A DNA stretch of 64,000 bases, taken from the NCBI GenBank assembly GCA_937139365.1, contig CAKZPT010000090.1, positions 77,346 through 141,345 on the forward strand. Direction: 5' to 3'. Positions within the stretch are counted from its first letter, which is position 1. Each line of letters starts with the position of its first letter. The notes beneath the pieces were generated by a model, which was not told where the DNA came from, ran no database searches, and saw only the letters and a program-made list of their open reading frames with translations. Both the position numbers and the translations under genes were made by a program. Below are positions 1 to 64,000 of the stretch, piece by piece. The DNA is from an uncultured bacterium. Its GTDB lineage: Bacteria > Verrucomicrobiota > Kiritimatiellia > PWTM01.

Positions 1-1245
1 GGCCAGATGGGCCGCGGCCCGCTCAACCTCGTCCACGTTGCTGATCATGGGGTACATGATCCGCACATTCCGGTGGACGCTGGCGCGCAGGATCGCCCGA
101 AGCTGAACCCGGAAGATCTCCGGGCGCGCCAGGCAGAAGCGAATGGCGCGCCAGCCCAGGTACGGGTTGACCTCCTGCGGCATCTTGACCGAGGAGGCGA
201 ACTTGTCCCCCCCGAGGTCGAGCGTGCGGATGATCACCGGCGCGGGGGCCAGCCGCCGCGCCACCTCCTCGTAGGCTCGCGCCTGCTCCATCTCGTCCGG
301 CATGTGGGGGCGGGAGAGATAGAGGAATTCGCTGCGGAAGAGGCCGACGCCCTGCGCGCCGTGGCGGAGCACCGCGTCCACGTCCTGCGGCAGCTCGATG
401 TTTGCGGCGACGACGACCTCGTAGCCGTCGAGGGTACGGGCAGGCTGGTCGCGAAGGCCCTCGAGCCGGGCTCGGGCGGTCTCGCGGGCGCGCGCCAGGG
501 CGCCGTAGCGCTCGAGCGTCGCGGGCGAAGGCCGGACGATGACACGTCCGGTGTGGCCGTCCACCAGGACCCGGTCGCCGGTGGAGATGCGCAGGCTGGC
601 GTCGTGCAGGCCCACGACCGCCGGGATCTCCAGCGCCCGGGCCATGATCGCCGTGTGCGAGGTCGGGCTGCCGAGATCGGTCGCGAAGCCCAGCACGCGG
701 TCGCGCGGCATCGTCGCCGTGTCGGAGGGCGACAGGTCCCCGGCCACCACCACGCACGGCTCGGCCACGCCGCCCAGCTCCGACACAGGCTGCCCGGCGA
801 GGTTCAGCAGGACGCGCCGGGCGACATCGCGCACGTCGGCGGCCCGTTCCCGAAGGTAGTCGTCGTCCATTTGCGCCAGTGCATCGGCGTAGCGCTCCGC
901 GACCTCCTGCAGCACGACCTCGACGTTGACCCGCCGGCTCTGGACGCCGCGCAGGACCTCCTCGACCACGGCACGGTCGTCCACCACCAACAGGTGGGCG
1001 TCGAAGATGCCCGCGCTTTCGCGGTCGAGCGCGCGCTCCACCTTCCGCTGGATCTCGCGCAGCTGGCTGCGGGTGGCGATCAGGGCCTCCTCGAAACGTA
1101 CGATCTCCCGCGGGATCTCCTCCGGATCGAGCTGCCGCTCAACGAAGCGGAGGTCCCGCCGCGTGAGCAGGAACGCCGGGCCGGTCGCCACCCCCGGCGA
1201 CACCCCCACCCCCTGCAGCGTCAGTTCCGCGCCCCCCTCGCTCAC
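1..1245 (-). CDS. ptsI: PEP-protein phosphotransferase enzyme I. Partial: the C-terminal end runs off the window start. The N-terminus is at 1245, with a GTG start.
   Basis: I translated the reverse strand by hand, giving VSEGGAELTLQGVGVSPGVATGPAFLL...GSPTSHTAIMARALEIPAVVG...RSEFLYL...GWRAIR. These are the classic EI N-terminal His domain and PEP-utilizer motifs. The frame is absent from the ORF track because it has no stop inside the window. It lies immediately downstream of ptsH. Confidence 0.85.
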   Translation of the reverse strand, partial: MSEGGAELTLQGVGVSPGVATGPAFLLTRRDLRFVERQLDPEEIPREIVRFEEALIATRSQLREIQRKVERALDRESAGIFDAHLLVVDDRAVVEEVLRGVQSRRVNVEVVLQEVAERYADALAQMDDDYLRERAADVRDVARRVLLNLAGQPVSELGGVAEPCVVVAGDLSPSDTATMPRDRVLGFATDLGSPTSHTAIMARALEIPAVVGLHDASLRISTGDRVLVDGHTGRVIVRPSPATLERYGALARARETARARLEGLRDQPARTLDGYEVVVAANIELPQDVDAVLRHGAQGVGLFRSEFLYLSRPHMPDEMEQARAYEEVARRLAPAPVIIRTLDLGGDKFASSVKMPQEVNPYLGWRAIRFCLARPEIFRVQLRAILRASVHRNVRIMYPMISNVDEVERAAAHLA

Positions 1246-1248
1246 GAC

Positions 1249-1521
1249 CTACTCCTCGTGGAACTTCAGATCGAACAGCTCGGCCACCGCCGCAACGGCC
1301 TCGGCGGCGTCCTCACCGCGGGCGCGCACGCGGACCTGCGCGCCGTGCTCGCAGCCGAGCGTCAGCACCCCCATGATGCTCTTGGCCGACACCGCGACGC
1401 CGTCCTTCACCAGTTCCACGTTCGCGCGGAAACGGCTGGCCATCTTCACCAGCAGCGCCGCCGGCCGCGCATGCATGCCGAACCGGTTGAGGACCACGAC
1501 GTCGCGGACCGCCTCGCCGAC
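1249..1521 (-). CDS. ptsH: Phosphocarrier protein HPr. The start is uncertain; the track ORF begins at 1608 but would overlap hprK.
   Basis: GMHARPAALLVKMASRF...SAKSIMGVLTLG...GEDAAEAV. This is the HPr active-site His15 motif (HARPA) and the Ser46 region (KSIMG). The expected length is about 85 to 90 aa. Confidence 0.7.
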   Translation of the reverse strand, partial: VGEAVRDVVVLNRFGMHARPAALLVKMASRFRANVELVKDGVAVSAKSIMGVLTLGCEHGAQVRVRARGEDAAEAVAAVAELFDLKFHEE

Positions 1522-1537
1522 GGACTGTGGACCGGTC

Positions 1538-2485
1538 TCAGTCACCGCTGCGAATCCTCTCCGCGCCCAGCCGCTCCATGATCCGCTGATCCAGCTCCTT
1601 GGCCGCATCGTGGCCCAGCTGGCGCAACCGGAAGTTCAGCGCCGCCGCCTCGACGATCAGGCTGATGTCGCGCCCCGCCACCACGGGGATGCGAAAGAAC
1701 GGAATCGGCACCCCCAGCACGTCGCGGCTGCCCTGATCCAGACCCGTGCGCTCCTCCTCCTCCGGGCCCAGCGCGCGTTCCAGCCGGACGATCATGTCCA
1801 GCCGCTTCTCCCGCCGCACCGACGTCACCCCGTACAGGCTCGGCACGTGGATGATCCCCAAGCCCCGGATCTCCATGTGAAACCGCGTGATGTCCGATGC
1901 CGTGCCGAACACCTCGCCGAGGCTTGAGCGCCGCAGCTCGACCAGGTCGTCCGCGACGAGGCTGTGGCCGCGGGCGACCAGCCCCAGCGCCGTCTCGCTC
2001 TTGCCGACCCCCGGCGGCCCTTCGATGATAACGCCGATGCCCATGATGTCCACCATCGTCCCCTGGTAGCGCTGGCGGGGAGCGGTGAGGTCCTCGATCA
2101 GCACCGCGGCCAGTTGGACGAACCGGCCGGTGATCAGCTGGCTGCGGAGGATCGGCACGCGGAACTCGCGAGCCATCTGCCGGATCTCGCGCACAGGGCG
2201 GATGCTCCGAGCGAACACCAGGCAGGGGATCTCCGCCTCGAAAAACGCCCGGATCCGGGCCACGCGTTCCTCCGGCGACAACCCCTTGAGGTACGTCAGC
2301 TCCGCCAGCCCGATCACCTGGATGCGGCGGTGCGCGAAATAGCGCAGGAATCCCGCCAGCGCCAAGCCCGGCCGGTTGATCGCCGGCTCGGGCACCGCCC
2401 GGTCCAGGTGTTCCCCGCCCTGAAATACGTCGAGCTCGAGCACGACGCGCCCGGCCTCCAGGAACTGGCGGACCGTCAGGCTCAT
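1538..2485 (-). CDS. hprK: HPr kinase/phosphorylase
   Basis: The Walker A motif GPPGVGKSE is followed by LVADDLVEL, the HprK signature. It is 315 aa. There is a 4-nt ATGA overlap with the stop of hpf. Confidence 0.9.
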   Translation of the reverse strand: MSLTVRQFLEAGRVVLELDVFQGGEHLDRAVPEPAINRPGLALAGFLRYFAHRRIQVIGLAELTYLKGLSPEERVARIRAFFEAEIPCLVFARSIRPVREIRQMAREFRVPILRSQLITGRFVQLAAVLIEDLTAPRQRYQGTMVDIMGIGVIIEGPPGVGKSETALGLVARGHSLVADDLVELRRSSLGEVFGTASDITRFHMEIRGLGIIHVPSLYGVTSVRREKRLDMIVRLERALGPEEEERTGLDQGSRDVLGVPIPFFRIPVVAGRDISLIVEAAALNFRLRQLGHDAAKELDQRIMERLGAERIRSGD

Positions 2486-2823
2486 TCCATCTCCGCGGCG
2501 CCGCCGGCGGCCCGGCGGGCCGGTCGGTCGGCCTTGTGCTCGTGCCGCCGTTCAAACCATTTCCGGATCTGAAGCTCGACGTGGTCCACCGCCTGGTCGA
2601 TGGACTGGTACATGTCGGCCGACTCGCGGCGCGACTCGACCGGCCCGTGGTGAGGCACGTGCACCACGACCTCGGCGATGTGCCGGTGCTTCTCCACCAT
2701 CAACACGACGTGCGCGTCCTGCAGCCGCGGAAACTCGCCCAGCCGCGCGCGCATTCGCTGCTCGACGTGGTCGCGAAGCGCGTCCGTGACCTCCACGTGG
2801 CGTCCGGTGATCGAGATCCTCAT
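2482..2823 (-). CDS. hpf: Ribosome hibernation promoting factor (sigma-54 modulation protein family), 113 aa
   Basis: MRISITGRHVEVTDALRDHVEQRMRARL...AEVVVHV... is a typical RaiA/HPF N-terminus. An AGGAG Shine-Dalgarno sits upstream of the ATG at 2823. The track ORF extends spuriously upstream. Confidence 0.85.
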   Translation of the reverse strand: MRISITGRHVEVTDALRDHVEQRMRARLGEFPRLQDAHVVLMVEKHRHIAEVVVHVPHHGPVESRRESADMYQSIDQAVDHVELQIRKWFERRHEHKADRPARRAAGGAAEME

Positions 2824-2849
2824 CGGTGGCTCCTTTCCATGGGGTGGTC

Positions 2850-3584
2850 CTACATGCTGAACCTCGGCCCCAGATACAGTTCGCGGCTGACGGGGTCGTG
2901 GATCAGGAACTCGCTGGTGCCCTCCCGCAACACCCGCCCCTCGCAGATGAGGTAGGCCCGGTCCACCACCGCCAGCGTCTCTCGGACGTTGTGGTCGGTG
3001 ATGAGGATGCCCAGCCCGCGCTGCTTCAGGTTCATCACGATCTGCTGCACGTCGTAGACCGCCAGCGGATCCACGCCGCTGAACGGCTCGTCGAGCAAGA
3101 TCAGCGAGGGATTGGTCACCAACGCCCGCGTGATCTCTAGGCGCCGCCGTTCCCCGCCGCTGAGCGTGAAGGCCTTCTGGCCGGCGAGATGGCCGATCCG
3201 CAGGTCGCCCAGCAGGTGCTCCAGACGCAGCCGTCGCTCGCGCGCCGTCATCGGCAGCGTCTCGAGGATCGCCATCACGTTCTCGGCCACCGTTAGGTGT
3301 CGGAAGACCGATGGCTCCTGTGCCAGGTAACCCATGCCCATGCGCGCCCGCTGGTACATCGGCCGCCGCGTCACGTCCCGGCCCTCGAACCACACCCGGC
3401 CCGCCGTCGGCCGGATCAGCCCGATGATCATGTAAAACGTCGTGGTCTTCCCCGCGCCGTTGGGGCCGAGCAGGCCCACGATCTCGCCCGGGGCAACCGA
3501 GATCTCCACGCCGTCCACGACGCGCCGCCGGCGGTACTCCTTGACCAGCCCATCGGTCCGCACCAATGCCGCGCCGGCCACCAT
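2850..3584 (-). CDS. lptB: LPS export ABC transporter ATP-binding protein
   Basis: GLLGPNGAGKTT (Walker A), LSGGERRRLEI (ABC signature), ILLDEPFSGVD (Walker B). The position next to lptA/lptC supports the call. Confidence 0.9.
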   Translation of the reverse strand: MVAGAALVRTDGLVKEYRRRRVVDGVEISVAPGEIVGLLGPNGAGKTTTFYMIIGLIRPTAGRVWFEGRDVTRRPMYQRARMGMGYLAQEPSVFRHLTVAENVMAILETLPMTARERRLRLEHLLGDLRIGHLAGQKAFTLSGGERRRLEITRALVTNPSLILLDEPFSGVDPLAVYDVQQIVMNLKQRGLGILITDHNVRETLAVVDRAYLICEGRVLREGTSEFLIHDPVSRELYLGPRFSM

Positions 3585-3586
3585 GG

Positions 3587-4147
3587 CTACCGCAACCCCT
3601 TCAGGAAGTCGCTTTTGCGGCTCGCGTCGGGCTGGATGATCAACCGAGCATTGGGATAACACTCCAGCCGATCCTGGCCGCGCCAGAACGTGATGCGATC
3701 GCCGGTCATCATGTCGCGGCCGCGCAGGATTCGCGGATCGCCCTCGAGCACGAACTTGCCCTCGGCCACGTCGTAGGTGGCGCGGTCCGCCCAGGCGTGC
3801 TTGTCCGCCTGGCTGATCACGACGCGGCCCGTCGCCACGATCTGCTTGACTTGGTTCGACCCGGCCATCTCGATCCGCATGCGGTCGGCCTTCATCTTCA
3901 CGTCAGGGTCGCTGATGACCACTGAGCCATCCAGTTCGATGAGCTGCCGCCGGCCGTCGTAGACGAGGCGATCGGAGGTGATCACCGTGAGGTCGCCGAA
4001 CTCCGGCACGTCGGCCGTCGGGCTGGACACGGCCGCTGCGGCTGGCGCCGCGGCCGTGGGGCCGGCTGGCGGCAGGCTCCGCGTCTGCGACCACGCGGCC
4101 ATCGTAAGGAGGCCGGCCGCCACCACACCACCCCAGCGCCGCCTCAC
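3587..4147 (-). CDS. lptA: LptA-like (OstA N-terminal domain) periplasmic LPS transport protein with signal peptide
   Basis: Signal peptide RRRWGGVVAAGLLTMAAWS. The mature part, ...DRMRIEMAGSNQVKQIVATGRVVISQADKHAWADRATYDVAEGKFVLEGD..., is an OstA/LptA beta-jellyroll. The GTG start forms a GTGA overlap with the lptC stop. Confidence 0.7.
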   Translation of the reverse strand: MRRRWGGVVAAGLLTMAAWSQTRSLPPAGPTAAAPAAAAVSSPTADVPEFGDLTVITSDRLVYDGRRQLIELDGSVVISDPDVKMKADRMRIEMAGSNQVKQIVATGRVVISQADKHAWADRATYDVAEGKFVLEGDPRILRGRDMMTGDRITFWRGQDRLECYPNARLIIQPDASRKSDFLKGLR

Positions 4148-4611
4148 GGCCCGCCTCCCGTCCCGCCGGCCGCCGCCCGCAGGTCCGCCGGCAGGCTCCG
4201 ACGGACGTCGCGCAGCACCACGCGCGCGTTGGTCAGGATCATGAACCTCTGCTGCCGATGGTCGTACCGATAATGATGGCCGGTGATCACGGCGCCGCCC
4301 CGCACGATCCGGACCGTCGAGGTGGACTGCGCCACGCCGGTGCGCCGGTGGTAGACGCAATGAGGCGACGTGATCCGCGTCTCCACCTCGCCGCCGCGGT
4401 AGAATTCGACTTTCACGTTCTGAAGCTCGATTAGGTCGGGCGACACCATGGCGGCGTGGTCGCCGAACAACTGGGATCGCAGCGTGCCGTCGTCGTCGTA
4501 GTCGGGAATTCGAAATCCCTCCATCCGGCCGCCAGGCTGGAGCTGGCCCAGCGCGGCCAGCGCCGCCACCGCCAGCATCACCGCGCCGGTTCGTGCCGCG
4601 CCGCGAGTCAT
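4144..4611 (-). CDS. lptC: LptC-like membrane-anchored LPS export protein
   Basis: An N-terminal anchor MTRGAARTGAVMLAVAALAAL is followed by a small beta domain. It is called from its position between kdsA and lptA. There is an ATGA overlap with the kdsA stop. Confidence 0.6.
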   Translation of the reverse strand: MTRGAARTGAVMLAVAALAALGQLQPGGRMEGFRIPDYDDDGTLRSQLFGDHAAMVSPDLIELQNVKVEFYRGGEVETRITSPHCVYHRRTGVAQSTSTVRIVRGGAVITGHHYRYDHRQQRFMILTNARVVLRDVRRSLPADLRAAAGGTGGGP

Positions 4612-5459
4612 GCGCGTCTCCGCCCCGGCCGCGCCGGCGTCCGCACGGCCCGGTCGATCGCGGTCAGCCGCGCCCACAGGGCCGGCAGATCGCGCAACGG
4701 CAGAGAGTTGGGCCCGTCCGAAAGCGCGCGCCGCGGATCGGGATGCGTCTCGACGAAGACGCCGTCGCAGCCGGCCGCCACGGCCGCGCGTGCCAGCGCC
4801 GGCGCCAGCGCGCCGTCGCCGCCGGAACGATCCCCCGCCCCGCCCGGCCGCTGGACGCTGTGCGTGGCGTCGAAGATCACCGGCCAGCCGGTCTCCTTCA
4901 TCCAGACCAGACCGCGCATGTCCACCACCAGGTTGTTGTAGCCGAAGGTCGTTCCCCGCTCCGTCAGAAGGATCCGCCGGCCGCCCGCCGACTCGATTTT
5001 TTCGATCGTCGGCCGCAGGTCCCACGGCGCGAGAAACTGTCCCTTTTTCACGTTCACCGCGCGGCCGGTCCGGGCCGCCGCAACGACGAGATCCGTCTGA
5101 CGGCACAGGAACGCCGGGATCTGCAGCACGTCCGCCACCTCCGCCGCGGCGGCCGCCTGCGCGGGCTCGTGGATGTCGGTCAGCACCGGCAGGCCGTGGC
5201 GCCGTTTGACCTCGGCGAGGATCTCGAGCCCCGCCTCCAACCCCGGCCCCCGATAGGATCGGATCGAGGTGCGGTTGGCCTTGTCGTACGATGCTTTGAA
5301 GATCAACGGTACACCCGTCCGGTCGGCCCAATCGGCCAGACGCGCTGCGATCTCAAGGCAACTCCGCCGGCTCTCGATAACGCACGGGCCGGCGATCAAC
5401 ACCACGGGATGGCCCCCACCGACGACCACCGGTCCGATCCGAATCGCGCGCCCCGTCAT
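4608..5459 (-). CDS. kdsA: 2-dehydro-3-deoxyphosphooctonate aldolase (KDO-8-phosphate synthase)
   Basis: GPCVIESR...PLIFKASYDKANRTS...VNVKKGQF...PVIFDATHSVQ...GCDGVFVETHPDP is a full-length KdsA with its signature motifs. Confidence 0.9.
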   Translation of the reverse strand: MTGRAIRIGPVVVGGGHPVVLIAGPCVIESRRSCLEIAARLADWADRTGVPLIFKASYDKANRTSIRSYRGPGLEAGLEILAEVKRRHGLPVLTDIHEPAQAAAAAEVADVLQIPAFLCRQTDLVVAAARTGRAVNVKKGQFLAPWDLRPTIEKIESAGGRRILLTERGTTFGYNNLVVDMRGLVWMKETGWPVIFDATHSVQRPGGAGDRSGGDGALAPALARAAVAAGCDGVFVETHPDPRRALSDGPNSLPLRDLPALWARLTAIDRAVRTPARPGRRRA

Positions 5460-5598
5460 TCCGCCGCCAGTCTATCGGCCGCCGCCTGCGATTTCCAGTC
5501 CGCCGCTTCGCGTGCCCCACGGCCGTGGCCCGCCGCGCTGCGGTGGGCAGGCCCCCATCCTCCGCTCCTTTCCCCTCCTGATCAGTCCTCGAGTCCTC

Positions 5599-5854
5599 GG
5601 GGACAGGCACGAAGAACTCATGGGGGACGAGGCAGGCAGACCAAAACCGGTCGGGAAAAGCTCGAGTCGCACACGCGTCGAGCCAACCGCCATCGTCGCC
5701 GGCCGATGCGGCCACCCCAATCGAAAACGGCCCCTGACATGATCCCTCCGGAAGGACAGGCACGAGGAGCCGGGCATGGAAAAAACAAGGGAACAACCGA
5801 TTTCAGATGGCGATGACTCGCGGGGACAGGCACGAAAACAGGCACGAAAACATG
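5599..5854 (+). repeat. Four direct copies of a GGACAGGCACGA-like element. Each is followed within about 5 to 10 nt by CATG(G).
   Basis: Copies lie at about 5601-5614 (GGACAGGCACGAAG), 5753-5766, 5824-5835 and 5839-5851, the last being an internal CAGGCACGAAAAC duplication. All are in the kdsA/serA divergent intergenic region. Confidence 0.6.
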
Positions 5855-5992
5855 TAGGCAAGCCCGCTGACGGCACCCTCGCCCGAATTCGTTTAGCTGC
5901 TCGTTATGTGACGAGATTGCTTGATATTGTGACGATGGTCACGACAAAGTGCTTGCCAAGCACAAAAGGTCCAGTGTAGAGTCCTCGCAAAG

Positions 5993-6074
5993 GTTCCAAA
6001 CATTGGAGCCTAGGTCAGCCGAAAGTTCCAAACCTTGGAACCCCAGCTTGCATGTAGTTCCAATCTTTGGAAGT
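5993..6074. promoter_or_regulatory. Three tandem 7-3-7 palindromes, TTCCAA-N3-TTGGAA, spaced about 30-31 bp apart, 60-140 bp upstream of serA
   Basis: GGTTCCAAacaTTGGAGCC (5993-6011), GTTCCAAaccTTGGAAC (perfect, about 6026-6042) and GTTCCAAtctTTGGAAG (about 6056-6072). Spacing of about three helical turns suggests operators on the same DNA face. Confidence 0.5.
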
Positions 6075-6132
6075 TTCTAGCGGCCGGCAGGTGATGACGT
6101 TCGGGCGGACGGACGCTCACGGAGGCGATGCG

Positions 6133-7725
6133 ATGAAGAAGAAGGTGCTGATCCCGACGAAGCTCGATCGGATCGCAGCGGACATCCTCGCAAGACATGG
6201 CGGCTACGAGGTGGTGCAGGATGATACCGTCGGCTCGGACGAAGATCTCCTGCGTCTGGCGTCGCAACATCCCGACGCCTACGCGCTGATCGTGCGCAGT
6301 GAGCGGGTGACGCCGCAGGTGATCGACGCCGTGCCGGGCCTGAAGGTGATCATCCGCGCTGGGGCGGGGGTCAACACGATCGACACACGATACGCACGCC
6401 GGAGGGGAATCGATGTGATGAACACGCCCGGCGCCAACGCCAACGCCGTCGCCGAGGAGGTCATCGCGTTGGTGCTGGCGGACATGCGCCAGATCCTGCA
6501 AGCCGATCCCTCCTGCCGGGCCGGTCGCTGGGAAAAGAAGGCGTTCATGGGGCGCGAACTGGCCGGGAAGACCGTCGGCATTGTTGGCCTTGGCGCCATC
6601 GGGCGGCTTCTGGCCCGCCGCCTCAGCGGGTTCGACTGCCGCCTCCTGGGCTATGATCCCTTCGTTTCGCCCGACCTGGCCGCCGAGGTCGGCGTCACTC
6701 TGACCGACCTGCCGGCGTTGTTCGCCGAATCGGACGTCGTCAGCCTCCACCTGCCCGAAAACGAAACCACCCGCGGCATGGTGAACCGGGACCTGCTCGG
6801 CCGGATGAAGAGCGGGGCGATCCTCGTGAACTGCGCCCGCGCCGGCATCCTCGTCGAAGCCGACCTGCGCGCGATCAAGGCGGAGAAACAACTGCGGTTC
6901 CTCAACGACGTCTACCCCAAGGACGTCGAGGGTCCCAAGTCCGTCGCGGACATCGCCGACCTGATGATGCCGCATCTGGGCGCCAGCACGCGCGAGGCCA
7001 ATCAGATGGCCGCCCGCCGCGCTGCAGAGCAGCTCATCGAGTTCGACGACAAGGGCATCACCTCCTACATCGTGAACCGCGACATCCCCGAGGGGCTCGA
7101 CCGCTCGTTCGCGGACCTCGCCTTCCGCCTGACGCGGCTGTGCCGGGCGCTGGCCGGCCCCGACCGGCCGCTGAAGATGATCGAGACCAGCTTCTACGGC
7201 AGCCTCAAGCCGTTCGCGAACTACCTGATCGTCCCGATCGTCGCGGCGCTGGACGAATCGTTCGACCGCTCGATGGACCCGGGCGCCGCCCGTCGACTCC
7301 TGGCGGAGCGCGGCATCGAGTACGTGGACCGCGTGACGGACGACCGCAAGGGATACCAGAACTCGATCACGGTGGACCTGACCGTGGACCGCGGCGGCGG
7401 CGCCCTTCAGCGCACCAGCGTTCGCGGGACCGTGACGGAAGGAGCCCTGATGGTCTCCCGCGTGGACGATTTCCATAAACTCTATTTCGAGCCGAGCGGC
7501 CACCTGGTCGCGTTCGCTTACGCCGACCGGCCGGGCGTGATGGGGCAGATCGGTGCCATGCTGGCGCAGGCCGGCATCAACATCGACGATATCCGCAACC
7601 CCCACGATTCGACCGGGGCCAACTCCATCGCGATCCTGAAGGTCAATCAGCCCGTCCCGGCCGACACGGTCCGCCAAATCGCGGATCGGATCCAAGCCAC
7701 GGTGAGCTGCGCGGTCACACTCTGA
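6133..7725 (+). CDS. serA: D-3-phosphoglycerate dehydrogenase with C-terminal ACT domain
   Basis: Rossmann motif GIVGLGAIG. It has 2-hydroxyacid dehydrogenase catalytic and nucleotide-binding domains and a C-terminal ACT regulatory domain. The likely start is MKKKVLIP, which has a GGAGG Shine-Dalgarno. The track ORF starts at 6067. Confidence 0.9.
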   Translation: MKKKVLIPTKLDRIAADILARHGGYEVVQDDTVGSDEDLLRLASQHPDAYALIVRSERVTPQVIDAVPGLKVIIRAGAGVNTIDTRYARRRGIDVMNTPGANANAVAEEVIALVLADMRQILQADPSCRAGRWEKKAFMGRELAGKTVGIVGLGAIGRLLARRLSGFDCRLLGYDPFVSPDLAAEVGVTLTDLPALFAESDVVSLHLPENETTRGMVNRDLLGRMKSGAILVNCARAGILVEADLRAIKAEKQLRFLNDVYPKDVEGPKSVADIADLMMPHLGASTREANQMAARRAAEQLIEFDDKGITSYIVNRDIPEGLDRSFADLAFRLTRLCRALAGPDRPLKMIETSFYGSLKPFANYLIVPIVAALDESFDRSMDPGAARRLLAERGIEYVDRVTDDRKGYQNSITVDLTVDRGGGALQRTSVRGTVTEGALMVSRVDDFHKLYFEPSGHLVAFAYADRPGVMGQIGAMLAQAGINIDDIRNPHDSTGANSIAILKVNQPVPADTVRQIADRIQATVSCAVTL

Positions 7726-7835
7726 GTCGGCGAGGCGGCGCCAGTCGCATCCGCACGGCGGGGGGCTGGCGCCCTCTTTCCGCTGGGGCGCCGAGAGGTT
7801 TGACAGGGCTGGGAGGGTGCGGTAGCGTACCCTCG

Positions 7836-7899
7836 GCAGTGCGCGTTTTCCCTGGGTTCCCCACCCAACCTCCTTGGCGCGCACTGCTTTTTGTTTTTG
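7836..7899 (+). terminator. Putative intrinsic terminator of serA
   Basis: A perfect 10-bp inverted repeat, GCAGTGCGCG (7836-7845) and CGCGCACTGC (7878-7887), followed by TTTTTGTTTTTG. The loop is unusually long, about 32 nt. Confidence 0.45.
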
Positions 7900-7911
7900 T
7901 CGGCACCGTGA

Positions 7912-8868
7912 CTAACCGATGCCCTCGAAGAGCACGGTCGAGAGGTACCGCTCGCCCGCGTCGGGAAGCACCACGACGATCGTCTTGCCGGCTGCGGCCT
8001 CTTCGCGCGCCACGCGCAGCGCCGCCGCGACCGCCGCGCCGCAGGAGATGCCGCCGAGGATCCCCTCGTCGCGCGCCAGCCGCCGCGCACACTCCACGGC
8101 CTCGGCGCTGTCCACCTGCTCGACGCGGTCCACAAGCGAAAGGTCCAGGACGTCCGGGATGAAGCCCGCGCCGATGCCCTGAATCTTGTGCGGGCCGGGC
8201 TTCAGCTCCTGGCCGGCCAGCTTCTGCGAGATCACCGGGCTTTCGCGCGGCTCGACGGCGATCGACACCAGCGGGCGGCCGAGCGTCTTCTTGATGTAGC
8301 GCGACACGCCGGTGATGGTTCCGCCGGTCCCGACGCCCGAGACCAGGAAATCGACCTGTCCCCCGGTGTCGTTCCAGATCTCGGGGCCGGTGGTGGTCTC
8401 GTGGATGCGCGGATTGGCGGGGTTTTTGAACTGCTGCGGCATGAAGTAGCGCCCGGGATCGGAGGCCGCGATCTCCTCGGCGCGCCGGACGGCGCCGCGC
8501 ATGCCCTCGGCGCCGGGCGTGAGCACCAGCCGCGCGCCGAACATGGCGAGAACGCGCCGGCGTTCGAGGCTCATCGTCTCGGGCATCGTCAACGTCAGCG
8601 GATACCCGCGGGCGGCGCAGACGTACGCCAGCGCGATGCCCGTGTTGCCGCTCGTCGGCTCGATGATCTCCATGCCCGGCTTCAACACGCCGCGCTTCTC
8701 GGCGTCCCACACCATGGCGGCGCCGATGCGGCACTTCACCGAGTAGGCCGGGTTGCGGCCCTCGATCTTCGCCAGCACCGTCGCTTTGAGGCCCGCCGCT
8801 AAGCGGTTGAGCCGCACCAGCGGCGTGCGCCCGATGGATTCCGAATTGTCGGCGTAGATCTGACTCAT
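7912..8868 (-). CDS. cysK: Cysteine synthase A (O-acetylserine sulfhydrylase)
   Basis: The PLP-lysine motif is in [17 protein letters not shown] and [10 protein letters not shown] are the glycine-rich loops of the fold-type II family. The real start is MSQIYADN at 8868; the track ORF is extended upstream. Confidence 0.9.
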
Positions 8869-10052
8869 GTCGCGTCTCCCTTCGCGGATCGCCCGGTCGT
8901 CGGGCCGCCGCCCGCGGCCGCCAACGCCTGGTCCAGGTCCGCGATCAAATCGTCCGCGTGCTCGATCCCGACCGACAGCCGCACCAGCCCCTCCCCGATC
9001 CCGCGGCGGCGCCGCTCGGAGGGCGGGATGGCGGCGTGGGTCATCCGGGCCGGATGGCAGACCAGCGACTCCACTCCGCCGAGGCTCTCGGCGAGGAAGA
9101 ACAGCCGCAGCGCGCCGACGAACCGTTCGACGGCCGGAAATCCACCGGCCAGCTCGGCGCTGACCATGCCGCCAAACCCCCGCATCTGCCGCCCGGCGAG
9201 GGCGTGCTGCGGATGGTCGGGCAAGCCGGGATAGTGCACGCGCTCGACCGCCGGGTGCGCGGCGAGAAAGTCGGCCACACGTTGTGCGTTCCGACAGTGC
9301 GCCTCCATCCGGAGGGCCAGCGTCTTGAGGCCGCGCAGGGCCAACCAACAATCCCACGGCCCCGGCACCGCGCCGACGGCGTTCTGATGCCATTTGAGCT
9401 TTCGGTGCAGTTCGGGATCGGTCACCACGACCGCCCCACCGATCAGGTCGCTGTGGCCGCCGAGGTATTTGGTGGAGCTATGCACGACGAGATCCGCCCC
9501 CAGCTCCAGCGGCCGCTGGAGCCATGGGCTGGCGAAGGTGTTGTCCACCGCGACCCGCGCCCCACATCGGTGGGCGGCCTCCGAGACCGCGGCGATGTCG
9601 GCCAGCCGCAACAAGGGGTTGGTGGGCGTTTCGAGCCACACCAACCGCGTGTCGTCGGTCAACGCCGACAGGAAGGCCTCCGAGTCCTCGGCCGGGGCAT
9701 AGTCGATGCGCAAGCCCCACGGTCGGAAATGGCGTTCGAACAGGCGGTAGGTTCCGCCGTACAGGTCGTCGCCGGCCAGCACGCGGTCGCCCGGCCGCAG
9801 AAGGCTCAACACCGCGCTCGTCGCCGCGACGCCGGAGGCGAACGCCAGCCCGTGCGATCCGCCCTCGAGCGAGGCCAGGGCCGTCTCCAACGCGCGGCGC
9901 GTCGGGTTGTCGGTCCGGGAGTACTCGTAGCCGCGGGGCCGCCCGATCCCGTCCTGCCGGAACGTCGAGGTTTGGTACACCGGCACCGTCACCGCCCCGG
10001 TGAGCGGGTCCGGCTCCTGTCCATCGTGGATGGCCCGGGTCTCGAACCTCAT
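8865..10052 (-). CDS. Cystathionine gamma-lyase or gamma-synthase family PLP enzyme. In this context it is most likely reverse-transsulfuration CGL.
   Basis: AIHDGQ...YSRTDNPTR...[16 protein letters not shown] (the PLP Lys is in STKY). It is 395 aa, starting at MRFETRAIH. There is an ATGA overlap with the upstream CBS stop. Confidence 0.8.
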
Positions 10053-11443
10053 ACGCCCGCCCCCCAGCCGTCCAGTACCGGCCGCCCGTTGCGGACGATC
10101 ATTCGGTCGATGACGTCCATCCGCGTGATCACCCCTTCGCCGAGGCCGGCGCGGGTGACGAGCACCGCCGGCGCGCCGGCGAGAAACAGGCGATAAGCTT
10201 CCGACACCTCCACGGCCGCGTCCAGCTCCGGCAGAGGACGGCCCATCACCGCCGACACCTCCTGGTTGACCAGGTCGATGCCGTCGAACACCAGTTTCAT
10301 CACCGTGGACTCGTTGAGGCAGCCGACCGCGCGGCCGCCGTCCATCACGGGAAGCTGGGAGATGTTGTACGTGTGCATCAACTGCACGGCCCGGCGCAGC
10401 CGGTCGCGCGGCGATACCGCGACCAGCGGCGGCAGCACCTGTTTGGCTTGGAGCACTTCGCCGACGGTGATCCGCTCGCCGGCGGGCCCGTCCCAGAACC
10501 CGTGTTCGCGCATCCAGTCGTCGCTGTGGCACTTGCTCAGGTAATTGCGGCCGGTGTCCGGCAGCAGCGCTACCACCAGCCGCGGCGCGGGCAAACGCTG
10601 CGCCACGCGCAGCGCGGCGGCCACGGCCGTGCCCGACGAGCCGCCCGCGAGCATCCCCTCCTCCCGCGCCAGGCGGCGCGCCGTGCGGAAGGACTCGCGA
10701 TCGCTGATCCGCACCATCTCGTCCACGACCGGCCGATCGAAGGTCCGCGGCACAAAATCCTCCCCGATGCCCTCGACGAGATAGGGGCGGGGCGAGTCGC
10801 CCGAGAGGATCGAGCCCTCCGGGTCCGCCCCCACCACCAGGATGTCGGGGTTGCGCTCCTTGAGGTAGCGCCCGACGCCCGAGATGGTGCCGCCCGTGCC
10901 CATGCCGGCGACGAACACGCCGATCCGGCCACCGGTCTGTTCCCAGATTTCGGGGCCGGTCGACCGGTAATGGGTGGCGGGGTTTTCGCGGTTCGCAAAC
11001 TGGTTGGGGCGCCACGCCCCCGGGATCTCGCGGGCCAGCCGGTCGGCCACGCCGTTGTAGCTTTCGGGCGAGTCGGGCGGCACCGCGGTGGGGGTCACCA
11101 CGACCTCGGCCCCGTAGGCCTTGAGCAGGCGGACCTTGTCCTCGCTCATCTTGTCCGGTAGGACGACGATCAGGCGGTAGCCCTTCACCGCGGCCGCCTG
11201 GGCGAGGCCGACGCCGGTGTTGCCGGCGGTCGCCTCGATGATCACGCCGCCGGGGCGCAGTTCGCCGGCGCGCTCGGCGGCCTCGATCATGGACAGCGCG
11301 ATCCGATCCTTCACGCTCCCGCCGGGGTTGAACATCTCCGCCTTCACATAGATCGTCGAGGGCAAACCGGCCGCCAGCCGTCGCAGCCGGATCAGGGGTG
11401 TGCGGCCGACGGCCTCCAGAACGCTGTCCAGCATGCCGCTCAT
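10049..11443 (-). CDS. Cystathionine beta-synthase: a fold-type II PLP domain plus a C-terminal CBS domain pair
   Basis: GSVKDRIA...ATAGNTGVGLA...GMGTGGTISG is a CysK/CBS-family catalytic core, followed by about 130 aa of CBS domains. The start is MSGMLDSV. There is an ATGA overlap with the osmC stop. Confidence 0.8.
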   Translation of the reverse strand: MSGMLDSVLEAVGRTPLIRLRRLAAGLPSTIYVKAEMFNPGGSVKDRIALSMIEAAERAGELRPGGVIIEATAGNTGVGLAQAAAVKGYRLIVVLPDKMSEDKVRLLKAYGAEVVVTPTAVPPDSPESYNGVADRLAREIPGAWRPNQFANRENPATHYRSTGPEIWEQTGGRIGVFVAGMGTGGTISGVGRYLKERNPDILVVGADPEGSILSGDSPRPYLVEGIGEDFVPRTFDRPVVDEMVRISDRESFRTARRLAREEGMLAGGSSGTAVAAALRVAQRLPAPRLVVALLPDTGRNYLSKCHSDDWMREHGFWDGPAGERITVGEVLQAKQVLPPLVAVSPRDRLRRAVQLMHTYNISQLPVMDGGRAVGCLNESTVMKLVFDGIDLVNQEVSAVMGRPLPELDAAVEVSEAYRLFLAGAPAVLVTRAGLGEGVITRMDVIDRMIVRNGRPVLDGWGAGV

Positions 11444-11889
11444 CGGGGCGTCAAGGAACGGATGCGCAACGTCAGCGGCGTAGGCCGGCCGAGGTTGTCG
11501 GACACGGGGCACCGCGCCTCCACGTCCGCCAGCCATCCCCGAAGGACCTCGGGCGGCGCGTCCGAGTCGAACGACAACGTCGCCTCGATCCACTGGAAGC
11601 CGGCGCGATCGGCGGTCGACCGGTTCAGCAGCCGGTCCGGATTGAGCCCGCCGCGTGCGACGATCTCAAGGTTCCGGAGGGCGATTCCCCGCTCGGCCGC
11701 CACCAGATGGGCGACCACGTTCAGGCAGCCGGCCAGTCCCGCCAGCACCGTCTCGACGGGGTTGGGACCGGCGTCCGAGCCGCCCAGCTCGGGCGGCTCG
11801 TCCACCACCAGCGAAAACTGCCGCGCCGCGACCCGTACGCGGGCCGGCGACTCGGACGCGGCACGCACCTCGAACGTCAGCTCTGGCAT
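11440..11889 (-). CDS. OsmC/Ohr family peroxiredoxin-like protein
   Basis: 149 aa, with the GCLNVVAHL...CPV pattern of the OsmC family (two conserved Cys). Confidence 0.75.
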   Translation of the reverse strand: MPELTFEVRAASESPARVRVAARQFSLVVDEPPELGGSDAGPNPVETVLAGLAGCLNVVAHLVAAERGIALRNLEIVARGGLNPDRLLNRSTADRAGFQWIEATLSFDSDAPPEVLRGWLADVEARCPVSDNLGRPTPLTLRIRSLTPR

Positions 11890-11914
11890 CGCACGGTCTC
11901 TCCCGCCTCGCCGT

Positions 11915-13282
<1,368 letters not shown>

Positions 13283-13717
13283 CTAAATCTGGAAATCGTA
13301 TTGTGTCTGCGCGACGCGCTCCCGGTATCGTTCGGCCAATTCCGATAGGCGCACTTGCGCGAAGGCGTTCCGGACCTGGTCGGCCACGACGGCCCACGTG
13401 TCGGCGATCACATCACCCGCCGCGCGATCCTGGCTGAGGTGGTCAGCCTTAACCGTTGGCAAAGGCATCCCCTCGCTGGCCTCCACAATCTCGGCCAACG
13501 TGACGTCGCGCGCCGGCCGGGCGAGCCGGAACCCACCCGAGGGGCCGCGAACGGCAGCGACAAGGCCTGCCCGGGCGAGGGCGGAGGCGACGATCCAAAG
13601 ATATTTCTCAGAAATGCCGTGTCGCCGCGCGACGCGGGAAATGGTGACGGTCGCCTCCTCCCCGCCGACGGTGAGGTCGAGCAGAAACAGCGCCGCGTAT
13701 GTCGTCCGCTTCGTCAT
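13283..13717 (-). CDS. Rrf2 family transcriptional regulator (CymR/IscR-like)
   Basis: 144 aa, with an Rrf2 winged-helix N-terminus (TVTISRVARRHGISEKYLWIVASALARAGLVAAVRGPSGGFRLARP). It is the first gene of the sulfur amino-acid gene string. Confidence 0.8.
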   Translation of the reverse strand: MTKRTTYAALFLLDLTVGGEEATVTISRVARRHGISEKYLWIVASALARAGLVAAVRGPSGGFRLARPARDVTLAEIVEASEGMPLPTVKADHLSQDRAAGDVIADTWAVVADQVRNAFAQVRLSELAERYRERVAQTQYDFQI

Positions 13718-13749
13718 CGAGTTTCTCTCAATACACGATCTTCATTTAC

Positions 13750-13777
13750 CATTATACAAAGCATCCGCGTAGTGTCA
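13750..13777 (-). promoter_or_regulatory. Near-consensus sigma-70 promoter (TTGACA-16 nt-TATAAT) driving the Rrf2 regulator operon
   Basis: On the minus strand: TTGACActacgcggatgctttgTATAATgg, about 30 nt upstream of the Rrf2 ATG. It is embedded in an approximately 35% GC island (13718-13893) within a 67% GC genome. Confidence 0.55.
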
Positions 13778-13893
13778 AACACCGTATTTTCGATAGAACG
13801 TTAACTACGTGCTTGTAAGCCATTTATGAATTTATAAAAGTGCCTGTCCCTAATTTGGTATTTGGGCCTCGACTCCGATCGCGCGTAGGCAGG

Positions 13894-14781
13894 TCAAGAT
13901 CGAGGGTGGTACCGTTCGTGGATGGCCTTGAGCCGGCCCGAGTCCACGTGGGTGTAGATTTGCGTCGTGGCAATGTCGGCGTGGCCGAGCAGTTCCTGGA
14001 TCACCCGCAGAGGCGCGCCGTTGGCCAGCAAATGCGTCGCAAACGTGTGCCGCAACGTGTGCGGATGCACATCCTTTTCCAGCCCCGCCTGTCGGGCATA
14101 CCTCCGAACCAGCCGCCAGATCTGACGTCGATCGAGCGGCCCGCCCCGCCGCGACAGGAACAGGCGGTCGCCCCCCGTGCGTCGCGCAAGCCGCGGCCGC
14201 TCTTCCTCTAGATAGCGCAACAGCGCTGCATGCGCCGCAGCTCCAAACGGCACCACACGCTCCTTCCGCCCCTTGCCGACGCACCGCAGGAACCTCTCCT
14301 CCAAGTGCACGCGGTCTACCGTCAGCCCGGCCAGCTCCGACACCCTCAGCCCCGACGCGTACAACAGTTCCAGCATCGCCCGGTCGCGCGCGCCAAGCGG
14401 CCGGTCCGCCTCCGGAGCCGACAACAGCCGTTCCACCTCGCGCGTGGTCAGAGCGTCGGGCAGAAGCTTCCACAAGCGCGGGACTCCCATCGTCTCCGCC
14501 ACGTCGCGCGCCAACAGCCCTTCCTGCGCAAGAAAACGAAACCAGGAACGGACGGCTGCCAGCCGGCGCGCCAGGGTCGTGGACTTCAGGCCGGCCTCCC
14601 GGCCGTCCATCAGAAAATCCACGATGTCCTTTCGCGATACGTCCCCGGGGGACCGTATGCCGCGCGAGGCTAAAAAACCCGAAAATCGGTGAAGGTCAGT
14701 GCGGTAGGCCGCCCGTGTGTTGGCGCTCAAGCCCCGCTCCACCTCGATGAACTCGAGGAACCGATCGAGGAGCGCCTGCAC
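13894..14781 (-). CDS. Tyrosine recombinase XerC/XerD family
   Basis: C-terminal catalytic motifs HTLRHTFATHLL and LGHADIATTQIYTHV. N-terminal SAM-like domain. 295 aa. Confidence 0.8.
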   Translation of the reverse strand: MQALLDRFLEFIEVERGLSANTRAAYRTDLHRFSGFLASRGIRSPGDVSRKDIVDFLMDGREAGLKSTTLARRLAAVRSWFRFLAQEGLLARDVAETMGVPRLWKLLPDALTTREVERLLSAPEADRPLGARDRAMLELLYASGLRVSELAGLTVDRVHLEERFLRCVGKGRKERVVPFGAAAHAALLRYLEEERPRLARRTGGDRLFLSRRGGPLDRRQIWRLVRRYARQAGLEKDVHPHTLRHTFATHLLANGAPLRVIQELLGHADIATTQIYTHVDSGRLKAIHERYHPRS

Positions 14782-14798
14782 GGCGGCGCCGACCCACC

Positions 14799-15707
14799 CT
14801 ACGGCTGCGACAACGCCTGCGCCAGCGTCATCCCGGTGAGCCGCTCAAAGGCCTCGAGGTATTTCGCTCGGGTCCGCTCCACCACCTCCGCCGGCAGCTC
14901 GGGCCCGGGCGGTTGCTTGTTCCAGTCGAGGGTCTCGAGGTAGTCGCGCAGATACTGCTTGTCGAACGACGGCGGATTCCGGCCCGGCTCATACTGGTCG
15001 GCGGGCCAGAATCGCGAGCTGTCGGGCGTCAGGGCCTCGTCGACGAGATGGAGCCGCCCGTCGATGAGCCCGAACTCGAACTTCGTGTCGGCGATGATGA
15101 TGCCCCGCGTCAACGCATAGGCGGCCGACTCGCGGTACAGCGCCAGGCTCACGTCCCTCAACTGGCGGGCCAGATCCTCCCCCACCATCGCCACCACATC
15201 CTCGTACCGAATGTTCACGTCATGGCCGGTCTCGGCCTTCGTCGAGGGCGTGAAGACCGGCTCGTCCAAGCGGTCCGCCAGCCGGTATCCCGCCCGCAGC
15301 GGGGTTCCACCGATCGTCCCGTCCCTCTGGTAATCCTTCCATCCGGACCCGATGAGGTAGCCGCGAACGATGCACTCGACGGGCAACATCTGTGCTTTGC
15401 GTACCGTCATCGTCCGGCCCAGCAGCACCTGGCGGTACTCCTGCAACCGCGCCGGCAGGTCCTCCAGCCGCGTGGAGACGCAGTGGTTGGGCACGATCCC
15501 GGACAGGCGCCGAAACCACCAGGCCGACATCAGATTCAGGACCTGCCCCTTGCCCGGAATCCCGGTGGGCATGACTACGTCGAACGCCGAAATGCGGTCC
15601 GAAGCGACGAACAAATACAGTTCGCCCAGCTCGAATACCTCCCTGACCTTCCCCCTCTTGATCCGTTTCAGCTCTGGAATGTCGATGCTTGTGAACGCGC
15701 GTTCCAT
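14799..15707 (-). CDS. purC: Phosphoribosylaminoimidazole-succinocarboxamide synthase (SAICAR synthetase)
   Basis: GKVREVF...LFVASDRISAFD...IIADTKFEFG. The start MERAFTSIDI is at 15707; the track ORF is extended upstream. Confidence 0.9.
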   Translation of the reverse strand: MERAFTSIDIPELKRIKRGKVREVFELGELYLFVASDRISAFDVVMPTGIPGKGQVLNLMSAWWFRRLSGIVPNHCVSTRLEDLPARLQEYRQVLLGRTMTVRKAQMLPVECIVRGYLIGSGWKDYQRDGTIGGTPLRAGYRLADRLDEPVFTPSTKAETGHDVNIRYEDVVAMVGEDLARQLRDVSLALYRESAAYALTRGIIIADTKFEFGLIDGRLHLVDEALTPDSSRFWPADQYEPGRNPPSFDKQYLRDYLETLDWNKQPPGPELPAEVVERTRAKYLEAFERLTGMTLAQALSQP

Positions 15708-15763
15708 CGTGGTATTTCCTGAACCCGCCGGCGGCACATGCCGCCCGCTCGGGCGCGCGGACA

Positions 15764-17245
15764 TTACGCCAACGGAGCCCCGAGGGCAAGCCAGTCCGAC
15801 AACAGGCGGGCGCCGAACAGCGTGGCACCGGGGCCGCGATGGGGGGCCGCGGTGTCCACCTTGCCCGTGGCCGCAATGTCGAGGTGCGCCCAGGGAATGT
15901 CTGCCGGAACGAATCGCTTGAGAAACGCGGCGCCGAGGATCGTCCCCGCGCCCCCCTCGCCGGAGTTGGCCAGGTCCGCGAAGTCGCTGCGAAGCTGCGT
16001 ATCGTACTCCGGCCACAGCGGCAATGGCCAGACCCGCTCGCCCACCGCCTCGCCGCACCGCCGAAGGCTCGCGATCAGCCGGTCGTCGTTGCCAAGAATA
16101 GCCGCCGCATGGCGCCCGAGCGCCACCAGCGCCGCGCCAGTCAGCGTCGCAACGTCCACGATCGCCACCGGCCGCCGCTCGACCGCCAGGGAGAGGGCGT
16201 CGGCCAGGATCAGGCGCCCCTCGGCGTCGGTGGAGATCACCTCGACCGTCACCCCGGCGCGCGTACGCAAGATGTCGCCCGGCCGCAGGGCCCCGCCGTC
16301 GGGCATGTTCTCCGCCACCGGCAGCAGCCCAATGACGCGTAGCGGAAGCCGGCGGACCGCCGCCGTCAGCACCGCCGCCAGCACCGCCATGCCGCCGCTC
16401 TTGTCGTAGCGCATCAGCGACATGCCCTTCCACGGCTTGAGCGACAGGCCGCCCGAATCGAAGGTGATCGTCTTGCCCGCCAACGCCACCGGCCGCCCCC
16501 GTGCGCCGGCGTGCTCCAGCTCAATTAGGCACGGCGGATGCCGGCTCCCACGCCCCACCGCCAGCAGCGCGCGGCAGCCCATTTGCTCCAACGCGCGGGC
16601 GTCGTGCACGCGGCAGCGCACCCCCCAACGCCGGGCCAGGCGCCGCGCCTCGCGGGCGAGAAACTGGGGCGTCGCCGTTGCGGCATCTAGGTTAGCCAGA
16701 CGGTGCACCTCCGCCCAGACTTCCGCCTCCCGCTCGGCCATCTCACACGCCACCCGAACGTTCCCGCCTCCGTCGCGAACCGCCAAATGAAGATCCAGCT
16801 GGCGGAAAGGCGGCGTGGCCGCCTTCCCGAACTCGGGCGACGAAGCCCCCATCGTCGCCCCAAGAATCGCCGAGCGCGCCTCGTCGGCCGCCGACCGCCA
16901 GCCGGGCAATTCGATAACCAGCCCGCCCCACCGCCGGCGACGCGCGACACGCGCCGCCGCCGCCACCGCCCGCTCCATCCTCCATGGCGCGGGAGGCACC
17001 TCGTCCCCCACGCCGCACAACACCAGGTGCCCGGCCCCGCCGCGTCCGAGCGTTGGCGCCACCACCGGCTCCTCCGGAAGGGCCGGCCACTCCATCCCCT
17101 CCAGCGCCAGTTGCGCCAGCTCCTGCAACCCTCCGCCGACAGACGCCGCCGGCCTCGGGCGACCCTCCGAACGCGTGACCGGAACCCACCACCCCTCCAC
17201 CCTGGCCGGCACACGCCCCAGCCGCCACCGCACCGGGGCGCTCAT
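15764..17245 (-). CDS. pepA: Leucyl aminopeptidase (M17 family)
   Basis: M17 C-terminal catalytic domain NTDAEGRL and GKTITFDSGG...MRYDKSGGMAV. Confidence 0.85.
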   Translation of the reverse strand: MSAPVRWRLGRVPARVEGWWVPVTRSEGRPRPAASVGGGLQELAQLALEGMEWPALPEEPVVAPTLGRGGAGHLVLCGVGDEVPPAPWRMERAVAAAARVARRRRWGGLVIELPGWRSAADEARSAILGATMGASSPEFGKAATPPFRQLDLHLAVRDGGGNVRVACEMAEREAEVWAEVHRLANLDAATATPQFLAREARRLARRWGVRCRVHDARALEQMGCRALLAVGRGSRHPPCLIELEHAGARGRPVALAGKTITFDSGGLSLKPWKGMSLMRYDKSGGMAVLAAVLTAAVRRLPLRVIGLLPVAENMPDGGALRPGDILRTRAGVTVEVISTDAEGRLILADALSLAVERRPVAIVDVATLTGAALVALGRHAAAILGNDDRLIASLRRCGEAVGERVWPLPLWPEYDTQLRSDFADLANSGEGGAGTILGAAFLKRFVPADIPWAHLDIAATGKVDTAAPHRGPGATLFGARLLSDWLALGAPLA

Positions 17246-17246
17246 C

Positions 17247-17577
17247 CTACCGAAGGTCCTCCGGCAGTTGCGCGCGCCGCTCGGGATCGGCCGGCAGATC
17301 GTTGGCGTCGAACCCCGCCAGCACGATCGCCCGCTCGAAATTCCGCCGCGCCGCCCGCTCGCTGTTGTAGGTCAACCGAACCGTTCGCGTAGTCAGGTCC
17401 GTCTCGACCCGCAGGAGGATGTTGGTGTCGAAGGTCTGCAGGGCCCGCCGGACGATCTCCTCCGCCTGCGGGGTGGCCATGCGCGGCACCCGAATCTCGA
17501 ACGTTCGGACCACCTGCCGGAAACAACCGGAGGCGAGCGCCGCCAGCAGCATTGCCGTTACAAGACCGCGGATCCGA
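17247..17577 (-). CDS. Small lipoprotein of unknown function
   Basis: Lipoprotein signal with lipobox: VNHRIRGLVTAMLLAALASGC. The start is probably a GTG near 17577. It is about 110 aa. The track ORF 17247..17744 is extended upstream. Confidence 0.4.
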
Positions 17578-17631
17578 TGGTTCACGGGGTCACGATAGGG
17601 GTCGCGCCGCAAACGTGTCAACCGCCCGCCA

Positions 17632-18270
17632 TCAGCCGCGGGGCATGGTGCAGCCAAGACCGATCCGCCGGGAGCCGGCCGCCGGCGGGCCACCGGCGCG
17701 GTGGAGCAGGTCCAGCAACTCCACCAGCGGCAGTCCGACCACATTGCTGTACGAGCCGCGGATCCAGCGGACGAAATGTGCGGCGCCTTCCTGAATTCCG
17801 TAGGCCCCCGCCTTGTCCATCGGATCGCCGGAGGCCACGTACGCTCGGATTTCCTTCTCCGACAAACGGCGAAAGCGGACCTCGGTGGCCACCGCCCGCG
17901 ACCGCGTCCGCGGCCGCCGTCCCGGCGCCTCGGAGAGCACCGCCACGCCGCTGATCACCTGGTGGGTGCGGCCGCTGAGCCGGCGGAGCATCCGCCGCGC
18001 GTCGGCGGCCGACCGCGGCTTGCCCAGGATTTGGCCGGCGAGCACGACGATCGTGTCGCAGCCGATCGTACGCCGCGGCCCGCGCGACGCCCCGAGTCGC
18101 CGAGCCACCGCTGCCGCCTTCTCGCGAGCGACGCGCCGTGCGAAGGCCGCCGGCGGTTCGGCGCGACGCGGCCGCTCGTCAATGTCCGGAGACACGGCGC
18201 GGAACGGCACCCCCGCCCGCGCCAGCAGTTCGCGCCGGCGCGGCGAGGAACTGGCCAGTACGATCTCCAC
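17632..18270 (-). CDS. maf: Maf-like nucleoside triphosphate pyrophosphatase
   Basis: VLASSSPRRRELL...IGCDTIVVL...KPRSAADARRMLRRLSGRTHQVISGVAV. The start is a GTG near 18270. The long track ORF upstream of it is spurious. Confidence 0.8.
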   Translation of the reverse strand: MEIVLASSSPRRRELLARAGVPFRAVSPDIDERPRRAEPPAAFARRVAREKAAAVARRLGASRGPRRTIGCDTIVVLAGQILGKPRSAADARRMLRRLSGRTHQVISGVAVLSEAPGRRPRTRSRAVATEVRFRRLSEKEIRAYVASGDPMDKAGAYGIQEGAAHFVRWIRGSYSNVVGLPLVELLDLLHRAGGPPAAGSRRIGLGCTMPRG

Positions 18271-18302
18271 CGGCCGCGCCCCCGCCCGCGACTCCGCCGG
18301 CC

Positions 18303-19688
18303 TCACAGCGGCGGCGGCTTGGGCAGCCCTTCGATCGCCGCCAGCGACCGGCGCATCTCGTCCTCGGTCATCAAGTAGTTCTGGAGGCGGCCGTTGAGGA
18401 AGGCATCGTAGCCGGTCAGGTCCATCAGCCCGTGGCCGGACCAGTTCAGCAGGATGACCTTTTCCCGCCCCTCCTCGGCGGCCCGATTCGCCTCGCGGAT
18501 CGCGGCCGCGATCGCATGCGAGGTCTCGGGGGCGGGGATGAACCCCTCGGTTCGCGCCCATAGCACCGCCCCTTCGTAGCACTCGAGCTGCGGCAGGGCG
18601 ACCGCCTCGATCAGGCCGAGCCGCCGCAGGTGGCAAACCAGCGGCGCCATCCCGTGGTACCTCAGTCCGCCGGCGTGGATCGGCGGGGGCACGAACGTGT
18701 GGCCGAGGCTGTACATCGGCAGCAGCGGCGTCATCATCGCGACGTCGCCGGAGTCGTACACGTACGGCGCCATCGTCATCCGCGGGCAGGCGGCCGGTTC
18801 GGCGGCGACGACGCGGACGTCGCGCCCGTGGATCCGGTCGCACACGAACGGGAAGCTGATCCCCGCGAAATTCGAACCGCCCCCGGCGCAGCCGATCACG
18901 ACGTCGGGATACTCGCCGAACTTCTCCATCTGCCTTTTCGCCTCGAGGCCGATGATCGTTTGGTGCAGGCAAACGTGGTTCAGCACGCTACCCAGGGAGT
19001 ACCGCGTGTCGGGCGACGTCACGCAGTCCTCGATTGCCTCGCTGATCGCGATACCGAGGCTGCCGGGCGTGTCCGGATCCTTCTCGAGGATCGCCCGCCC
19101 CGTCTTCGTCGACGGATTCGGGCTGGGCAGGCACTCCGCCCCCCACGTCTGCATCATCATCTTCCGGAACGGCTTCTGGTCGAAGGAAATCCGGACCATG
19201 TAGACCCGGCACGCCAGGCCGAACAGCCGGCAGGCGAACGCCAGCGCGCTGCCCCACTGGCCCGCGCCCGTCTCGGTCGTCAACCGCCGGATGCCGAAGA
19301 CCTTGTTGTAGTACACCTGGGGCACCGCGGTGTTGGGCTTGTGGCTGCCGGCGGGCGAGACGCCTTCGTTCTTGTAGTAGATGCGCGCCGGCGTGTTCAG
19401 CGCCCGCTCCAGCGCGCGCGCGCGGTACAGCGGCGTCGGCCGCCAGATCAGAAGCTTCTCCAGCACCGGTTCGGGGATATCGATCCAGCGTTGGGTCGAG
19501 ACCTCCTGTTCGATGATGTTCATCGGGAACACCGGCGCCAGGTCCTCCGGCGTCACCGGCGAACCGTCGGGCTTGATCGGCGGCGGGAGGGGCTTCGGCA
19601 GGTCCGCCGCGATGTTGTACCACTGTCGGGGGATGTCCTGTTCGTCGAGCGTCACCTTGATGCGTTCGGCCATTGGAAGGTTCTCCAC
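18303..19688 (-). CDS. trpB: TrpB2-type tryptophan synthase beta-subunit-like PLP enzyme (stand-alone, no trpA nearby)
   Basis: 461 aa, the long TrpB2 form, with the PLP-Lys region GSHKPNTAV and TrpB-like motifs such as [13 protein letters not shown] and GCAGGGSN. Confidence 0.75.
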
Positions 19689-19689
19689 C

Positions 19690-20286
19690 TCAGCTTCCCG
19701 GATGCTCCGCCCGCCCGCCCTGCCGGCACAGCGGGCACTCCGCGGGCGGCCACGTCGTCGGCGCCAGTCGCAACAGCGAGACCAGCGGCGCGTCGAACCG
19801 CACCGTGCCGTCGCTGCGGTCCACCAGCACCGCCACCGCCGCGACCACGCCGCCGGCGCCGTGGACGATCCGGATCGTCTCCTCCACCCGCCCGCCCCGC
19901 GTCACCACGTCCTCGGCCACGACGAACCGCTCGCCGGGGCGGATCGCAAACCCCCGCCGGACCACCAGCCGGCCCTCCTGCTTCTCCGCGAAGATCGAAC
20001 GGACGTTCAACGCGCGGGCGATTTCGTGGCCGACGAAGAGCCCCCCCATCGCCGGCGAGATCACCGCATCGGCTTCGACGCCCGCCGCCGTCAGCCGGCG
20101 GGCGAGCTCGCCGCACAGCCGGGCCGTGCGGTCGGGCCACTGCAGCAGCAGGGCGCACTGAAAATACTGGTCGCTGTGGAGGCCCGACCTCAGCTCGAAA
20201 TGGCCCGAGAGCAGCGCGCCGGTCTCCCGAAACATCGCCAGGACGTCCGCCTCGGACAGCCCCACCCCGTTCGTCATCTCCGCCAT
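19690..20286 (-). CDS. pyrE: Orotate phosphoribosyltransferase
   Basis: PRPP-binding motif [11 protein letters not shown]. The start MAEMTNGV is at 20286. Confidence 0.85.
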
Positions 20287-20401
20287 GATCCCCCGTCGCG
20301 CGGTTCCAAGGATTGGAAGCCCGTCCGTCACTCGCGTCCAACCCTTGGACGGCGTTCGCGGCATTGTGCCTGCCGGCGCGAAAAAGAAAAGCCCGACGCG
20401 G

Positions 20402-21238
20402 CTACTGCGGACCGCCCCGTCCGGCGCAGAGGCGGACGCCCGCCCGCCACAGCGCCCGCCGAAGGCCACAGAGGCTTTGCAGGCGCAGGTCCGGGGGCGG
20501 ATCGGGCTGGCCGGGCGGGTCGGCCGGACATAACCAGGCGGTCCGGAACCCTGCGCGCGCGGCGGCGGCGACATCGTTCACAGGATGGTCGCCGATCATC
20601 AGCGTCTCGGCGGGCGACACCCCGCGGCGGTGCATGCGTTCGGCGGCGATCGCGTACAGGACCGGAGACGGCTTCGCGATGCCTTCGGCGTATGACCACA
20701 CGCACAGGTCCGGCGCCCAAAACGAGCCGCCGGCGCACGGGAACCGTGCGGCCAGCATGGCCGGCGCCTCGAACTGGGCGTTCGAGACAATGCCCTGCAG
20801 GACGCCGGCCGACCGAAACAACTGGAGCGCCGATCGGGCCCCCGGCCGCGGACGAACGGGGTTGGTCGTCAGCTCCCAGGCCGCCGCCACACGTTCCACA
20901 TCCGGCCGGGGGGCCGCCGCCGGCAGCCAGCCCTGCCGCGCGGCCTCGGCCAGCGTTCGTCGCCACACCTGGCGCACATCCACCTCGGGTACGGCGATGC
21001 CGCGGCGGACGGCCGCGGCCCTGAGCCTGGCGGCCGTTGCGCGGAACCGGCGTTCCATCCGTTCGGCGGCGGCGCCATCCGCTAGCGCGACACCGGCCCA
21101 TTCGAGGGCCTTCCTCACCCCCTCGACGCCGCCTGGGCGGGGCGCCTCGAGCGGGAGGGCTGCCGGGGCCAACACCAGCGTGCCGTAGACGTCCCACAGC
21201 ACCGCACGGATGATCAAGGTCGCCGGGCCGGGGGTCAC
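20402..21238 (-). CDS. HAD superfamily hydrolase. A candidate glucosyl-3-phosphoglycerate phosphatase, given the gpgS context.
   Basis: HAD motif I is DVYGTL (DxxGT). The C-terminal half, ...MIGDHPVNDVAAAARAG..., is motif IV. The GTG start forms a GTGA overlap with the gpgS stop. Confidence 0.55.
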   Translation of the reverse strand: MTPGPATLIIRAVLWDVYGTLVLAPAALPLEAPRPGGVEGVRKALEWAGVALADGAAAERMERRFRATAARLRAAAVRRGIAVPEVDVRQVWRRTLAEAARQGWLPAAAPRPDVERVAAAWELTTNPVRPRPGARSALQLFRSAGVLQGIVSNAQFEAPAMLAARFPCAGGSFWAPDLCVWSYAEGIAKPSPVLYAIAAERMHRRGVSPAETLMIGDHPVNDVAAAARAGFRTAWLCPADPPGQPDPPPDLRLQSLCGLRRALWRAGVRLCAGRGGPQ

Positions 21239-22245
21239 GAGTCCTCCCCGCCGCGGCCCCATCGCCGGCGGTAGTCGGCCACGGAGATCATCGGCGGCCG
21301 TTCCTCCTCCTCCAGGGGGAACTCCGCCGGCTCGTATCCCTCGGCGTCGGGCAGGAACTGGCGCATCACCGTGGCGAGCGGCCGACGCGGCTCGAGGTAG
21401 CCGTAGCGGTGCAGACGGTCGAACAACACCTGGAGGATCCCGAACGACATTCGGCCGAGCGATTCGATCGGCTGGTTACGATGGATGCGCTGATCAAGGT
21501 CCACCTGCGCCATGGCCTCGAGGCCAGCGCGGTGATGGATGTCCATCAGGTGGGCGACCTCGACGCCGTAACCGACGGGAAACGGGAGGCGCTCCAGCAG
21601 CGAGCGGCGGCCCGCGTACTCCCCGGAAAGCGGCTGGATCAGCGCAGTCAGGTCGGGGACCCAGAGCGAAAACATCGGGCGGACGACCAGCTCCGTCACG
21701 CGGCCGCCGCCGGGCGTTCTCTTGCCCCGGGTCAGTTCGAGGGGGCGGTCGTAGAACGCCTTGACGTACTGCACGCCGGGGTCCTCGAGCAGCGGGCCGA
21801 GCAGGCCGTAGACGAACTGCGGCCGGACGTTCCGGATGTCGGCGTCGATGAAGGCGATCAGGTCGCCCTCGCACTGGTAGAGCGCCTTCCAGAGGTTCTC
21901 GCCCTTGCCGCGGCGCGCGCCGGCCGAAGGCAAAATCTCGGAGGCCAGAAACACCCGGGCGCCCCACTCGGCCGCGACCTCGCGCGTGCGGTCGGAGGAG
22001 CCGGAGTCGATCACGACGATCTCGTCGAGCAGCGGCCGGCGGAGCATCAGCTCGGATTTGAGAAGGAGGATCTCCTTGCCGATCGTCCGCTCCTCGTTCA
22101 GGGCGGGCAGGCACAGCGAGATGCGCAGCCCCTGCCGCCGCTTGAGGCCGACAAGGCGTTCCACATCCGCGAAACGGGAATGATGAAAGGTCCTCCGGCG
22201 AAGCCACTCGCGAACGCGATCGTCGAGAGTGGGCGCCGCCGTCAT
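21235..22245 (-). CDS. gpgS: Glucosyl-3-phosphoglycerate synthase (GT81 family)
   Basis: LPALNEERTIG, GKGENLW, FIDADI, GGGRVTELV, QPLSGEYA, RIHRNQP. By my recollection of Rv1208 these are blocks co-linear with mycobacterial GpgS. 336 aa, starting at MTAAPTLDD. The track ORF is extended. Confidence 0.75.
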   Translation of the reverse strand: MTAAPTLDDRVREWLRRRTFHHSRFADVERLVGLKRRQGLRISLCLPALNEERTIGKEILLLKSELMLRRPLLDEIVVIDSGSSDRTREVAAEWGARVFLASEILPSAGARRGKGENLWKALYQCEGDLIAFIDADIRNVRPQFVYGLLGPLLEDPGVQYVKAFYDRPLELTRGKRTPGGGRVTELVVRPMFSLWVPDLTALIQPLSGEYAGRRSLLERLPFPVGYGVEVAHLMDIHHRAGLEAMAQVDLDQRIHRNQPIESLGRMSFGILQVLFDRLHRYGYLEPRRPLATVMRQFLPDAEGYEPAEFPLEEEERPPMISVADYRRRWGRGGEDS

Positions 22246-23411
22246 GGATGGGCCTCCACGTCCGCGGCGACGAGGTTGGCCACCAGCTGCGCCAGGCCCG
22301 TCCAGAGGTCGGGGATGGAGACTTCCTCCTCGACCTCGTCGAGTTCGCCGCGACGGCGGCCGGTCGTGAGGCCGAGGACGATGCCGGGCACGCCGGCCTC
22401 GAGCAGGGCCGCCAGTTGCGTGGTGGTGGAATAGATCATCGGCGGCCGGCCCAGCGCGCCGAGGATCGCCCGCGCGTTGCGCACCAGCGGATGGCCGATG
22501 TCCAGTCCGCCGGGCTCGCGCCAGGTGACCGTGTCCAGCTCCACGACCTTGCCCGAGCGCGCCCGCGCCTCCGCGACGATGTCCTCGATCGCGGTCCGGA
22601 TCCGGCGAAGATCTTCGCCGGACTCGCTGCGGGCCTCGAACCGCAGCACCGTGTCCCGGGCGATCGTGTGGTAGGACAGCCCCCCTTCGATGGAGCCGAG
22701 CACGATCGTGCTCAGCGGTCGCTGGCAGAGCGGGATGCGGCCGATGCGGCCAACGATGTCGGCCATCGGCAGGATCGTCCCGCTGGCTCCGTACTGCGCC
22801 CAGTCGTACTCTGGAGGAAGGCGGCAGGAGATTGCGCCGCGAAACACACCGACGGCCGCGTAGTTGAGCCGGCCGAGCTGGACGCTCTCGAGGCAGAAGC
22901 CGCATGCCAACGGCCAGCGGCTAGCGGCGAGGACGCGCCTCAGGCCGGCGAGGTTGCCGCGGCTCAGCGATTGGGACGTGCCGGCCAGCAGGAGGTTGGA
23001 CCGCAGGCGGACCTGCAGCGAATCGAGGAGCGTCGGCAGGCACGCCAGCGCGGCCAGGGCCAGGCAGTTGTCGCCGACGAAGGGCCCGACCAGCCGGTCC
23101 ACGCCGACCTCGATCTCGCGATGCTCCGGCGCGATGTCCAGCGTGTCCATCGGAACGGCCACCAGCACCGTCGCCGATCCAACCTCGCCGGGGAGCAGAC
23201 CCACGACGTTGTTCAGGTCGTCCACGGCGCCCTGCTCGACACCGGCCTCGCACCACCGATCGCGCACATACGCGGCCCGGCGCCCTTCGCCGCCGGTCGG
23301 GGCGGGCATCTCGCCAAGGCAGACGACGTCCGTGAGCAGGCGCTCCCGCATCGCTTCCGCGGCGGCGCGGAAGCGGGACAGGTGGGCCAGCGCATGGTCC
23401 GTCGCCCTCAT
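22242..23411 (-). CDS. M20/M25/M40-like protein, possibly catalytically degenerate
   Basis: Its length and block order resemble an M20 peptidase/deacetylase, with ATVLVAVPMDTL in place of the HxD metal site. I could not find convincing metal-ligand motifs. There is an ATGA overlap with gpgS. Confidence 0.35.
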   Translation of the reverse strand: MRATDHALAHLSRFRAAAEAMRERLLTDVVCLGEMPAPTGGEGRRAAYVRDRWCEAGVEQGAVDDLNNVVGLLPGEVGSATVLVAVPMDTLDIAPEHREIEVGVDRLVGPFVGDNCLALAALACLPTLLDSLQVRLRSNLLLAGTSQSLSRGNLAGLRRVLAASRWPLACGFCLESVQLGRLNYAAVGVFRGAISCRLPPEYDWAQYGASGTILPMADIVGRIGRIPLCQRPLSTIVLGSIEGGLSYHTIARDTVLRFEARSESGEDLRRIRTAIEDIVAEARARSGKVVELDTVTWREPGGLDIGHPLVRNARAILGALGRPPMIYSTTTQLAALLEAGVPGIVLGLTTGRRRGELDEVEEEVSIPDLWTGLAQLVANLVAADVEAHP

Positions 23412-23516
23412 GGTGCCCGCCCTTTATGCTGCACCGAACCGTGCGGTGTCGAGAGCGCAGCAGATGCGCTCGCCGCCTGGCTGGGCCCGCCGCCAAACCG
23501 CATGCCATCGGCCGCG

Positions 23517-23954
23517 CTATTGCCGGTACCACTGCTGCACCTGGCCGACGTAGCGCGGACCACCCGTGACCACCAGGGTCATGTGGTTCCGACTGTGGAT
23601 CACGCCCTCCTTGCGGGCCGTGAAGTTGTCTTCTGGATGGGTGTCGAACGTCACTGCCACGTACAGCACGACCTCGTCCCCGTTCACCACCCCGGCGATG
23701 TCGCCGCGAACCGTGGGATCGGACGGCTCGACGAACACGCCCTGCACCGACCGACCGCGTTGGGTCAATTTGTAGAGCGACTCACGCCCCTGAAAGCGCC
23801 AGATGCCGGTCAGATCGTATTCCTCGTCCGCCGGCTGGGCCGGCGGAGAACCGTCGTCGCCGTCATCGTCCCCGCCTTCGTCGCAACCCGCCACGACCAG
23901 CCCCGCCAGAGCGGCCGCCGCCACCGTTCGCCACCACCGTGCCGTTCGTCTCAC
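23517..23954 (-). CDS. Lipoprotein, unknown function
   Basis: Signal peptide with lipobox LAGLVVAGC, followed by an acidic low-complexity linker DEGGDDDGDDGSPP and then a small domain. Confidence 0.45.
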   Translation of the reverse strand: MRRTARWWRTVAAAALAGLVVAGCDEGGDDDGDDGSPPAQPADEEYDLTGIWRFQGRESLYKLTQRGRSVQGVFVEPSDPTVRGDIAGVVNGDEVVLYVAVTFDTHPEDNFTARKEGVIHSRNHMTLVVTGGPRYVGQVQQWYRQ

Positions 23955-23991
23955 CGCCTGCCCGTCCTCGATGGCCCGATGCCCGCGACGC

Positions 23992-25068
23992 TCAGAGCGC
24001 TACCCGGGTGCGGAATTCCGCCTCGACCGCCTCGCCCGCCGGCAGCGCGATCACGCCGTGCCCGGCCCAGCCCCGGGCCATCAGGTTGATTCCGTTGTTC
24101 GCGTTGGCCGCCGGCTCGAGAGCGAAGACCGGGCGATCCGTCGGATTGAAGTACACGAGGTTCACGCAGTTGGCGGAACATTCGTACCCCAGTTTGACTC
24201 CGCTGTCGGGCCATTCGATTTCGGCGCGGCCGTCCCATCCGCCCAGGCAGACGTCGTAGCGGCGGTCGGGGGCGACCGGGCGCGGGGAGGAAAAGTCCAA
24301 GTCGGGCGGCAACGGCTCGAGCGGTCCGTTGGGCAGGCAGTCGCCGTCCGGATCCGGCCAGACGCCGCCCAGCCGGGCGCGCACGAGCACCGGCTCGCCG
24401 GCGGCGGTCAGGGAACGCCGGTAATACGGGTGCCAGCCGAAGCCGGCGGGCATCGTCGAGTCGCCGCGGTTGACGATGCGGAGCCGCTGGGTGAGCGCGT
24501 CCTCGTCGAGCACGATCTCGGCGGCGATCTCCATCGGCCACGGCCAGTTGAAATCGGCAAAGTCCGCCGTGCGCAGCGACAGGCGCAGGCGCGCATCGCC
24601 GCGTTCGGCCACCGTCCATGGCCGCGAGCGGGCGTCGCCGTGGATCGCATGGTTCGCGCCGTTGCGAAGCCGGTGCTCCCGTCCCTCGAACACGAACACG
24701 CCGTTCTCGATGCGGTTGGAGTACGGGATCATCATCCAGCTCGCATATCGCATTTTCAGGCCCGGGTCACGCACATCGGGATACAGATCCAGCCACGCGT
24801 TGCCGCGCCATACCTTCCACGCCAGCAGCCCCGCCCCGTCGCCGGGGGCGACGACCAGCTTCATCCTCCGGTTGGACAGTTCGATTTCCTCGCGCACCGC
24901 GACCTCCCGCGCCGTCGCCGGCGGCGCGGGCGGCGCGGCCCGCGCCAGGCGGCCCGCACACCACCATCCGCCGGCGGCCAGGGCCGCGCGCCGGAGCGCC
25001 TCCCGGCGACCAACCAGCGGACTGTCCTCGATCCGTGGTCTCCTCAACGGTTCCTCCGCACGGCTCAC
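23992..25068 (-). CDS. Aldose 1-epimerase (galactose mutarotase-like) family protein with Tat signal
   Basis: Tat motif RREALRRAALAAGGWW. Mutarotase-fold motifs NRGDSTMPAGFGWHPYY and LEPAANANNG. Confidence 0.6.
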   Translation of the reverse strand: MSRAEEPLRRPRIEDSPLVGRREALRRAALAAGGWWCAGRLARAAPPAPPATAREVAVREEIELSNRRMKLVVAPGDGAGLLAWKVWRGNAWLDLYPDVRDPGLKMRYASWMMIPYSNRIENGVFVFEGREHRLRNGANHAIHGDARSRPWTVAERGDARLRLSLRTADFADFNWPWPMEIAAEIVLDEDALTQRLRIVNRGDSTMPAGFGWHPYYRRSLTAAGEPVLVRARLGGVWPDPDGDCLPNGPLEPLPPDLDFSSPRPVAPDRRYDVCLGGWDGRAEIEWPDSGVKLGYECSANCVNLVYFNPTDRPVFALEPAANANNGINLMARGWAGHGVIALPAGEAVEAEFRTRVAL

Positions 25069-25077
25069 CTGGCCCCG

Positions 25078-25773
25078 TCACGGCCCGTCCGGCGGGGGCG
25101 GCCGCTCGCGCAACCGGATCCCCCGCACCGCCCCGGCCGTCCGCCACGTCGAGATGGCCAGCGGCACTGCGATTTCGATCTCGCCAGGCCGCATGTGCAC
25201 ACGCCGGCCGGCGACGTCCGCGGCGATGACCTGTTTTCCGTCCAGGTCCGCCTCGATCCTCCCCGGCATCACGCGGACCGACAACGAATACCACCGGCCG
25301 GTCTCGAAATCGCGGGTCAGGCTCGTCTCGTTTTCCGAGGCGTCGAGGCCATCGATGCTGGAGATGCCGACGATCGTGCCGCCCCAGCCGCCGACGACGA
25401 GGGTAAAGCAGTTGGTGCCGTAGGGGAGCGTCAGCCCACAAAAGAAATCGCCGCCCGAGACCCGCATTGCGTCGAGCCGCACCTCGTAATTCATGGTCGG
25501 GGCGGGGTTGGTATAGGTGATCCCCGTAAGGTCGTCGCCGGCGCCGAGGTAGATCGCCGGGCCGGCCGGGGCGCCGGGCGGCGCGTCGGCGGGGCGGTCC
25601 GCTTCCAGCACACGGATCTCGCCGGGGCGGACGTACTCGGTCCGCTTCCAGCCTTCGAGGTCGCGACCGTTGAACAGCTCGCGCCAGGGGCCAGGCTCCG
25701 CCGCGACCGCCGCCGCGGCCAGGCCGAACGCCATCCCCCGCCATACACCACAACCTCGGCGGCACGCCACCAT
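25078..25773 (-). CDS. Secreted DUF1080 (3-keto-disaccharide hydrolase-like, concanavalin-type) domain protein
   Basis: N-terminal signal peptide. LFNGRDLEGWK is the hallmark DUF1080 N-terminal motif. Confidence 0.55.
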   Translation of the reverse strand: MVACRRGCGVWRGMAFGLAAAAVAAEPGPWRELFNGRDLEGWKRTEYVRPGEIRVLEADRPADAPPGAPAGPAIYLGAGDDLTGITYTNPAPTMNYEVRLDAMRVSGGDFFCGLTLPYGTNCFTLVVGGWGGTIVGISSIDGLDASENETSLTRDFETGRWYSLSVRVMPGRIEADLDGKQVIAADVAGRRVHMRPGEIEIAVPLAISTWRTAGAVRGIRLRERPPPPDGP

Positions 25774-25803
25774 CGTCGTCGTCCTCCGGTTCGTTTCCTG
25801 ATC

Positions 25804-26733
25804 TTATCGTCGCCGGCCGTCGGCGACGAGCCGCGCGGCCAGCCAGCGCGCCACTTCGACCGCCACCTCCCGCTCGCGCCCGTGAAAGCCATGGTCCGCG
25901 CCGCGGACCGTCCGCGTCCACGTCGCGCCGGGCCGGAGAGCTGCGAGCCGACGAAGCATCCAACGGACCGGACGCACGGCGTATTCCTCGCGATCGCCGA
26001 ACAGCACCAGGGTCGGCGTCCCGAGGCGGCGCCAGGCCCGCATCGGCCCCTCGTAGTCGAACAGGGAGGCCTCGATCGAACGCTCGTCCGCCAAGCTGAG
26101 AAAGCGCCGGGCGGTGAAGAGGTGCGGCAGGCCGGGGACGGGCTCGCCGCCGCGGCCGCCGGCCGCCATCGCGCGCGCCTGCGCCAACGCACGGGCCCAG
26201 CGCCGGCCAAGCTCGCGTCGCAGGATCGCGCGGTCGTCGGCCGGCGCCAGCGCAACGAACGCGCGCACGTCCGGCGGTCGGCGGCGGTCGAGGTAGTGTA
26301 GGCTCTTCTGGCATCCCGTGCTGTGGCCGATCAGCCCCAGTCGCCGCCCACCGGTCCGGCGAATGAATTCGAGCGCCGCGTCGAGATCGGCTAGACACGC
26401 GCCGAACGGCTCGTCCAATGTGCCCCGTTCCGCACCCCTCGTGTTGACGGACAGCAGCGAAACGCCGGCCGCCGGCAGATGGCTCAACATCGCCTTCTTC
26501 AGCTCCGAACGGTAGAAATTGCTGAACATGCCGTGGACGTAGACGGCCGCCGCCTCGGGCCGCGAGGCGGGCGCGAAAAATCCATCGAGGCGCCGGCGCC
26601 CGCGGCCGACCGGAAGACAGACCAGTTCCCCGCGCCAGCAACGCGGCCCCGGCGCAAGGCGGCTCACGGGCGCACCGCTCCCGCGATCGCCGCGCGGACG
26701 CCTTCGACCCGATCGGGCGGCACGGCCAACCAA
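25804..26733 (-). CDS. Alpha/beta hydrolase fold protein. The start is uncertain and probably internal to the track ORF.
   Basis: The nucleophile elbow GHSTG sits within LGLIGHSTGCQ, preceded by the oxyanion-hole region VYVHGMFS. Confidence 0.5.
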   Translation of the reverse strand: MVGRAARSGRRRPRGDRGSGAPVSRLAPGPRCWRGELVCLPVGRGRRRLDGFFAPASRPEAAAVYVHGMFSNFYRSELKKAMLSHLPAAGVSLLSVNTRGAERGTLDEPFGACLADLDAALEFIRRTGGRRLGLIGHSTGCQKSLHYLDRRRPPDVRAFVALAPADDRAILRRELGRRWARALAQARAMAAGGRGGEPVPGLPHLFTARRFLSLADERSIEASLFDYEGPMRAWRRLGTPTLVLFGDREEYAVRPVRWMLRRLAALRPGATWTRTVRGADHGFHGREREVAVEVARWLAARLVADGRRR

Positions 26734-27893
26734 CGCGCCCTGCGCAGCCGCAAGCCCACCGCGCCCGGCGACAGCGTGAAACTGGTCACGTGGCGCCCAC
26801 CGGCGTTGAACACGTGGGTTCGGCCCTGGGGGCCGCAGACGACGAAGGTCTCCGCCTTTTCGTCGTAGAAAAACGCCTCCGGCGGCGCCCCGGCGACGTC
26901 CTCGAGCGCCTTCGGGACGGGCCGACGGTCTTCGAGACGCCGCCGCTCAGCGTGTCGGGTGCGGCGGCCGCTCTGGCGGGCGGAGCGCTCGATCGCATCC
27001 GCCAGCCGCCGCAGGACGGCCGGAACGCGGGAAAGGATCGCCCTTAGCGCATCCGGGGGCGCGTCGGCCGGCAGTCCGGCGGCCAGCCGGTCCATCTGGG
27101 AGACCGCGCGCAGGGCGGCGGCGCGCGCCCGGGCGACGCCCGCCCCGCGATCCGCCCCTAGCCAGTCTTCCAAGCCGCCGCCCACCGGTCCGCCGACCGT
27201 GTTGAGGCGAATCTCGCGACGGCCGGCGGTGCCGCGGCATTCGACGATCTGAATGGTGAGCGCAAAACGATCTGCCGGCTCCTCGCCGGCGCAGAAATAG
27301 CCCGCGACGACCTGGCCGAGGATCGAATACGTTCGCGAGGCACGGCCAAACTCCGCCATTTGGCGCCGCCGGAGCTCCCGGCCCATGACCGTCGCGGTGA
27401 CGGGTCGACCCGGCGACTCGAACACGTCGGCGACGCGGGGATCGTGGCGTTCTAGAAGCCACTGGCCCAGCTCGCGCCACTCCGGCCGCCCCATGGGGTC
27501 GTAGCCCGCAAACACCGAGAGCGGACCGGGCGGCGTCGCATGGTCGCAGACCGACGACCCGCATTTGAAACAGTGCACCGCGCCCTCCCGGTAGACCCCC
27601 ACCCGCGCGTGCAACGTGTCGAGCTGGCCGGCGATCTGCGCCTCGAGGGGCGGATCGAATTCCACGGCCCAGCCCGCGGACGGCCGCGCGCGCAGCCGCA
27701 GCTTCAGCTCGAGGTCCGGCGCGCCGGGAGCGACCGCGCCGTGATGCGCGTCGTGGATATCGCGCACGACCGCCCGCAGCGCGTCGAGCACCGCCTGCTG
27801 TCGACGGGCCAGGCGACCGGGCTCGCCGACAGACCGACCGACGGCCGGCGTCGACTCGTTACCAGGAGTTTCGGCGGACGCGGGAGGAGTCAC
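26664..27893 (-). CDS. Hypothetical protein (about 390-409 aa) with a possible zinc-ribbon-like CxxC-x4-CxH patch
   Basis: I recognise no family. It contains HCFKCGSSVCDH. The coding frame has GC3 bias. The start is probably a GTG near 27842, which would avoid overlap with the nitroreductase gene. Confidence 0.45.
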   Translation of the reverse strand: MTPPASAETPGNESTPAVGRSVGEPGRLARRQQAVLDALRAVVRDIHDAHHGAVAPGAPDLELKLRLRARPSAGWAVEFDPPLEAQIAGQLDTLHARVGVYREGAVHCFKCGSSVCDHATPPGPLSVFAGYDPMGRPEWRELGQWLLERHDPRVADVFESPGRPVTATVMGRELRRRQMAEFGRASRTYSILGQVVAGYFCAGEEPADRFALTIQIVECRGTAGRREIRLNTVGGPVGGGLEDWLGADRGAGVARARAAALRAVSQMDRLAAGLPADAPPDALRAILSRVPAVLRRLADAIERSARQSGRRTRHAERRRLEDRRPVPKALEDVAGAPPEAFFYDEKAETFVVCGPQGRTHVFNAGGRHVTSFTLSPGAVGLRLRRARWLAVPPDRVEGVRAAIAGAVRP

Positions 27894-28371
27894 GGCGATC
27901 CTCCGGCGGAGGGGTTTCGGCGGGCACGCCGATGGCGATCAACGCGAACGGCACGATTTCCGGCGGCACGCCCAGCGCCTCGCGCACCGCGCGTTCGCGG
28001 TCCGCGACGGGGTGAAGCCCGATCCAGACGGCCCCCAGCCCGCACGCATGGGCGGCGATCAGGAGGTTCTCGGCCGCGGCGGCGCAGTCCTGCGGCCAGA
28101 AGCCGGGGATTTTTTCACGGGCCGGCTCCGCGCAGATGAGAACTCCCAACGGCGCGGTCTCGAGCATGTCGCACTTCGGCATCGCCGCTGCCAACCCCCG
28201 CAACGTCTCGCGGCGGTCCACCACTACGAACTGCCAGGGCCGGGCGTCGCCCGCCGATGGGGATTGAAACAACACCCTGAGGAACAGGTCGACCGTCTCC
28301 GGCGACACGGGCCGGTCAGGATCGAACCGGCGGACGCTGCGGCGGGTCAGCAGGGCTTCGATGGCATCCAT
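27859..28371 (-). CDS. Nitroreductase family protein
   Basis: RRSVRRFDPDRPVS...WQFVVV...NLLIAAHACGLGAVWIG is the FMN-dependent nitroreductase fold pattern. It starts at MDAIEALL. Confidence 0.7.
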   Translation of the reverse strand: MDAIEALLTRRSVRRFDPDRPVSPETVDLFLRVLFQSPSAGDARPWQFVVVDRRETLRGLAAAMPKCDMLETAPLGVLICAEPAREKIPGFWPQDCAAAAENLLIAAHACGLGAVWIGLHPVADRERAVREALGVPPEIVPFALIAIGVPAETPPPEDRRDSSRVRRNSW

Positions 28372-28385
28372 GCGGCCTCCTTCCT

Positions 28386-29282
28386 TCATTCCAGCGGCAG
28401 ACGGTTCACGAGTGACTCGTATTCCGCCGGCAGCCGCGCTGCCTCCATTTCCACGGACTCGCGACGGCGCCGGCCCTCCTCGTCCACCCGCACGCGCTCG
28501 TCCCGAACTCGGATCCAGGGGGCCTCGGCGTCCTCCCGGTAGACCAGTTCGAAACGCACAGTGCGATGGTCGCGGCCGAATCCGCCGAACCGCCGGTCCA
28601 GGTCCCGGCCGGCGGCGGCGGCGGCCCAGGGGGCGCGGTTGGTGCCCAAAGCCGTCTCCAGCGCCGCCATCAGGTGTCGCCGTACCTCCTCGCCGGCGGC
28701 CTCGTGCGGCGGGATCTCGACCACCAGCTCAGAGGCCGTCGGCATCGTGGCCTGGAGCACCCGCGCCTCAGCCTCGTCCGCCATGGCGCGCGCGACGCGG
28801 AAGGCGTCGTCCAGCCGCTCCCGTTCCGCAGGGGTCAGCCGGAGAAGGGCGGCCAGGTCGTCGTGCACGCGAAACTCGTCCGTCACCGCAGGCATGTCCA
28901 GCCGTCCGACGAGATGTTCGGGGATCGGATAACGCCCTTGAAAGTTGTCGAGGATCCATCGCAACAGCGCCTGTAACTGGTTTCGAAGCGCCTCGTTCTC
29001 CATCTCCAGTCGCTTCTGCGCGGCATGCAGAGCCTCGTTCTCGGCGACCAGAGCGGCACGACGTTCCGCCTCGTGGTCGGCGACCCGCGGTGGCGCGGAC
29101 GGGCGGCTGGTGTCGGGGAAGGCGGTCGGAGAGGCACCGGCAGGTACGGCCGCGGGGAGGTCCCGGGTGGCTGCGGCTTGCGGGGCAGGCGCCGCGCCCC
29201 GCCCACTCCACACGATTGCGCCGATGGAAACTGCGGCGGCCGCGGCCGCGTACAGGAGGTTGGACACTCCGCGCCACATCAT
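28386..29282 (-). CDS. Membrane-anchored coiled-coil hypothetical protein
   Basis: N-terminal TM segment VSNLLYAAAAAAVSIGAIVW, a Pro/Ala-rich linker, and a heptad-like stretch EALHAAQKRLEMENEALRNQLQALL. Confidence 0.45.
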   Translation of the reverse strand: MMWRGVSNLLYAAAAAAVSIGAIVWSGRGAAPAPQAAATRDLPAAVPAGASPTAFPDTSRPSAPPRVADHEAERRAALVAENEALHAAQKRLEMENEALRNQLQALLRWILDNFQGRYPIPEHLVGRLDMPAVTDEFRVHDDLAALLRLTPAERERLDDAFRVARAMADEAEARVLQATMPTASELVVEIPPHEAAGEEVRRHLMAALETALGTNRAPWAAAAAGRDLDRRFGGFGRDHRTVRFELVYREDAEAPWIRVRDERVRVDEEGRRRRESVEMEAARLPAEYESLVNRLPLE

Positions 29283-29408
29283 CGGCTCTATCTAGCACCC
29301 GCTAGCGCACGAAGCCAGTCGGCCCGGTCCAGATCGGACGACAGGGGCGAGTTCCCACGGAATCAACGCCGCAACTTCAGGTCGCTCCCGCCCGTCGGGC
29401 CACGCCGG

Positions 29409-30098
29409 TCACCGCGGCATGCCCGGCCCAGCCGCAGACACATCGAGCCACAGCTCGACCGACGGATGACCCGCCACGGCGAGGCCGGCCGGCAGCGACG
29501 CCGGTTGCTCGAGCCACCGCGCCACCACAGCACGCTTTTCCGCCCCGGTGACGACGAAGAGAAGCCGCTCGATCCGTTCCAGCAATCGTGGGGCGACGCT
29601 GACGCGATCCGGCGGCGACGGCCTCCGGACGGCGACCGCCCATCGTCCGCCCACGCGGGCCTGCTCCACCTCGTCCAGGCTGAACAACGAGGCCGTATGG
29701 CCGTCGGCACCCAAGCCGAGCAATCCTAACGGGAACCGGACCCCCTCCGTGACCCAGCCGGCCAGCAGCCGATCGTACGCGTCGGCCGCCGCCTCGATGG
29801 GCCAGTCGGTCCGAACGGAAAAAAACAGGTCCCGCGGAAGACCGGCGGCGGCCAGGGGCGGCACCACGTGGAATGCATTGGAATCGGGCGAGTCTGGCGG
29901 CGCCATCCGTTCGTCGCTAAGAAACACGCGGGCCCACGCCTGCGGGGAGTGGGCGGCTAGGCGTCCGTAGGCGTCCAGCGGCGTGCGGCCGCCGGCCAGC
30001 ATCACGGCGCAGCGCGGTCCGCCGCTCAGCGCATCGACCAGGCGCACGGCGAGGGCCTCGGCCAACGCCGTGGCGCTCTCGAACACGCGAATCTGCAT
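29409..30098 (-). CDS. pgl: 6-phosphogluconolactonase / glucosamine-6-P deaminase family
   Basis: MLAGGRTP...FLSDER...GLLGLGADGHTASLF are the family motifs. Confidence 0.7.
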   Translation of the reverse strand: MQIRVFESATALAEALAVRLVDALSGGPRCAVMLAGGRTPLDAYGRLAAHSPQAWARVFLSDERMAPPDSPDSNAFHVVPPLAAAGLPRDLFFSVRTDWPIEAAADAYDRLLAGWVTEGVRFPLGLLGLGADGHTASLFSLDEVEQARVGGRWAVAVRRPSPPDRVSVAPRLLERIERLLFVVTGAEKRAVVARWLEQPASLPAGLAVAGHPSVELWLDVSAAGPGMPR

Positions 30099-30315
30099 CG
30101 CTTAACTATAAGGCCGGGAGCCGCCTCTGCCAAAGGTCCGACCCCATGGGGCGTCGAACTGCCGTCGGATCCGTCGAAATACGGCGCGACCGCGCTCATC
30201 GCAATGGGATCAATCCGGCCCGGATCCAGGGATGCCCGGCGACGGGGGTGGGCGCGTCCCCCGACGTCCGCCCCCGCTTTTGGGCCGACTCGCCCTCGCG
30301 AAGGCGGCCTGCCAC

Positions 30316-31753
<1,438 letters not shown>

Positions 31754-31770
<17 letters not shown>

Positions 31771-32044
31771 CCTTGTGCCGGAACATTCCGAGCATCCGGT
31801 CGGTGACGAGGTACCCGCCGACCACGTTGATCATCGCCGCGACCACCGCCAGGGTCCCCAGGATCGTCACGGTCAGCCCCCCCTCCCCCTGGCCTGCGGC
31901 CACCAGCGCCCCGACGATCGTGATGCCGGAAATCGCATTGGAGCCGGACATCAGCGGCGTGTGCAGTTGCGAGGGCACCTTGGAGATCAGCTCGAACCCC
32001 AGAAACACCGCCAACACGAACACGAAAAACAACAACCCGAGCAT
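31754..32044 (-). CDS. pntA: NAD(P) transhydrogenase subunit alpha part 2 (membrane)
   Basis: 96-aa, 3-TM protein MLGLLFFVFVLAVFLGFELISKVP...TIVGALVAAGQ is typical PntAA-II. Confidence 0.85.
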
Positions 32045-32053
32045 GATCGCCTC

Positions 32054-33187
32054 CTAAAGGCCCAGGGCCTCGCGCACGGCCGGATGAACCACCCGCCCCT
32101 CGTGAACCACCAGCATGCCCTTCAGGATCTCGTCCTCCGGATCCCACCGGAACGACTTCGAAGAGCGGTCCCAGAAATGCTCGATGAAGCTGGCGAGATT
32201 GCTCGCGTACATCTGGCTGGCGGCAACCGGCACCCGGCCGGGCAGGTTGATCAGTCCCACGATGCGAACCCCGCCGATCTCCACCTCGCGGCCGGGTTCC
32301 GAACCCTCGACGTTGCCGCCGGTCTCGACCGCAAGGTCCACGATCACGCTGCCCGGTTTCATTGCCCGCACCATCTCGGCGGTGACGATCCGCGGCGCCC
32401 GCCGCCCGAACACCTGCGCGGTGGTGATGACGACATCGGCGTCGGCGCAGTGCCGCGCCATCGCCGCCCGCTGGCGGGCCAGCTGTTCCTCGGTCAGGGC
32501 CTTCGCGTACCCGTCCTTGGTCTGCCCCGTCTCGCCCAAGTCGATCTCGACGAACTTCGCGCCGAGGGACTGCACCTGCTCCTTCACCACCGGCCGGGTG
32601 TCGTAGGCCTCCACGCGGGCGCCAAGCCGGCGGGCGGTGGCGATCGCCTGCAGCCCGGCCACGCCCGCGCCGATCACGAACACCCGCGCCGGCGTGATCG
32701 TGCCGGCAGGCGTCATCATCATCGGCAAAATTTTCGGCAGGCGCTCCGCCGCCAGCAGAACGGCCACGTATCCGGCCAGGTTGGCCTGCGAGCTGAGGGC
32801 GTCCATTTTCTGGGCGATCGTCGTGCGGGGCAGCAGCTCCACCGAAAGGGCCGTCGCGCCGGCCCTCGCGAAGGCCTCGATGACGGCGCGATTGGTGAAC
32901 GGCTCAAGATACCCGACGTGCCGCGAACCCGGCCGGCCGGCCGCCGCCTCCTCCGGCGAGGGCGGGCGAAGCCGAAGGACCCAGTCCGCGCCGGCCAGCC
33001 CCTCAGCGCGACCGACGACCCGCGCGCCCTTCGCCGCGTAGTCGGCATCCGCCTGATGGATGCCTTCCCCCATGCCCGCTTCGATCCACACCTCGACGCC
33101 TAGCTTGATGAGTTTCTCGGCCGAGGCCGGTGTCATGGACACACGGCGTTCGCCCGGATGCGATTCGCGGGCGGCAAAGACCTTCAT
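32054..33187 (-). CDS. pntA: NAD(P) transhydrogenase subunit alpha part 1 (NAD(H)-binding)
   Basis: Alanine-dehydrogenase/PNT fold with the VFVIGAGVAGLQAIATARRLGA Rossmann motif. It probably starts at MKVFAARESHPGERR. Confidence 0.85.
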   Translation of the reverse strand: MKVFAARESHPGERRVSMTPASAEKLIKLGVEVWIEAGMGEGIHQADADYAAKGARVVGRAEGLAGADWVLRLRPPSPEEAAAGRPGSRHVGYLEPFTNRAVIEAFARAGATALSVELLPRTTIAQKMDALSSQANLAGYVAVLLAAERLPKILPMMMTPAGTITPARVFVIGAGVAGLQAIATARRLGARVEAYDTRPVVKEQVQSLGAKFVEIDLGETGQTKDGYAKALTEEQLARQRAAMARHCADADVVITTAQVFGRRAPRIVTAEMVRAMKPGSVIVDLAVETGGNVEGSEPGREVEIGGVRIVGLINLPGRVPVAASQMYASNLASFIEHFWDRSSKSFRWDPEDEILKGMLVVHEGRVVHPAVREALGL

Positions 33188-33356
33188 GGGACCCCCGACG
33201 CACCGGACGGGCCCACCGCGGGCCCGCCGGAGAACCAGTGAATCTACGCGCCCGCACCGCTGTGTCAAACCACTTTGCGCCAGCCCGCGGACGGGAGCGG
33301 CGGCTCCCCTCAGGCATCCCCTCCCGGCGCTCCTTCCTCCACCACTCGGGCGTTCA

Positions 33357-34571
33357 TCAGCCGGGCAAGACGGCGCAGGCTGTCCAGATGACGCCGTAGA
33401 AGACGACGCGGTGGAGAAGGGTCATGGCGTCCTCCGTGTCCAGGACCACCGACCACGTCGCGGTCATGGCCGCGGCGTCGCGCACCTCGGTCACGATCTG
33501 GGTCCGGCAGCCGCGGACCGACCTCGACGGCACGTGGACGATCCGAGCCGTGGAGGCGAGGAAGGCATTGAGGTTGACAAATTTCGCGCTCGTGATCGTC
33601 TGCCCGACACGGCAGAGGACTTCGGCCATGCAACCGCTGCCCCCCACCTCGGAATGGCCGCGGAGCAGGTAGGGCGCGGGTTCGCCGGCATGGCCGTCCA
33701 TGCGAAGCGGCGCAGTGCAGTGGGCCGCCCACAGCGCGTTGCGCGAGGTATCGAGCGTCGCGTTGCCCTGAATGCCCGGCAGGCCAAACGCATACTCGAA
33801 CATCGGCATTGTGAGCAGCAAGTCCATGTCGCCCTCGCAGGCCGCGGGGATGCCTGCGTCGCGGAGGCGAGCGAGACCGAGGCAAGGGAACCCCCAGGAC
33901 ATCGATCCCATGCAGGTGCCGACGGTCAGCCCCCGCGCCCGTTCGCGCTGCATCAGCTCCTGCAGGGCCACGCTGATTCGCGCGGCGCGCGGGACGTCAT
34001 CGGCCGTGGGACCGGCGACTTCCTGCGCCCCCTCGGTCCGCCGCCGCGCCTCCTCGACCACCGCCGCCGTCTCGGCCGCGGCGATGAGGTCTTCGAAGGC
34101 CGCCTCGGCCACGACCTCGCAACCCAGCCGTTCGCGAACCAACTCGGGCGATCGGGCGGAGTTCGTGCCCCTCGCGGACGGAAACAGCAGGAGGCGGCTT
34201 CGGCGCATCAGCGGGCCGACGCGCAGCAGCCGCACCGCACGTTCCGGCTCGTCCGGATCGCCGGTCGGGAACAGGGTTACGGGATATCCCCTCCTCTGCC
34301 AGCGATGGGCATACATCCAGTCGTATCCGCTCGCCGGCAGCGAGAAGACCACCATCGGGCGGTGGCCGTCGGGGATGGGCTGGACGCTCCGGGTCAGTGC
34401 GAAACAATGAAGGTTGACGGTCAAGACCGGTGTCCCGGGACCGGCCCTCGCCAGCAACGCGGCCACCTGTGCGGCGTCGTTCGCCTCCCCTAACATCAGC
34501 TCGACGTTGCCCAAGTCCCGCTCGACGCGCGCCAGCCGAGCCTTGATCGCATCCAGTTGGCTGGCGCCCAC
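33357..34571 (-). CDS. Hypothetical protein. It resembles the L-fucose/L-arabinose isomerase C-terminal fold only weakly. It may be Tat-exported if joined to an upstream out-of-frame ORF.
   Basis: 404 aa, with GC3-biased coding and a GTG start. There is a separate ORF at about 34496-34753 (minus strand) with a perfect AAGGAGG Shine-Dalgarno and a twin-arginine signal MCEGCTRREFLAAAAASADGGLVGAAAKTAVG. It runs into this gene in a different frame, which suggests a -1 indel. Confidence 0.45.
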   Translation of the reverse strand: MGASQLDAIKARLARVERDLGNVELMLGEANDAAQVAALLARAGPGTPVLTVNLHCFALTRSVQPIPDGHRPMVVFSLPASGYDWMYAHRWQRRGYPVTLFPTGDPDEPERAVRLLRVGPLMRRSRLLLFPSARGTNSARSPELVRERLGCEVVAEAAFEDLIAAAETAAVVEEARRRTEGAQEVAGPTADDVPRAARISVALQELMQRERARGLTVGTCMGSMSWGFPCLGLARLRDAGIPAACEGDMDLLLTMPMFEYAFGLPGIQGNATLDTSRNALWAAHCTAPLRMDGHAGEPAPYLLRGHSEVGGSGCMAEVLCRVGQTITSAKFVNLNAFLASTARIVHVPSRSVRGCRTQIVTEVRDAAAMTATWSVVLDTEDAMTLLHRVVFYGVIWTACAVLPG

Positions 34572-34942
34572 GCAACACTCCCGGTCCTACGGTCCGGGTG
34601 AGCCCGTAGACACGACACAAATCCGGATCTTGGTTCCCGAATCCCCCCGAGCGGTCCGACGGCCGTCTTTGCCGCCGCCCCAACGAGACCGCCGTCGGCC
34701 GACGCGGCCGCCGCTGCCAAGAACTCCCTGCGCGTGCAACCCTCGCACATGACTGTCCGCCTCCTTTCGGCCTCAGGGCGCATCACGCTCCATGCCCGTC
34801 GCCCCTATAGGACCGGATAGAAAAAAGGAGTCAACACAATTCGATTGGGGAGACGTCGCCTGACCGTGGTGCACAGCGTTCGGCCCGTCGAACCCCACCG
34901 TTGCCCGCCGACAGGCAGCGCCCCGGCGGGTGCGATGCCGGA

Positions 34943-35821
34943 TCACGGACGCCGGCCTGCAGCGTAACGGTCCCGGCCGGTGACGTCGCGTTCGATACGA
35001 ACATCGGCGAACCCCGCGGCGGCCAACAGCCGGGCGACTTCGGCACCATGACCTTCACCGATTTCCATCCAGACCGCGCCACCCTGCCGAAGAACGGACA
35101 ACGCCGCCGGGATGAGGTCCCGGATGACCGACAAGCCGTCCGGTCCGCCGTCGAGGGCTTCGCGCGGTTCCCAACCGCGTACGGACGTCGCCAGCCAGCC
35201 CCATTCGTGCGACGCCACATAAGGAGGGTTGGACATCACAAGGTCCGCGGACTCTGGCGCCGCTGTCCCGGTCAGGCTGCCTCGCTCCAGCCAAATCCGG
35301 TCCGACAAGCCCAACCGACGCAGGTTGGCGCCAGCCACCTCCAGGGCGTCCGGCGAAGTATCGGTGGCCCGAACGGCGGCCGCCGGCCGCGCCCATGCGA
35401 CGGCGGCGGCGATGCACCCGCTGCCTGTCCCCACGTCCAGCACCGAAACCGGCCGGTCGGTGGGCAGATCCTCTAATGCCAGTTCGACGAGACCCTCGGT
35501 CTCGGGTCGCGGGATGAGCACCCGCCGGTCCACGGCGATCCGCAGACCATGGAACGGCGCCCAGCCCACGACATAGGCCAACGGCTCGCCGCCGGCCAGC
35601 CGTTCGGCCATCGCCTCGAGGCGCGCCGCGGCCGGCTGGCTCAGCGGTCCGCCGAGGCCGGCGCGGAGTGCGGCCCGGCCGATGCCCGCGGCCTCGGCGA
35701 CCGCCCACTCCGCCACAGCGCGGGGTTCGTCGCAGCCGGCAAGCCGCCTCTCCAGCCAGTCCACCGCCTCCAACAGGGCCGACGTCCGGGCCGGCCGCCG
35801 CCCTTCCGCCCCGGTCGTCAC
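34943..35821 (-). CDS. prmC: Release factor glutamine N5-methyltransferase
   Basis: [12 protein letters not shown] and the NPPY motif in VMSNPPYVA. It follows prfA with a 4-nt overlap. Confidence 0.85.
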
Positions 35822-36906
35822 CGCTCCGCCATCTCCTCGAGGTGCCGCCGCAGCCGCTCCGCGCGGTCGCCGGCGCGCAGCGCGCCGATCAGTTCGTCGA
35901 GGTCGCCGTCCAAAACCTCCGCCAGACGGTGAAGGGTCAGGTTGATGCGGTGGTCGGTCACGCGATTCTGAGGAAAGTTATAAGTGCGGATCCGTTCGCT
36001 GCGGTCGCCGGTGCCGATCTGGGAGCGGCGGGTGTCTGACCGTTCCGCCGCCTGCCGGCGTCGGCGCAAATCGAGCAGCCGCGCCTTCAGCACGCGCAGG
36101 GCCTTCTCCTTGTTGCGGGCCTGCGACCGCTCGTCCTGGCATTGTACGACCAGCCCGCTCGGCAGATGAATGAGGCGGACGGCGGACTCCGTCTTGTTGA
36201 CCTTCTGCCCGCCGGCGCCGGAGGCTCGGAACAGGTCCATGCGCAGCTCGTCCGGGCGGATCTCAATGTGATCCATCTCCTCGGCCTCGGCCAGGACAGC
36301 GACGGTGGCGGCGGAGGTGTGAATGCGTCCGGACTGCTCGGTCACCGGCACGCGCTGGACGCGATGGACTCCGCTCTCGTAGCGGAGGAGGCCGTGCGCA
36401 CCGTCGCCCTCGATGGTGGAGACGATCTCCTTGTAGCCGCCGAGGTCGGAGGGGCTGACGTCCACCACGCCGATGCGCCAGCCGCGGCGGTCGGCGTAGC
36501 GGCTGTACATCCGGAACAGGTCGGCCGCGAAGAGGGCCGCCTCCTCGCCGCCGGTTCCGGCGCGGATCTCCATCACGACGTTGCGCGCGTCGTCGGGATC
36601 GGCCGGCAGCATTGCCTCCTCGACGGCCCGTTCGGCGTCGGCGATCGCGGCGTCCAGCCGCGCGGCGTCGGCGCGGGCCAGCTCGCACAACTGCTCGTCG
36701 GGATCCTCGAGCATGGCGGCCAGGGCCGCCCGCTCCGCCTTCAAGCGCTCCCACCGCTCGATCCGGTCGCAGAGGTCGCGAAGGCGGGTGTGCTCGGCGA
36801 CGAGTTCACGGCAACGGGGGCCCGCAGCGGCGCCAGGCCGGTTGAGGGCGGACTCCACGGCGGCCAGTTGCCGCCGCACCGACTCGACGTGGTGCGCCTC
36901 GATCAT
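35818..36906 (-). CDS. prfA: Peptide chain release factor 1
   Basis: GGQ motif in [19 protein letters not shown]. PxT-region and RF1 domain order. Confidence 0.9.
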
Positions 36907-36972
36907 GCCTTCAAACGCGCGGGCCGGAGGGCCCGCCTTCGCAAGCCCGCCGGCCCCGTGCCTCGCCGCCGG

Positions 36973-37182
36973 CTATCTGCTCTTCGCGGCGCCGTACCGC
37001 TTGCGGAACCGATCCACCCGGCCCTCGGTGTCGATCAGCTTCGCCTGGCCGGAAAAGAACGGGTGACAGCGGGCGCACGTGTTCACGTGCATCTCGCGGA
37101 CCGTCGAGCGCGTATGGATCTGGTTTCCACAGGCGCAGGTGATTGTCGCCGGCCCGTAGTCGGGATGGATGTCTTTCTTCAT
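36973..37182 (-). CDS. rpmE: 50S ribosomal protein L31
   Basis: MKKDIHPDY...CACGN...C.RCHPFF is the L31 zinc-ribbon signature, about 69 aa. Confidence 0.85.
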   Translation of the reverse strand: MKKDIHPDYGPATITCACGNQIHTRSTVREMHVNTCARCHPFFSGQAKLIDTEGRVDRFRKRYGAAKSR

Positions 37183-37857
37183 GGTCGCTCCGGGTCGCTT
37201 CGAACGGATCAGTGTAGGACCGCGCCCCGGCCGGGGCAAGCCTGACCCGCAGGGGCAGTGGGGGCTCGGCCGAGGCGTCCCTGCGCCTTACGGCGCCGGG
37301 GCGGCGACCTCGAAATCCCAAGCCTGCCGACTCCCCGACGCGCCGCGGAGCTCGATGGATTGGATTCCGATACCGCACACGTTCCGCCCGGGCAGGATAC
37401 GCAGGTGGATCAGTCGTCCCCGCACGGGCAGATGGACCTTCACGCCGTGCCACTCCGGCCCGGCCGGCCATTGGAACTGCGCGACGTTTGGCAGGTACGA
37501 AATTGGTCTCATGTTTTGTGCGCCACGCGATCGGTGCCGTATCCCCTCTGCGGCGGCCCGAAGACGCATCGCCACCGTGACCGGTCCCGACACGTTCAGC
37601 GCGGCACAGGCTAGTGGGCATCGGGCGCGTCCGCGCGCGGCTCGGCAACCGCCATCCGTCGCCTCCGTCCGGCGCCGGAGAGCAGGCGACCGACCAGCGC
37701 CTTTCCCGCGGGTTCCTCCGCGGCGGAGGCCGCCATCCGCTCCGGCGTGGCCTGCGACAGCACGACGCACTCGGCCAGCCGGACGTCCAGGCGATCGTCC
37801 GCAAGGCGGTCCGGCGCCCCCACCCCGCCGCCGACGCGGTTTGCGCCGCGGGCGAAC

Positions 37858-38568
37858 TCATCTGCGCCGCGCGGTCCAGAGGTCCATCGCTCCGAAAAAG
37901 AATCCGCGGCGGCGCACGTCCTCGAACCCCACCTCGAACAGCATGCGCGCGAAGACAGAGCGGGGAGGCACGTGGCGGAGCGTGGCGGGAATCCATCGGT
38001 GCGCGCCGGGCGGACCGCCGAAGAGGCGGCTGGCGGCGGCGGTCCACATTTCGAGCAGCCCGATCAGAGTTCGGCGGGCCAAAAAGGCATCCGGCGAGGC
38101 AAAATCCAAGAACGCGGCCGCACCGCCGGGGCGCAAGAGGCGCGCGGCCTCGGCAAGGCCGGCCTCGAGGCGGTCGGCCAGGCGCAGCGCGTACGCGCCG
38201 GTGACGATGTCCGCGAACGCGTCGGGCAGGCCGGTGGCGGCGAGGTCGGCCCGGCGCCACTCGATCCGCCCCGTCGTGTCGCGCCGGCGCGCGATGCCGA
38301 GCATCGGTCCGCTCAAGTCCACGCCGACGACGCGGCCGGCGGGAAACCTTCGCGCCAGCCGCAATGCGACGTCACCGGTGCCGCAGGCCAGGTCCACGCA
38401 CAGGGGACGGTCTGCGGCGGGCAGGGTGCGAACCATGGCGTCCTTCCATGCGCCGTCGCGGCCGAAGGAGAGGAGCCGGTTGATCCGGTCGTAGTCAGGG
38501 GCGAGCGCATCGAAAATCTGACGGTTGGCGGCGCGCCGCCCTACGGGATCGGCGGCCAGTTCGTGCAT
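37858..38568 (-). CDS. ubiE: Ubiquinone/menaquinone biosynthesis C-methyltransferase UbiE/MenG family
   Basis: FDALAPDYDRINRLLSFGRDGAWK is the hallmark UbiE N-terminal motif. SAM motif I is VDLACGTGD. It starts at MHELAA; the track ORF is extended upstream. Confidence 0.75.
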   Translation of the reverse strand: MHELAADPVGRRAANRQIFDALAPDYDRINRLLSFGRDGAWKDAMVRTLPAADRPLCVDLACGTGDVALRLARRFPAGRVVGVDLSGPMLGIARRRDTTGRIEWRRADLAATGLPDAFADIVTGAYALRLADRLEAGLAEAARLLRPGGAAAFLDFASPDAFLARRTLIGLLEMWTAAASRLFGGPPGAHRWIPATLRHVPPRSVFARMLFEVGFEDVRRRGFFFGAMDLWTARRR

Positions 38569-38591
38569 CGCCCGTCCGCGAGGCACAGTCG

Positions 38592-39797
38592 TCACAGGTC
38601 GAGGGCCGCGGCCGCCACGATCTCCAGCGCTCGGGCGACGTCGCGTTCGGAGACGATCAGCGGAGGCAGGAAGCGGACGACCCTGTCCGCGGTCGACAGC
38701 GCCAGCAGGCCGAGTTCCCGAAGCCGCGTCTCGAAGGGCTTCGAGGGCCGGTCCAGGACCAGCCCCACCATCAACCCCATGCCTCGCACCTCGACGAACG
38801 CCGGCACGCTCTTCTGCAGGTGGCGCAGGCCGTCCATCAGCTGCGCCCCGCGGACGGCGGCGTTGTCGAGCAGCCGATCGCGTTCGATCGTTTCGAGGAC
38901 GGCGCGGGCAGCGGCGCAGGCCAGCGGGGTGCCGCCAAAGGTGGAGGCGTGCTGTCCGGGTTGGAAGACCTCCGCGAGGCCGGGGGCGACGACGATGGCG
39001 CCGATCGGAAATCCGCCGCCGAGGCCCTTGGCGAGCGAAAAGGCGTCCGGCTCGATCCCGTAGTGCTGCCAGCCGAACCACCTGCCGGTCCGGCCCATCC
39101 CGCACTGGACCTCGTCCATCAGCAGGAGCACGCCGGTCTCGGTGCACAGGCGCCGCAGGCCCGCCAGAAACCCCGAGGAGGCGGGCACAACGCCTCCCTC
39201 GCCCTGCACCGCCTCGACCAGGACGGCCGCGGTGCGGTCGGTGATGGCGGAGCGGACGGAGTCGAGGTCGTTGAATTCGGCATAGTCGAACCCGTCGGGC
39301 AGCGGCTCGAACCCGCGCTGGACCTTGGCCTGGCCGGTGGCGGTGAGGGTGGCCAGCGTGCGGCCGTGGAAGGAGTTGCGCATCGTGACGATGCGCCACC
39401 GGCCGCCGCTCTTCGAGCCCCAAAGCCGCGCCAGCTTGATCAGCGCCTCGTTGGCCTCGGCGCCGGAGTTGCAGAAGAAACAGGCGCCCCCCATCGAGCG
39501 CCCGGCAAGCTCTCGGGCCAGTTCGCCTTGGTGCTCGTTGTAGTAGAGGTTGGAGCAGTGAATCAGCCGGCCGGCCTGCTGCTGGATGGCCCGCACGAGG
39601 GCGGGGTGGGCATGGCCCAGGACGGACACGGCGATGCCCGCCAGAAAATCGAGGTACTCGCGCCCTTCGGCATCCCAGACCAAGGCCCCCTCGCCCCTCA
39701 CCAGCGCGATGGAGGGCGGCGCGTACGTGGGCAGGACGTACCGGCGGTACAGTTCGGCGATCCGGTCGGTGGCTCGTTGCAAGGGTGGTTCCTTCAT
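38592..39797 (-). CDS. argD: Acetylornithine aminotransferase (class III PLP aminotransferase)
   Basis: LDFLAGIAVSVLGHAHP...SGAEANE...LLLMDEVQCGMGRTG...SLAKGLGGG. The position next to argB/argJ supports the call. Confidence 0.85.
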   Translation of the reverse strand: MKEPPLQRATDRIAELYRRYVLPTYAPPSIALVRGEGALVWDAEGREYLDFLAGIAVSVLGHAHPALVRAIQQQAGRLIHCSNLYYNEHQGELARELAGRSMGGACFFCNSGAEANEALIKLARLWGSKSGGRWRIVTMRNSFHGRTLATLTATGQAKVQRGFEPLPDGFDYAEFNDLDSVRSAITDRTAAVLVEAVQGEGGVVPASSGFLAGLRRLCTETGVLLLMDEVQCGMGRTGRWFGWQHYGIEPDAFSLAKGLGGGFPIGAIVVAPGLAEVFQPGQHASTFGGTPLACAAARAVLETIERDRLLDNAAVRGAQLMDGLRHLQKSVPAFVEVRGMGLMVGLVLDRPSKPFETRLRELGLLALSTADRVVRFLPPLIVSERDVARALEIVAAAALDL

Positions 39798-39816
39798 CGG
39801 GATCCGCCCCGTCCGC

Positions 39817-40692
39817 TTACTCGCGGACGATTTCCGTGCCCACTCCGCGGTCCGTGAACAGCTCCAACAACAGCGAGTGCGGCAGAAACGAGTCGATGAT
39901 GTGGCTCTTAGCCACGCCGGCCCGGACCGCGTCCACCGCCCCGCCGATCTTCGGGAGCATGCCGCCCGAGATCACGCCGCGCTCGATCAACCGGTCGACC
40001 TCGGACACACGCACGCTGGAGATGATGCTGTTGGGGTTGGAAGGATCCGCCAGCAGCCCGGGCACGTCGGAGAGAAACACGAGTTTGCGCGCCTGGAGCG
40101 CACGGCCGATGGCGGAGGCGGCCTCGTCGGCGTTGACGTTGAAGACGGCCCGCTCCGGGCCCCGGCCGAGGGGCGTGACGACGGGAACGATGCCGACGGC
40201 CAGGTAGGCGCGGATCGGCACGACATCCACCTCGACGACCTCGCCGACGTAGCCCCAGGACACCGTCTCGCCAGTCTTCGGATCCGTGCCGGTCTTCGGA
40301 CGCACCCGGAGGATGTCCTCGCCGTGGATCCCTCGGGCGGTGCAGTCGAAGCCGCGCAGCAGTTCGACCATATGGGGGTTGATCTCCTGGTTGAGGGTCC
40401 GCTCGACGATCTCCATCGTCGCCGCATCGGTGACCCGCAGTCCAAGCCGGAACTCCGGCGTCAGGCCCGCGGCCTTCATCCGTTGCGAGATCGCCTTGCC
40501 GCCGCCGTGGACCAGCACGGGTCGCAACCCGACCACCGCCATGAACGCCACGTCCTGCAAAATCGCGCGCACACCGTCCTCGTGGTCCATGATGCTGCCG
40601 CCGAACTTCACGACGACGGTTTCGCCGCGGAACTTTTGAAGGTAGGGCAGCGCCTCGATGAGCACGGCGGCCTTTTCAATCAGCAGTTGCAT
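39817..40692 (-). CDS. argB: Acetylglutamate kinase
   Basis: VVKFGGS...LVHGGG...VNADEAA are amino-acid-kinase family motifs with ArgB spacing. Confidence 0.9.
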   Translation of the reverse strand: MQLLIEKAAVLIEALPYLQKFRGETVVVKFGGSIMDHEDGVRAILQDVAFMAVVGLRPVLVHGGGKAISQRMKAAGLTPEFRLGLRVTDAATMEIVERTLNQEINPHMVELLRGFDCTARGIHGEDILRVRPKTGTDPKTGETVSWGYVGEVVEVDVVPIRAYLAVGIVPVVTPLGRGPERAVFNVNADEAASAIGRALQARKLVFLSDVPGLLADPSNPNSIISSVRVSEVDRLIERGVISGGMLPKIGGAVDAVRAGVAKSHIIDSFLPHSLLLELFTDRGVGTEIVRE

Positions 40693-40704
40693 CCCGGTCC
40701 GCGC

Positions 40705-41910
40705 CTACATGTTGATCCGGACGTACTCCTCGGTGCAGTTGCAGGTCAGCACCTCGGCCCGCCCGCGTCCGAGACCGAGGTCGATGTCCACGGTGAACTC
40801 GGGCCGGCCGACGACGCGCTGCAGCGCCTCGCGCGTAGCAGGGCCGGGCGCCCCGCGGACGACGGCGCGCAGGTCGTCGAACCATATGCTCACCCGCTCC
40901 TCCACGACGCGGGCGGACGAGTAGCCGAGGGCGTCCACGACGCGGCCCCAGTTGGCGTTGGGGCCGGCCCAAGCGGTCTTGACCAGCAGCGAATTGGCGA
41001 CGCTGCGGGCTGCGAGATCGGCCTCGCGATCCGACCGGGCGCCGCGCACGCGGATGGTGATCAGTTTCGTGGCCCCCTCGCCGTCGCGCACGATCATCCG
41101 CGCCAGCTCGCAGGCGGTCTCGAAGAAGGCGGCCTCGAAGGCGGCCCAGCCGGGCCGGCCGGGGGCCAGCATGACGCCCGACGCGCCGTTGGCCAGGACC
41201 AGGGCGGTGTCGTTCGTGCTGCGATCGCCGTCCACGGTGATGCGGTTGAAGCTGCGGTCGGCGGCAGCCTTCAAAAGGCGTTGAAGCGCGGGACGCGGTA
41301 CGTCAGCGTCGGTGAGAAAGAAGGCGAGCATCGTCGCCATGTTCGGCTCGATCATTCCCGCCCCCTTGCAAAATCCGGTCAGCCGGACGAGCCGGTCCCG
41401 CACCCGAAAGGCGACGGACCACCGTTTCGGCCGGGTGTCGGTGGTGAGGATCGCCTCCGAGACCGCCGGACCGCCGTCGGGCGAGAGGGCGGCCACCAGC
41501 GCCAGAAGGCCGGCCTCGACCCGATCCATCGGCAGGGGGACACCGATGGTGCCGGTGGAGCAGACCAGCACGCGGCGCGGGGCCACGCCGAGGAGCCGGC
41601 CCGCGCACTCAGCCGTGCGCCGTGCGTCGCGGAGGCCCCGCAGTCCCGTACAAGCGTTGGCGCAGCCGCTGTTGACCACGATGGCGCTGGCCACGCCGCC
41701 TCGGAGGTGCTCGATGTCCAGCTTGACGGGCGCGGCGCGCACCTGGTTGGTGGTGAACACGCCGGCGGCCGTCGCGGGGGGGGCCGTGACGATGAGGGCC
41801 ATGTCGCGCCCGCCGGTCCGTTTGATGCCGGCCGCCACACCGGCTGCCCGGAATCCCTGCGGTAATCGGGCGCTTTCCTCGCCCATCCAAGATTTGCCGC
41901 GTGCGGGCAT
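40705..41910 (-). CDS. argJ: Bifunctional ornithine acetyltransferase / N-acetylglutamate synthase
   Basis: FRAAGVAAGIK...ATMLAFFLTDA (the autocatalytic Thr is in ATML)...TKLITIRV. It starts at MPARGKSW; the track ORF is extended upstream. Confidence 0.85.
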   Translation of the reverse strand: MPARGKSWMGEESARLPQGFRAAGVAAGIKRTGGRDMALIVTAPPATAAGVFTTNQVRAAPVKLDIEHLRGGVASAIVVNSGCANACTGLRGLRDARRTAECAGRLLGVAPRRVLVCSTGTIGVPLPMDRVEAGLLALVAALSPDGGPAVSEAILTTDTRPKRWSVAFRVRDRLVRLTGFCKGAGMIEPNMATMLAFFLTDADVPRPALQRLLKAAADRSFNRITVDGDRSTNDTALVLANGASGVMLAPGRPGWAAFEAAFFETACELARMIVRDGEGATKLITIRVRGARSDREADLAARSVANSLLVKTAWAGPNANWGRVVDALGYSSARVVEERVSIWFDDLRAVVRGAPGPATREALQRVVGRPEFTVDIDLGLGRGRAEVLTCNCTEEYVRINM

Positions 41911-41993
41911 CGTCCCCCGCCTCCCACCTCTGACGGCGATCCCACCCCCTCCATGGGGGAGGTTCGTGGGCGGCCGCCGCTCGGGTTCCCGGA

Positions 41994-42386
41994 TCAACGC
42001 TTCGAGAACTGGAACCGCTTGCGCGCCCCTGGCCGGCCCGCCTTCTTGCGCTCGCGCATACGCGGGTCGCGGGTCAGGCAACCGGCACTCTTGAGGGTCG
42101 GCCGCAGCGCCGGATCGCTAGCCGCCAGCGCCCGCGAAATCGCATGCCGCAGCGCGCCGGCCTGGCCGGAGAATCCCCCGCCGTGCAAGGTCGCCTCGAC
42201 GTCGACCTTGCCGAGCATGCCGGTGAGCACCAGCGGCTGCTCGACATAGGACTGCAGGGCCACCACCCGAAAGTACTGGTCGAACGGCCGCCCGTTGATC
42301 ACCCAGCGGCCATCGCCGGGCAACAGTCGGACCCGGGCCACCGCATTCTTGCGGCGGCCGGTGGCAGCAACGACGTTGGTGGACAC
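41994..42386 (-). CDS. rpsI: 30S ribosomal protein S9
   Basis: [14 protein letters not shown]...[19 protein letters not shown]...[17 protein letters not shown] is a canonical S9. The start is probably a GTG near 42386. Confidence 0.85.
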
Positions 42387-42405
42387 GGCGAACCTCCTCA
42401 GGGTG

Positions 42406-42840
42406 TCAGAGCCGAACGGTGCACGGCTCGGGTTTCTGCGCCGCATGCGGGTGTTCCGCCCCGGGGTACACCTTCAACCGGCGCATCAGCACCGCCCGCG
42501 TGTGGTTGTCGGGCAGCATGCCGCGGACCGCATGGCGCAGAATGTGGCAAGGGTTCCTGCGGCGGACGACGGACGCGAGGGTCTGCTTCAGTCCGCCGGG
42601 ATATCCGCTGTAGCGCTTGTACAGCTTCTGCGTCTCCTTGCGGCCGGTCAGCTTCACCTTCGCCGCGTTGACGACGACGACCATCGCTCCGGTGTTGATG
42701 TGCGGCGTATAATCCGAACGATCTTTCCCGCGCAACATGTTCGCGATCGCCACCGCCAGCCGCCCCGCCGGCAAGCCGTCGGCATCGATCAACTTCCATG
42801 CGTGCGTCACCTTTGACGCATCGGGCAACGTGGTCTTCAT
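42406..42840 (-). CDS. rplM: 50S ribosomal protein L13
   Basis: [25 protein letters not shown]...YTPHINTG...GYPGGLK. It starts at MKTTLPD. Confidence 0.85.
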
Positions 42841-43008
42841 TCGCGTTCCTTCACCGGGGCACGAAATCAATAGCGTACCCGCCCGCTCGCTCGATGTCAA
42901 CGCGGCATCCCGCCGCGTGCGGCTTGGCGCCCACCACTTCCAAACGTTGGGCGCTCGCCGGCCTCCGCCCTCCCAGGTCCGCCTCGGGAAACGTAGCCGG
43001 CCCCGGGC

Positions 43009-45462
43009 CTACTCCAGGCCGCGTTCGTAATTCCCGATCTGACGGACTGCCGGCGCGCGACCAGCGCGGGTGTCAAACCAGAGTCGGCGCACCGTGCCCG
43101 GGGTATAGTCGCGCCACGCCAGGCTCACGCGAAACCGGCGCGCCCCGGCTGCGCGCAACTCGCCTAGCCGGTCGGCCCAGCACAACGGCGGACCGAAGGT
43201 CACTGAGCGACCGCGATCGCAGACCTGCTCGACTTCGCCCGCGGGGCCTCGCAGACGCCGCCGGCATTCGCGGGCACACCGGCCGGGACGGCCGCGCCGA
43301 CCGCCGCAAGCCGCCATCTCGGCAATCCACATCGGCACATCCGCGTAGACCGGCACCTCGGTGCGATCGCCGAAGATTTCCACCAGCGCCAAAAGGTTGT
43401 CGCGGCCGTCCTCCGGGGAGAGGACCACCGACCCCAGCCCCCACGTCAGCCACTGGCGCACCGCCGCGCGATTGAGCGCGTAGAGGGGCCAGTCGCCGAC
43501 AACGTCGGCGCCGGACGGCAGCCACCTCCAGCCGTACGGGTTGCCGATCTCCCACCGTGACCAGCCCGCGGCGATCAGCCGGTTTACCGCAGGCCGCAGT
43601 CCCGGGGATTCCCACGCGCGGACAATCCACGGGAGCGCAAGACGGACCCGTCCCAGGCCAAAGCGCCGGACCAGCCGATCGGTCCCCTCCTCGATCGTGC
43701 GGCCCGGCCCCCCTCGGATTTCCCAGATCACCTCGTCCTCTGGGCCGAGGTCGTCCGGCGCCAGCTCCTCCAGCCACTCCAGCCGCGTCGTTTTCAGGCG
43801 CCACCGCTCGGCCGCGGCTTCGCTTCGGAGGGCAGGAGGGACCTCCGCCGACGCCATGCGTTCCACGCGGCGCGCCAGGTCCGCCTCGAGCGCCCGGGCG
43901 GCCATGTCCCCCAGCCGCCGCCGCAACTCGTTGAACGACGACGTGGAGACAAACAGGCCGGCGGGATTGCACACCTCCAGCGCCGCCAGGGACCAGGGGG
44001 CGGCGGCGTCCTTGCCAAACGCGCGGCGGGCGGCCGCCTCCGTACCGCCGGTGTTACGTTCAGGATCGCGGCCGGCGGCGACCGACGCAGCCACCTCGAG
44101 CGGCGGCCGCCCACCGCTCCGCTCAAGGGCCACAGCGCCCTTGACCTCTCCCGGCCCGATCTCCACTTGGATGCGCGCCGAGGGTCTTGGCGGGGTGGCG
44201 ACGGGTCGAAACGGCGGGGTCGCTAGCCGGCGTCGAACCGCTTGCGACGCGGCCTGATACATGTTCGCCCCGACGGGCACATTCGGCGCACCGGCCGGCA
44301 GTTCGACTTCGACCACGGTCCCCGCCGGAGCTTCGAAGACAGCAGCCGCCGGCCGGCCGGCCGCGCCGACGAACATCCGCCGCACGGCAAAGCCGAACGG
44401 CCGGCCGTCGCCCGGAAGGTCGATCTGCAGGCCGTCGTGGCGTTCGATCGCACGGGCGGTCCGAAACCGGATGCGGCGGGCGTCGCGGCCGGTGATCACC
44501 TCCTCCACCCGACCCAGCGGCGCGCCACGGTGCCCGACGAAGGCCGTGTCGACCGGCTCGTCGGAGCCGGGGCCGTCGAGGTGCAAGGTTGTCCAGGGGC
44601 GGCTGAACACCGCGCGCAGGTCGTCCTCCATCTCCCGCAATTCGGCCGGGGACACGGCGCCGTCGAGGAGCTTGCGATGGAGGCGTGTCGCTGCCGCCAC
44701 ATAGAGGGGAGTCTTCATTCGCCCCTCGATTTTCAGCGCGGCCACGCCGGCGGTTCGCAGCTCGTCGAGGCGGCCGCCAAGAGCGAGGTCCTTCATCGAG
44801 AAGAGAAACCCCCCGGCACCTCCGCCGATCTCGCGGTACGATTCGCGGCAGAGGTAGGCGCACCGGCCCCGGTTGCCGCTGCGTCCGCACAGGAGGGAGG
44901 AGGCCAGACACAGGCCGCTGTAGCTGTGGCACAGCGCGCCGTGCACGAAGACCTCGACCTCGATGCCCGGCACGGACGCGCAGTCGCGGATCTCGTCCAG
45001 CGTCAGTTCACGCGCCAGCACCACGCGGTGAAAGCCCAGGTCGCGCAGCCGCTCGACGCCGTCGCGGTTGTGGGCGGCCATCTGGGTGCTTGCATGGAGA
45101 CGCAGGCCGGGCAGGTGGCGGCCGATGGCGCCCGCCATGGCGACGTCCTGGACGATCACCGCGTCCACGCCCACCTCGGCGGCGCGGACGAGCGCATCCA
45201 GCGCTTTGGTCAGTTCACGATCGAGGATCAGCGTGTTGATGACGGCATAGACACGCCTTGGCGGTTGGCGCGCGTGCGCGTCCGCGACCAGGCCGGCCAG
45301 GGCCTCCACCGTGAAGTTCTCGGCCTCGGCGCGGGCGGAAAATTGACGCAGCCCGGCGTAGACGGCGTCCGCGCCATGCGCAAAGGCGGCGACCGCCGCG
45401 TCCGGCCCGCCGGCCGGCGCGACCAGCTCGACCGGTCGGCAACAGGGCGGTCGCTCGGTCAC
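43009..45462 (-). CDS. Peptidase U32 family protein, an unusually long form (817 aa)
   Basis: The N-terminal approximately 300 aa match the U32 core (ADAVYAG...E.CHSYSG.C). The C-terminal approximately 500 aa form an extension of unclear homology. Confidence 0.7.
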   Translation of the reverse strand: MTERPPCCRPVELVAPAGGPDAAVAAFAHGADAVYAGLRQFSARAEAENFTVEALAGLVADAHARQPPRRVYAVINTLILDRELTKALDALVRAAEVGVDAVIVQDVAMAGAIGRHLPGLRLHASTQMAAHNRDGVERLRDLGFHRVVLARELTLDEIRDCASVPGIEVEVFVHGALCHSYSGLCLASSLLCGRSGNRGRCAYLCRESYREIGGGAGGFLFSMKDLALGGRLDELRTAGVAALKIEGRMKTPLYVAAATRLHRKLLDGAVSPAELREMEDDLRAVFSRPWTTLHLDGPGSDEPVDTAFVGHRGAPLGRVEEVITGRDARRIRFRTARAIERHDGLQIDLPGDGRPFGFAVRRMFVGAAGRPAAAVFEAPAGTVVEVELPAGAPNVPVGANMYQAASQAVRRRLATPPFRPVATPPRPSARIQVEIGPGEVKGAVALERSGGRPPLEVAASVAAGRDPERNTGGTEAAARRAFGKDAAAPWSLAALEVCNPAGLFVSTSSFNELRRRLGDMAARALEADLARRVERMASAEVPPALRSEAAAERWRLKTTRLEWLEELAPDDLGPEDEVIWEIRGGPGRTIEEGTDRLVRRFGLGRVRLALPWIVRAWESPGLRPAVNRLIAAGWSRWEIGNPYGWRWLPSGADVVGDWPLYALNRAAVRQWLTWGLGSVVLSPEDGRDNLLALVEIFGDRTEVPVYADVPMWIAEMAACGGRRGRPGRCARECRRRLRGPAGEVEQVCDRGRSVTFGPPLCWADRLGELRAAGARRFRVSLAWRDYTPGTVRRLWFDTRAGRAPAVRQIGNYERGLE

Positions 45463-45599
45463 GCGGGCAGTGTAGCAACAACGGCGACGACGACGAGGTC
45501 CCGGCCCGGCGGGGCCAACGGACCTTGTGATTCGCGGAAGGTCGACTGCGCCGCCGCGTAACTCGGAAGCCTTGAACGAGGTGGAAGCACCGCGGTAGG

Positions 45600-46343
45600 A
45601 TGCCGCCTGCGGGCGCGGGAGAGCCGCGCGCCGCGGCGGTCCCCGAACACCCGCCCAACCAAAACGAGGCGCCCGTGAACCACCGTTGCCCGCCCTCTCC
45701 CGACGATGTGCATGTCCCCCTTTCCGCCGTTCTGGCCGTCGCGACGTACGTCGCCGCCCAGATGCTCTCCGACATCGCGAGCCTCAAGATCGGCATCGTC
45801 TGGGGCCATGCCGTGGACATGGGCACGTTCATCTATCCGTTGACCTTCACGCTGCGGGACTTGGTTCACCGGGCGCTTGGCCGGCGCGCGGCGCGGTGGC
45901 TGATCGTCGCGGCGGGGGCGATCAACCTGTGGATGGCGGCCTACCTCCGCTGGGTGGCGGCAGTGCCTCAGGATCCGGCATGGGGCCTTGGGCGGGAATT
46001 CGCGGCAGTGCTGACGCCGGTCTGGCGCCTTGTACTGGCCTCGATCGCGGCGGAGGTCGTCAGCGAGCTGGCCGACACGGAGATGTACCACTGGTTCGTC
46101 ACTCGTGTGACACGCCGGCATGCGTGGGCGAGGGTTGTGGTCAGCAACGCGGTCTCGATCCCGATCGACAACCTCGTCTTTTGCCTCGGCGCCTTCGCCG
46201 GCGCGCTACCGGCACGCTCGATCACGGAGATTTTTCTTCTGAACCTCTACCTGAAGCTGGGCGTGACATTGGTCGGGGTGCCTCTGATCTACCTGGTGAG
46301 GAAAGACGCCGCCGTGGGACGGGGGCAGGGACGCGCAGGATAG
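45600..46343 (+). CDS. Queuosine-precursor transporter (YhhQ/DUF165 family) membrane protein
   Basis: Multi-pass membrane protein with ...IVWGHAVDMGTFIYPLTFTLRDLVH...SIPIDNLVF. The true start may be an internal GTG near 45702. Confidence 0.55.
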   Translation: MPPAGAGEPRAAAVPEHPPNQNEAPVNHRCPPSPDDVHVPLSAVLAVATYVAAQMLSDIASLKIGIVWGHAVDMGTFIYPLTFTLRDLVHRALGRRAARWLIVAAGAINLWMAAYLRWVAAVPQDPAWGLGREFAAVLTPVWRLVLASIAAEVVSELADTEMYHWFVTRVTRRHAWARVVVSNAVSIPIDNLVFCLGAFAGALPARSITEIFLLNLYLKLGVTLVGVPLIYLVRKDAAVGRGQGRAG

Positions 46344-46353
46344 GGGCGCCGGC

Positions 46354-47742
46354 TTATTCGTCCGGTCCGCCCGCCAGTTTCCGGTAGAGGGTGGTGAGGC
46401 TGATCTTCAGCGCGACGGCGGCGGCCTCCTTGTCGCCGCCCATGCGGTCGACGACCATCTGCACGTATTCGCGCTCCTTCTGGCGGAGGAACGCCTTGAG
46501 GGACCGGCCGCGGAAATCGGCGGGGGAGGAAAGCGTCTCCGACGTGGAGGCCGAGGCCTGCACGGAGGCGCCCTCGCGAACGCGCGCCGGCAGGGTGTCG
46601 AGGGTGATGGTATCGCCGTGCATGAACGTCAGCGCGTGGCGGATGGCATTCTCGAGCTCGCGGACGTTGCCGGGCCAGCGGTAGCTTTCCAGGGTCCGCT
46701 CGACGGCAGGATCGAGTTTGGGCAACGGCGCGCCCGCCGGCCGCTCGCGCTGCAGAAAATGCCGTACCAGCGGCACGATGTCCTCGCGGCGCTGACGCAG
46801 CGGAGGCAGCCAGATCGGGATCACGTTCAGGCGGTAAAAAAGGTCTTCGCGGAACCTCCCCGCCTGGATGCCCGCCTCCAGCGGCTCGTTGGTGGCCGCG
46901 ATCACCCGCACATCCACCGGTCGGGCCTCGGTGCCGCCGACCTTGCGGACGGTCTTGTCCTGCAGCACGCGGAGGAACTTGGCTTGGATGCTCAACGGCA
47001 TTGCGCCGACCTCGTCGAGGAAGATCGTCCCTCCGGAGGCGGCCTCGAACAGACCGTCCTTGTCCGCCACCGCCCCCGTGAAGGCGCCACGGACATGGCC
47101 GAACATCTCGGATTCGAGCAGGGGCTCGGGCATGGCTGCACAGTTGATCGGCACGAACGGCCGAGCGCGGCGGTGGCTCATTTCGTGGATCGCGCGGGCG
47201 ACGACCTCCTTGCCCGTGCCGCTCTCGCCGGTGATCAGCACCGTCTCGTCTGAGGGTCCGAGCCGCCGGACCATTTCACAGACCTGCCGCATCGCCGGGC
47301 TTTCGGCGATTAGTGCGGCGGGCCCGAAACGGGTCGCGATCTCGTCCCGCAGCCCCTTGTTCTCCATCAGCACCATGCGGTAGCGAAGGGCCCGCTGGAC
47401 GGTCACCAGCAGTTCGTCCATTTTGAACGGCTTGGTGCAATAATCGAACGCCCCCCCCTTCATCGCCTCCACGGCGGTCTTCACCGAGCCGTAGCCGGTC
47501 AGGAGGATCACTGGCGTGTACGGACGGACCTCGCGCGCCCGCTCCAGCAGTTGAAGACCGTCCACCGGCTCCATGCGGATGTCGGCAAGGATGAGGTCGA
47601 AGTCCTCCTGCTGGAGTACCGCAAGGGCCTTCTCGCCGTCGCCGATGGGTGTCACCTCGTGCCCGTTACGACGCAGGGTCGCCGTGAGCACGCTCAGGAC
47701 CGTCGGCTCGTCGTCCACCACAAGAAGTCGTGACATGGCCAT
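46354..47742 (-). CDS. Sigma-54-dependent Fis-family response regulator (NtrC-like enhancer-binding protein)
   Basis: Receiver domain LLVVDDE...DLILADIRM. AAA+ sigma-54 interaction domain with GESGTGKE, and the GAFTGA motif in GHVRGAFTGA. C-terminal Fis-type helix-turn-helix. The start is MSRLLVVDD or MAMS. Confidence 0.85.
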   Translation of the reverse strand: MAMSRLLVVDDEPTVLSVLTATLRRNGHEVTPIGDGEKALAVLQQEDFDLILADIRMEPVDGLQLLERAREVRPYTPVILLTGYGSVKTAVEAMKGGAFDYCTKPFKMDELLVTVQRALRYRMVLMENKGLRDEIATRFGPAALIAESPAMRQVCEMVRRLGPSDETVLITGESGTGKEVVARAIHEMSHRRARPFVPINCAAMPEPLLESEMFGHVRGAFTGAVADKDGLFEAASGGTIFLDEVGAMPLSIQAKFLRVLQDKTVRKVGGTEARPVDVRVIAATNEPLEAGIQAGRFREDLFYRLNVIPIWLPPLRQRREDIVPLVRHFLQRERPAGAPLPKLDPAVERTLESYRWPGNVRELENAIRHALTFMHGDTITLDTLPARVREGASVQASASTSETLSSPADFRGRSLKAFLRQKEREYVQMVVDRMGGDKEAAAVALKISLTTLYRKLAGGPDE

Positions 47743-47894
47743 TCCCCGTAGATTCGCAATTCGCGAATGCGGCGGCATCAGCCCCGCATTTCATATGCTA
47801 TCACTGTTATGCAGTTCTGCAAAGATTTTTTCAGCTTTGACCGGCCTCGGACCGGCGGAGCATGGCGGATCTGAAAACTGTGGCCTACGGAGAA

Positions 47895-47910
47895 CGGCAC
47901 GGTTGTTGCT
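47895..47910 (+). promoter_or_regulatory. Candidate sigma-54 (-24/-12) promoter
   Basis: cGGCACGgttgTTGCTg matches TGGCACG-N4-TTGCW with correct GG/GC spacing. It is about 90 nt upstream of the hypothetical gene at 48001. It is divergent from the enhancer-binding-protein gene. An ATTCGCGAAT palindrome (about 47772-47781) lies roughly 115 bp further upstream and is a candidate enhancer. Confidence 0.5.
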
Positions 47911-48000
47911 GTATACGCGTCGGACATGTGATCAGGTTCGCCATGGTTCCGGTCCGGGTGTATTGTGGGAAGCGCGAGGCTGAGGTCACTGTCCGTGAAG

Positions 48001-48414
48001 ATGTACGTGCCCGACGACAAAGGCCGCCAGCCGCCAGACCGCGCGCTGGATCTGGACGACGTCCAAGATCAGTCGCTCGACTCGCTGGTGGAGATGTTTT
48101 GGACGATCGAGGACGCGCTCGGGCATTATTCCAACGTCGTCCGGCTGCCCTGTCGCCTGTTCCTCGAGGACCTGCCCCAGGAGCTTCGGGGACCGAACTG
48201 GGCCGGCGGAAGTTTTCCCGAGGTGGTGATCGAGGTGGACCCTTGGGATCTCCTTTGCAAACTGAAAATGGGGCGGGTGACCTACCCCCTGGCTCGCATC
48301 ATCCACGATATCCCCCCGGGGTGGATTCAGGGGCCGCCGGACGCGGAGATCGCGCTGGCCTCAAACAAGGTGATCGCCGAGCTGCCCGAACATTTGCGCT
48401 CGGCACTCGCATGA
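48001..48414 (+). CDS. Hypothetical protein (138 aa). First gene of the putative sigma-54 operon.
   Basis: Strong GC3 codon bias. I recognise no family. Its TGA stop overlaps the next ATG (ATGA). Confidence 0.5.
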   Translation: MYVPDDKGRQPPDRALDLDDVQDQSLDSLVEMFWTIEDALGHYSNVVRLPCRLFLEDLPQELRGPNWAGGSFPEVVIEVDPWDLLCKLKMGRVTYPLARIIHDIPPGWIQGPPDAEIALASNKVIAELPEHLRSALA

Positions 48415-49105
48415 GGCCGAGGGTCGTGCGAATCCACGCCTACGTCCTGGGCGCGGCCTTGGCCGTGGCAGGGGGCCCGGCGGAGGACACGTACTTGCGC
48501 GGTACACGAAGGAGTTCGCGGCGTTTCGCGCGTACGACAAGCAGCGCCCCCCGCCGGCCGACCCGATCGTTTTCACGGGCAGCTCCAGCGTCCGGTTGTG
48601 GGCCTCGATGGAAAAGGATTTCCCGGGGCGGCCGGTCCTGAACCGGGGGTTTGGCGGTTCGACCATGCGGGACCTGCTGGCCGCCTTCGACCGCGTGATC
48701 GGAGTGTACCGCCCGGCCGTTCTCGTCGTCTACTGCGGCGAGAACGACATCGCCCTCGGACGCGATCCCATCGAAACGGCAGAGGATTACCGGATTCTGT
48801 TCGAGCGGTGCCGCCGGCTTCGGCCAGACATGCGCATCGCGGTCGTCTCCATGAAGCCGTCGCCGAGGCGCTGGGCGCCGTGGCCACAGATGCGGCGGGC
48901 CAACGAGCGCATCGCCGCGATCGGCTGGGGGTTCGGCGCGGACTTTCTGGACGTCGTTCCCCTCATGCTCACGCCGGCGGGCGAGCCGCGCGGCGAGCTA
49001 TTCCGCGAGGACCGGCTGCACCTGAATGTAGAGGGGTACCGCCTCTGGCGGGAGGTGATCGGCGCATGGCTATCCCGACCGGCGCTCCCCACTGCGGCGC
49101 CGTGA
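48411..49105 (+). CDS. SGNH/GDSL hydrolase with signal peptide, interrupted by an apparent -1 frameshift near 48500
   Basis: Frame A from ATG 48411 gives a signal peptide MRPRVVRIHAYVLGAALAVAGGPAEDTYL. The frame at -1 then continues ARYTKEFAAFRAYDKQRPPPADPIVFTGSSSV (GDS block I), followed by ...RGFGGSTM...VVYCGENDIA...REDRLHLNVEGY (block V D-x-x-H). The track ORF 48596..49105 starts downstream of the catalytic Ser. Confidence 0.55.
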
Positions 49106-49142
49106 GCCGGGATGCCCTCTGGCCGAGCGGAGCGGTCCGGCC

Positions 49143-49868
49143 GTGACGGCGGGCGGTTTCGCGGCCGCAGCAATCGCGGCCCTGTTGACGGGCATGGCCA
49201 AATGCGGCGTGCCGGGCCTCGGCATGCTATCGGTGCCGCTGATGGCCATGGCCCTCCCCGCCCGGGCCTCGGTCGGTGGCATGTTGCCGATTCTGCTGGC
49301 CGGCGACGTGCTCGCCATCGCCATGTACCGGCAGCACGCCCGATGGGACTGGATCGGGCGTCTGGCGCCGTGGGTCGCCCTAGGGCTGGCGGGGGGGGCG
49401 TGGTGGTTGTCCCACCTGTCCGATTCAGAGCTGCGACCACTGCTTGGGATTCTCGTACTGGCCATGGTGGCGCTGGATCTGGCGCGGCGCCGTCTGGACT
49501 GGCATCGTCTCGCCCACCACCCCGCGGCCGCCGCGGTCGTTGGCACCGCGGCGGGTATCGCAACGACGCTGGGCAACGCCGCCGGTCCTGTGATGAACGT
49601 CTATCTCCTCGCCCGCGGCCTGCCCCGCCATCTGTTCGTTGGCACCGCGGCGTGGTTCTTTTTTTTCGTCAACCTGACCAAGCTGCCCGTCTTCATCGGA
49701 CAGCGGATGCTCACTCCCGAGCTGGCCCGGCTGACCGCCCTCACGATGCCCCTTGTGGCACTCGGCGGCTTCGTCGGCCGCTGGCTCCTCGCGCGGCTGC
49801 CGGAGCATGTCTTTCAGCGGCTTGTGCTCGCCCTGTCTGCCCTGGCCGGCCTGCGACTGTTGATTTGA
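49143..49868 (+). CDS. TSUP family transporter (TauE/SafE sulfite-exporter-like)
   Basis: 241 aa, with a 4+4 TM repeat. Conserved glycines are in GVPGLGMLSVPLM and TTLGNAAGPVMNVYLL. Confidence 0.8.
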   Translation: MTAGGFAAAAIAALLTGMAKCGVPGLGMLSVPLMAMALPARASVGGMLPILLAGDVLAIAMYRQHARWDWIGRLAPWVALGLAGGAWWLSHLSDSELRPLLGILVLAMVALDLARRRLDWHRLAHHPAAAAVVGTAAGIATTLGNAAGPVMNVYLLARGLPRHLFVGTAAWFFFFVNLTKLPVFIGQRMLTPELARLTALTMPLVALGGFVGRWLLARLPEHVFQRLVLALSALAGLRLLI

Positions 49869-49918
49869 GGGGATGGAAGGGCGCGACAGGCGTCCGCCCA
49901 CCGGCCGGGCGCTGCGGG

Positions 49919-51207
49919 TCATCGCCTCGCCAAGGCCGCCGGTCGCGCAAGCTCCTCCGCGCGCAGTGCCCGGTCGAAGACCGCGACGCCGCCAATCCAA
50001 CCGGTGAAACCGACACTGCGTGAGCTGTGGATCACGCGCCCGATTGTGAACGGTCCTCCGCTGCCGTCGTCCGGCGGACGGTACACGCCATGCGGGTACC
50101 ACCATGGGTTCAACCGCAGCGCAACCAGGTCGCACGAAAACTCCGTCCAGCGGCCGCCCGACCCCCGGCGCAGCACAACCTCCACCTTCGTGTAGCGGTA
50201 CTCCCTCCGCTCCATCCGTTCGTCGGGCGTCTGGGCGGATCACGGAAACGCGGGCGGGCTCCTCCTCCGGGGGATTGTACCGCTGATCGGCCGGGTATGC
50301 AGGGGCCTCCCCGTCTTGCAAACCGGGACGAGCCGCATAATACCCCTGCATGTAGGCCCGATACGCGGAGAAGATCAGGCGGTCTTCCTTCGGCCGGGCC
50401 AGCCATCGTTCGCCGGCGACTCCGTCGAGCCAGCCGGTGATCTCATCCCGGTCGTCGTCGAACGTCATCGCGAAGCAATGCCATGCGGCGTCGAGCCTCT
50501 CGGGCGGGGCGTCGGCCGGCGTCTCCGGGGCGACTCCGGCCGAGTTGCACTTGTGCAGCGCGTATCGGTTGAGAAACGAGCCGGCGCCGTTGTCCGACAC
50601 GTGGCCGCAGCCGCTACCGGGCACGTTGAGGCCGGCGAACAACGCATACTGCCGCTGGCCGCGCACCGCGCGCACAATGCCCTCTGTCTTCTTCCGGCGC
50701 AGGTCCGTGCCCTCATGCCAGATGCCGGCCAGCGCGTGGTTGCCGCTCTCCCGGATCGCCCAGACGACCACCGTGAGGGACCGGCCGCTCCTCTTGATGT
50801 CCAGCGGGGTGTCGTGTAGCCGCGACCGGGGCACGAACAGGTACGGGCGAAAGGTCGGATCGTCCTCCCGGCGGATCCGGACCGCCTGGCCGAACGGCCC
50901 GCGGCCGAGCAGCGGAAAGTCATCGTCGGCGGCCTCGCCGCCCGACGCCCCAGAACTCCCGGACGTAGTTGCCCGCGTCGAGGGCGTAGTCACAGGGCGA
51001 CCCCGGCGGAACGTGAGCCGTGAAGGGGCGGGCGCCGTCGGGCTCCCGTTTCACGAAATCCCAGAACGCCACCAGCCCGGGCAGGCTCGTGACGACCGTC
51101 ACCGGCGCAGCGGGAGGTGCCGCGTTGGCCGCCAGCGCCAGCGCCGCCGCCACTCCTACCGTTGCGCACCGGGCGCGCGCCCATGCACCGTGTTCCCGCA
51201 GCCCCAT
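49919..51207 (-). pseudogene. Secreted LamG/concanavalin-like domain protein split over three frames (two +1 shifts)
   Basis: N-terminal piece 50920..51207, with a signal peptide and ...NYVREFWGVG. Middle piece in the frame of ORF 49425..50993: EAADDDFPLLGRGPFGQAVRI...DAAWHCFAMTFDDDRDEITGWLDG. C-terminal piece 49919..50215: ...GPFTIGR...FTGWIGGVAVFDRALRAEEL, a classic LamG C-terminus. The junctions lie at GGG/CCC homopolymers. Confidence 0.4.
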
Positions 51208-51250
51208 GCCTCGCCTCCGCGGACCGGTCGAAGTGATCCGCCGGGGCAGA

Positions 51251-53713
51251 TCAGATGAACAGGGCCCCGCCGGAGCGGTCGGCCTCGGCCAGGAACGTGG
51301 CCACGCCTCCCAATTCGATCCCGTCCAGCAACTCCTCCCTCCGCAGCCCCATCACCTCCATGGACATCGTGCACGCGACCAGCCGCGCCCCGCCGCGGCG
51401 GGCGGAGTCGATCATCTCCGGCAGCGAGGCGACGTTTCGGCTCCTCATCACGTGTTTCATCATCGCGGTGCCCAAGCCGGCCATGTTCAGCTTCGACAGC
51501 TTCAGCGCCTTGGCGCCACTCGGCATCATCATGCCGAACAGCCGGTCCAAGGCCGTCTTTCCTTCCACGGCGGGGGCCGGGGATTTGCGCAGGGCATTGA
51601 GGCCCCAGAACGTGAAAAACATCGTCACGGGCTGGCCCATCGCCAAGGCGCCGTTCGCGATGACGAAGGCGGCGAGCACGCGGTCGAGGTCGCCGGAGAA
51701 GACGATGATCGTCTGGCCGCGCGCTCCCGTCCCGGCCGGTTCCGCCGCGGGGGCCGGCCGCGCGGCGCCCTTGCGGATCCGCGCGACGGCGTGCCCCCCC
51801 TCGTCGACCAGGCTCACCAGTTCATGGCCGTTGCGATCGCACCAGACGGCGACGTCCGATCGGAATCCGGGATCCGTGGCCCGCACGACCATCTCCTGCC
51901 CCGGCGCCATGGCCTCCATCTCCGCCTTGAGTTTCAAGATGGGGCCGGGGCACTGAAGGGCGGTGCAGTCCAGTTCGCGCGCGACGCCGGCGGGCGCTGG
52001 GGGCGCCTCCATTTTTTCCTCCGCGTAATGCAGCGTCGCGGGCGCCGGCCGGTCGAGTTCCGGCCCGAGCGAACGGTGTATGCAGCGGAACGTCAGCAGG
52101 CCGCCGGCCAGCGTCGCGACGTCCGCAAACCCCGACTGCGCGAGGATCCGATAGGCCAGGTAGCTGCGAAACCCGACCTTGCAGTACACGCGGATGGGCT
52201 GGCTCCGGGGCAGCTCGCCCAGCCGGGCGCGCAACTCGCCCAGCGGCAGGTTACGGGCACCGGAGATGTGGCCGGCCTCGAACTCCGCCGGACTCCGGAC
52301 ATCGAGCACCAGCGCGCCTTCCACGGCGCCGGGGTAATCCTCGGCATACCAAAAACGGACATCCCCGCGCAGTAGGTTGGAGGCGACGAACCCGGCCATG
52401 TTGACCGGATCTTTGGCCGACCCGAAAGGCGGCGCGTAGGCCAGCTCGAGGTGCTCGAGGTCGAAGACCGTCAGCCCGGCGCGAAGCGCCGTCGCGAAGA
52501 CATCGAGACGTTTGTCCACGCCGTCGAAACCGACCACCTGGGCGCCGAGCAGCCGTCCCGAATCGGGAGCGAACAACAGCTTGATGTGCATCGGCGAGGT
52601 GCCGGGGTAGTACCCGGCGTGGCCCGAGGGGTGGAGGTAGACCTTGCGGTACGGCAGGCCGGCGCGGAGCAGGTTTTTCTCGGTGGCCCCCGTGCCGCCG
52701 GCGGTCATGTTGAACACCTTGACGATCGCGGTGCCCTGCGTGCCGCGGTAGGCGGAGGTGCGTCCGGCGATGTGGTCGGCGGCGATTCGCCCCTGACGGT
52801 TGGCCGGTCCGGCGAGCGGGATGTTCCACGAGCCGGGCAGCACGGCGTGCGGCGTCTCGACCGCGTCGCCGACGGCGTAAATGGCGGGGTCGGAGGTGCG
52901 CTGGTGCTCGTCGACGAGGATGCCGCCGCGCGGCCCCAACGCCAGCCCGGCCGCGCGGGCCAGCGTCACCTCCGGCCGGACGCCAGCCGCGAGCACGACG
53001 AAGTCGGCCGTCAACACCGTCCCGTTGGTCAGCTCAGCGCTGATCCGGCCGCCAGACGAGGTGCGGAAAGCAGCGGCCGCCGTACCTAGGTGCAGGCGGA
53101 CACCGCGCGCCCGCAAATGGTCCTCCAGGGGCGCGGACATCTCCTTGTCGATCGGCGGCATGATCTGGTCCACCATCTCGACCAGGTCCACCTCCAACCC
53201 CCGGTGGCGCAGGTTCTCGGCCATCTCCACACCGATGTAGCCGCCGCCGATGACGATGGCGCCGCGGGCGCCTCTGTCCACCCGGCGCCGGATCTCGTCC
53301 ATGTCCTCGACGTTGCGCAGGCACAGCACGCGGGGATCGTCGATCCCGGGCAGGTCGGGGCGGACGGGGACGGCGCCGGGGGCGAGCACGAGCACGTCGT
53401 AGGGCTCCTCGTACTCCGCACCGCTGTCGAGGTTCCGCGCACGGATCTTCCGCGCGGTCCGGTCGATCGCCGTCACCTCGTGGCCGACGCGCACGTCGAT
53501 ATTCAGGGAGGCGCGCAGGCCCTCGGGCGATTGGAGCAGCAGCAGGCTGCGGTCCTTGATCACGTCGCCGATGTGATACGGCAGGCCGCAGTTGGCGTAG
53601 GAGACATAGCGAGTGCGCTCGAGCACCAGGATGCGCGCCGACTCGTCGAGCCGTCGGAGCCGGGCGGCCGTCGAGGCTCCCCCCGCGACGCCGCCGACGA
53701 TGACCACGTTCAT
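51251..53713 (-). CDS. Four-domain CoA-disulfide reductase-like flavoprotein, fused to rhodanese, TusA and DsrE-like domains
   Basis: FAD/NAD domain with the CoADR-type redox Cys in SYANCGLPY. Rhodanese CxxGxR motif in YCKVGFRS. TusA CPxP motif in LQCPGP. DsrE/DsrF-like C-terminus with LVACTMS. 819 aa from MNVVIVGG. Confidence 0.8.
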   Translation of the reverse strand: MNVVIVGGVAGGASTAARLRRLDESARILVLERTRYVSYANCGLPYHIGDVIKDRSLLLLQSPEGLRASLNIDVRVGHEVTAIDRTARKIRARNLDSGAEYEEPYDVLVLAPGAVPVRPDLPGIDDPRVLCLRNVEDMDEIRRRVDRGARGAIVIGGGYIGVEMAENLRHRGLEVDLVEMVDQIMPPIDKEMSAPLEDHLRARGVRLHLGTAAAAFRTSSGGRISAELTNGTVLTADFVVLAAGVRPEVTLARAAGLALGPRGGILVDEHQRTSDPAIYAVGDAVETPHAVLPGSWNIPLAGPANRQGRIAADHIAGRTSAYRGTQGTAIVKVFNMTAGGTGATEKNLLRAGLPYRKVYLHPSGHAGYYPGTSPMHIKLLFAPDSGRLLGAQVVGFDGVDKRLDVFATALRAGLTVFDLEHLELAYAPPFGSAKDPVNMAGFVASNLLRGDVRFWYAEDYPGAVEGALVLDVRSPAEFEAGHISGARNLPLGELRARLGELPRSQPIRVYCKVGFRSYLAYRILAQSGFADVATLAGGLLTFRCIHRSLGPELDRPAPATLHYAEEKMEAPPAPAGVARELDCTALQCPGPILKLKAEMEAMAPGQEMVVRATDPGFRSDVAVWCDRNGHELVSLVDEGGHAVARIRKGAARPAPAAEPAGTGARGQTIIVFSGDLDRVLAAFVIANGALAMGQPVTMFFTFWGLNALRKSPAPAVEGKTALDRLFGMMMPSGAKALKLSKLNMAGLGTAMMKHVMRSRNVASLPEMIDSARRGGARLVACTMSMEVMGLRREELLDGIELGGVATFLAEADRSGGALFI

Positions 53714-54741
53714 GGGGCCTCCATGTCTGACCGCGCTGGCACGGAAAAAAAGCATCTCACGATACCGTCACGGAATGAACAGTGCAAATCATCGGCGCGA
53801 CCAGGAGCAGATGAGGGCGGCGGGTCATCGGCCCAATCGCAGAACAATCCGTCCGAGCCCTTGCCCCGGAGCCTACCGTTGGTGACGAGGCGCCGTCGGC
53901 GACCACCCATGTGCCGCGACCGGACCCATCGAGAAAGACCGCCGCCGCCCCCGCGTGGCACGGCCCGGAGGCCGCCAAAGGCGACCGGCGTCGTGCCCCG
54001 AAATCCACGAAAACGGCCCACGATTCGATGTCCGCGAGTGCTGGCCCGTTACCGCCTCCAGTTCGTACCGATCCCCCCACTGCCGGCGCCGATACAGAGA
54101 AAGGCCGACCCGTCCCACGCGGCCGCAGGCGTAGGCCGAACCGACGACCTCGAAACTGTCCCTCCGGTCGCCGTCCATGAACAGCCGAGCGCCGGCGTGC
54201 ACGCCGGCCGCTGAGCTATTCGCGCCGGCAGTTCCGTCGGCCCCGCCGACGTCAGCAAAACGCCCACGCCGCCGACCGGCGCCCCCGACGGCTCGCCGTG
54301 TAGCACGAACCTCAGGTCGGAACCGATCCGTTTCAACACCTGCAGTCCACTCCACCCATCGGCGGCGATGGCGCCGTGGACATGCACGCCACCAAATGTT
54401 GCGCTACCAGCGACCCCACCCTTTCCCAGGCCCGTTCTACGATGGCGGGCTACGCGCGAACACCGCACACGGTAAAGGCCCCCGCCACGCGCCGAACCAT
54501 GATTCGTGCCCGCCCTGCCCTCCCCGGTGCCGGAGCGGATAGCACGGTCCGGTCCAGCCGGGTGTGCGTCCGCCTCCGCGCTTTTTGATGCCGAGTGAAC
54601 CCGCACTGGAACGACAGCCGTTCGAACGACCGGAACCGATCTTGCCGGCTCAACCGCGACGGACAAAACCCGCCTACGCCCACTCAAATGGTCAACTCGA
54701 ATGATCCGGAGCTTCCGCGAAACATCATGCCGACGGGCAGC

Positions 54742-54778
54742 GGTTGGAGGGGAGGCCCCGCCGGCGGTGGCCTCCAAC
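54742..54778. other. GC-rich hairpin (9-bp stem GGTTGGAGG / CCTCCAACC)
   Basis: The inverted repeat is seen directly in the sequence. No T-run follows on either strand, so it is not a canonical intrinsic terminator. It lies about 100 nt downstream of the small lipoprotein gene. Confidence 0.3.
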
Positions 54779-54876
54779 CCCAGGACCGCAAAAGGACCGG
54801 GGCGGTCAAAGCCTGAAATCGCGCGGCGGAAGCTCGTGGGAGCGCGGGGCGGCCCGCCGCCCGCCGGGCCGCAGCG

Positions 54877-55083
54877 TCAATAGCGCTCGGGCATCATGGT
54901 TCCCGGCATCAGCAGTTGGCCTTCCCACGCCTGCTGCCGGTTCCACGGCAGTTCGGACTCGGTATCGGGATCGGTGGTCGCGCACCCCGCGGTCCAGAGG
55001 AGGGCCGTGACGCCGACCCATACCGCGATCACCGCGCGGGCGGATCGGGGGACGCCGTTTTTCATTCCGGGAGCACAGGCCAC
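54877..55083 (-). CDS. Possible small lipoprotein (about 60-68 aa)
   Basis: Signal peptide with lipobox ...AVIAVWVGVTALLWTAGC. This is the only supporting evidence. Confidence 0.3.
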   Translation of the reverse strand: MACAPGMKNGVPRSARAVIAVWVGVTALLWTAGCATTDPDTESELPWNRQQAWEGQLLMPGTMMPERY

Positions 55084-55182
55084 ACAGTCGGCGGAGCGCC
55101 GTAATCCCGCATTTCAATCAATTGCAACGCCACCACGGCGGCCAGGCACAGCGTGGCGACGACCGACAGGACCGCCATCACC

Positions 55183-56034
55183 TTAATAGAGGACACGGTC
55201 GCCCTCCTCCATGGGTGAAACCGCCCACTCGTTTTCGATGTCCGCGATCGCCATGTGCTCGGCGGCCTGGGTGATCCGGACCTTCCCGATGAGCTGATCG
55301 CCGCGGTGCACCAGCATGTATGCGTCCTTCACCAATCCCTCGCGGGAGCCGATGTCGAGCACCACGAAGTTCCACTCCGTGTTCACCGCCACAATGTTCC
55401 CGTTGAGGCCCCGCGGCATCTGTTTCACGATGTTCGGGTCGTTCAAGTAGCGCGCCAGTTCCAGCTCGAGCCGCCTGACCTCGTCCTTCAAGTCGGCCTT
55501 GTCATTGTCGAGCTTGGCGATCTGCTCCTTGTTCTGCTCGATCGCGCGGTTGAGCTCGCCGATCTTCTCCTGGCGAGCGCCGATCTCGCGCTCGACGCTG
55601 GCCAGCTCAGCCTCCTTTTCGGCGATCCGCTGCCGCACGCCGGCAATCTGGCGGCGGGTGTCCTCCAGCTCCTGCCGGGTCCTCGCCAGCTCCTGCTTGG
55701 TCTGGTTGAGTTCGTCCGTGGTTCGCTTCAGGTCGTCCTTGGCTGCGTACAACTGGTCGTAGCGATTCTCCACCAGGGTTTCGACCACCCGGATCTGTCG
55801 CGCCATCGCGGCCGACTGCATCAGGCTGTTGCGGTCCACCTTTTGGTCGATCGGCTCGATGTAGGGTTCGCGGCCGGCCGCCAGAATTTCGGCCACCTGG
55901 ACGAGGTTGGCCTCGAGCGTTTGGACGCTGTGCTTCAGTTCTAAGCGCCGCGCGAACACCCGGTACTCGAGGAACGCGACGGCTCCCGCCAGAAGGAGGA
56001 TCAGCACCACCATTATCTGAAGAAATTTCGACAT
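55183..56034 (-). CDS. Membrane-anchored long coiled-coil protein with a C-terminal MreC-like beta-barrel domain (paralog 1)
   Basis: N-terminal TM segment IMVVLILLLAGAVAFL. About 180 aa of heptad-rich sequence, TTDELNQTKQELARTRQELEDTRRQIAG... C-terminal GNIVAVNTEWNFVVLDIGSREGLVKDAYMLVHRGDQLIGKVRI, which resembles the MreC beta-barrel block GxV...W...IDxGxxxGVxxxMxV...GLVGxV. Confidence 0.55.
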   Translation of the reverse strand: MSKFLQIMVVLILLLAGAVAFLEYRVFARRLELKHSVQTLEANLVQVAEILAAGREPYIEPIDQKVDRNSLMQSAAMARQIRVVETLVENRYDQLYAAKDDLKRTTDELNQTKQELARTRQELEDTRRQIAGVRQRIAEKEAELASVEREIGARQEKIGELNRAIEQNKEQIAKLDNDKADLKDEVRRLELELARYLNDPNIVKQMPRGLNGNIVAVNTEWNFVVLDIGSREGLVKDAYMLVHRGDQLIGKVRITQAAEHMAIADIENEWAVSPMEEGDRVLY

Positions 56035-56061
56035 GGCGTCGCCTCGTCCGATTTGATGCCG

Positions 56062-56916
56062 TTACTGAATGAAGACCCGGTCGCCCGGCTGCACCGGCTG
56101 CCGGAGCCAGTCGCGCTCTACGTCGCCCACCGATAGGTGGTCCCGAACGTCGGAAATCCGGATCCGGCCGACCATCTCCTCGCCGCGGTGGACGAGCATG
56201 ACGGTGTTCTTCTGAAGGCCGTGTTCCTTGCCGATGTCGAGGATCACGAAGTTCCACTGGGGATCCACGATCATGACGTTGCCGCGCAGGTGCTTGGCGA
56301 GGTCCCGGCTGGGCAGCGGCGGCGGCAGGAAGGGGGCCAGCGCGTCCTCCAGCCGCTGTTTCTCCTCCAGCAGCACCTTCTTTTCCTTCTCGAGGGTCGC
56401 GATCTGCCCTTTTTGCTCGTCGACCTGCCGGTTCAGCTCATCGATCTGGCTGCTGAGCTCGTTGAGCTCCTGCCGCGCCTGCGCGATCTGGGCCTCCTTC
56501 TGGGCCAGTTGCTCGTTGAGCATCGCCAGCTCCTGGCGCGCGCCGTCCAGTTCCTGGCGAGTGCGGGCCAGTTCCTGCTGCGTCGCCGTCAGCTCGTCGC
56601 GAGTCAGCTTCAGCGTGTCCCTGGTCTGGTGGAGCTGATCGCAGCGAACGGCGACGTTGGATTTCAGCCCCTCCAACGGCGCAGCCATGGCCGCGGTCGT
56701 CGCGAGGCCCGCGGGGCTCAATGGCTCCCCGAGCGCTTCGACGAACGGCTCGCGAGCCGCCGAGACCTTCTGCGAGATTCGGGCAAACCCCTCGCGCAAC
56801 GTTTTCGCCCGCACCAACAGTTCCTGCCGCTGACGGAACATGATCACTTCGAGGACCAGCGCCCCGATGCTGACCAGCAGCGCCAGGATCAGAAACACCC
56901 GCAAGACCTTGCCCAT
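56062..56916 (-). CDS. Membrane-anchored long coiled-coil protein with a C-terminal MreC-like domain (paralog 2)
   Basis: Same architecture as the upstream paralog. About 50% identity in the C-terminal domain: GNVMIVDPQWNFVILDIGKEHGLQKNTVMLVHRGEEMVGRIRI. The coiled coils are similar too (ELARTRQEL conserved). It starts at MGKVLRVFLIL. Confidence 0.55.
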   Translation of the reverse strand: MGKVLRVFLILALLVSIGALVLEVIMFRQRQELLVRAKTLREGFARISQKVSAAREPFVEALGEPLSPAGLATTAAMAAPLEGLKSNVAVRCDQLHQTRDTLKLTRDELTATQQELARTRQELDGARQELAMLNEQLAQKEAQIAQARQELNELSSQIDELNRQVDEQKGQIATLEKEKKVLLEEKQRLEDALAPFLPPPLPSRDLAKHLRGNVMIVDPQWNFVILDIGKEHGLQKNTVMLVHRGEEMVGRIRISDVRDHLSVGDVERDWLRQPVQPGDRVFIQ

Positions 56917-57033
56917 GACGTTTCCTCCGGACGCTGGCCCCGCGGTCCGGTCCGCGCGCCCGCGGCATCTAATCAACACAAATCCGGACGCAAATGCAAG
57001 ACGAATTTATGGCCCCCGGCAGTCCGCCCGCCC

Positions 57034-57906
57034 TCAGGCCTGCGGGGGCGACGGTTCGATCAACGAACCGGCCGTGCCGATCCGGCCTCCGAGCGCCGCC
57101 TCCGCCACGCTGCGGCCGTCGGAGAGCACCGGTGCCCGCCGCGGGATCCACAACCGCCGCCGCGCCCGGCCGATCAACCGGTAGCCGGGGCTCAAAAACA
57201 ACAGGGCATCGAGCTGGGCCGCCGTCCACGATAGCCATGCGAGGCCCCGCCACGCGTCCGCCTGCGCCCGGCAGAGCGTAATCGGGTCCGGCCGCCCCCC
57301 CGCTTCCGCCCGAGCCAGCCGCACAGTCCTCCGCCGACTAAGGACATCCACCCACTCGATCAGCAGCCGCGAATAACGCCGGCAGTCCTGCAGGTCGAAC
57401 CCGTCCTTCAACACCTCGAACAGGCGCGCCACCGTGAACCCGCCGTGCGGCCGAGTTGGCTCGCCGGCCAGCGCGCAGACCAGCGACAACGGGGATATCC
57501 GCGCCGCGAACGGCACGCTGATCACCAACCGTCCCGCCGGCTTGAGGACGCGATGCACTTCGCGGATCCACGTCGCCTGCTCCGCCACGTCGTCGGGAAG
57601 GACCAGCAGCACGGCAAGGTCGAACGTCTGGTCCTTCAACGGCAGCCGGCCGTCCTCGATCGCCACCACCCCGCGATCTCCGCAGAGATACCGAAGCGAC
57701 TCCAAAGCCGGCCCCAACGGTTCGGCGCTGGTCCACTCGCCTCCGCGGGCCCGCAGGAGGGCGCTCACCCATCCCGCCTCCCCTCCAATGTCTAGGCCCC
57801 GCAGCCCCGTCGGATCGCCGATCATCATCTCCAACTGGCGCATCCGAAGCATCAGCCGCGCGGATCCTCGCGCGGCCGGCAGGAGGGCGGCGGGCGCGTA
57901 TGGCAT
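57034..57906 (-). CDS. Putative class I SAM-dependent methyltransferase
   Basis: Degenerate motif I GLDIGGEAGW, a post-I acidic residue, and VLKPAGRLVI (motif III-like). Probably starts at MPYAPAALL. Confidence 0.45.
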   Translation of the reverse strand: MPYAPAALLPAARGSARLMLRMRQLEMMIGDPTGLRGLDIGGEAGWVSALLRARGGEWTSAEPLGPALESLRYLCGDRGVVAIEDGRLPLKDQTFDLAVLLVLPDDVAEQATWIREVHRVLKPAGRLVISVPFAARISPLSLVCALAGEPTRPHGGFTVARLFEVLKDGFDLQDCRRYSRLLIEWVDVLSRRRTVRLARAEAGGRPDPITLCRAQADAWRGLAWLSWTAAQLDALLFLSPGYRLIGRARRRLWIPRRAPVLSDGRSVAEAALGGRIGTAGSLIEPSPPQA

Positions 57907-58148
57907 CCCCCCGCCGGTCTCGGACCGTCGTTCCATGGCCGGATACTTTATAGCGCGCCCGGGGAATGCGATGCGAACCCCTGCCCGGCCGTCGCCCTTG
58001 TTGCCCCGGGCGATCGGTGTCCGGCAACGGCCGCTCGCCAAATACATCGCCCCCCCCAATCGCGTCCGGAGCACGGCAGCTCTCCGGAACCCCGTTCTTT
58101 GACTCCGGCCGGCACCGCCGTATGGTATGGTCTTCTTGGACGACGCCG

Positions 58149-58493
58149 ATGGACACCGAACCGCCAGCGCCGGCCGTTTCGGCCGAGGATGCGGACCTCA
58201 CCGCCCGCATCTGGGAGGCCCTTGCGAAGGTTCACGACCCGGAGTTGCACGCCGACGTCGTCAACCTCGGTCTGGTGTACGGTGTCGAGGTGCGCGAGGG
58301 GGCGGCGAAGGTGCGCCTGACGTTCACCTCGCCCGGATGCCCCTACGGCCCCTACCTCGCCCATCTCGTGCGCGAGGCGGTCCGTGCCGTCCCCGGCGTG
58401 GTCTCGGCCGACCTCGACCTGGTCTTCGACCCGCCCTGGCATCCGGCGCTGATGAGCGAGGAACTTCGGCTGGAGCTGGGATTCGACCTATAA
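58149..58493 (+). CDS. sufT: Fe-S cluster assembly protein SufT (DUF59/MIP18 family)
   Basis: IWEALAKVHDPELHADVVNLGLVYGVEV...LTFTSPGCPYGP is the DUF59 signature, with its conserved Cys. It lies immediately upstream of sufC. Confidence 0.7.
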   Translation: MDTEPPAPAVSAEDADLTARIWEALAKVHDPELHADVVNLGLVYGVEVREGAAKVRLTFTSPGCPYGPYLAHLVREAVRAVPGVVSADLDLVFDPPWHPALMSEELRLELGFDL

Positions 58494-58500
58494 GGACGCG

Positions 58501-59274
58501 ATGACGAACGCGCCGCAACCGCTGCTGCAGATCGAGGGCCTCCGAGCCGGGGTCGGGGGCCGGGAGATCTTGCGTGGACTCGATCTCGAGATCGCGGCCG
58601 GCGAGATCCACGCCCTGATGGGGCCCAACGGGTCGGGCAAGAGCACGCTGTCGAACGTGCTAATGGGCCATCCCGACTACGAAGTCGGCGCCGGCCGGGT
58701 CCGGCTGGCCGGCGAGGACCTGCTGGAGCTGTCGCCGGAGGAGCGGGCGCGACGGGGGCTCTTCCTGGCGTTTCAGTATCCGGTGGCGATCCCCGGCGTC
58801 AGCGTCGTCCAGTTCCTGAAGGCCGCCGTCGAAGCGGTGCGGGGGCGGGAGAGCGTGCGGGCAGCCGCCTTTCTCCGGGAACTGCGCGAGACCGCCGCGT
58901 TCCTGGAGATCGGCGAGATCTTCCTCAACCGGCCGATCAACGAGGGATTCTCCGGCGGCGAGAAGAAGCGGATGGAGATCCTCCAGATGCTGATGCTGCG
59001 CCCGCGAATGGTCGTCCTCGACGAGACGGACTCGGGGTTGGACATCGACGCGCTAAAGGTTGTCGCCCGCGGCGTGCAGCGCATCGCCGGCCCGTCGGCC
59101 GGCGTGCTGGTGATCACCCATTACGAGCGCATCCTCAACCACATCCCGCCGCACCGCGTCCACATCCTGCTGGAGGGTCGCATCGCGCGGTCGGGGGGCC
59201 CGGAGCTGGTGGCCGAGCTCGAGCGGCGCGGGTACGACTGGCTACGCGAGCCGTCGGCGGCCCCGTCGGGCTGA
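58501..59274 (+). CDS. sufC: Fe-S cluster assembly ATPase SufC
   Basis: [31 protein letters not shown]. Confidence 0.9.
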
Positions 59275-59288
59275 TCGGAGGCCGCGCC

Positions 59289-60719
<1,431 letters not shown>

Positions 60720-60767
60720 CCCCGCTGGCCCCGACACGCCCGCGGGGCCGCACGCGGTGTCCGGAGT

Positions 60768-62087
60768 TTGGAACACCGGCAGGCCGCCGTGTCCAAGGCT
60801 TGGAACACCGTGTCTGAGGCCCCGGCCATCCCCCTGCCCCCGGGCACCGCGAACGAGCCGCCGGCGCTGTCCGCGCGCCGTTCCGAAGCCGCGCGGCGCG
60901 CGGCGGACCTCCCCCCGCCCGCGCCGCACGACGAGGAGTGGCGGCGAACGGATCCGGCCCGTTTTCCTCTCGACGCTTGGCCGCCCGTACACCTCGAGCC
61001 CCGTCCGCCGAGGCCAGCCGACGCGGACCCGCTCGACGAGTTTTTCGACGTTGTGATCGAGATGGACGGCTCCGGCTGGTCGGTGCGCGACCGCGGCGGA
61101 GTGACGCAGAGCGGCCGGATCGCCGTCCTGTCGCTGGCGGAGGCCGCGGAGCGACACCCGGACGCCGTCGAGACGCTTTGGACGCTCGAGCCCGCCGTCC
61201 GGCCGCGCGACCGGCACGAGTGGGCGGCGATGGCGGCGGCGGCTGGCGTCTTTATCCGTGTGGAACCGGGCGCCGAGTTCGCTCGGGGGGTGCTCGTCCG
61301 CGTGCGGCAGCCGGCGGGTCGGTGGTTCTGTCCGCTGACGATGCTCGATGTCAGCGAGCGCTCGACGCTTCACGTGGTCTCGGCGATCCTCTCGGAGCCC
61401 GGCGACGGGCTCGCGGCGGAGACCGTGCGGTACCGGGTCGGGGCCGGCGGACGCCTCCGGCTGGCGCGGCTCCAGTTGTGCGCCGGCGGGCCGTCGCAAA
61501 TGGAGTTCGTGCACGGCCGGCTGTCGGAGGATGCGCAGCTCGACGCGGTCAGCGTGCACCTCGGTGGGGCGGCCGTCCGCAGCCGCGTCGGCGCCGAGGC
61601 GGCTGGCCGCGGCGCAGGCGTGCGCATCGGCGGCCTGCTGCTGGCCGCCGGCACCGAGCAGGCGGACCAGCAGACCGTGCAGATCCACTCGGCGCCGGAC
61701 ACCACCAGCGACCTGCTGTTCAAGGCGGCGGTGCGCGACCGCGCCCGCTCCGTCTACCGCGGGCTGATCGCCGCCCATCGCGGGGCGGTTCGCATCGCCG
61801 CCTACCAGAAGAACCAGAACCTCATCCTCAACGAGGGGGCCCGAGTCGACTCGCTGCCGGGCCTGCGCATCGACGCCGACGACCTCACCTGCACGCACGG
61901 CGCAACAATCGGCAGCCTCGACCCCGACGAGCTGTTCTACCTCCGTTCCCGCGGTCTGCCAGAGTCCGTGGCGCGGCGCCTGATCCTCGAGGGATTCTTC
62001 GAGGAGATCGTCTCGCGCCTGGCCATGCCGGCGCTGCGCGACGTCGTGCGGCGACACCTGGCGGAACGCATGGACGCACCCGCCTGA
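60768..62087 (+). CDS. sufD: Fe-S cluster assembly protein SufD
   Basis: SufB/SufD family C-terminal domain. Called by its position after sufB. The SufD-type C-terminus is ...LFYLRSRGLPESVARRLILEGFF. Confidence 0.85.
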   Translation: MEHRQAAVSKAWNTVSEAPAIPLPPGTANEPPALSARRSEAARRAADLPPPAPHDEEWRRTDPARFPLDAWPPVHLEPRPPRPADADPLDEFFDVVIEMDGSGWSVRDRGGVTQSGRIAVLSLAEAAERHPDAVETLWTLEPAVRPRDRHEWAAMAAAAGVFIRVEPGAEFARGVLVRVRQPAGRWFCPLTMLDVSERSTLHVVSAILSEPGDGLAAETVRYRVGAGGRLRLARLQLCAGGPSQMEFVHGRLSEDAQLDAVSVHLGGAAVRSRVGAEAAGRGAGVRIGGLLLAAGTEQADQQTVQIHSAPDTTSDLLFKAAVRDRARSVYRGLIAAHRGAVRIAAYQKNQNLILNEGARVDSLPGLRIDADDLTCTHGATIGSLDPDELFYLRSRGLPESVARRLILEGFFEEIVSRLAMPALRDVVRRHLAERMDAPA

Positions 62088-62111
62088 CCGCCCCGCGCCC
62101 CTCCGATACGC

Positions 62112-63050
62112 TCAGGCCACGTCCGCGACGGGCACGGCCGGTTCGCGCGCCGGCGACGGCGCGGCCAGCAGGCGGGCGGCCACCTCGGCGGCCCTTCGAC
62201 CCGAAAACAGCATGCCCGCGAACGTCGGGCCCATCCTGGGTAGACCGTGCACCGTGGCCACGGCCATGCCCGCCACGATCAGGCCCGGAACCACCTCGCC
62301 CGTCCGCTCCACCACCGCGCTCTCCGACGCCTCGACGTCCATCGCACCGCATTCCCCGGCCATGGCCAGGCGGCCGCGCCGCGCCAGGCTCGCGCACACA
62401 CGCGCGTCGTGGCCCGTGGCGTCCACGACGACCCGCGCCTCCAGCGCGATCGGGTCCACGCAGGTGATCTGACGGGGCAGCGCCGCCACGGGGGACCAGT
62501 TGATCACCACCCCCTCCACCCGTCCGTTGCGCAGGACCACGTCCTCGAACCGCGTCATGTTCAGCACGCGGGCGCCGGCGTCGCAGGCCGCGGCGATGAG
62601 CCGAGCACAGGCATGGGGGCCGTCCGCCACCGCCAGTCCTTCGCGGGCAAACCGGTACGGGATGCCCAGCTCGTCCAGCAGCTCGTGGGCGGGTGCTCGG
62701 AAAGTCAGCGGGTTCATCAGGTAGCCGCCGATCCAGAAGCCCCCGCCGACGTAGTTGTTGTTCTCGACGATCAGCGTCCGCCAACCCCGGGCGGCCAGGT
62801 CGCGGGCAGCCATCAGCCCGCTGGGCCCCCCGCCGACGATCACGACGTCGGTGGACAGGTATTGGTCTAGGAGTTCATGGAATCCCCGCGCAATGGCGCG
62901 GCTGATCTCCACCTCGGGTACGGGCGCGAACTTCACGGTTGCTTCCTCTTCGGTTGCGCCGGCGGGGGGGATGACCCGGAGATCCCGCGCGCTCCCGCGC
63001 GCGTCCTCCGCCCGACTCCCTTCGCTGGCATGACCCAGATCAGGTTCCAA
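62112..63050 (-). CDS. thi4: Thiazole synthase Thi4 family (thiamine thiazole biosynthesis)
   Basis: FAD dinucleotide motif [11 protein letters not shown], and the Thi4 blocks [12 protein letters not shown] and [13 protein letters not shown]. The start is uncertain; it may be an internal GTG near 62936. Confidence 0.75.
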
Positions 63051-63206
63051 GGGTCTCCCGCATTCACGGGACTCTCAGGCCGTCTCGCGGCCTCCCCTGC
63101 GATGGTCACCGCATCTAATCTACCGCGGCGGCGTTTGTTTTCAAGGAAGGGGACCGCCGGATCGGCAGGGTCGCCAGACCGGCACCGACCGGTTATGCTC
63201 CGCGGC

Positions 63207-64000
63207 ATGAGCGGTTCCGAGGCCCGGCGGCGGGCGCGCTTGCACGGCACCACTGTCGGACGCGTGCGCGACGATGTCCTGGCCTACACGGCCGGGGACG
63301 ATTTGCGGCTCGACGTCGAGCTGGTCGAGTACGACTGCCTTGGCACGGCCGCCCACGTCACGATGCTGGCGGCGGCGCGCACCCGGCCGCCGCTGCTGGG
63401 CCGGCGCGAGGCCCGCCGCGTGGTCCGCGAACTCGGGCAGATGGCCGTCGAGGCCCGGCGCGGCCGGTTCGCCCTTCGGCCGGAGGACCAGGACTGCCAT
63501 CTGGCGATCGAGCGAATCCTCACCGAGCGGCTCGGAGACACCGGCCGCCGCATTCACCTGGGTCGCAGCCGCAACGACCAGGTCGCCACCGCGCTGCGCC
63601 TGCACACCCGCGACCACCTGCTGGGCGCCGTCCAGGAGGCCGCCGCACTGGCCGAGGCGCTGCTGGATTTCGCCGGCCGGCACCTGCGCGTGCCGATGGC
63701 CGGCCGGACCCACCTGCAGCCGGCGATGCCCTCCTCCGTCGGCCTGTGGGCGGCCGCGTGGGCGGAGGACCTCGCGGACGACGCCGTGCTGATGCTCAAC
63801 GTCGCCGACCTCGCCGACCAGTGTCCCCTCGGCTCCGCCGCCAGCTACGGTGTGCCGTTGCCCATCGACCGGGCCCTGACGGCGCGTCTGCTGGGGTTCT
63901 CGAGACCCACCCACACAGTCCTGTACGCCAACCATACCCGCGGCAAGGTCGAGGCCGCCGCTTTGCACGCCTGCGCGCAAACGATGGTCACGCTGTCGCG
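63207..64000 (+). CDS. argH: Argininosuccinate lyase. Partial: the 3' end runs off the window.
   Basis: I translated this by hand: MSGSEARRRARLHGTTVGRVRDDVLAYTAGDDLRLDVELVEYDCLGTAAHVTML...LGRSRNDQVATALRLH...MAGRTHLQPAMP. These are fumarate-lyase/ArgH signature blocks. It is absent from the ORF track because it has no stop inside the window. Confidence 0.8.
   Translation, partial: MSGSEARRRARLHGTTVGRVRDDVLAYTAGDDLRLDVELVEYDCLGTAAHVTMLAAARTRPPLLGRREARRVVRELGQMAVEARRGRFALRPEDQDCHLAIERILTERLGDTGRRIHLGRSRNDQVATALRLHTRDHLLGAVQEAAALAEALLDFAGRHLRVPMAGRTHLQPAMPSSVGLWAAAWAEDLADDAVLMLNVADLADQCPLGSAASYGVPLPIDRALTARLLGFSRPTHTVLYANHTRGKVEAAALHACAQTMVTLS

Follow-up and report, generated by a model that had tools for sequence, protein, structure and literature searches.

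Palindromes upstream of serA

The stretch of DNA analysed here, 64 kb long, with a GC content of about 70% and further called the window, carries a serA gene for D-3-phosphoglycerate dehydrogenase (6133..7725, plus strand, 530 amino acids). Its product contains the Pfam domains 2-Hacid_dh, 2-Hacid_dh_C and ACT, and exactly the same protein is present in three metagenome contigs. The upstream neighbour kdsA (4608-5459, minus strand) is divergently oriented, and the gap of 670 bp between the two genes contains an array of three palindromes, to which no strand is assigned. The first, GTTCCAAACATTGGAGC (5993..6009; GTTCCAA-ACA-TTGGAGC), pairs in 6 of 7 arm positions, with one arm mismatch, and has a PWM score of 19.0 bits. 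The second, GTTCCAAACCTTGGAAC (6025..6041; GTTCCAA-ACC-TTGGAAC; 24.4 bits), is a perfect 7-3-7 inverted repeat. The third, GTTCCAATCTTTGGAAG (6057..6073; GTTCCAA-TCT-TTGGAAG; 29.2 bits), again with 6 of 7 arm pairs, has its centre 68 bp 5' of the serA ATG. Both sequence reading and a repeat finder confirmed what the initial annotation had described, namely three inverted repeats upstream of serA, one of them perfect, and their span of about -140 to -60 holds with the ATG at 6133. Its spacing of 30-31 bp was wrong; the palindromes follow each other, start to start, at exactly 32 and 32 bp, i.e. at about three helical turns. Two other palindromes had been reported just upstream, and both were found on reading the sequence: GTGAC-gatg-GTCAC at 5929-5944 and GCTTG-c-CAAGC, which extends to GTGCTTG-c-CAAGCAC at 5949-5963.

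A single sigma-70-like promoter is recognizable in the kdsA-serA gap, TTGCCA-18-TAGAGT at 5953..5982 on the plus strand, a match to the consensus only (1 match versus 0.1 expected from shuffles). Transcription from this promoter would place the three palindromes at about +5 to +85. A sigma-54 promoter, TGGAAC-N-TTGCAT at 6036-6054, was also considered by eye and rejected, its GG-GC distance being one base too long.

With all three palindromes in the leader under the predicted promoter, an RNA element comes into consideration: hairpins in the serA leader and in other transcripts that serve attenuation or mRNA stability or are recognized by an RNA-binding protein. Folding of the leader gives z = -3.5, and adjacent palindromes are able to pair alternatively with one another. 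The low folding energy is nevertheless expected because palindromes fold automatically; covariation is absent, as the arms are invariant in sequence; and Rfam, searched at gathering and E-value thresholds, has no family over the site. Moreover, convergent gaps contain arrays, genes may have them on either side, and the 10.4-bp periodicity of the arrays, described below, is a property of double-stranded DNA. We consider an RNA element very unlikely.

Three strain-level variants of the window's serA promoter were available, in which 13 of 276 positions are variable. None of the 13 variable columns falls within the 36 half-site positions, and two of them fall within the N3 spacers. This pattern is consistent with constraint on the half-sites, with too few changes for significance.

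Relatives of SerA in one-genome-per-species GTDB contigs all belong to PVC bacteria, labelled Kiritimatiellia, Verrucomicrobiota or Lentisphaerae, and the taxonomic range of the motif given here is based on these labels of SerA-bearing contigs. The initial annotation had made the palindromes depend on their presence at orthologous serA promoters, which holds for some relatives and not for others. Ahead of serA, two of them (L005 and L006, 76% SerA identity) possess a 32-bp pair at distances of 50 and 82 bp, and the spacer of the pair is identical between the two. By eye, a promoter-like pair of hexamers, TTGAAA-17-AAGGAT, can be recognized there; site 1 would fall between the hexamers and site 2 at about +7 to +21. 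No array is located upstream of serA in L004, which has the closest SerA (82%), or in L007 (71%), and some 70 further loci are likewise without an array at serA.

Abundance, consensus and helical phasing of the motif

Additional copies of the motif are present within the window. When TTCCAANNNTTGGAA was searched with up to 2 mismatches, 7 matches were found in 64 kb versus 0.40 expected, and none of 100 shuffles reached 7; the 17-mer with up to 3 mismatches gave 6 matches versus 0.74 expected. A PWM derived from external sites, applied at a threshold of at least 8 bits, returned the identical seven positions, compared with 0.3 in Markov shuffles. Because of this enrichment over expectation and shuffles, the palindromes are not a product of chance, and the recurrence outside serA that the initial annotation had called for is found in the window itself.

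Two of the additional occurrences are pairs with the same 32-bp step as at serA. One of them (20303..20351, starts 20304 and 20336) consists of GTTCCAAGGATTGGAAG, with a perfect core, and GTCCAACCCTTGGAC; the pair precedes pyrE (19690-20286, minus strand) by 25 and 57 bp, and a trpB2-like gene comes after pyrE. The other lies at the sufB/sufD junction (60759..60805, starts 60759 and 60791), is composed of the weak GTCCGGAGTTTGGAA and of GTCCAAGGCTTGGAA, and terminates just before the likely sufD start, GTG at 60810. The remaining single copy, TTCCAAACGTTGGGC (42938..42952, 2 mismatches, 10.5 bits), about 105 bp upstream of the minus-strand genes rplM-rpsI-argJ-argB-argD, is weak and could be due to chance. 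Every copy in the window is placed directly 5' of a gene. As regulators the window encodes only one of the Rrf2 type and a response regulator of the NtrC type; neither is tied to the motif.

Outside the window the motif is abundant. When metagenome contigs were scanned with an exact pattern of two cores at a distance of 31-32 bp, at least 120 stretches matched, where about one would be expected by an estimate from the 20 specified bases. Over the 120 listed loci (575 kb), perfect sites number 353 and one-mismatch sites 459, versus about 0 and 3 expected; these loci were picked for 31-32-bp pairs and are biased to dense genomes, so that their site densities exceed that of an average genome. In 1.19 Mb of loci not chosen for the motif, 6 perfect and 20 one-mismatch sites were counted versus 0.33 and 3.7 expected. 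They are concentrated in about eight loci, one of which belongs to the cultured Pontiella sulfatireligans, and the histogram of pair distances in the loci not chosen for the motif has a sharp peak at 31-32 bp.

A logo of 482 sites gives the extended consensus tTTTCCAA-N-S-N-TTGGAAAa. Invariance at core positions 1-6 and 10-15 of these sites is 94-100%, and 99% of them have C or G in the centre; the 5' flank is rich in T and the 3' flank in A. Read on the strand with the central C, the N3 spacer is N-C-M, with CG and CT avoided. The core is identical across contigs of about 47-72% GC. As a side observation, the half-site TTTTCCAAN is similar to the DnaA-box TTTTCCACA; dnaA itself was found only in motif-free loci, and an origin context is not demonstrable.

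Among the listed loci, sites occur singly (95 cases) or in arrays of two (91), three (33), four (18), five (6) or six (1). Distances between sites cluster at 22, 30-32, 42, 52-53, 62-64, 73-74, 83, 93-96 and 104-105 bp. After removal of the 31/32 class, the one the scan had selected for, adjacent distances still follow a period of 10.35-10.5 bp (R = 0.77, Rayleigh p ~3e-18, n = 69). A 22-bp step is usually followed by a 30-bp step, by which the phase is restored, and same-face phasing extends up to ten turns. Distances at multiples of about 10.4 bp indicate that the sites are located on one face of the helix. The spacers are unrelated in sequence except among orthologs, and share a composition of AAWTT, G/C-rich and AAWTT stretches, the pattern expected of bent DNA. 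Phasing and spacer composition together point to double-stranded DNA that is contacted or bent on one face, not to RNA.

The preferred step of 31-32 bp also leaves 16-17 nt between TTGGAA and the next TTCCAA, which is the geometry of a sigma-70 promoter, and the density of sites approaches one per operon in some contigs. The motif itself might therefore be a promoter, with TTGGAA as -35 and the next TTCCAA as -10, or alternatively an ECF-type promoter of the form GGAAC-N17-TCCAA. Such a role would account neither for the perfect two-fold symmetry of every unit nor for the many single sites (the 95 cases above), spacings of 22, 42 and 52 bp would be unsuitable for it, sites are found in convergent gaps, and a search for an independent -10 signal at a constant offset found none. 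Of all explanations considered, we regard this one as having the least to recommend it.

Genomic context of the arrays

If the palindromes were operators of a dedicated pathway, the genes behind them should have something in common. The initial annotation had suggested that the motif might define a regulon, and a local or amino-acid-specific regulator of serA, for example of the Lrp/AsnC type, controlling a coherent set of serine or amino-acid genes, would then be its reader. Three palindromes of 15-17 bp, exactly three turns apart, precede an amino-acid biosynthesis gene; other copies in the window precede pyrE-trpB2 and the rplM-arg cluster; and relatives carry pairs upstream of argJ and lysC. 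There is also a precedent in Escherichia coli, where Lrp binds phased sites about 32 bp apart, regulates serA and has a global reach that includes amino-acid genes.

A coherent regulon is not borne out by the genes adjacent to the arrays. In the listed loci, the 106 downstream genes fall into 104 clusters with unrelated functions, and the Pfam assignments of neighbours comprise sulfatases, xylose-isomerase-like barrels, methyltransferases, aroC, panB, pyk, folP, dnaE, trpA, rfbC, rpe and surE. Behind the largest arrays stand a ygiQ-like radical SAM gene, a GH127 gene, cbiM, lysC and rfbC; beside these big arrays no tRNA or rRNA genes are present. No DNA-binding family was enriched beside arrays in two Pfam surveys, one of 100 and one of 105 flanking proteins, or in a further survey around the largest arrays. 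Two ArsR-like neighbours encoded 5' of arrays were considered as an autoregulated binder and, with 33% mutual identity, treated as coincidence. No AsnC-family gene was seen among the scanned window proteins or beside any array, and the only tblastn match to E. coli Lrp was in a motif-free locus (L078). The motif itself departs from the Lrp consensus, having a G/C centre in place of an A/T-rich one. Further evidence against a serine-specific operator comes from the closest SerA ortholog, which is without an array, and from arrays located in convergent gaps, inside genes and in phages. A dedicated amino-acid operator is thus, in our opinion, improbable. The initial proposal of a cooperative operator for a dimeric regulator, bound on one face, survives in its general part, which is favoured by the invariant half-sites, the phasing of about 10.4 bp and the pair kept in two relatives; its specificity for serA or serine does not.

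In the interval 25-200 bp ahead of predicted starts, sites are enriched 2.2-3.2 fold, although this figure, like the division into intergenic and coding sites, is rough, because gene calls in the metagenome contigs were made with a crude home-made ORF picker that committed at least one strand error (argJ in L032). Two convergent gaps were verified with Pfam. One of them, 116 bp between genes for a 3-keto-disaccharide-hydrolase protein and LeuRS (L172), contains three sites and a fourth degenerate one; the other, between CoaBC and an OmpA-family gene (L139), contains four sites.

Perfect pairs are likewise found within coding sequence for conserved domains, namely those of a GT4 glycosyltransferase, Lyase_1, DinB, NadE and a hydrolase. 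The 44 perfect intragenic sites are distributed over the three reading frames as 19, 12 and 13; use of all three frames means that the constraint acts on DNA and not on the peptide. Orthologs suggest how such pairs arise. The perfect pair in the DinB gene of L113 corresponds to a pair with 3 and 2 mismatches in the 80%-identical ortholog of L014, with no indels; in the orthologs of L190 and L196 (75% identical) a perfect intragenic pair is retained in both, with only N3 altered; and the intragenic pair in argJ of L032 falls where the sequence is variable and, compared with L034, involves no indel. Judged from these sequences, intragenic pairs are gained and kept via substitution, not insertion. 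A pair upstream of argJ is common to L032 and L034, of which L034 is a Pontiella desulfatans MAG; the pair in L034 is degenerate, and in L032 a -10-like TATTTAAT lies between the two sites.

These observations bear on another class of explanation, in which the palindromes are REP/BIME- or MITE-like repeats spread by a RAYT transposase or by recombination, and the copy at serA is incidental. High copy number, occurrence in all types of intergenic region including convergent gaps, and clustering of evenly spaced palindromes would all be expected of such repeats. A cassette of about 125 bp, containing four sites and conserved linkers, was moreover found in 8 contigs with unrelated flanks and differing GC, for example upstream of adk (L085), upstream of cstA (L131) and after a GNAT gene (L087), which hints at mobility or a second function of this particular arrangement. 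On the other hand, spacers are mostly unrelated, intragenic pairs have come from point substitution without indels, and perfect pairs inside conserved domains mean that the sites are not strictly extragenic. REPs are species-specific, whereas one core is shared here by contigs of about 47-72% GC, and strict 10.4-bp phasing is no known property of REPs. A tblastn search for IS200/RAYT-like genes, a weak test, gave no match in about 1.9 Mb of loci. We judge a mobile-repeat origin of the palindromes to be unlikely.

Copies of the motif are carried by phages as well. The pattern used for the metagenome contigs, scanned against IMG/VR, identified 14 stretches, and eight contigs (51-66% GC) contain sites with at most one mismatch. 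One of these is a genuine phage (L214, large terminase at 2484-3797), in which a four-site array followed by a terminator lies just upstream of the packaging module. Another carries a pair directly after a terS-like gene (L217), and a third has a pair inside a gene that is XRE-like by eye (L216). Phages of carrier hosts thus bear the host motif. Similarly, phages of E. coli carry Fis and IHF sites.

Phage copies, a density of about one site per kb in some contigs, coding as well as non-coding locations in all three frames, and restriction to a lineage are also what might be expected of a tag for self-recognition, whether an uptake sequence of the DUS/USS type or a sequence read by repair or segregation machinery. 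Known uptake sequences, however, are asymmetric and are not known to form phased arrays of up to six, and all copies in the window are placed just 5' of genes; a tag of this kind is therefore highly improbable.

A candidate global DNA-binding protein

We propose that the serA palindromes are probably sites of a homodimeric, sequence-specific and global, nucleoid-associated-like DNA-binding protein. Its putative dimers would line up along one side of the helix, and their joint action would come from direct cooperation or from the summation of in-phase bends. The motif would accordingly represent a lineage-wide iterated element of some PVC/Kiritimatiellia-like bacteria, not one private to serA, with arrays of 1-6 sites stepping 2, 3, 4, 5 or more helical turns. 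It is this lineage-wide, iterated distribution that suggests a global architectural regulator or nucleoid-associated protein as the candidate binder. Features of that class are found here: many sites in promoters, in genes and at gene ends, together with signs of bending and phasing. Tolerance of several step sizes favours additive in-phase bending or flexible contacts over a rigid Lrp-type disc, and arrays of 4-6 sites at 31-32 bp would fit wrapping of DNA.

That a protein binds the motif, that it bends or wraps DNA and in which direction it affects serA are inferred from the motif data. With the array occupied, RNA polymerase could be impeded in leaving the promoter or in elongation, or the promoter region could become wrapped, and serA would thereby be repressed or modulated; repression is plausible because the only promoter-like site precedes the array, which in turn precedes the start codon. 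At serA, pyrE and sufD, and at argJ in relatives, the likely core promoter is overlapped by the sites or lies shortly before them, which makes local repression or modulation the likeliest outcome, but this, including the sign at serA, is offered as a guess.

A farther-reaching reading, which we hold to be possible rather than probable, is that some Kiritimatiellia-like PVC bacteria possess a chromatin-like system, in which an abundant dimer reads a near-invariant 19-bp palindrome in one-face arrays that selection keeps even in coding DNA and phages. If true, promoters, gene ends and the chromosome of these bacteria would be organised by programmed points of wrapping or bending, hundreds to thousands in number. 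Sulfated glycans are degraded to a major extent by Kiritimatiellia and related PVC bacteria, whose regulation and chromosome organisation are, to our knowledge, essentially unstudied. The motif, nearly invariant, strictly phased and common to phages and to genomes of very different GC, offers unusually clean access to the candidate binder: the 19-bp palindrome TTTTCCAATCATTGGAAAA is usable as bait for it in cultured Pontiella, and the arrays supply ready predictions of its places of action. Caution is needed in annotation: such arrays should not be read as gene-specific operators, and the one upstream of serA says little on serine-specific control.

Relationship to known systems

Arrays of the Lrp/AsnC family, such as those at E. 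coli pap and ilvIH, resemble the present ones in their palindromic units of about 15 bp with an odd centre and in a one-face spacing of about three turns. This shared spacing of about 32 bp suggests DNA wrapped on an oligomer, as in Lrp/AsnC proteins. Lrp-like phasing was found both at serA (32 and 32 bp) and in unselected loci, where 31-32 bp is the dominant distance; the Lrp consensus was not. Unlike the A/T-rich YAGHAWATTWTDCTR of Lrp, the motif is TTCCAA-NSN-TTGGAA with a G/C centre, and its sites are near-perfect where those of Lrp are degenerate, with steps of two, four and five turns occurring as well.

Fis, known from rrnB P1 and genome-wide, is similar in being a homodimeric bender with a 15-bp core, phased sites 31 and 41 bp apart, and hundreds of intergenic and genic sites that are exploited by phages. 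Its sites are, however, very degenerate and confined to gamma- and beta-proteobacteria, in contrast to the near-invariant core and the PVC carriers found here. We regard Fis and Lrp as the nearest functional analogues of the candidate binder, an analogy that does not imply membership in either family. NrdR boxes are also tandem palindromes, 31-32 bp centre to centre, covered by an oligomerising repressor over promoters, but the box differs in sequence and is limited to ribonucleotide reductase operons, while neighbours of the present arrays are mutually unrelated.

REP/BIME elements and cyanobacterial HIP1 share with the motif the form of short palindromes, copy numbers of hundreds to thousands per genome and intergenic clusters that include the 3' ends of genes; HIP1 is found in coding sequence too, like the motif. 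The present sites differ from REP and HIP1 by their 10.4-bp phasing, GC-independent core, unconserved spacers and the lack of any RAYT gene seen. In sum, the motif has the architecture of Lrp/AsnC, Fis and NrdR sites and the abundance of REP/BIME and HIP1, and differs in a defining feature from each of those open to testing. The arrays matched no Rfam family and no open-access paper in full-text searches that included exact motif strings, and a six-site array compared by BLAST with PLSDB plasmids and INPHARED phages matched no annotated record.

A last similarity concerns the half-site words. Operators of IclR/AllR, which are tetrameric binders with small regulons, have the form TGGAAA-N-TTTCCA and share GGAAA and TTTCC with the motif, but their half-sites are oppositely oriented and stand at another distance.

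Structure of the motif and its recurrence in metagenome and phage contigs

Across the 482 copies of the TTCCAA-N3-TTGGAA motif collected from all loci, the three-base centre has C or G as its middle base in 99% of cases. On the strand that carries C at this position, the following base is A or C, and the steps CG and CT are avoided. The centre of the palindrome is thus constrained and slightly asymmetric.

Motif units are also assembled into a larger arrangement, a cassette of about 125 bp composed of four to six units separated by steps of 31, 30 and 22 bp, which was found in eight metagenome contigs (L085, 2992-3089; L087, 1007-1156; L090, 5140-5237; L111, 6421-6518; L123, 8468-8587; L131, 3540-3607; L138, 2927-3024; L179, 1171-1289). 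The linkers between units, AACCGCCGAAAAATT and others, are conserved within the cassette. Contigs bearing it range from 54 to 70% GC, their flanks and neighbouring genes (adk, cstA, GNAT, DUF523) are unrelated, and several of them end 70-500 bp from the cassette. The cassette may be mobile, or it may represent a special high-affinity locus.

The host motif is present in phage contigs from IMG/VR as well. In L214 (UViG_3300035698_006241), a four-site array accompanied by a terminator (650-767) lies just upstream of the terminase module. A motif pair is located immediately 3' of a terS-like gene in L217 (10589-10634), and another (1187-1233) falls within a gene of L216 whose product has, as judged by eye, the look of an XRE-type HTH protein.

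The region between kdsA and serA

The divergent genes kdsA and serA are separated by an unusually long gap of about 670 bp (the stretch in question being 5460-5990 of the window). A 12-nt repeat, ACAGGCACGAAA, occurs there as two tandem copies (5826-5849), with a third copy 70 bp upstream (5756-5767). Three independent metagenome contigs encoding identical SerA all start at the same base, position 5860, directly after the repeat, an arrangement that suggests an assembly break, whether strain-variable or induced by the repeat.

Two further palindromes, both different in sequence from the TTCCAA motif, are found closer to serA: GTGAC-gatg-GTCAC (5929-5944) and GTGCTTG-c-CAAGCAC (5949-5963). The latter overlaps with the predicted serA -35 hexamer and may act as an operator of its own, specific to this gene. 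In L005 and L006, two loci of relatives, the region upstream of serA showed neither of the two. At L004, the locus of the closest serA ortholog (82%), the upstream region is devoid of TTCCAA-N3-TTGGAA palindromes; in their place, an A/T-rich region (9860-9900) carries the direct repeat TGGAAC-N7-TGGAAC.

Sulfur metabolism and other genes of the window

A cluster of cysteine/methionine genes (7912-13717, minus strand) runs convergently to serA; it comprises cysK-like PALP, Cys_Met_Meta_PP, PALP+CBS cystathionine beta-synthase-like, OsmC and O-acetylhomoserine sulfhydrylase-like genes. The Rrf2-family regulator encoded at its head (13283-13717, minus strand) is a likelier candidate for a specific regulator of sulfur amino-acid genes. 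No TTCCAA motif was found within the cluster.

Farther along, in an 834-aa fusion protein (51251-53755, minus strand), a pyridine-nucleotide disulfide reductase is joined to rhodanese, TusA and DsrE-like domains. This sulfur-trafficking enzyme is encoded beside a TauE/SafE exporter gene (49143-49868). A TPP riboswitch (62999-63108, minus strand), scoring 65 bits and exceeding the Rfam gathering score, is followed downstream by a Thi4-family thiazole synthase gene (62112-63050). In this diderm PVC genome, the neighbours of the HPr and HPr kinase/phosphorylase genes (1249-2485, minus strand) include kdsA and the genes for LptA and the lptB-like ABC ATPase.

Follow-up and report, generated by a model that had tools for sequence, protein, structure and literature searches.

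In an uncultured Kiritimatiellae bacterium, three plus-strand genes lie behind a conserved sigma-54 promoter and form a candidate operon shared by a small clade of these organisms. We judge it probable that this operon belongs to a sigma-54/PilR-type, pilus-associated regulon, and that the response regulator encoded divergently beside it is its activator. The locus was analyzed within a 64-kb stretch of DNA (hereafter, the window), and its features are collected in Table 1. It is a genuine but ordinary-style regulatory unit whose architecture is textbook. An earlier sequence-only reading of this DNA had described most of these features, and all were found where it had placed them apart from the distance of one palindrome and the interpretation of the middle gene.

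Table 1. Features of the locus (window positions) and sigma-54 elements at orthologous loci
Feature	Position	Strand	Description
Sigma-54 enhancer-binding protein, NtrC-class response regulator, 460 aa	46354-47736	-	Receiver, AAA+, Fis-type HTH; PilR-like by homology
Palindrome ATTCGCGAAT	47759-47768	.	Enhancer candidate of the sequence-only reading; within activator 5' leader
Inverted repeat AATGCGG-N11-CCGCATT	47766-47790	.	Sole intergenic inverted repeat of 7 nt or longer
Sigma-54 -24/-12 promoter CGGCACGGTTGTTGCT	47895-47910	+	11 of 12 specified consensus positions matched
Candidate sigma-54 operon	48001-49868	+	hyp137, SGNH/GDSL esterase, TauE permease
hyp137, cytoplasmic protein, 137 aa	48001-48414	+	Variable disordered N-terminus; conserved alpha/beta core of ~95 residues
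Frame-0 ORF, signal-peptide-like SGNH esterase N-terminus (MRPRVVRIHAYVLGAALAVAGG...)	48411-48641	+	Starts in ATGA overlap; out of frame after N-terminus
SGNH/GDSL_2 catalytic domain	48491-49105	+	Frame 2; Pfam Lipase_GDSL_2 (PF13472), 2.1e-18
TSUP (TauE/SafE) family membrane permease, 241 aa	49143-49868	+	Pfam TauE (PF01925), 8.4e-31
Orthologous sigma-54 elements			Window CGGCACGGTTGTTGCT; L010/L011/L013 TGGCACGGAAGGTGCT; L004 TGGCATGCTAGCTGCT; L005 TGGCACGCGACCTGCT; L008 TGGCATACCATCTGCT

The promoter had been proposed as a near-consensus element about 90 nt upstream of the gene string, and it is measured at 92 nt before the hyp137 start codon (ATG 48001), in the non-coding upstream region and oriented toward the operon. 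Its core, GGCACG-N4-TTGC, occupies 47896-47909, with the GG at 47896-7 and the GC at 47908-9 in the GG-N10-GC spacing of a TGGCAC-N5-TTGCW context; transcription is predicted to start near 47921. Taken alone, the CGGCACGGTTGTTGCT element is not above chance: the window holds one exact match to GGCAC-N5-TTGC against 0.69 expected, and at least one such match occurred in 50 of 100 shuffles. The promoter is nonetheless real, because in all seven lineages that have upstream sequence the hyp137 orthologue is preceded, at a distance of 30-240 nt, by a GG-N10-GC element that agrees with the consensus at 9 or more of 12 positions. The background rate is ~0.007 matches per 250-nt upstream window, or about 0.03 per kb per strand; a scan of 173 kb on both strands gave just 10 further matches with a score of 10 or more. 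Within the 64-kb window there is no ORF with an RpoN box, and the region 46000-50200 has no Rfam riboswitch or leader RNA match at E<=1.

The first gene, hyp137, belongs to no family in Pfam or NCBIfam and has no fold match in the PDB. It has 15 close homologues, and broadening the alignment for a word-indexed profile search brought back the same 15 proteins and nothing further. A profile of its domain reached considerably more, namely 77 cluster representatives, 70 of them at E<=1e-10, with the family core recognizable (approximate consensus ...P..LL..LPE.LRGP.W....FP.....L....LL.QL..GRV.YPL......LP.GW....PDA.VELDL..VV.A.PP). Elsewhere, proteins of 400-1100 aa contain the domain in one to four copies together with HHH_3 and Robl_LC7. 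By sequence, hyp137 consists of an undescribed domain on its own, which these other proteins combine with ComEA-like HhH and Roadblock domains.

In every lineage compared, hyp137 is adjacent to a GDSL esterase gene, with a 4-nt overlap or a gap of no more than 50 nt; the ATGA junction claimed between the first two genes of the window is present at 48411-48414. The string of three plus-strand genes described by the sequence-only reading stands as far as its domains are concerned, but the GDSL gene is frameshifted. We regard this middle gene as interrupted because its ATG lies in frame 0 while its catalytic blocks lie in frame 2 with no start of their own upstream. The frame-0 ORF opens at ATG 48411 and stops after 76 codons. 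Blocks I, II, III and V (FTGSSSV, NRGFGGST, CGENDI, DRLHLN) are intact in frame 2, with the serine block GSSS at 48578-48589, and a 1-nt frameshift at about 48470-48500 separates them from the start codon and signal peptide, leaving no continuous ORF from start codon through catalytic serine. An alternative start in frame 2 was considered and discarded, as no ATG, GTG, TTG, CTG or ATH codon precedes the catalytic serine. The frameshifted sequence is identical in three further assemblies (L001-L003). Intact orthologues elsewhere measure 233-239 aa and carry a signal-peptide-like segment at the N-terminus, and the one in L004 begins at the same 4-nt overlap. The esterase is therefore probably inactive in this organism, unless ribosomes shift frame. 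Its nearest relatives of solved structure are of the sialate O-acetylesterase/lysophospholipase L1 type (PDB 6njc, 7pzg; E about 1e-7). With such SGNH carbohydrate O-acetylesterases it has the Lipase_GDSL_2 domain and blocks I, II, III and V in common, but the similarity is distant and the window ORF is split.

The third gene encodes a full-length member of the TauE/SafE (TSUP) anion permeases, matching Pfam TauE over residues 10-239 of 241 and scoring 107.9 bits (cut-off 32.6). Of the seven other lineage groups, five have it behind the GDSL gene (L004; L005-L007/L015; L008/L009/L014; L012; L013), and L010 and L011 lack it in the string. The proposed co-occurrence across genomes holds throughout for the hyp137-GDSL pair and, for TauE, in those five groups. 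Unlike what might be expected of a TauE/SafE system, the conserved string contains no gene of sulfonate or sulfite metabolism. The notion that export of a sulfur- or acyl-containing compound would be the core function of the operon is weakened, because two lineages lack TauE in the string. A PADLOC query with the three operon proteins gave no match to anti-phage defense.

Divergent from the operon lies the presumptive activator, which bears the receiver domain that had been assigned to it. Pfam recognizes Sigma54_activat (PF00158, 4.6e-71), Response_reg (PF00072, 3.1e-28), AAA_lid_14 and HTH_8 (PF02954, 1.3e-06); the GAFTGA loop and Walker A motif GESGTGKE are intact, and the receiver motifs VVDDEP, LADIRM, LLTGYGS and TKPF are legible in the translation. 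The protein scores under every NCBIfam equivalog cut-off. Its start is likely ATG 47736, giving the length seen in homologues, and not 47778, as homologues begin with M[PS][RK][IL]LVVDDEP and a GGGGA Shine-Dalgarno sequence lies 6 nt upstream. The recognition helix of the HTH, ISL(T/A)TLYRKL, is conserved among the activators compared. In L010, L011 and L013, an orthologue with 70-72% identity is encoded next to the operon in the same divergent orientation; across the window and these loci, the activator start codon and the -24 element are separated by 160, 162, 156 and 162 nt. These three loci are closely related to one another and have one common flanking context, unlike that of the window; the unit of operon and activator is flanked by Vut_1/U32 in the window and by TrpRS/ScpA/ScpB in L013 and L010.

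The pilus connection comes from relatives. The genes for homologues 62-63% identical to the activator stand within type IV pilus clusters, right after PilB/PilC-like genes, as expected of PilR, and in Kiritimatiella glycovorans the homologue follows a PilS-type kinase. The window activator itself has neither setting: its neighbors are Vut_1 and the hyp137 operon, no kinase is encoded near it or anywhere in the 64 kb, and tblastn detected no PilS, PilB, PilC, PilT or pilin homologue in the window. PilS-PilR systems with sigma-54-dependent pilin or pilus promoters have been described in Pseudomonas, Geobacter, Myxococcus and Xanthomonas (e.g., PMC7170775, PMC2725144). The window activator resembles PilR in its receiver/AAA+/Fis-HTH architecture, but it lacks a PilS, pilin or pilus gene at its side, and its adjacent target comprises a small uncharacterized protein, an esterase and a permease. 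The hyp137 domain leads to the same surroundings by another route. Among distant relatives, about 30-40% identical in the domain and examined in two contexts, two multi-domain hyp137-domain genes adjoin MshEN, Roadblock, PatA_N and MglA-like genes. Sigma-54 elements lie upstream of both multi-domain genes, the MglA-like genes, a pilin gene and a PilB gene, and the MglA-like gene beside the hyp137-domain genes is 74% and 60% identical to those beside the PilB/PilC/activator clusters. For the esterase and the permease, we know of no connection to pili.

From these elements a plausible mechanism can be assembled. RNA polymerase carrying sigma-54 would bind the -24/-12 element, and opening of the complex would require ATP hydrolysis by an enhancer-binding protein, most likely the divergent response regulator bound somewhere within the ~160-bp shared control region. 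Its receiver would be phosphorylated by a histidine kinase encoded elsewhere, and the unit would therefore be one output of a wider two-component circuit instead of a closed module. Given a regulator of a PilR-like family that is sited in type IV pilus clusters in related genomes, and hyp137-domain fusions that likewise sit behind sigma-54 promoters beside MglA/MglB-like, MshEN, PATAN and PilB/PilC genes, the operon most likely belongs to a sigma-54/PilR-type regulon of the cell surface. Within it, hyp137 may be an adaptor or regulator in the cytoplasm, and envelope functions may fall to the esterase and permease.

Two candidate activator sites were considered in the control region. The sequence-only reading had nominated the palindrome ATTCGCGAAT as an enhancer about 115 bp upstream of the -24 element; it actually lies 128-137 bp from the -24 GG and 23-32 nt before the activator start codon. 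Perfect 10-nt palindromes number 191 in the window, shuffling the intergenic region yields one or more of them in 22% of trials (P=0.22), and L010, L011 and L013 have no counterpart. Being neither significant nor conserved, the palindrome is unsupported as an enhancer. The inverted repeat at 47766-47790 is an alternative, unproven candidate for the activator site, and it too lacks a counterpart in the orthologous intergenic regions. Across 15 sigma-54 promoter regions, a search by 9-mers with one mismatch, inverted-repeat scans, inspection by eye and a TGAAC enrichment test yielded no convincing common activator-binding motif; the density of TGAAC is 4.3 per kb in upstream regions versus 2.0 per kb in background, and the window lacks it.

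The sequence-only reading had instead regarded the locus as self-contained, with an adjacent activator that senses a signal and switches only these three genes for export or modification of a sulfur or acyl compound. The divergent pairing kept in four lineages at fixed spacing is consistent with such a closed unit, as are a TSUP-family permease, the esterase nature of the SGNH domain and, 1.4 kb downstream in the window genome, a gene fusing CoA-disulfide reductase, rhodanese, TusA and DsrE. We nevertheless consider it unlikely. A phosphorylatable receiver calls for a kinase and none is nearby; GCA_026417735.1, which carries the L004 operon, encodes the activator orthologue (73% identity) on a different contig from the operon, and the context of the homologue differs also in L017 and L023; and the activator belongs to a widespread, PilR-like family with relatives inside pilus clusters, as opposed to only 15 close homologues of hyp137. 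Moreover, two lineages dispense with TauE, the esterase is frameshifted in the window, and the sulfur-enzyme fusion is a neighbor of the operon in no other lineage compared. For this last reason, a cst-like sulfur-detoxification reading of TauE near the fusion gene was also dropped.

Classical divergent pairs of activator and sigma-54 operon include pspF-pspABCDE, zraSR-zraP, norR-norVW, rtcR-rtcBA and prpR-prpBCDE. Their linkage is stable, and each activator either detects the signal itself or is paired with a kinase encoded at the same locus. The window has the same arrangement of an activator transcribed divergently from a -24/-12 promoter, and by analogy its ~160-bp shared control region would permit autoregulation, but it has no kinase and its linkage is broken in sister genomes.

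That break invites the opposite interpretation. The sigma-54 promoter is kept in L004, L005 and L008, where the activator is not adjacent; the pairing is for that reason not required, and the promoter could be under a different activator. The operon might then be driven by a different enhancer-binding protein, with the neighbor regulating other targets (e.g., pilus genes) and its position an accident of rearrangement, a view with which the lack of a conserved binding motif linking the promoter regions and the abundance of NtrC-class regulators in the group (5394 matches at E<=1e-100) would agree. We give this view little credence, for adjacency recurs in two flanking contexts with ~70% protein identity and a start-to-promoter spacing that varies within 6 nt, and the genome in which the two are unlinked still encodes the activator orthologue as well as the operon. 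That the -24/-12 match is fortuitous and the genes are read from an unrecognized sigma-70-type promoter is highly improbable and was rejected: the single-window statistic is not significant, but the element stands in every orthologous locus although the upstream sequence is otherwise unalignable, and no sigma-70-like site was found in 46200-50200.

An operon fed by the adjacent, PilR-like regulator as part of a wider pilus-associated regulon hence remains the reading we prefer. To our knowledge, sigma-54 regulation in the PVC superphylum is almost undescribed beyond Chlamydia and Planctomycetes, and a full-text literature search found no paper naming both Kiritimatiellae and sigma-54. The locus supplies a cleanly conserved -24/-12 promoter with a candidate cognate activator, and a small, highly conserved protein without a matched fold that is open to direct test. 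Its practical value is modest, consisting of annotation for an orphan family of 15 members and about 77 clusters of multi-domain relatives, and it offers a testable hypothesis that ties hyp137-domain proteins to pilus-associated regulation. More speculatively, and with considerable doubt on our part, the hyp137 domain may be a new domain serving sigma-54/PilR-controlled pilus and polarity circuits (MglA/MglB-like, PATAN, MshEN) in Kiritimatiellae and their relatives, either fused to HhH/Roadblock or, in the clade of the window, free-standing and co-expressed with the TSUP permease and the secreted acetylesterase. If this were true, the window would present a pilus regulator rewired to a new envelope-remodeling output.

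Within the window (69.6% G+C), the interval between the divergent activator and hyp137 genes contains a predicted -24/-12 promoter that we consider, with high confidence, to be real, because the element is conserved across lineages against a low background rate. The sequence-only reading had placed a promoter about 90 nt upstream of the plus-strand gene string; CGGCACGGTTGTTGCT lies 92 nt before ATG 48001 and is indeed kept in the orthologous loci. Taken alone, it is no more than chance would provide (one GGCAC-N5-TTGC match in the window vs. 0.69 expected, with at least one match in half of the shuffles). Loci of hyp137 homologues were taken for comparison from assemblies and GTDB representative genomes. 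Every locus retaining upstream sequence has a correctly oriented GG-N10-GC element 30-240 nt ahead of the conserved core, with matches at 9-11 of the 12 positions specified in the consensus; apart from this, the flanking non-coding DNA essentially defies alignment between lineage groups. Four sequence-distinct lineages reach a score of at least 10; only 10 other matches at that level occur on both strands of the 173 kb of window and loci, a background rate of about 0.007 per lineage for each 250-nt upstream interval. The public call for one hyp137 orthologue (L005/L015; 6001-6591, 196 aa, P0014) begins upstream of its conserved promoter at 6049-6064, and is therefore almost certainly too long, with the true start downstream of about 6075.

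Coordinates of the genes and sigma-54 elements at the window locus and at related loci (L-handles; scores in specified consensus positions)
Feature	Position	Strand	Remarks
Activator, NtrC-class enhancer-binding protein, 460 aa	46354-47736	-	Response_reg, Sigma54_activat, AAA_lid_14, HTH_8
Predicted sigma-54 -24/-12 element	47895-47910	+	CGGCACGGTTGTTGCT; between the divergent genes; GG and GC 10 nt apart
hyp137, 137 aa	48001-48414	+	No family
Lipase_GDSL_2 domain	ends 49105	+	Second gene of string
TauE/TSUP permease	49143-49868	+	Domain match
Predicted element, operon loci L010/L011/L013			TGGCACGGAAGGTGCT
Predicted element, operon locus L004			TGGCATGCTAGCTGCT
Predicted element, operon loci L005-L007/L015			TGGCACGCGACCTGCT
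Predicted element, operon loci L008/L009/L014			TGGCATACCATCTGCT
Predicted elements before multi-domain hyp137 relatives	L019 6826; L020 345	+	10-11/12
Predicted elements before MglA-like genes	L019 6757; L021 845 (845-860); L022 941 (941-956)	-; +; +	10-11/12
Predicted element before pilin gene	L021 10295-10310	+	10-11/12
Predicted element before PilB-like gene	L018 1767-1782	+	10-11/12

That the string constitutes a sigma-54 operon is very probable. The genes for hyp137 and the GDSL esterase are neighbours throughout the lineages, overlapping by 4 nt (ATGA type) or lying at most 50 nt apart. The suggested co-occurrence of hyp137 with both a GDSL hydrolase and a TSUP exporter held throughout for the former; TauE comes next in L004, L005, L008, L012 and L013, and is missing from L010 and L011; its place there is taken by a metalloenzyme gene in convergent orientation. 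The invariant core is thus hyp137 plus the esterase, and TauE often joins them as a third gene. Neither the leader nor any other part of the region matches an Rfam family, and terminator-like matches within genes were set aside as apparent coding artefacts. Downstream lies a convergent gene (49919-50993, minus strand; about 357 aa, no Pfam family) in which the assemblies of the window organism differ by an indel near 50234 (about 8216-8234 in L001/L002 coordinates): L001 encodes all 357 aa, L002 has the gene in two pieces (304 + 95 aa), and the calls in L003, the window's contig, are fragments only. Its frame in the window extends to 49425, overlapping the TauE 3' end by some 440 nt. Farther on, 1.4 kb from the TauE gene, the minus strand encodes an 834-aa fusion (51251-53755) that joins a CoA-disulfide-reductase-like flavoprotein to rhodanese, TusA and DsrE-like domains, a composition suggestive of a persulfide or sulfur-trafficking enzyme; its proximity to TauE is reminiscent of cst-type sulfide-stress loci. 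The fusion is a neighbour in none of the other operon-bearing lineages.

The esterase gene itself is split. The ATGA overlap described in the sequence-only reading is present, but the ORF that it opens (ATG 48411, frame 0, stop at 48641) is out of frame with the catalytic domain and encodes a signal-peptide-like segment (MRPRVVRIHAYVLGAALAVAGG...). All SGNH catalytic blocks (FTGSSSV, NRGFGGST, CGENDI and DRLHLN) fall in frame 2 (48491-49105), where nothing ahead of the catalytic serine could serve as a start codon; public gene calls begin at ATG 48608 (165 aa) and omit the nucleophile. Every other lineage has an uninterrupted orthologue of 233-239 aa whose ORF takes in the signal peptide, and comparison with these genes places a 1-nt shift at about 48470-48500. 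Contig DAIUDP010000007.1 (MAG GCA_036845605.1) nearly duplicates the window, with one mismatch in 12.4 kb, and two more assemblies, which come from other samples, are near-identical apart from a few SNPs. The identical split occurs in these three assemblies (L001, L002 and L003), which differ by SNPs elsewhere, and the frameshift is therefore a property of the population rather than a one-off assembly error. The gene is either a pseudogene, recent in view of its unblemished catalytic motifs, or dependent on a -1 ribosomal shift, for which the sole support is the heptamer G GGC CCG at 48473-48479, formally slippery and in the register required.

Which regulator acts at this promoter is a separate matter. 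The activator has an intact GAFTGA loop and Walker A motif, and its receiver acidic pocket is readable in translation; as it reaches none of the NCBIfam equivalog cut-offs, it is an unassigned NtrC-class member. Orthologues at 70-72% identity divergently adjoin the operon in L010, L011 and L013, and the -24 GG stands 160, 162, 156 and 162 nt from the activator start codon in four lineages, window included. On the far side of the activator, the window has Vut_1 and a U32 peptidase, and L013/L010 have TrpRS, ScpA and ScpB. As the flanks differ, the four genes of activator and operon move as a unit in two contexts, which supports functional pairing. Observation also argues against a private, dedicated pairing. 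The activator was not found upstream of the operon in L004, L005 or L008; in the L004 genome (GCA_026417735.1), an orthologue at 73% identity lies on another contig between apiosidase and esterase genes (the context of locus L023), and one at 68% adjoins MoxR/VWA genes. No histidine kinase flanks the activator or its examined orthologues, and none was found in the 64 kb window. The module is hence not "self-contained", as had been proposed: no kinase lies nearby and, in GCA_026417735.1, the activator is unlinked from the operon. Since the receiver appears fully functional, it would need a kinase that is encoded elsewhere. On balance, we lean modestly towards the adjacent activator being the cognate one.

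Its binding sites were not evident. The enhancer palindrome proposed earlier, ATTCGCGAAT (47759-47768; 23-32 nt upstream of the activator start and 128-137 bp from the -24 GG), did not survive scrutiny, as at least one 10-nt palindrome appears in 22% of shuffled intergenic regions and orthologous regions have no equivalent; the window holds 191 perfect 10-nt palindromes. The only longer inverted repeat in the intergenic region, AATGCGG-N11-CCGCATT (47766-47790), is not conserved. L010, L011 and L013 have in common the blocks TGATTATCTCTTTC and (G/A)TGAACA-N7-TGAACA, both missing from the window, and TGAAC is enriched only about twofold across 15 promoter regions.

A divergent activator/sigma-54 pair is classical architecture, as in psp, zra, nor and rtc, and the window locus shares this layout. 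The activator is PilR-like by descent. Its family comprises 5394 proteins at E<=1e-100, several with the JGI name PilR, and identity declines smoothly from 73% to about 59% in the best 120 matches; the recognition helix ISL(T/A)TLYRKL is nearly invariant among the activators compared. Homologues of window proteins are labelled Kiritimatiellae, Lentisphaerae or Verrucomicrobiota. Three activator homologues, at 62-63% identity, were examined in context. That of Kiritimatiella glycovorans is preceded by a PilS-type kinase (6TM_PilS, HisKA) and PilB/PilC-like genes, with further T2SSE/T2SSF genes downstream. In L021 and L022, the homologue is directly 3' of MshEN-T2SSE and T2SSF genes, themselves preceded by genes for a 210-aa protein (weak Arf/small-GTPase match), a Roadblock protein and a PATAN-domain protein, with a prepilin gene close by. 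The window activator differs in context, having neither PilS nor pilus genes nearby.

The hyp137 domain is undescribed, the other cargo genes of the operon belonging to common superfamilies. Close homologues form only 15 clusters among 5.8 billion, and an exhaustive profile search with the domain yielded 77 cluster representatives. The majority are 400-1100 aa long and carry the domain in one to four copies, usually near the N-terminus, ahead of a Pro/Ala/Glu-rich linker, a ComEA-like HHH_3 and often Roadblock/LC7; one bears the JGI name 'competence ComEA-like helix-hairpin-helix protein'. Two such relatives were placed in genomic context. The L019 relative adjoins MshEN, Roadblock, PATAN, receiver-HTH_8 regulator and 210-aa MglA-like genes (MglA-like products 74% and 60% identical to the L021 and L022 copies; Roadblock proteins 52%), and that of L020 adjoins MshEN and AAA_22 genes resembling the K. 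glycovorans pilus-cluster flanks. Given these neighbourhoods and the promoter elements of L018-L022, a pilus/polarity gene neighbourhood repeatedly brings together the hyp137 domain, PilR-like activators and sigma-54 promoters.

These loci offer further observations. L019 6742-6841 carries two high-scoring elements in opposite orientation, separated by about 70 nt: one is directed at the MglA-like/Roadblock genes and the other at the multi-domain relative, a divergent promoter pair that presumably shares enhancer sites. In Kiritimatiellae-type pilus clusters (L018, L021 and L022), such elements stand before MglA-like, pilin and PilB-like genes. Four GTGAACG repeats 118-154 nt upstream of the L022 promoter may be activator sites. 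Convergent with and right after the L019 relative, a 189-aa protein (8562-9131, minus strand; receiver plus Fis-type HTH_8, no AAA+) resembles an enhancer-binding protein minus its motor.

We propose that sigma-54 holoenzyme would occupy the -24/-12 element, and that the phosphorylated PilR-like regulator would bind inside the 160-bp shared region and remodel the closed complex. The transcript would span hyp137, the esterase gene (defective here) and TauE, with the kinase, and hence the signal, lying outside the locus. Hyp137 may be a cytoplasmic adaptor, and the esterase and permease would act at the envelope, as the esterase is distantly related to sialate or carbohydrate O-acetylesterases. 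From the neighbourhoods of relatives, the operon could belong to a cell-surface, pilus-associated sigma-54 regulon, although we regard its pilus link as doubtful. The regulatory architecture will not surprise a specialist. We found no papers on sigma-54 regulation in Kiritimatiellae, and the locus can both aid annotation and serve as a starting point for the subject in this group.

Follow-up and report, generated by a model that had tools for sequence, protein, structure and literature searches.

A Flavoprotein-Rhodanese-TusA-DsrE Fusion from a Kiritimatiellia-type Genome, a Probable NADH-dependent Persulfide Reductase with a Carrier Tail

Results

The gene and its domains

The window, by which we mean the whole 64,000-nucleotide stretch of DNA that was analyzed, holds on its minus strand an intact gene whose open reading frame (CDS 51254-53713 plus the stop codon at 51251-53) encodes 820 amino acids (Table 1). 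The earlier note had described a single polypeptide, which is correct, of 819 residues, which is one too few. An identical protein, P0001, is public and is likewise called at 820 amino acids (contig DAIUDP010000007.1 of GCA_036845605.1). The GC content at third codon positions (GC3) of the gene is 0.90. The start codon adopted here is favored because a GGAGG sequence sits 4 nt before the ATG at 53713. A longer frame of 834 amino acids, opening at the ATG at 53755, was rejected on the position of this Shine-Dalgarno sequence, on the public annotation, and on the N termini of homologues, which begin M-x-V-V-I-(V/G)-GG. The plus-strand reading of 51251-53713 was discarded as stop-riddled, Arg/Gly-rich nonsense.

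Table 1. Coordinates of the fusion gene, its domains and cysteine codons, and of two other loci considered with it
Feature	Position in window	Strand	Residues	Basis or remark
Complete gene	51251..53713	-	1-820	820 codons plus TGA at 51251-51253; ATG at 53711-53713
Shine-Dalgarno GGAGG	53718..53722	-		4 nt 5' of ATG 53713; sequence read directly
CoADR/Npsr-type FAD-/NAD(P)H-binding pyridine nucleotide-disulfide oxidoreductase plus dimerisation domain	52379..53713	-	1-445	PF07992 (Pyr_redox_2) 2e-62, PF00070, PF02852; PDB 3nta 2.5e-173
Cys42 codon	53588-53590	-	42	in SYANCGLPY
Rhodanese domain	52079..52351	-	455-545	PF00581 1.6e-15; aligned to Npsr rhodanese Cys (FCQVGLRG)
Cys511 codon	52181-52183	-	511	in YCKVGFRS
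Linker 1 (rhodanese/TusA)	51980..52078	-	546-578	predicted disordered; AF2 pLDDT <50 at 557-574
TusA domain	51770..51979	-	579-648	PF01206 2.9e-20; alignments to 1dcj, 3lvj, 1pav
Cys583 codon	51965-51967	-	583	C-x4-C with Cys588
Cys588 codon	51950-51952	-	588	in QCPGP
Cys625 codon	51839-51841	-	625	
Linker 2 (TusA/DsrE)	51716..51769	-	649-666	Ala/Pro-rich, predicted disordered; AF2 pLDDT <50 at 655-662
DsrE-like domain (DrsE_2 family)	51254..51715	-	667-820	PF13686 1.3e-51; 3pnx 5e-28, 2qs7, 3mc3
Cys781 codon	51371-51373	-	781	in LVACTM
TauE/TSUP gene	49143-49868	+		convergent with the fusion gene; LamG-like gene between
Sulfur amino-acid operon	7912-13219			

Pfam places along the protein, in order, Pyr_redox_2 (residues 1-288), Pyr_redox_dim (329-431), Rhodanese (468-539), TusA (579-648), and DrsE_2 (668-819). 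The E-values put these matches well beyond chance; the four-domain assignment is strongly supported, and the domain calls made from the letters alone (a CoADR-like flavoprotein, a rhodanese, TusA, and DsrE) are upheld for all four. The four cysteine motifs that had been named are likewise all present. Cys42 is the single active-site cysteine of the flavoprotein and aligns to Cys43 of Npsr. Cys511 is the catalytic cysteine of the rhodanese, in a loop (C-K-V-G-F-R516-S) whose arginine, five residues on, is invariant in homologues and equivalent to R513 of E. faecalis CoAPR. Cys588 is the equivalent of Cys19 of E. coli TusA (RC19PEP), where Ta1170 aligns as YCPGP, and Cys781 aligns with the cysteines of 3pnx, 2qs7, and 3mc3 (ACQ, ACS, and VCV, respectively). 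By this last alignment, the refuting case named in the earlier note, a DsrE-like region that lacks its cysteine, does not hold.

Among 120 close homologues, Cys42 is kept in 119, and Cys511, Cys588, and Cys781 are kept in every one. In an alignment of 52 sequences, composed of the query and 51 divergent representatives, the corresponding counts are 48, 52, 49, and 48. Each of the four is retained in at least 92% of the 172 homologues, down to 35% identity, and we therefore argue that all four are under selection.

The reductase core

Residues 3-543 match Shewanella Npsr (3nta; 49% identity in structural alignment), and B. anthracis CoADR-RHD (3icr) and E. faecalis CoAPR (8a56) likewise match the reductase-rhodanese part. 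An AlphaFold2 (AF2) monomer model (mean pLDDT 88.3, pTM 0.68), used for domain and linker confidence only and not for inter-domain, Cys-Cys, or dimer geometry, aligns in Foldseek with these three structures at target TM-scores of 0.93-0.97 and rmsd values of 1.6-1.8 Å. Pfam and Foldseek together place in the protein the group-3 pyridine nucleotide-disulfide oxidoreductase fold, with its FAD, NAD, and dimerisation domains. The NAD-binding motif GGGYIG lies at residues 156-161 and is followed, after beta-2, by an invariant Glu179. In the structure search, no solved structure spans more than about 560 of the 820 residues.

The best NCBIfam matches are CoA-disulfide reductase models, which raises the possibility of a true CoA-disulfide reductase that would keep CoA reduced as the main low-molecular-weight thiol, with the C-terminal domains accessory or regulatory. 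In structure, the protein is close to B. anthracis CoADR-RHD, and a CoA-based role in thiol balance has been argued by those who studied the B. fragilis orthologue (PMC6158253). However, the scores miss the cut-offs of all three equivalogs (TIGR03385, 465.4 versus 578.8 bits; NF007123, 365.1 versus 458; NF010037, 326.4 versus 394), and rhodanese-bearing Npsr-type enzymes do not reduce CoA disulfide (PMC7969121). Moreover, the near-universal Cys511, Cys588, and Cys781 would go unexplained if only Cys42 and CoA mattered. This reading thus seems very unlikely, and, judged by its profile scores, the protein ought not to be classed as a genuine CoA-disulfide reductase. Because the scores lie under these cut-offs, even the substrate of the reductase has to be taken from its structural relatives.

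In the two-domain relatives, the flavin-side and rhodanese cysteines lie ~27 Å apart on opposite protomers of the dimer and are bridged not by direct Cys-Cys contact but by a tightly bound CoA that acts as a "swinging arm"; bound CoA is known for 3nta, 3icr, and 8a56 (PMC9405070). For CoAPR, both the swinging-CoA mechanism and the in vivo persulfidation of the rhodanese cysteine have been documented (PMC9405070), and Npsr favors persulfide and polysulfide over disulfide substrates (PMC7969121). The high identity to these enzymes suggests that a CoA arm may swing between the cysteines of a homodimer here as well. The earlier note had proposed an NAD(P)H-driven persulfide or polysulfide relay. 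Its general idea survives, and the same had been put forward for Pelobacter carbinolicus Pcar_0429, but a complete intramolecular relay through four cysteines in a row does not fit with the CoA bridge of the relatives.

The TusA and DsrE-like domains

Both C-terminal domains score well beyond their profile cut-offs (PF01206, 72.3 versus 28.6 bits; PF13686, 175 versus 25 bits). Against the NCBIfam DsrE2 equivalog, NF047629, the DsrE-like domain scores 84.6 bits, below the cut-off of 210, and by this measure it is a relative of DsrE2 and not an equivalog. In linker 1, Y563 and E565 are nearly invariant in close homologues, in a region that is mostly gapped in divergent ones, and a YAEE motif is conserved in the PVC clade only. 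Linker 2 reads GAARPAPAAEPAGTGARG.

Two other conserved cysteines of the TusA domain, Cys583 and Cys625, had been overlooked in the earlier note. The former occurs in 114 of the 120 homologues; the latter, equivalent to Cys56 of E. coli TusA, occurs in 116.

A cysteine 4-5 residues before the CPGP cysteine is found in 110/120, 30/51, and 59/81 members of three homologue sets, the first of them made up of close relatives; for four-domain proteins the share is about two thirds. Neither E. coli TusA nor Ta1170 has a second cysteine before the catalytic one. One mechanism that could be built on this pattern is that the C583-x4-C588 pair provides a built-in resolving cysteine, such that H2S would be released at TusA and the resulting protein disulfide returned to the flavoprotein, making the enzyme a self-contained NADH-driven depersulfidase. 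If true, an NADH-driven depersulfidase for protein- or carrier-bound persulfides would work by a logic that has been described for neither Npsr nor CoAPR. We regard the proposal as quite doubtful.

Genomic context

The fusion gene had been described as sitting near a TSUP exporter and a sulfur amino-acid operon; neither association holds up. Some 38 kb separate the sulfur amino-acid genes from it, and a link to them was rejected on this distance. An operon with the TauE gene was rejected because TauE runs convergently to the fusion gene, with a LamG-like gene between them, and because the pair is not conserved: TauE is absent beside the fusion homologue in the loci of six close relatives, and no TauE family emerged among the neighbors of 83 loci.

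The TauE gene also enters into a reading of function in which the protein would handle thiosulfate or tetrathionate as DsrE/TusA thiosulfonate adducts, cleave them reductively to sulfide and sulfite, and rely on TauE for sulfite export. In M. cuprina, both DsrE3A and TusA take up thiosulfate from tetrathionate, and DsrE passes it to TusA (PMC4175335); thiosulfate reductase activity is reported for a related cytoplasmic polysulfide reductase (PMC9431562). In B. fragilis, the gene shares its regulation with a thiosulfate:quinone oxidoreductase operon (PMC6158253). The TauE gene does lie only 1.4 kb from the 3' end of the fusion gene, but its convergent orientation behind another gene, and the lack of conservation in the six close relatives or the 83 loci, make such a function very improbable.

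Other nearby genes could be taken to indicate a biosynthetic sulfur supply, with sulfide or carrier persulfide provided for Fe-S clusters, thiazole (Thi4), or, via the TusA domain, tRNA thiolation. Within the window, SufCBD and a Thi4 under riboswitch control are 5-9 kb from the fusion gene, and in one relative (P0042) the fusion gene is divergent from a cysteine desulfurase/NifU pair. E. coli TusA is itself a biosynthetic sulfur carrier. But the SufCBD and Thi4 neighbors are not conserved and belong, as housekeeping genes, to other transcription units, and the reductase module would break down persulfide sulfur instead of delivering it. We consider a supply role extremely unlikely.

The neighbors of the fusion gene differ in each of the six close relatives examined. 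Elsewhere, clustering of all flanking ORFs at the 83 loci, together with a re-pick of the nearest genes within 500 bp, yielded a sole recurrent neighbor family, a small Cys-containing ArsR-type regulator, which in 21 of the 83 is encoded immediately upstream of the fusion gene and on its strand. A thioredoxin is near the fusion gene in six. Searches of the window with these ArsR and thioredoxin families by tblastn found nothing upstream of the fusion gene. The one significant match (52178-52312) was discounted, as it is the target's own rhodanese region, hit by the rhodanese-fused ArsR of locus L037. Beside the fusion gene in the window there is neither an adjacent regulator (ArsR, MarR) nor a sulfur-stress partner, and the 1.16-kb gap upstream of it has no Rfam match even at E<=1, no tRNA, and no match to a sigma-70-like promoter. 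Neither dsr nor hdr genes lie near the fusion gene. The CstR repressor, SQR, and persulfide dioxygenase are absent from its neighborhood in the window, and none is a recurrent family in the 83 loci. The gene appears to stand alone in its genome, without a dedicated regulator or partner. With no adjacent partner and no conserved neighbors, context therefore lends no direct support in this genome.

Distribution of the fusion

The TusA-DsrE tail had been thought rare. In fact it is abundant across about a dozen phyla. The homologue search returned at least 8000 candidates, of which the best 120 share the four-domain architecture, and full-length members form about 50 clusters at 50% identity. Among species genomes, the best 80 come from about a dozen phyla, and their matches all cover query residues 1-820 or nearly so; those in Bacteroides, Phycisphaerae, and Myxococcales genomes cover residues 1-820 at about 50% identity. 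The fusion is also found in Clostridia, Victivallales, Anaerolineae, Treponema, Actinomycetota (Cellulomonas, Microbacterium, Cryobacterium), and Betaproteobacteria.

It has, moreover, been described in at least three papers. Pcar_0429 was presented in 2012 as the same fusion, with the same relay proposed (PMC3543383). In 2018, Table 3 of a B. fragilis study listed BF638R_0572 with CoADR at 14-440, Rhodanese at 462-540, TusA at 589-657, and DrsE_2 at 671-825 (PMC6158253), and in 2021 a "DsrE-Npsr-TusA fusion" was described from lake metagenomes (PMC7887784). The window protein fits the family of Pcar_0429 and BF638R_0572 in its four domains and their order, in a length of ~800-850 amino acids, and in having all four cysteines. 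It is an ordinary member of a known, widespread family, its identical sequence already public.

The distribution bears on a catabolic role, in which the same chemistry would serve a cytoplasmic elemental-sulfur/polysulfide reductase, an electron sink that re-oxidises NADH in fermentation. This has been proposed for Pcar_0429 (PMC3543383) and for Npsr/NSR-type enzymes; the closest solved relative, Shewanella Npsr, is implicated in sulfur respiration, and metagenomic bins with the fusion have been read as sulfur reducers (PMC7887784). The family is frequent in anaerobic fermenters (the Clostridia, Victivallales, Anaerolineae, and Treponema above), and the host here looks like an anaerobic Kiritimatiellia-type MAG. 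Yet the family is also present in aerobic or facultative Actinomycetota and in Betaproteobacteria, and at the 83 loci it recurs beside thioredoxin and small regulators of redox type rather than beside respiratory or hydrogenase genes. In addition, A. fulgidus has Npsr but cannot respire S0 (PMC7969121), and the B. fragilis phenotype is one of thiol-stress sensitivity (PMC6158253). On balance, we think a catabolic role rather unlikely.

Discussion

By analogy with its characterized relatives, the protein is likely an NADH-dependent reductase of persulfide and polysulfide of the Npsr/CoADR-RHD/CoAPR type, which would work in the cytoplasm, probably as a homodimer, and which carries a CstA-like tail of TusA and DsrE carrier domains. 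On the same analogy, the most probable reaction of the family is an NADH-driven conversion of reactive sulfane sulfur to hydrogen sulfide. Several of the observations above favor this assignment. The best solved relatives are all characterized persulfide or CoA-persulfide reductases; Cys42, Cys511, R516, and the NAD motif with Glu179 are conserved; and the disordered stretches at residues 557-574 and 655-662 fit with mobile carrier domains.

In the mechanism that we propose, the sulfane sulfur of polysulfide, or of persulfides on proteins or low-molecular-weight thiols, would first be taken up as a cysteine persulfide on the tethered DsrE Cys781 and/or TusA Cys588. Trans-persulfidation to the rhodanese Cys511 would follow, a step that we infer from the biochemistry of CstA and of the Dsr relay. 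As has been shown for homologues, tightly bound CoA would then swing to Cys511, take the sulfur as CoA-SSH, and move about 25 Å to Cys42 of the partner protomer, beside FAD. Attack by Cys42 would release H2S and leave a C42-S-S-CoA mixed disulfide, which NADH would reduce via FAD. One analogy runs the other way. In sulfur oxidizers, the order of transfer is Rhd to TusA to DsrE, away from the rhodanese (PMC9918477), and this direction would count against the transfer toward the rhodanese that is assumed here.

The physiological role of such a reductase is less certain. It may clear reactive sulfur species and keep thiols in balance, and an anaerobic fermenter might also gain from the re-oxidation of NADH. 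A role in stress or homeostasis is suggested by the ArsR-type neighbor, by the thioredoxin, and by the phenotype in B. fragilis, where mutation of bmoR de-represses the orthologue 50-fold and loss of the orthologue raises diamide sensitivity (PMC6158253).

The four-domain fusion is among the more common extensions of the CoADR/Npsr family and matters little as a discovery. We found no enzymology of a full-length four-domain protein in the literature, and its residual interest is as a very widespread enzyme, gut Bacteroides and Clostridia included, with reactive-sulfur detoxification, thiol homeostasis, and sulfur reduction as its candidate roles.

The closest comparisons are with the two-domain enzymes. 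Npsr (S. loihica 3nta; A. fulgidus 6pfz), CoADR-RHD (3icr), and CoAPR (8a56) are homologous over their full length to residues 1-545, at 45-49% identity in structural alignments, and share the single cysteine in (S/F)ANCGLPY, the C-terminal rhodanese with its Cys-x4-Arg loop, and the FAD and NADH motifs. They stop after the rhodanese, however, at about 540-575 amino acids, whereas the window protein runs on for another 275 residues, in which disordered linkers carry the TusA and DsrE-like domains. For the added part, the comparison is with S. aureus CstA, which has the same Rhd-TusA-DsrE order as the three C-terminal domains here (PMC9918477), a likeness of domain order; the same paper, citing Higgins 2015, gives persulfide transfer from the Rhd to the TusA cysteine as demonstrated in CstA. 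Unlike the window protein, CstA has no flavoprotein reductase and belongs to a CstR-regulated operon with SQR and persulfide dioxygenase, an oxidative route of detoxification. The relays of A. vinosum Dsr, of sHdr, and of Metallosphaera DsrE3A/TusA use the same three carrier folds with the same conserved cysteines, but their carriers are separate proteins that feed oxidizing enzymes (DsrC/DsrAB, sHdr), whereas those of the window protein are fused to an NADH-driven reductase. Finally, Pcar_0429, BF638R_0572, and the lake-metagenome fusion have the same domain set and order as the window protein. Among them, the lake-metagenome fusion is reported with two rhodanese regions (PMC7887784), unlike the window protein, and the B. 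fragilis gene is under the MarR-type repressor BmoR, whereas no regulator adjoins the gene in the window. The PVC clade, the window protein included, differs from the published four-domain orthologues in the extra Cys583 (C-x4-C) and in the YAEE of linker 1.

The four-domain gene and its cysteines

The polypeptide that an earlier note had placed at 51251-53713 is encoded by a single unbroken frame, which lies on the minus strand (a point that note left unstated) and has 820 residues rather than the 819 given there (Table). The plus-strand reading of the same interval translates to nonsense. The mechanical ORF reaches further, to an ATG at 53755 (834 aa); we prefer the 820-residue start because GGAGG lies 4 nt ahead of the ATG at 53713, homologue N-termini all read M-x-V-V-I-(V/G)-GG, and an identical public protein (P0001; DAIUDP010000007.1, GCA_036845605.1) is annotated at 820 aa. 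GC at third codon positions is 0.90, against ~70% GC for the window, and thus the gene is genuine and intact. Among named relatives, the nearest are from MAGs of Kiritimatiellae, Lentisphaerae and Verrucomicrobia.

The four Pfam modules are unambiguous, and all four of the cysteine motifs previously proposed were found, with C42, C511, C588 and C781 as their cysteines. Residues 3-543 align to the Shewanella loihica NADH-dependent persulfide reductase, Npsr (3nta, E 2.5e-173), with C42 within the ANCGLPY motif and C511 within the rhodanese loop. C588 aligns with Cys19 and C625 with Cys56 of E. coli TusA, and C781 matches the cysteine of the solved DsrE-like proteins 3pnx, 2qs7 and 3mc3. We counted conservation in 120 close homologues (61-100% identity) and in a divergent set of 52, made up of the query and 51 sequences that each represent one 50%-identity cluster (35-58% identity). 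C42 is present in 119/120 close and 48/52 divergent sequences, C511 in 120/120 and 52/52, and C588 in 120/120 and 49/52. The DsrE-like region, which the earlier note allowed might lack its cysteine, shows no such loss on alignment (C781, 120/120 and 48/52). Three full-length four-domain proteins (P0180, P0189 and P0216) carry Ser or Ala at the Cys42 position and retain the three carrier cysteines; unless this is an alignment artefact, they would be reductase-dead variants.

Two further TusA-domain cysteines had been overlooked, C583 (114/120 close homologues) and C625 (116/120). Of the close homologues, 110/120 have a cysteine 4 or 5 residues before the TusA catalytic cysteine, as do 30/51 divergent sequences and 59/81 species-level genome matches. 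The spacing is C-x4-C in the target but often C-x3-C in other lineages; in E. coli TusA and Thermoplasma Ta1170 the position equivalent to C583 is Ala. We found no discussion of this frequent extra cysteine in the literature. Speculatively, Cys583 may serve as a resolving cysteine for the catalytic one.

An AlphaFold2 model built from 116 homologues (mean pLDDT 88.3, pTM 0.68) shows four domains that are well ordered, with disordered linkers at residues 557-574 and 655-662. Its first ~560 residues are structurally equivalent to characterised persulfide reductases, superposing on Npsr, B. anthracis CoADR-RHD and E. faecalis CoAPR with target TM-scores of 0.93-0.97, rmsd of 1.6-1.8 Å and 45-49% identity. 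A PDB structure search returned no entry spanning the TusA-DsrE tail in this context. Inside the first predicted disordered linker, between rhodanese and TusA, an L-x-Y-A-E-E motif is near-invariant among PVC-clade homologues, whereas divergent members of the family lack it or have a gap there; it may serve in docking.

Features of the target gene and its surroundings in the window
Feature	Coordinates	Strand	Remarks
Target ORF	51251-53713	minus	uninterrupted; ATG 53711-53713, TGA 51251-51253; 820 residues
Pyr_redox_2, Pyr_redox, Pyr_redox_dim	residues 1-431		Pfam E 2e-62
Rhodanese	residues 468-539		Pfam E 1.6e-15
TusA	residues 579-648		Pfam E 2.9e-20
DrsE_2	residues 668-819		Pfam E 1.3e-51
L-x-Y-A-E-E motif	52025-52036		residues 560-566 region
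Cys583 codon	51965-51967	minus	C-x4-C with Cys588
Cys588 codon	51950-51952	minus
Stretch without coding signal	53714-54876		~1.16 kb, upstream of target
Two small ORFs and two paralogous coiled-coil proteins	55183-56979	minus	upstream of target
Tandem coiled-coil paralogues	55183-56034, 56062-56979	minus
Methyltransferase		minus	upstream of target
SufC/B/D		plus	beyond methyltransferase
Thi4-family thiazole synthase	62112-63050	minus	mechanical ORF
TPP riboswitch	62999-63108	minus	65.2 bits, above gathering score; directly upstream of Thi4
LamG-like gene	51207 to 49919	minus	directly downstream of target
TauE/TSUP gene	49143-49868		convergent with target; E 8e-31
GDSL lipase, sigma-54 activator			downstream of target
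PALP / PALP-CBS / Cys_Met_Meta_PP	7912-13219		sulfur amino-acid operon of the earlier note

Distribution of the fusion

The earlier note took the TusA-DsrE tail to be rare; protein, cluster and genome searches all show this four-domain order to be very common. A word-indexed protein search gave at least 8000 scored candidates, and all 120 listed matches (61-100% identity) share the Pfam set of the target, nearly all at 786-851 aa and one at 749 aa. An exhaustive search over 1.84 billion cluster representatives yielded 3484 proteins with E<=1e-30. The best 150 of these include ~50 sequences, each representing a 50%-identity cluster, that align across residues 1-820; they are interleaved with CoADR-RHD (~550-580 aa) and CoADR-RHD-TusA (~640-680 aa) proteins, and the family is therefore a graded series. 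Nine proteins (P0175, P0185, P0191, P0207, P0215, P0221, P0230, P0232 and P0243), of about 630-680 aa, align only to ~residues 1-650 and, judged by that alignment, are three-domain CoADR-Rhd-TusA proteins without DsrE, a form which suggests that the tail accreted stepwise.

One genome of each species was scanned, which gave at least 600 rows. The best 80 loci all span essentially the whole query and come from PVC lineages (Victivallales, Planctomycetaceae, Phycisphaerae, Verrucomicrobiota, Omnitrophota), Actinomycetota (Actinotalea, Cellulomonas, Cryobacterium, Microbacterium), Bacillota (Clostridium, Agathobacter, Sedimentibacter, Lacticigenium), Treponema, Bacteroides, Anaerolineaceae, Myxococcales, Beta- and Gammaproteobacteria, Ilyobacter, Armatimonadota and Gastranaerophilales.

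Genomic context

The association with sulfur genes proposed from the window is looser than it had appeared. The TSUP gene is indeed near the target, but it is neither co-oriented nor adjacent, with the LamG-like gene between them, and the sulfur amino-acid genes, described as close by, lie ~38 kb away. TauE is absent from the neighbourhood of the homologue in 6/6 close relatives with long contigs, and the neighbours differ in each of these six.

The coding signal of the LamG-like gene shifts among three frames (51207-50920, 50993-~50300 and 50215-49919), and only the last piece matches Pfam (Laminin_G_3, 4.5e-4). The product looks like a secreted LamG/concanavalin-like protein, and the broken frame may reflect either two frameshifts in a pseudogene or a MAG assembly error. 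On the other side of the target, the 1.16-kb gap is unusually long as an intergenic region for a compact bacterial genome; it has no frame-specific GC3 signal, none of its ORFs matches Pfam, and searches for Rfam families (with E<=1 allowed), tRNAs and sigma-70-like promoters found nothing. Both coiled-coil paralogues are homologous to the gene directly downstream of the four-domain gene in the locus of homologue P0012 (L003 10563-11384; 33-35% identity, E 1e-41 to 1e-44), which is weak local synteny. The mechanical Thi4 start overlaps the riboswitch, and hence translation begins further downstream; in the public annotation the protein has 274 aa.

When flanking ORFs (±5 kb) of 83 loci were clustered into families, a ~100-aa ArsR-type HTH protein (Pfam HTH_20/HTH_5) was found beside the four-domain gene at 21 of them, which belong to PVC, Clostridia and Chloroflexi (L007, L015-L017, L019, L024, L029, L030, L035-L038, L041, L050, L054, L057, L066, L067, L072-L074), directly upstream on the same strand in 19. 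These proteins have lineage-specific conserved cysteines, such as a C-terminal xCIRK..C in Planctomycetes, and are plausibly redox- or persulfide-sensing repressors. No ArsR homologue lies near the target within the window. Thioredoxin and Crp/Fnr families each recur in 6/83 loci; none of the families recurring across the 83 is of the TauE, SQR, persulfide dioxygenase, hydrogenase or respiratory kind. At one locus (L087 1183-2899, homologue P0042), the four-domain gene divergently adjoins genes for a cysteine desulfurase (Aminotran_5) and a NifU_N scaffold, the sole sulfur-mobilisation neighbour among seven close loci.

Mechanism, role and known relatives

The protein is best read as a sulfane-sulfur reductase of the Npsr/CoAPR type that depends on NADH and has a CstA-like relay on flexible tethers. 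The names CoA-disulfide reductase and DsrE2 were rejected, the protein scoring below the curated cut-offs of the equivalog models for both. On general knowledge of Rossmann folds, Glu179, which is invariant and follows the second Rossmann strand, points to NADH. Sulfur would pass from DsrE/TusA to rhodanese, then to CoA and C42, a direction that we infer, as we do CoA binding, dimerisation, substrate and physiological role.

With regard to role, the enzyme may be an electron sink in anaerobes such as the host. We favour reactive-sulfur or thiol homeostasis over dissimilatory sulfur reduction because small cysteine-containing regulators and thioredoxin lie nearby elsewhere, and because of data on BF638R_0572 of Bacteroides fragilis, whose domain table is nearly superimposable on that of the target. 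Mutation of the MarR-type regulator BmoR de-represses this gene ~50-fold, and cells that lose the gene become more sensitive to diamide (PMC6158253). Presence in aerobic Actinomycetota also points to homeostasis.

We found no enzymology of any full-length four-domain member in the literature. Besides B. fragilis, the exact fusion is known from Pelobacter carbinolicus as Pcar_0429, a suggested sulfur reductase for which the same relay and NADH/FAD reduction were proposed (PMC3543383). In two-domain relatives the mechanism is well supported: the flavin-side and rhodanese cysteines are ~27 Å apart on opposite protomers, joined by a tunnel and by a firmly bound CoA, the pantetheine arm of which swings from one to the other, and the rhodanese cysteine alone is persulfidated in vivo (PMC9405070). 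The substrates that Npsr enzymes favour are persulfides and polysulfide; neither CoA disulfide nor glutathione disulfide is reduced (PMC7969121). The relay imagined in the earlier note is reasonable and already published, but its four cysteines "in a row" do not fit relatives that bridge the gap through bound CoA across a dimer. The target is an ordinary member of a known, widespread four-domain family, and its last three domains have a counterpart in the S. aureus sulfurtransferase CstA, which has the same Rhd-TusA-DsrE order and transfers sulfur from Rhd to TusA (PMC9918477).

Follow-up and report, generated by a model that had tools for sequence, protein, structure and literature searches.

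Two adjacent genes in the window, i.e., the whole 64,000-nucleotide stretch of DNA analyzed here, encode membrane-anchored coiled-coil proteins of almost equal length. A sequence-only reading had seen a single MreC-like β-barrel at the C-terminus of each and had proposed a divergent scaffold of the cell envelope or of cell shape. Is this locus a new cell-shape system, and, if it is not, what might the two proteins do?

Two Paralogs in a Four-Gene Operon

The genes concerned, called A and B, are followed by two very small ones.

56062..56916, minus strand: gene A, an ORF of 284 aa with the C-terminus ...GDRVFIQ, the derived "A-type" copy
55183..56034, minus strand: gene B, 283 aa, recognized as an ORF, by BLASTP against A, and in the tree
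55062..55178, minus strand: mini-TM peptide of 38 aa from the ATG at 55178 (MAVLSVVATLCLAAVVALQLIEMRDYGAPPTVWPVLPE), directly after B
54877..55065, minus strand: mini-lipoprotein of 62 aa with lipobox WTAG↓C (Cys28), identified by the lipobox and by motif statistics

These four genes form a translationally coupled operon. The gap between A and B is 27 nt. After the B stop codon comes AAGGTGATG, where the mini-TM peptide gene starts, with AAGGTG lying right behind the stop codon and just 5′ of the peptide's ATG. The mini-lipoprotein gene in turn begins within an ATGA, in which its ATG and the peptide stop codon overlap. Gene callers start the mini-TM peptide at a GTG at 55196, which gives 44 aa. 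Promoter and terminator scans of the locus gave nothing above background.

The gapless BLASTP alignment and the tree indicate that the tandem paralogs of 283 and 284 aa are real. Their identity was initially put at roughly 50%; measured by BLASTP, it is 38%. The barrel domains are 44% identical, and the best-conserved region between A and B is a stalk block, residues 96–130 of A (TRDELTATQQELARTRQEL), with 54% identity. Both proteins have an N-terminal TM helix, an unbroken 120-residue heptad coiled coil, a Pro-rich linker, and a six-stranded barrel of 73 residues. The A product is a 100% match to P0001, and every homologue is 284 aa long. A GTG-extended A of 305 aa is ruled out, as all homologues begin MGKVLR, and the long plus-strand antisense ORFs over A and B (e.g., 55255–55944 and 56137–57234) are artefacts of the 66–68% G+C content.

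In the tree, the A and B copies fall into parallel subtrees that go back to one duplication; the A/B tandem is a single, lineage-specific duplication retained in one clade, that of the window. B is the ancestral-looking "B-type" copy, its C-terminus ...GDRVLY being that of single-copy homologues. Both duplicates persist, with the same stalk length and the same heptad register.

The C-Terminal Barrel and Its Relatives

56068..56286, minus strand: six-stranded β-barrel of A, residues 211–283, of the FlgT-C/MreC/ATPase-crown fold
55186..55404, minus strand: β-barrel domain of B, residues 211–283, placed by alignment with A

The AF2 model of A (pLDDT 87.3) has a single barrel, residues 211–283, and the protein ends right there. 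The model thus agrees with the view of A and B as bitopic coiled-coil proteins with one small C-terminal β-barrel.

The likeness to MreC holds in part. The modeled barrel is of the same fold class as the MreC barrel but is nearer to the barrels of FlgT-C and the ATPase crowns, Foldseek TMq values being 0.47–0.50 against MreC and 0.64–0.66 against FlgT. The Pfam MreC profile (PF04085) gives 17.1 bits for A and 14.7 bits for B, both below its cut-off of 28, and the NCBIfam MreC model NF010514 (PRK13922) gives 17.3 bits against a cut-off of 337. These scores are far too low for the reading of the pair as a divergent MreC-like scaffold of cell shape or the elongasome, in which the coiled coil would build a filament in the periplasm and the barrel would engage a PBP or RodA. 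That there is one barrel, not two, and that FlgT and the ATPase crowns fit better structurally also count against it.

Two relatives retrieved with the domain profile exceed the 27-bit cut-off of the FlgT_C profile (PF16538), P0099 with 34.4 bits and P0030 with 27.3 bits; A itself scores 17.0 bits and B has no match. The scores of these relatives support kinship at the superfamily level, not family membership of A and B. A profile search of the PDB with the barrel alignment gave nothing significant, the top match being TsaP at E 1.4.

With full-length A and B as queries, Pfam and NCBIfam yielded nothing but generic coiled-coil families (SMC, Rad50, crescentin, and EnvC) at scores far below the cut-offs, and these matches are taken as compositional similarity. 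Homologues carry precomputed Pfam labels (PF24161 CCDC39, PF28019 HmpF, and PF28256 CCDC171); these are weak or faint coiled-coil matches, and none is a barrel family. A literature search, in part loosely specified, found no described family with this architecture. Thus, the earlier impression that no described family covers A and B stands for Pfam, NCBIfam, the PDB, and the literature searched.

Membrane Anchor, Stalk, and Topology

56836..56904, minus strand: hydrophobic signal-anchor/TM helix of A, residues ~5–27, seen in the sequence, with the near-invariant K3 preceding it
56338..56697, minus strand: coiled-coil stalk of A, residues 74–193, from AF2 DSSP, heptad count, and alignment
55456..55815, minus strand: coiled-coil stalk of B, residues 74–193, from the gapless alignment and heptad analysis, with length and register as in A

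Residues 74–193 of A make up one helix of 120 residues, its heptad register unbroken and its period 3.50; if straight, it would measure ~18 nm. The TM-to-barrel spacing is 198 residues in 15 of the 16 A/B copies. Across the whole family, stalk length ranges from 163 to 223 residues, and because of this variation a strict "ruler" role of the stalk is not proven.

The N-tail of the stalk proteins is 6 residues long and K/R-bearing, and K3 and L5 are at least 90% conserved. The net charge of the TM flanks is about +1.7 over 6.5 residues on the N-terminal side and about +2 over 15 residues on the C-terminal side, so that the positive-inside rule is ambiguous and does not settle orientation. The predicted topology therefore rests on indirect arguments, the K/R-bearing N-tail with its near-invariant K3 being one and extracytoplasmic use of the barrel domain another. 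P0030 is a lipoprotein with four repeats of the domain; P0129 consists of a signal peptide, VIT, VWA, and two barrel-domain repeats; and the downstream partner of the stalk gene is itself a lipoprotein. We infer that the stalk proteins are oriented N-in/C-out, and therefore that stalk and barrel are periplasmic.

The reverse orientation, N-out/C-in, would make A and B a cytoplasmic, membrane-tethered coiled-coil cytoskeletal element of the crescentin or EzrA kind, functionally unrelated to the mini-genes. The K/R-rich C-terminal TM flank would suit such an element, as would the weak generic coiled-coil matches, which include Rod_CreS, Filament, and EzrA, and the cytoplasmic location of the ATPase-crown barrels of the same fold. 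However, Rod_CreS (PF19220) reaches 25.8 bits against a cut-off of 100 and Filament (PF00038) 20 against 40, i.e., generic coiled-coil similarity. The near-invariant K3 lies in a signal-anchor-like N-terminus, the same domain is found in a lipoprotein and in a signal-peptide VIT–VWA protein, and the stalk gene is tightly translationally coupled to the lipoprotein gene and co-occurs with it almost universally. We give the cytoskeletal reading very little credence.

The Conserved Module

What is conserved is the barrel protein together with the mini-lipoprotein, with or without the mini-TM peptide. The A/B pair is not that unit, a single copy being the rule in most genomes; the two downstream mini-genes had at first been overlooked. 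At its core, the module has a bitopic protein (TM, coiled coil of ~120 residues, Pro-rich linker, and FlgT-C-class barrel) directly followed by a lipoprotein of ~50–60 aa with PW(N)x4W(E). A and B fit the family pattern of TM, coiled coil, and C-terminal WNFVxLDxG...R...GD barrel, and the domain profile matches family members at E 1e-24 to 1e-34. The domain family numbers 6153 domain clusters. Far from being restricted to the one genome, the module extends across Verrucomicrobiota sensu lato (Kiritimatiellia, Lentisphaeria, Verrucomicrobiia, and others), with at least 379 species genomes carrying it, and the barrel gene in them is usually single-copy.

The mature mini-lipoprotein, ~35 aa, has an invariant P-W...W, here LPWNRQQAWEG and in general form LPWNxxxxWEG. 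A six-frame search of 655 kb comprising 84 loci found PW[NDSE]x3-6W[EDQ] 80 times. All 80 matches lie at most 480 nt downstream of a barrel gene and on the same strand, spread over 79 loci; elsewhere in the six frames of the 655 kb, there are none. With a PWG variant and one frameshifted copy accounting for two further loci, the lipoprotein is found in 79–81 of the 84 loci. Its homologues form 600 clusters, all of 48–68 aa. The mini-TM peptide has the conserved tail LQxxExxxYxxxPSxWP (motif PSxWP), with which it is present in at least 54 of the 84 related loci; in loci of the Kiritimatiellia/Lentisphaeria type, it sits between the barrel and lipoprotein genes.

The cassette is preserved although its flanks are unrelated between loci. 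In the window, the neighbors are a methyltransferase, SUF genes, and a CoADR fusion. Clustering of the neighbors at the 84 loci revealed no other conserved neighbor, only clade-level synteny with housekeeping genes (asd and leuB), and none of the linked genes points to a functional partner or a process. The absence of an mreB/mreD context, remarked on at the outset, extends beyond the window: mreB, mreD, PBP, and RodA genes are missing from it, and none recurs among the 84 loci. The suggested association with PBPs or RodA thus fails at the 84 loci, and nothing ties the locus to cell shape. The conserved partners, a mini-lipoprotein and a mini-TM peptide, are foreign to MreC systems. Added to the evidence from the barrel, this makes the MreC-like scaffold very improbable.

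Flagellar, pilus, and secretin genes do not recur next to the cassette at the 84 loci either. This bears on the proposal that A and B serve as an accessory periplasmic collar of a trans-envelope machine encoded elsewhere (a secretin, pilus, or secretion system), in the manner of FlgT in the H-ring or TsaP around PilQ. Such a collar is unlikely, as the cassette acts as an autonomous unit across differing genomic contexts and FlgT-N, FlgT-M, and LysM domains are absent.

Envelope sensing of the Rcs/Cpx type suggests by analogy a surveillance pair, in which the mini-lipoprotein would be the sensor ligand, like RcsF or NlpE, and its contact with the inner-membrane stalk would shift with envelope geometry. 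The layout is compatible with this: the stalk has an inner-membrane anchor and a constrained length, and the lipoprotein is unstructured and carries an invariant motif. However, the stalk protein, with its N-tail of ~6 residues, has no cytoplasmic signaling domain, and no kinase or regulator consistently adjoins the cassette at the 84 loci. We consider a surveillance role distinctly unlikely.

A Putative Periplasmic Scaffold or Tether

Contrary to the first proposal, the locus is no new cell-shape system. The envelope-scaffold part of that proposal remains plausible; the cell-shape and MreC part is unsupported by profile score, barrel number, and gene context. The locus belongs to an undescribed Verrucomicrobiota module of stalk-barrel protein and mini-lipoprotein. 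Our overall reading, tentative but the likeliest of those considered, is that this module quite possibly forms a periplasmic scaffold or tether; that function is putative.

We suggest the following arrangement. A and B would assemble into a hetero-oligomeric coiled coil, parallel and in register, with its anchor in the inner membrane and the mini-TM peptide at the membrane-proximal base of the stalk. The mature lipoprotein, unstructured and too short to fold alone, would use its Trp motif to dock, more probably on the barrel than on the base. The stalk of ~18 nm, together with the base helix and the linker, would roughly match the width of the periplasm, and the whole would span the envelope as a scaffold or tether. 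The barrels might further assemble into a higher-order ring or lattice, because barrels of the same fold typically self-associate laterally, as in the FlgT ring, the TsaP ring, MreC assemblies, and ATPase crowns. Candidate cellular roles are envelope spacing, tethering, or acting as a collar for another machine. The A/B module showed no peptidoglycan-binding domain.

A precedent for docking comes from the Vibrio LPHT ring, in which two lipoproteins, FlgH and FlgP, attach by extended segments to grooves on the FlgT ring; counting against it, the binding sites of these peptides are on the N and M domains of FlgT, not on FlgT-C (bioRxiv 10.64898/2025.12.04.692373). The most specific form of the proposal, a phylum-specific trans-periplasmic connector in which a mini-lipoprotein of the outer membrane is caught by its Trp motif in the FlgT-C-like barrel of a constrained-length inner-membrane stalk, is possible but doubtful. 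Were it true, Verrucomicrobiota, including Kiritimatiellia and Lentisphaeria, would own an inner-to-outer-membrane tether or spacer, a functional analogue of Lpp or TolA-Pal made of unrelated components, and in one clade its stalk would be an A/B heteromer.

The cell envelopes of Verrucomicrobiota and their PVC relatives are unusual and poorly understood, and in Kiritimatiellia and Lentisphaeria, next to nothing is known of envelope proteins peculiar to the phylum. A compact, autonomous module of two to four genes, carrying no Pfam, NCBIfam, or PDB annotation, is a testable candidate for a lineage-specific envelope structure. It would also widen the reach of the FlgT-C/MreC/ATPase-crown barrel as a reusable periplasmic assembly module. 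Two of its products, the mini-proteins of ~40 and ~60 aa, are left "hypothetical" or mislabelled by standard annotation pipelines.

Comparison with Known Systems

MreC (PF04085; PDB 2J5U, 2QF4, 6ZLV, and 7EFT) has two barrels, a short coiled coil, an mreBCD operon, and PBP2 as a partner, whereas A and B have one barrel, a 120-residue coiled coil, and no mre, PBP, or RodA context. A and B do have an N-terminal TM helix followed by a coiled coil; the periplasmic C-terminus of MreC is for them a prediction.

FlgT of the Vibrio flagellar H-ring (FlgT_C PF16538; PDB 3W1E and 8Z5N) is a soluble protein of three domains, N, M, and C, without a TM helix or long coiled coil. In contrast, A and B lack this three-domain layout and have the FlgT-C-like barrel only, joined to a TM helix and a coiled coil. 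FlgT is encoded among flagellar genes; the A/B locus has other partners and no flagellar context (flgO/flgP/motX/motY). TsaP, associated with the secretin of type IVa pili (PDB 3JC8), has LysM, lacks a TM helix and coiled coil, and associates with PilQ; the A/B locus has no pilus context. The crown barrels of the F1, V1, FliI, and EscN ATPases and the HAS-barrel of HerA are cytoplasmic and fused to a P-loop ATPase, and there is no ATPase in A or B.

Connectors of the TolA-Pal and Lpp type combine an inner-membrane anchor, a long helical stalk, a small C-terminal domain, and a small lipoprotein partner. With no sequence or fold relation and no adjoining tolQR, the likeness of the A/B module to these connectors would be one of architecture only.

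The tandem genes and their operon

Genes A and B encode stalk-barrel proteins (TM anchor, coiled coil, C-terminal barrel). They are followed on the same strand by two small genes, as follows.

Features of the operon (positions on the window)
56062-56916, minus strand: gene A, ORF of 284 aa from ATG
55183-56034, minus strand: gene B, ORF of 283 aa
55185-55183, minus strand: TAA stop codon of B, followed by AAGGTG and then by ATG at 55178
ATG at 55178, minus strand: mini-TM peptide ORF, 38 aa, MAVLSVVATLCLAAVVALQLIEMRDYGAPPTVWPVLPE
Minus strand, next in order: mini-lipoprotein ORF, 62 aa, lipobox …LLWTAG/C, mature part of ~35 residues, CATTDPDTESELPWNRQQAWEGQLLMPGTMMPERY

A and B are 27 nt apart, and the mini-TM peptide stop overlaps the mini-lipoprotein start (ATGA). 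Both mini-ORFs are listed in public gene calls for the same contig. The four genes are packed into one operon.

BLASTP aligns A with B over 282 residues without a gap (38% identity, 65% positives, E 1e-73). The two are genuine paralogues, equal in length and architecture. The ORFs and this alignment bear out the sequence-only reading of two adjacent paralogous ORFs sharing one architecture; its figure of roughly 50% identity was an overestimate. Identity is highest in stalk block 96-130 (54%), which includes a shared TxQELARTRQEL, reaches 44% in the barrel, and drops to 20%, the lowest value, in the membrane-proximal helix.

A 305-aa, GTG-start version of A was rejected, because every homologue begins MGKVLR. 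The G+C content of the window is 66-73%. Antisense ORFs lie opposite A and B at 55255-55944 and 56137-57234 on the plus strand (229 and 365 aa), with low-complexity translations rich in Leu, Arg and Gly; most likely these are not genes but high-G+C (66-68%) artefacts.

Anatomy of the stalk protein

Full-length A was modeled with AlphaFold2 from 30 aligned homologues (mean pLDDT 87.3), giving the following segments.

AlphaFold2 segments of protein A
2-52: helix, TM segment plus membrane-proximal helix
53-73: loop bearing the conserved REP(Y/F)(I/V)E motif
74-193: single continuous helix
Pro-rich linker: disordered, pLDDT < 50 at 197-205
211-283: barrel

Over residues 74-193, A and B alike have L, I, V, M or F at one heptad position in 15-16 of the 17 heptads, and at another, three residues further along, in 8 of them; the main periodicity is exactly 3.50. 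The segment forms a canonical coiled coil without stutters, with a length of ~18 nm when straight.

The C-terminal barrel

The C-terminal pattern noted from sequence is found in both proteins and is conserved throughout the family. When modeled in isolation (A 199-284, with an alignment of 22 barrel sequences), the domain has six strands and a pLDDT of 89.7. Foldseek searches with the barrel place FlgT (8Z5N, 3W1E) at the top, with E ~1e-3 and TMq 0.64-0.66; for MreC, the best E value is 6e-3 and TMq is 0.47-0.50. Against Pfam, the barrel domain alone stays below the cut-offs: for MreC it reaches 17.1 bits in A and 14.7 bits in B (cut-off 28), and for FlgT_C 17.0 bits in A (cut-off 27). Relatives that carry the domain two to four times exceed the FlgT_C threshold: P0099 scores 34.4 bits and P0030 27.3 bits. 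These scores show that the earlier perception of an MreC-like barrel was right at the level of fold; the barrel is better described as FlgT-C-class than as MreC.

The further step, that A and B are a divergent MreC serving cell shape, is disfavored and appears largely wrong. None of the MreC membership tests that could be run placed A or B in that family, and barrel number, gene context and partners argue against it along with the scores.

Other architectures contain the domain as well: the lipoprotein P0030 has four tandem copies, P0129 has two barrels in addition to a signal peptide, VIT, VWA and a coiled coil, and P0061 and P0099 each have a TM segment, a coiled coil and two barrels. These architectures point to a larger, mostly unannotated superfamily of FlgT_C-like domains. 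The barrel fold, and its use in periplasmic scaffold proteins in general, is already known.

A conserved module with two small partners

The sequence of the window recurs unchanged in a contig of MAG GCA_036845605.1. Full-length homologues form 29 clusters from Kiritimatiellae and Verrucomicrobia MAGs, all labelled hypothetical. At 72% identity, locus L004 has A, B, a 44-aa gene and a 61-aa gene in the same order; its flanks are entirely different. More distant genomes (L005, L007) have one stalk-barrel gene followed by both mini-genes, and in Verrucomicrobiia-type loci (L009, L091) the lipoprotein gene directly follows the stalk-barrel gene. A barrel-domain profile matches 6153 representative clusters with a threshold of E ≤ 1e-3, and 1690 still match with E ≤ 1e-10; most have 250-295 aa, with the domain C-terminal. 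Restriction to one genome, which the sequence-only reading had considered, does not hold: a scan of species-representative genomes with one peptide pattern matched 379. The best 80 of the 379 include Kiritimatiellia, Lentisphaerae, Verrucomicrobiia, Spartobacteria/Chthoniobacter, Pedosphaera, Methylacidiphilales and one Omnitrophota.

The small genes were traced in 84 non-redundant loci. In all six frames of these 655 kb, the mini-lipoprotein motif PW[NDSE]x3-6W[EDQ] has 80 matches in 79 loci, all on the same strand as the barrel gene and within 480 nt downstream of it. The five remaining loci comprise one PWG variant, one frameshifted copy, L011 and L053, which are outgroup sequences in the tree, and L019, from which the gene is apparently absent. 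At least 54 of the 84 have the mini-TM peptide (consensus …LQxxExxxYxxxPSxWP). In the mini-lipoprotein alignment, Cys, P, W and W are invariant, and N and E nearly so. A profile search returned 600 clusters, all of 48-68 aa, among which there is no Pfam domain and no fusion; a few bear spurious automatic names, e.g., LolB or YajG. In L035 (4273-4520, a Kiritimatiellae MAG), the gene is split over two frames (…IPWNAP / PQPWEGSPGIPGLEGR), either an assembly-error frameshift or a pseudogene.

Apart from housekeeping genes in clade-level synteny, the 84 loci have no further recurrent neighbor. Neither the stalk-barrel protein nor either small protein matches a family in Pfam or NCBIfam, and the resources searched hold no description of a module of TM segment, long coiled coil and single FlgT-C-like barrel with PWN-WEG and PSxWP partners. 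The stalk-barrel gene, the mini-lipoprotein gene and, often, the mini-TM peptide gene constitute a conserved, autonomous, translationally coupled module. Its conservation is solid, and the hypothesis of its function proposed below is clear and testable. The tandem A/B pair is a local elaboration of this phylum-wide, uncharacterized envelope operon.

The tandem duplication and stalk length

A neighbor-joining tree was built from 88 stalk-barrel proteins. In it, the eight two-copy species have their first copies in one clade and their second copies in its sister clade, with matching internal branching. This topology indicates that one duplication took place at the base of the two-copy clade, with both copies kept since. 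The C-terminus …GDxVLY/F is common to B-type copies and the closer single-copy proteins (e.g., P0014 of L005); that of A-type copies is …GDRVFIQ. The distance from TM end to WNF motif is exactly 198 residues in 15 of 16 A/B copies, and every A-type protein of 46% identity or more has exactly 284 aa. Family-wide, this spacing runs from 163 to 223 residues, clustering at ~167 (Verrucomicrobiia-type) and ~185-206 (Kiritimatiellia-type). The matched length and register of A and B fit a putative parallel hetero-oligomeric coiled coil.

Genomic surroundings

Just upstream of A is a Methyltransf_11 gene (57034-58074, minus strand), divergent from a SUF Fe-S assembly operon (57966-62087, plus strand: FeS_assembly_P/DUF59 protein, sufC, sufB, sufD); other genomes do not share this context. 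A TPP riboswitch (RF00059; 62999-63108, minus strand; 65.2 bits, gathering score 54.3) lies near a Thi4-like thiazole synthase gene, which public gene calls place beyond sufD. On the other side, ~1.1 kb (53756-54876) separates the mini-lipoprotein gene from a fusion gene. This gap holds no credible ORF, three public contig copies have no gene call there, and Rfam gave no match at E ≤ 1; such inverted repeats as it contains are weak. L004 does not share the gap, and YjeF follows there ~80 nt after the cassette. The fusion gene (51251-53755, minus strand, 820-834 aa) joins Pyr_redox_2/Pyr_redox_dim (CoA-disulfide-reductase-like), Rhodanese, TusA and DsrE-like domains; an adjoining TauE sulfite-exporter-like gene suggests a sulfur-trafficking cluster.

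Elsewhere, L004 (Kiritimatiellae MAG GCA_026417735.1) has a type II CRISPR-Cas locus at 1712-6425, ~4-8 kb upstream of the cassette, with cas1, cas2 and a 1180-aa HNH-containing Cas9-like gene. In the distant L092, genes for an Arf-like small GTPase and a Roadblock/LC7 protein (3668-4666), an MglA/MglB-like pair, immediately precede the stalk-barrel gene; no such pair was seen at the other loci.

Topology and a proposed connector

The tail before the TM segment averages 6.5 residues with 1.85 K/R, K3 being at least 90% conserved, and the 15 residues following the TM segment are likewise net positive; therefore, charge bias alone cannot fix the topology. The stalk and barrel are predicted to be periplasmic, because they have a lipoprotein as obligate partner, the mini-TM peptide's conserved tail is opposite its K/R-bearing N-terminus, the domain recurs in lipoprotein P0030 and signal-peptide VIT/VWA protein P0129, FlgT, TsaP and MreC are all periplasmic, and the N-terminus, with near-invariant K3, resembles an uncleaved signal anchor. 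A cytoplasmic cytoskeletal element is contradicted by the coupling to a lipoprotein gene and by the domain's extracytoplasmic contexts in other proteins. An envelope-sensing pair would have to work with a stalk protein that has no cytoplasmic output domain.

The stalk (~18 nm), base helix and linker together would be of the order of the periplasm's width, which makes coherent the model of a putative connector from the inner membrane to the outer membrane or peptidoglycan. The mature mini-lipoprotein is likely too short for independent folding and probably binds as an extended peptide via its pair of invariant Trp residues; the candidate receptor that suggests itself is the barrel, with the membrane-proximal base as the alternative. 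Assembly into a ring or lattice is plausible, because barrels of this fold repeatedly associate side by side into such structures. By analogy to FlgT and TsaP, the protein might instead be a collar of another envelope machine, a possible reading that no linked genes support.

FlgT offers a precedent for the proposed binding of an extended lipoprotein peptide. FlgH and FlgP, two lipoproteins of the Vibrio LPHT ring, insert extended segments into FlgT-ring grooves (bioRxiv 10.64898/2025.12.04.692373). Those segments contact the N and M domains of FlgT (bioRxiv 10.64898/2025.12.04.692373), whereas here the barrel is the proposed site.
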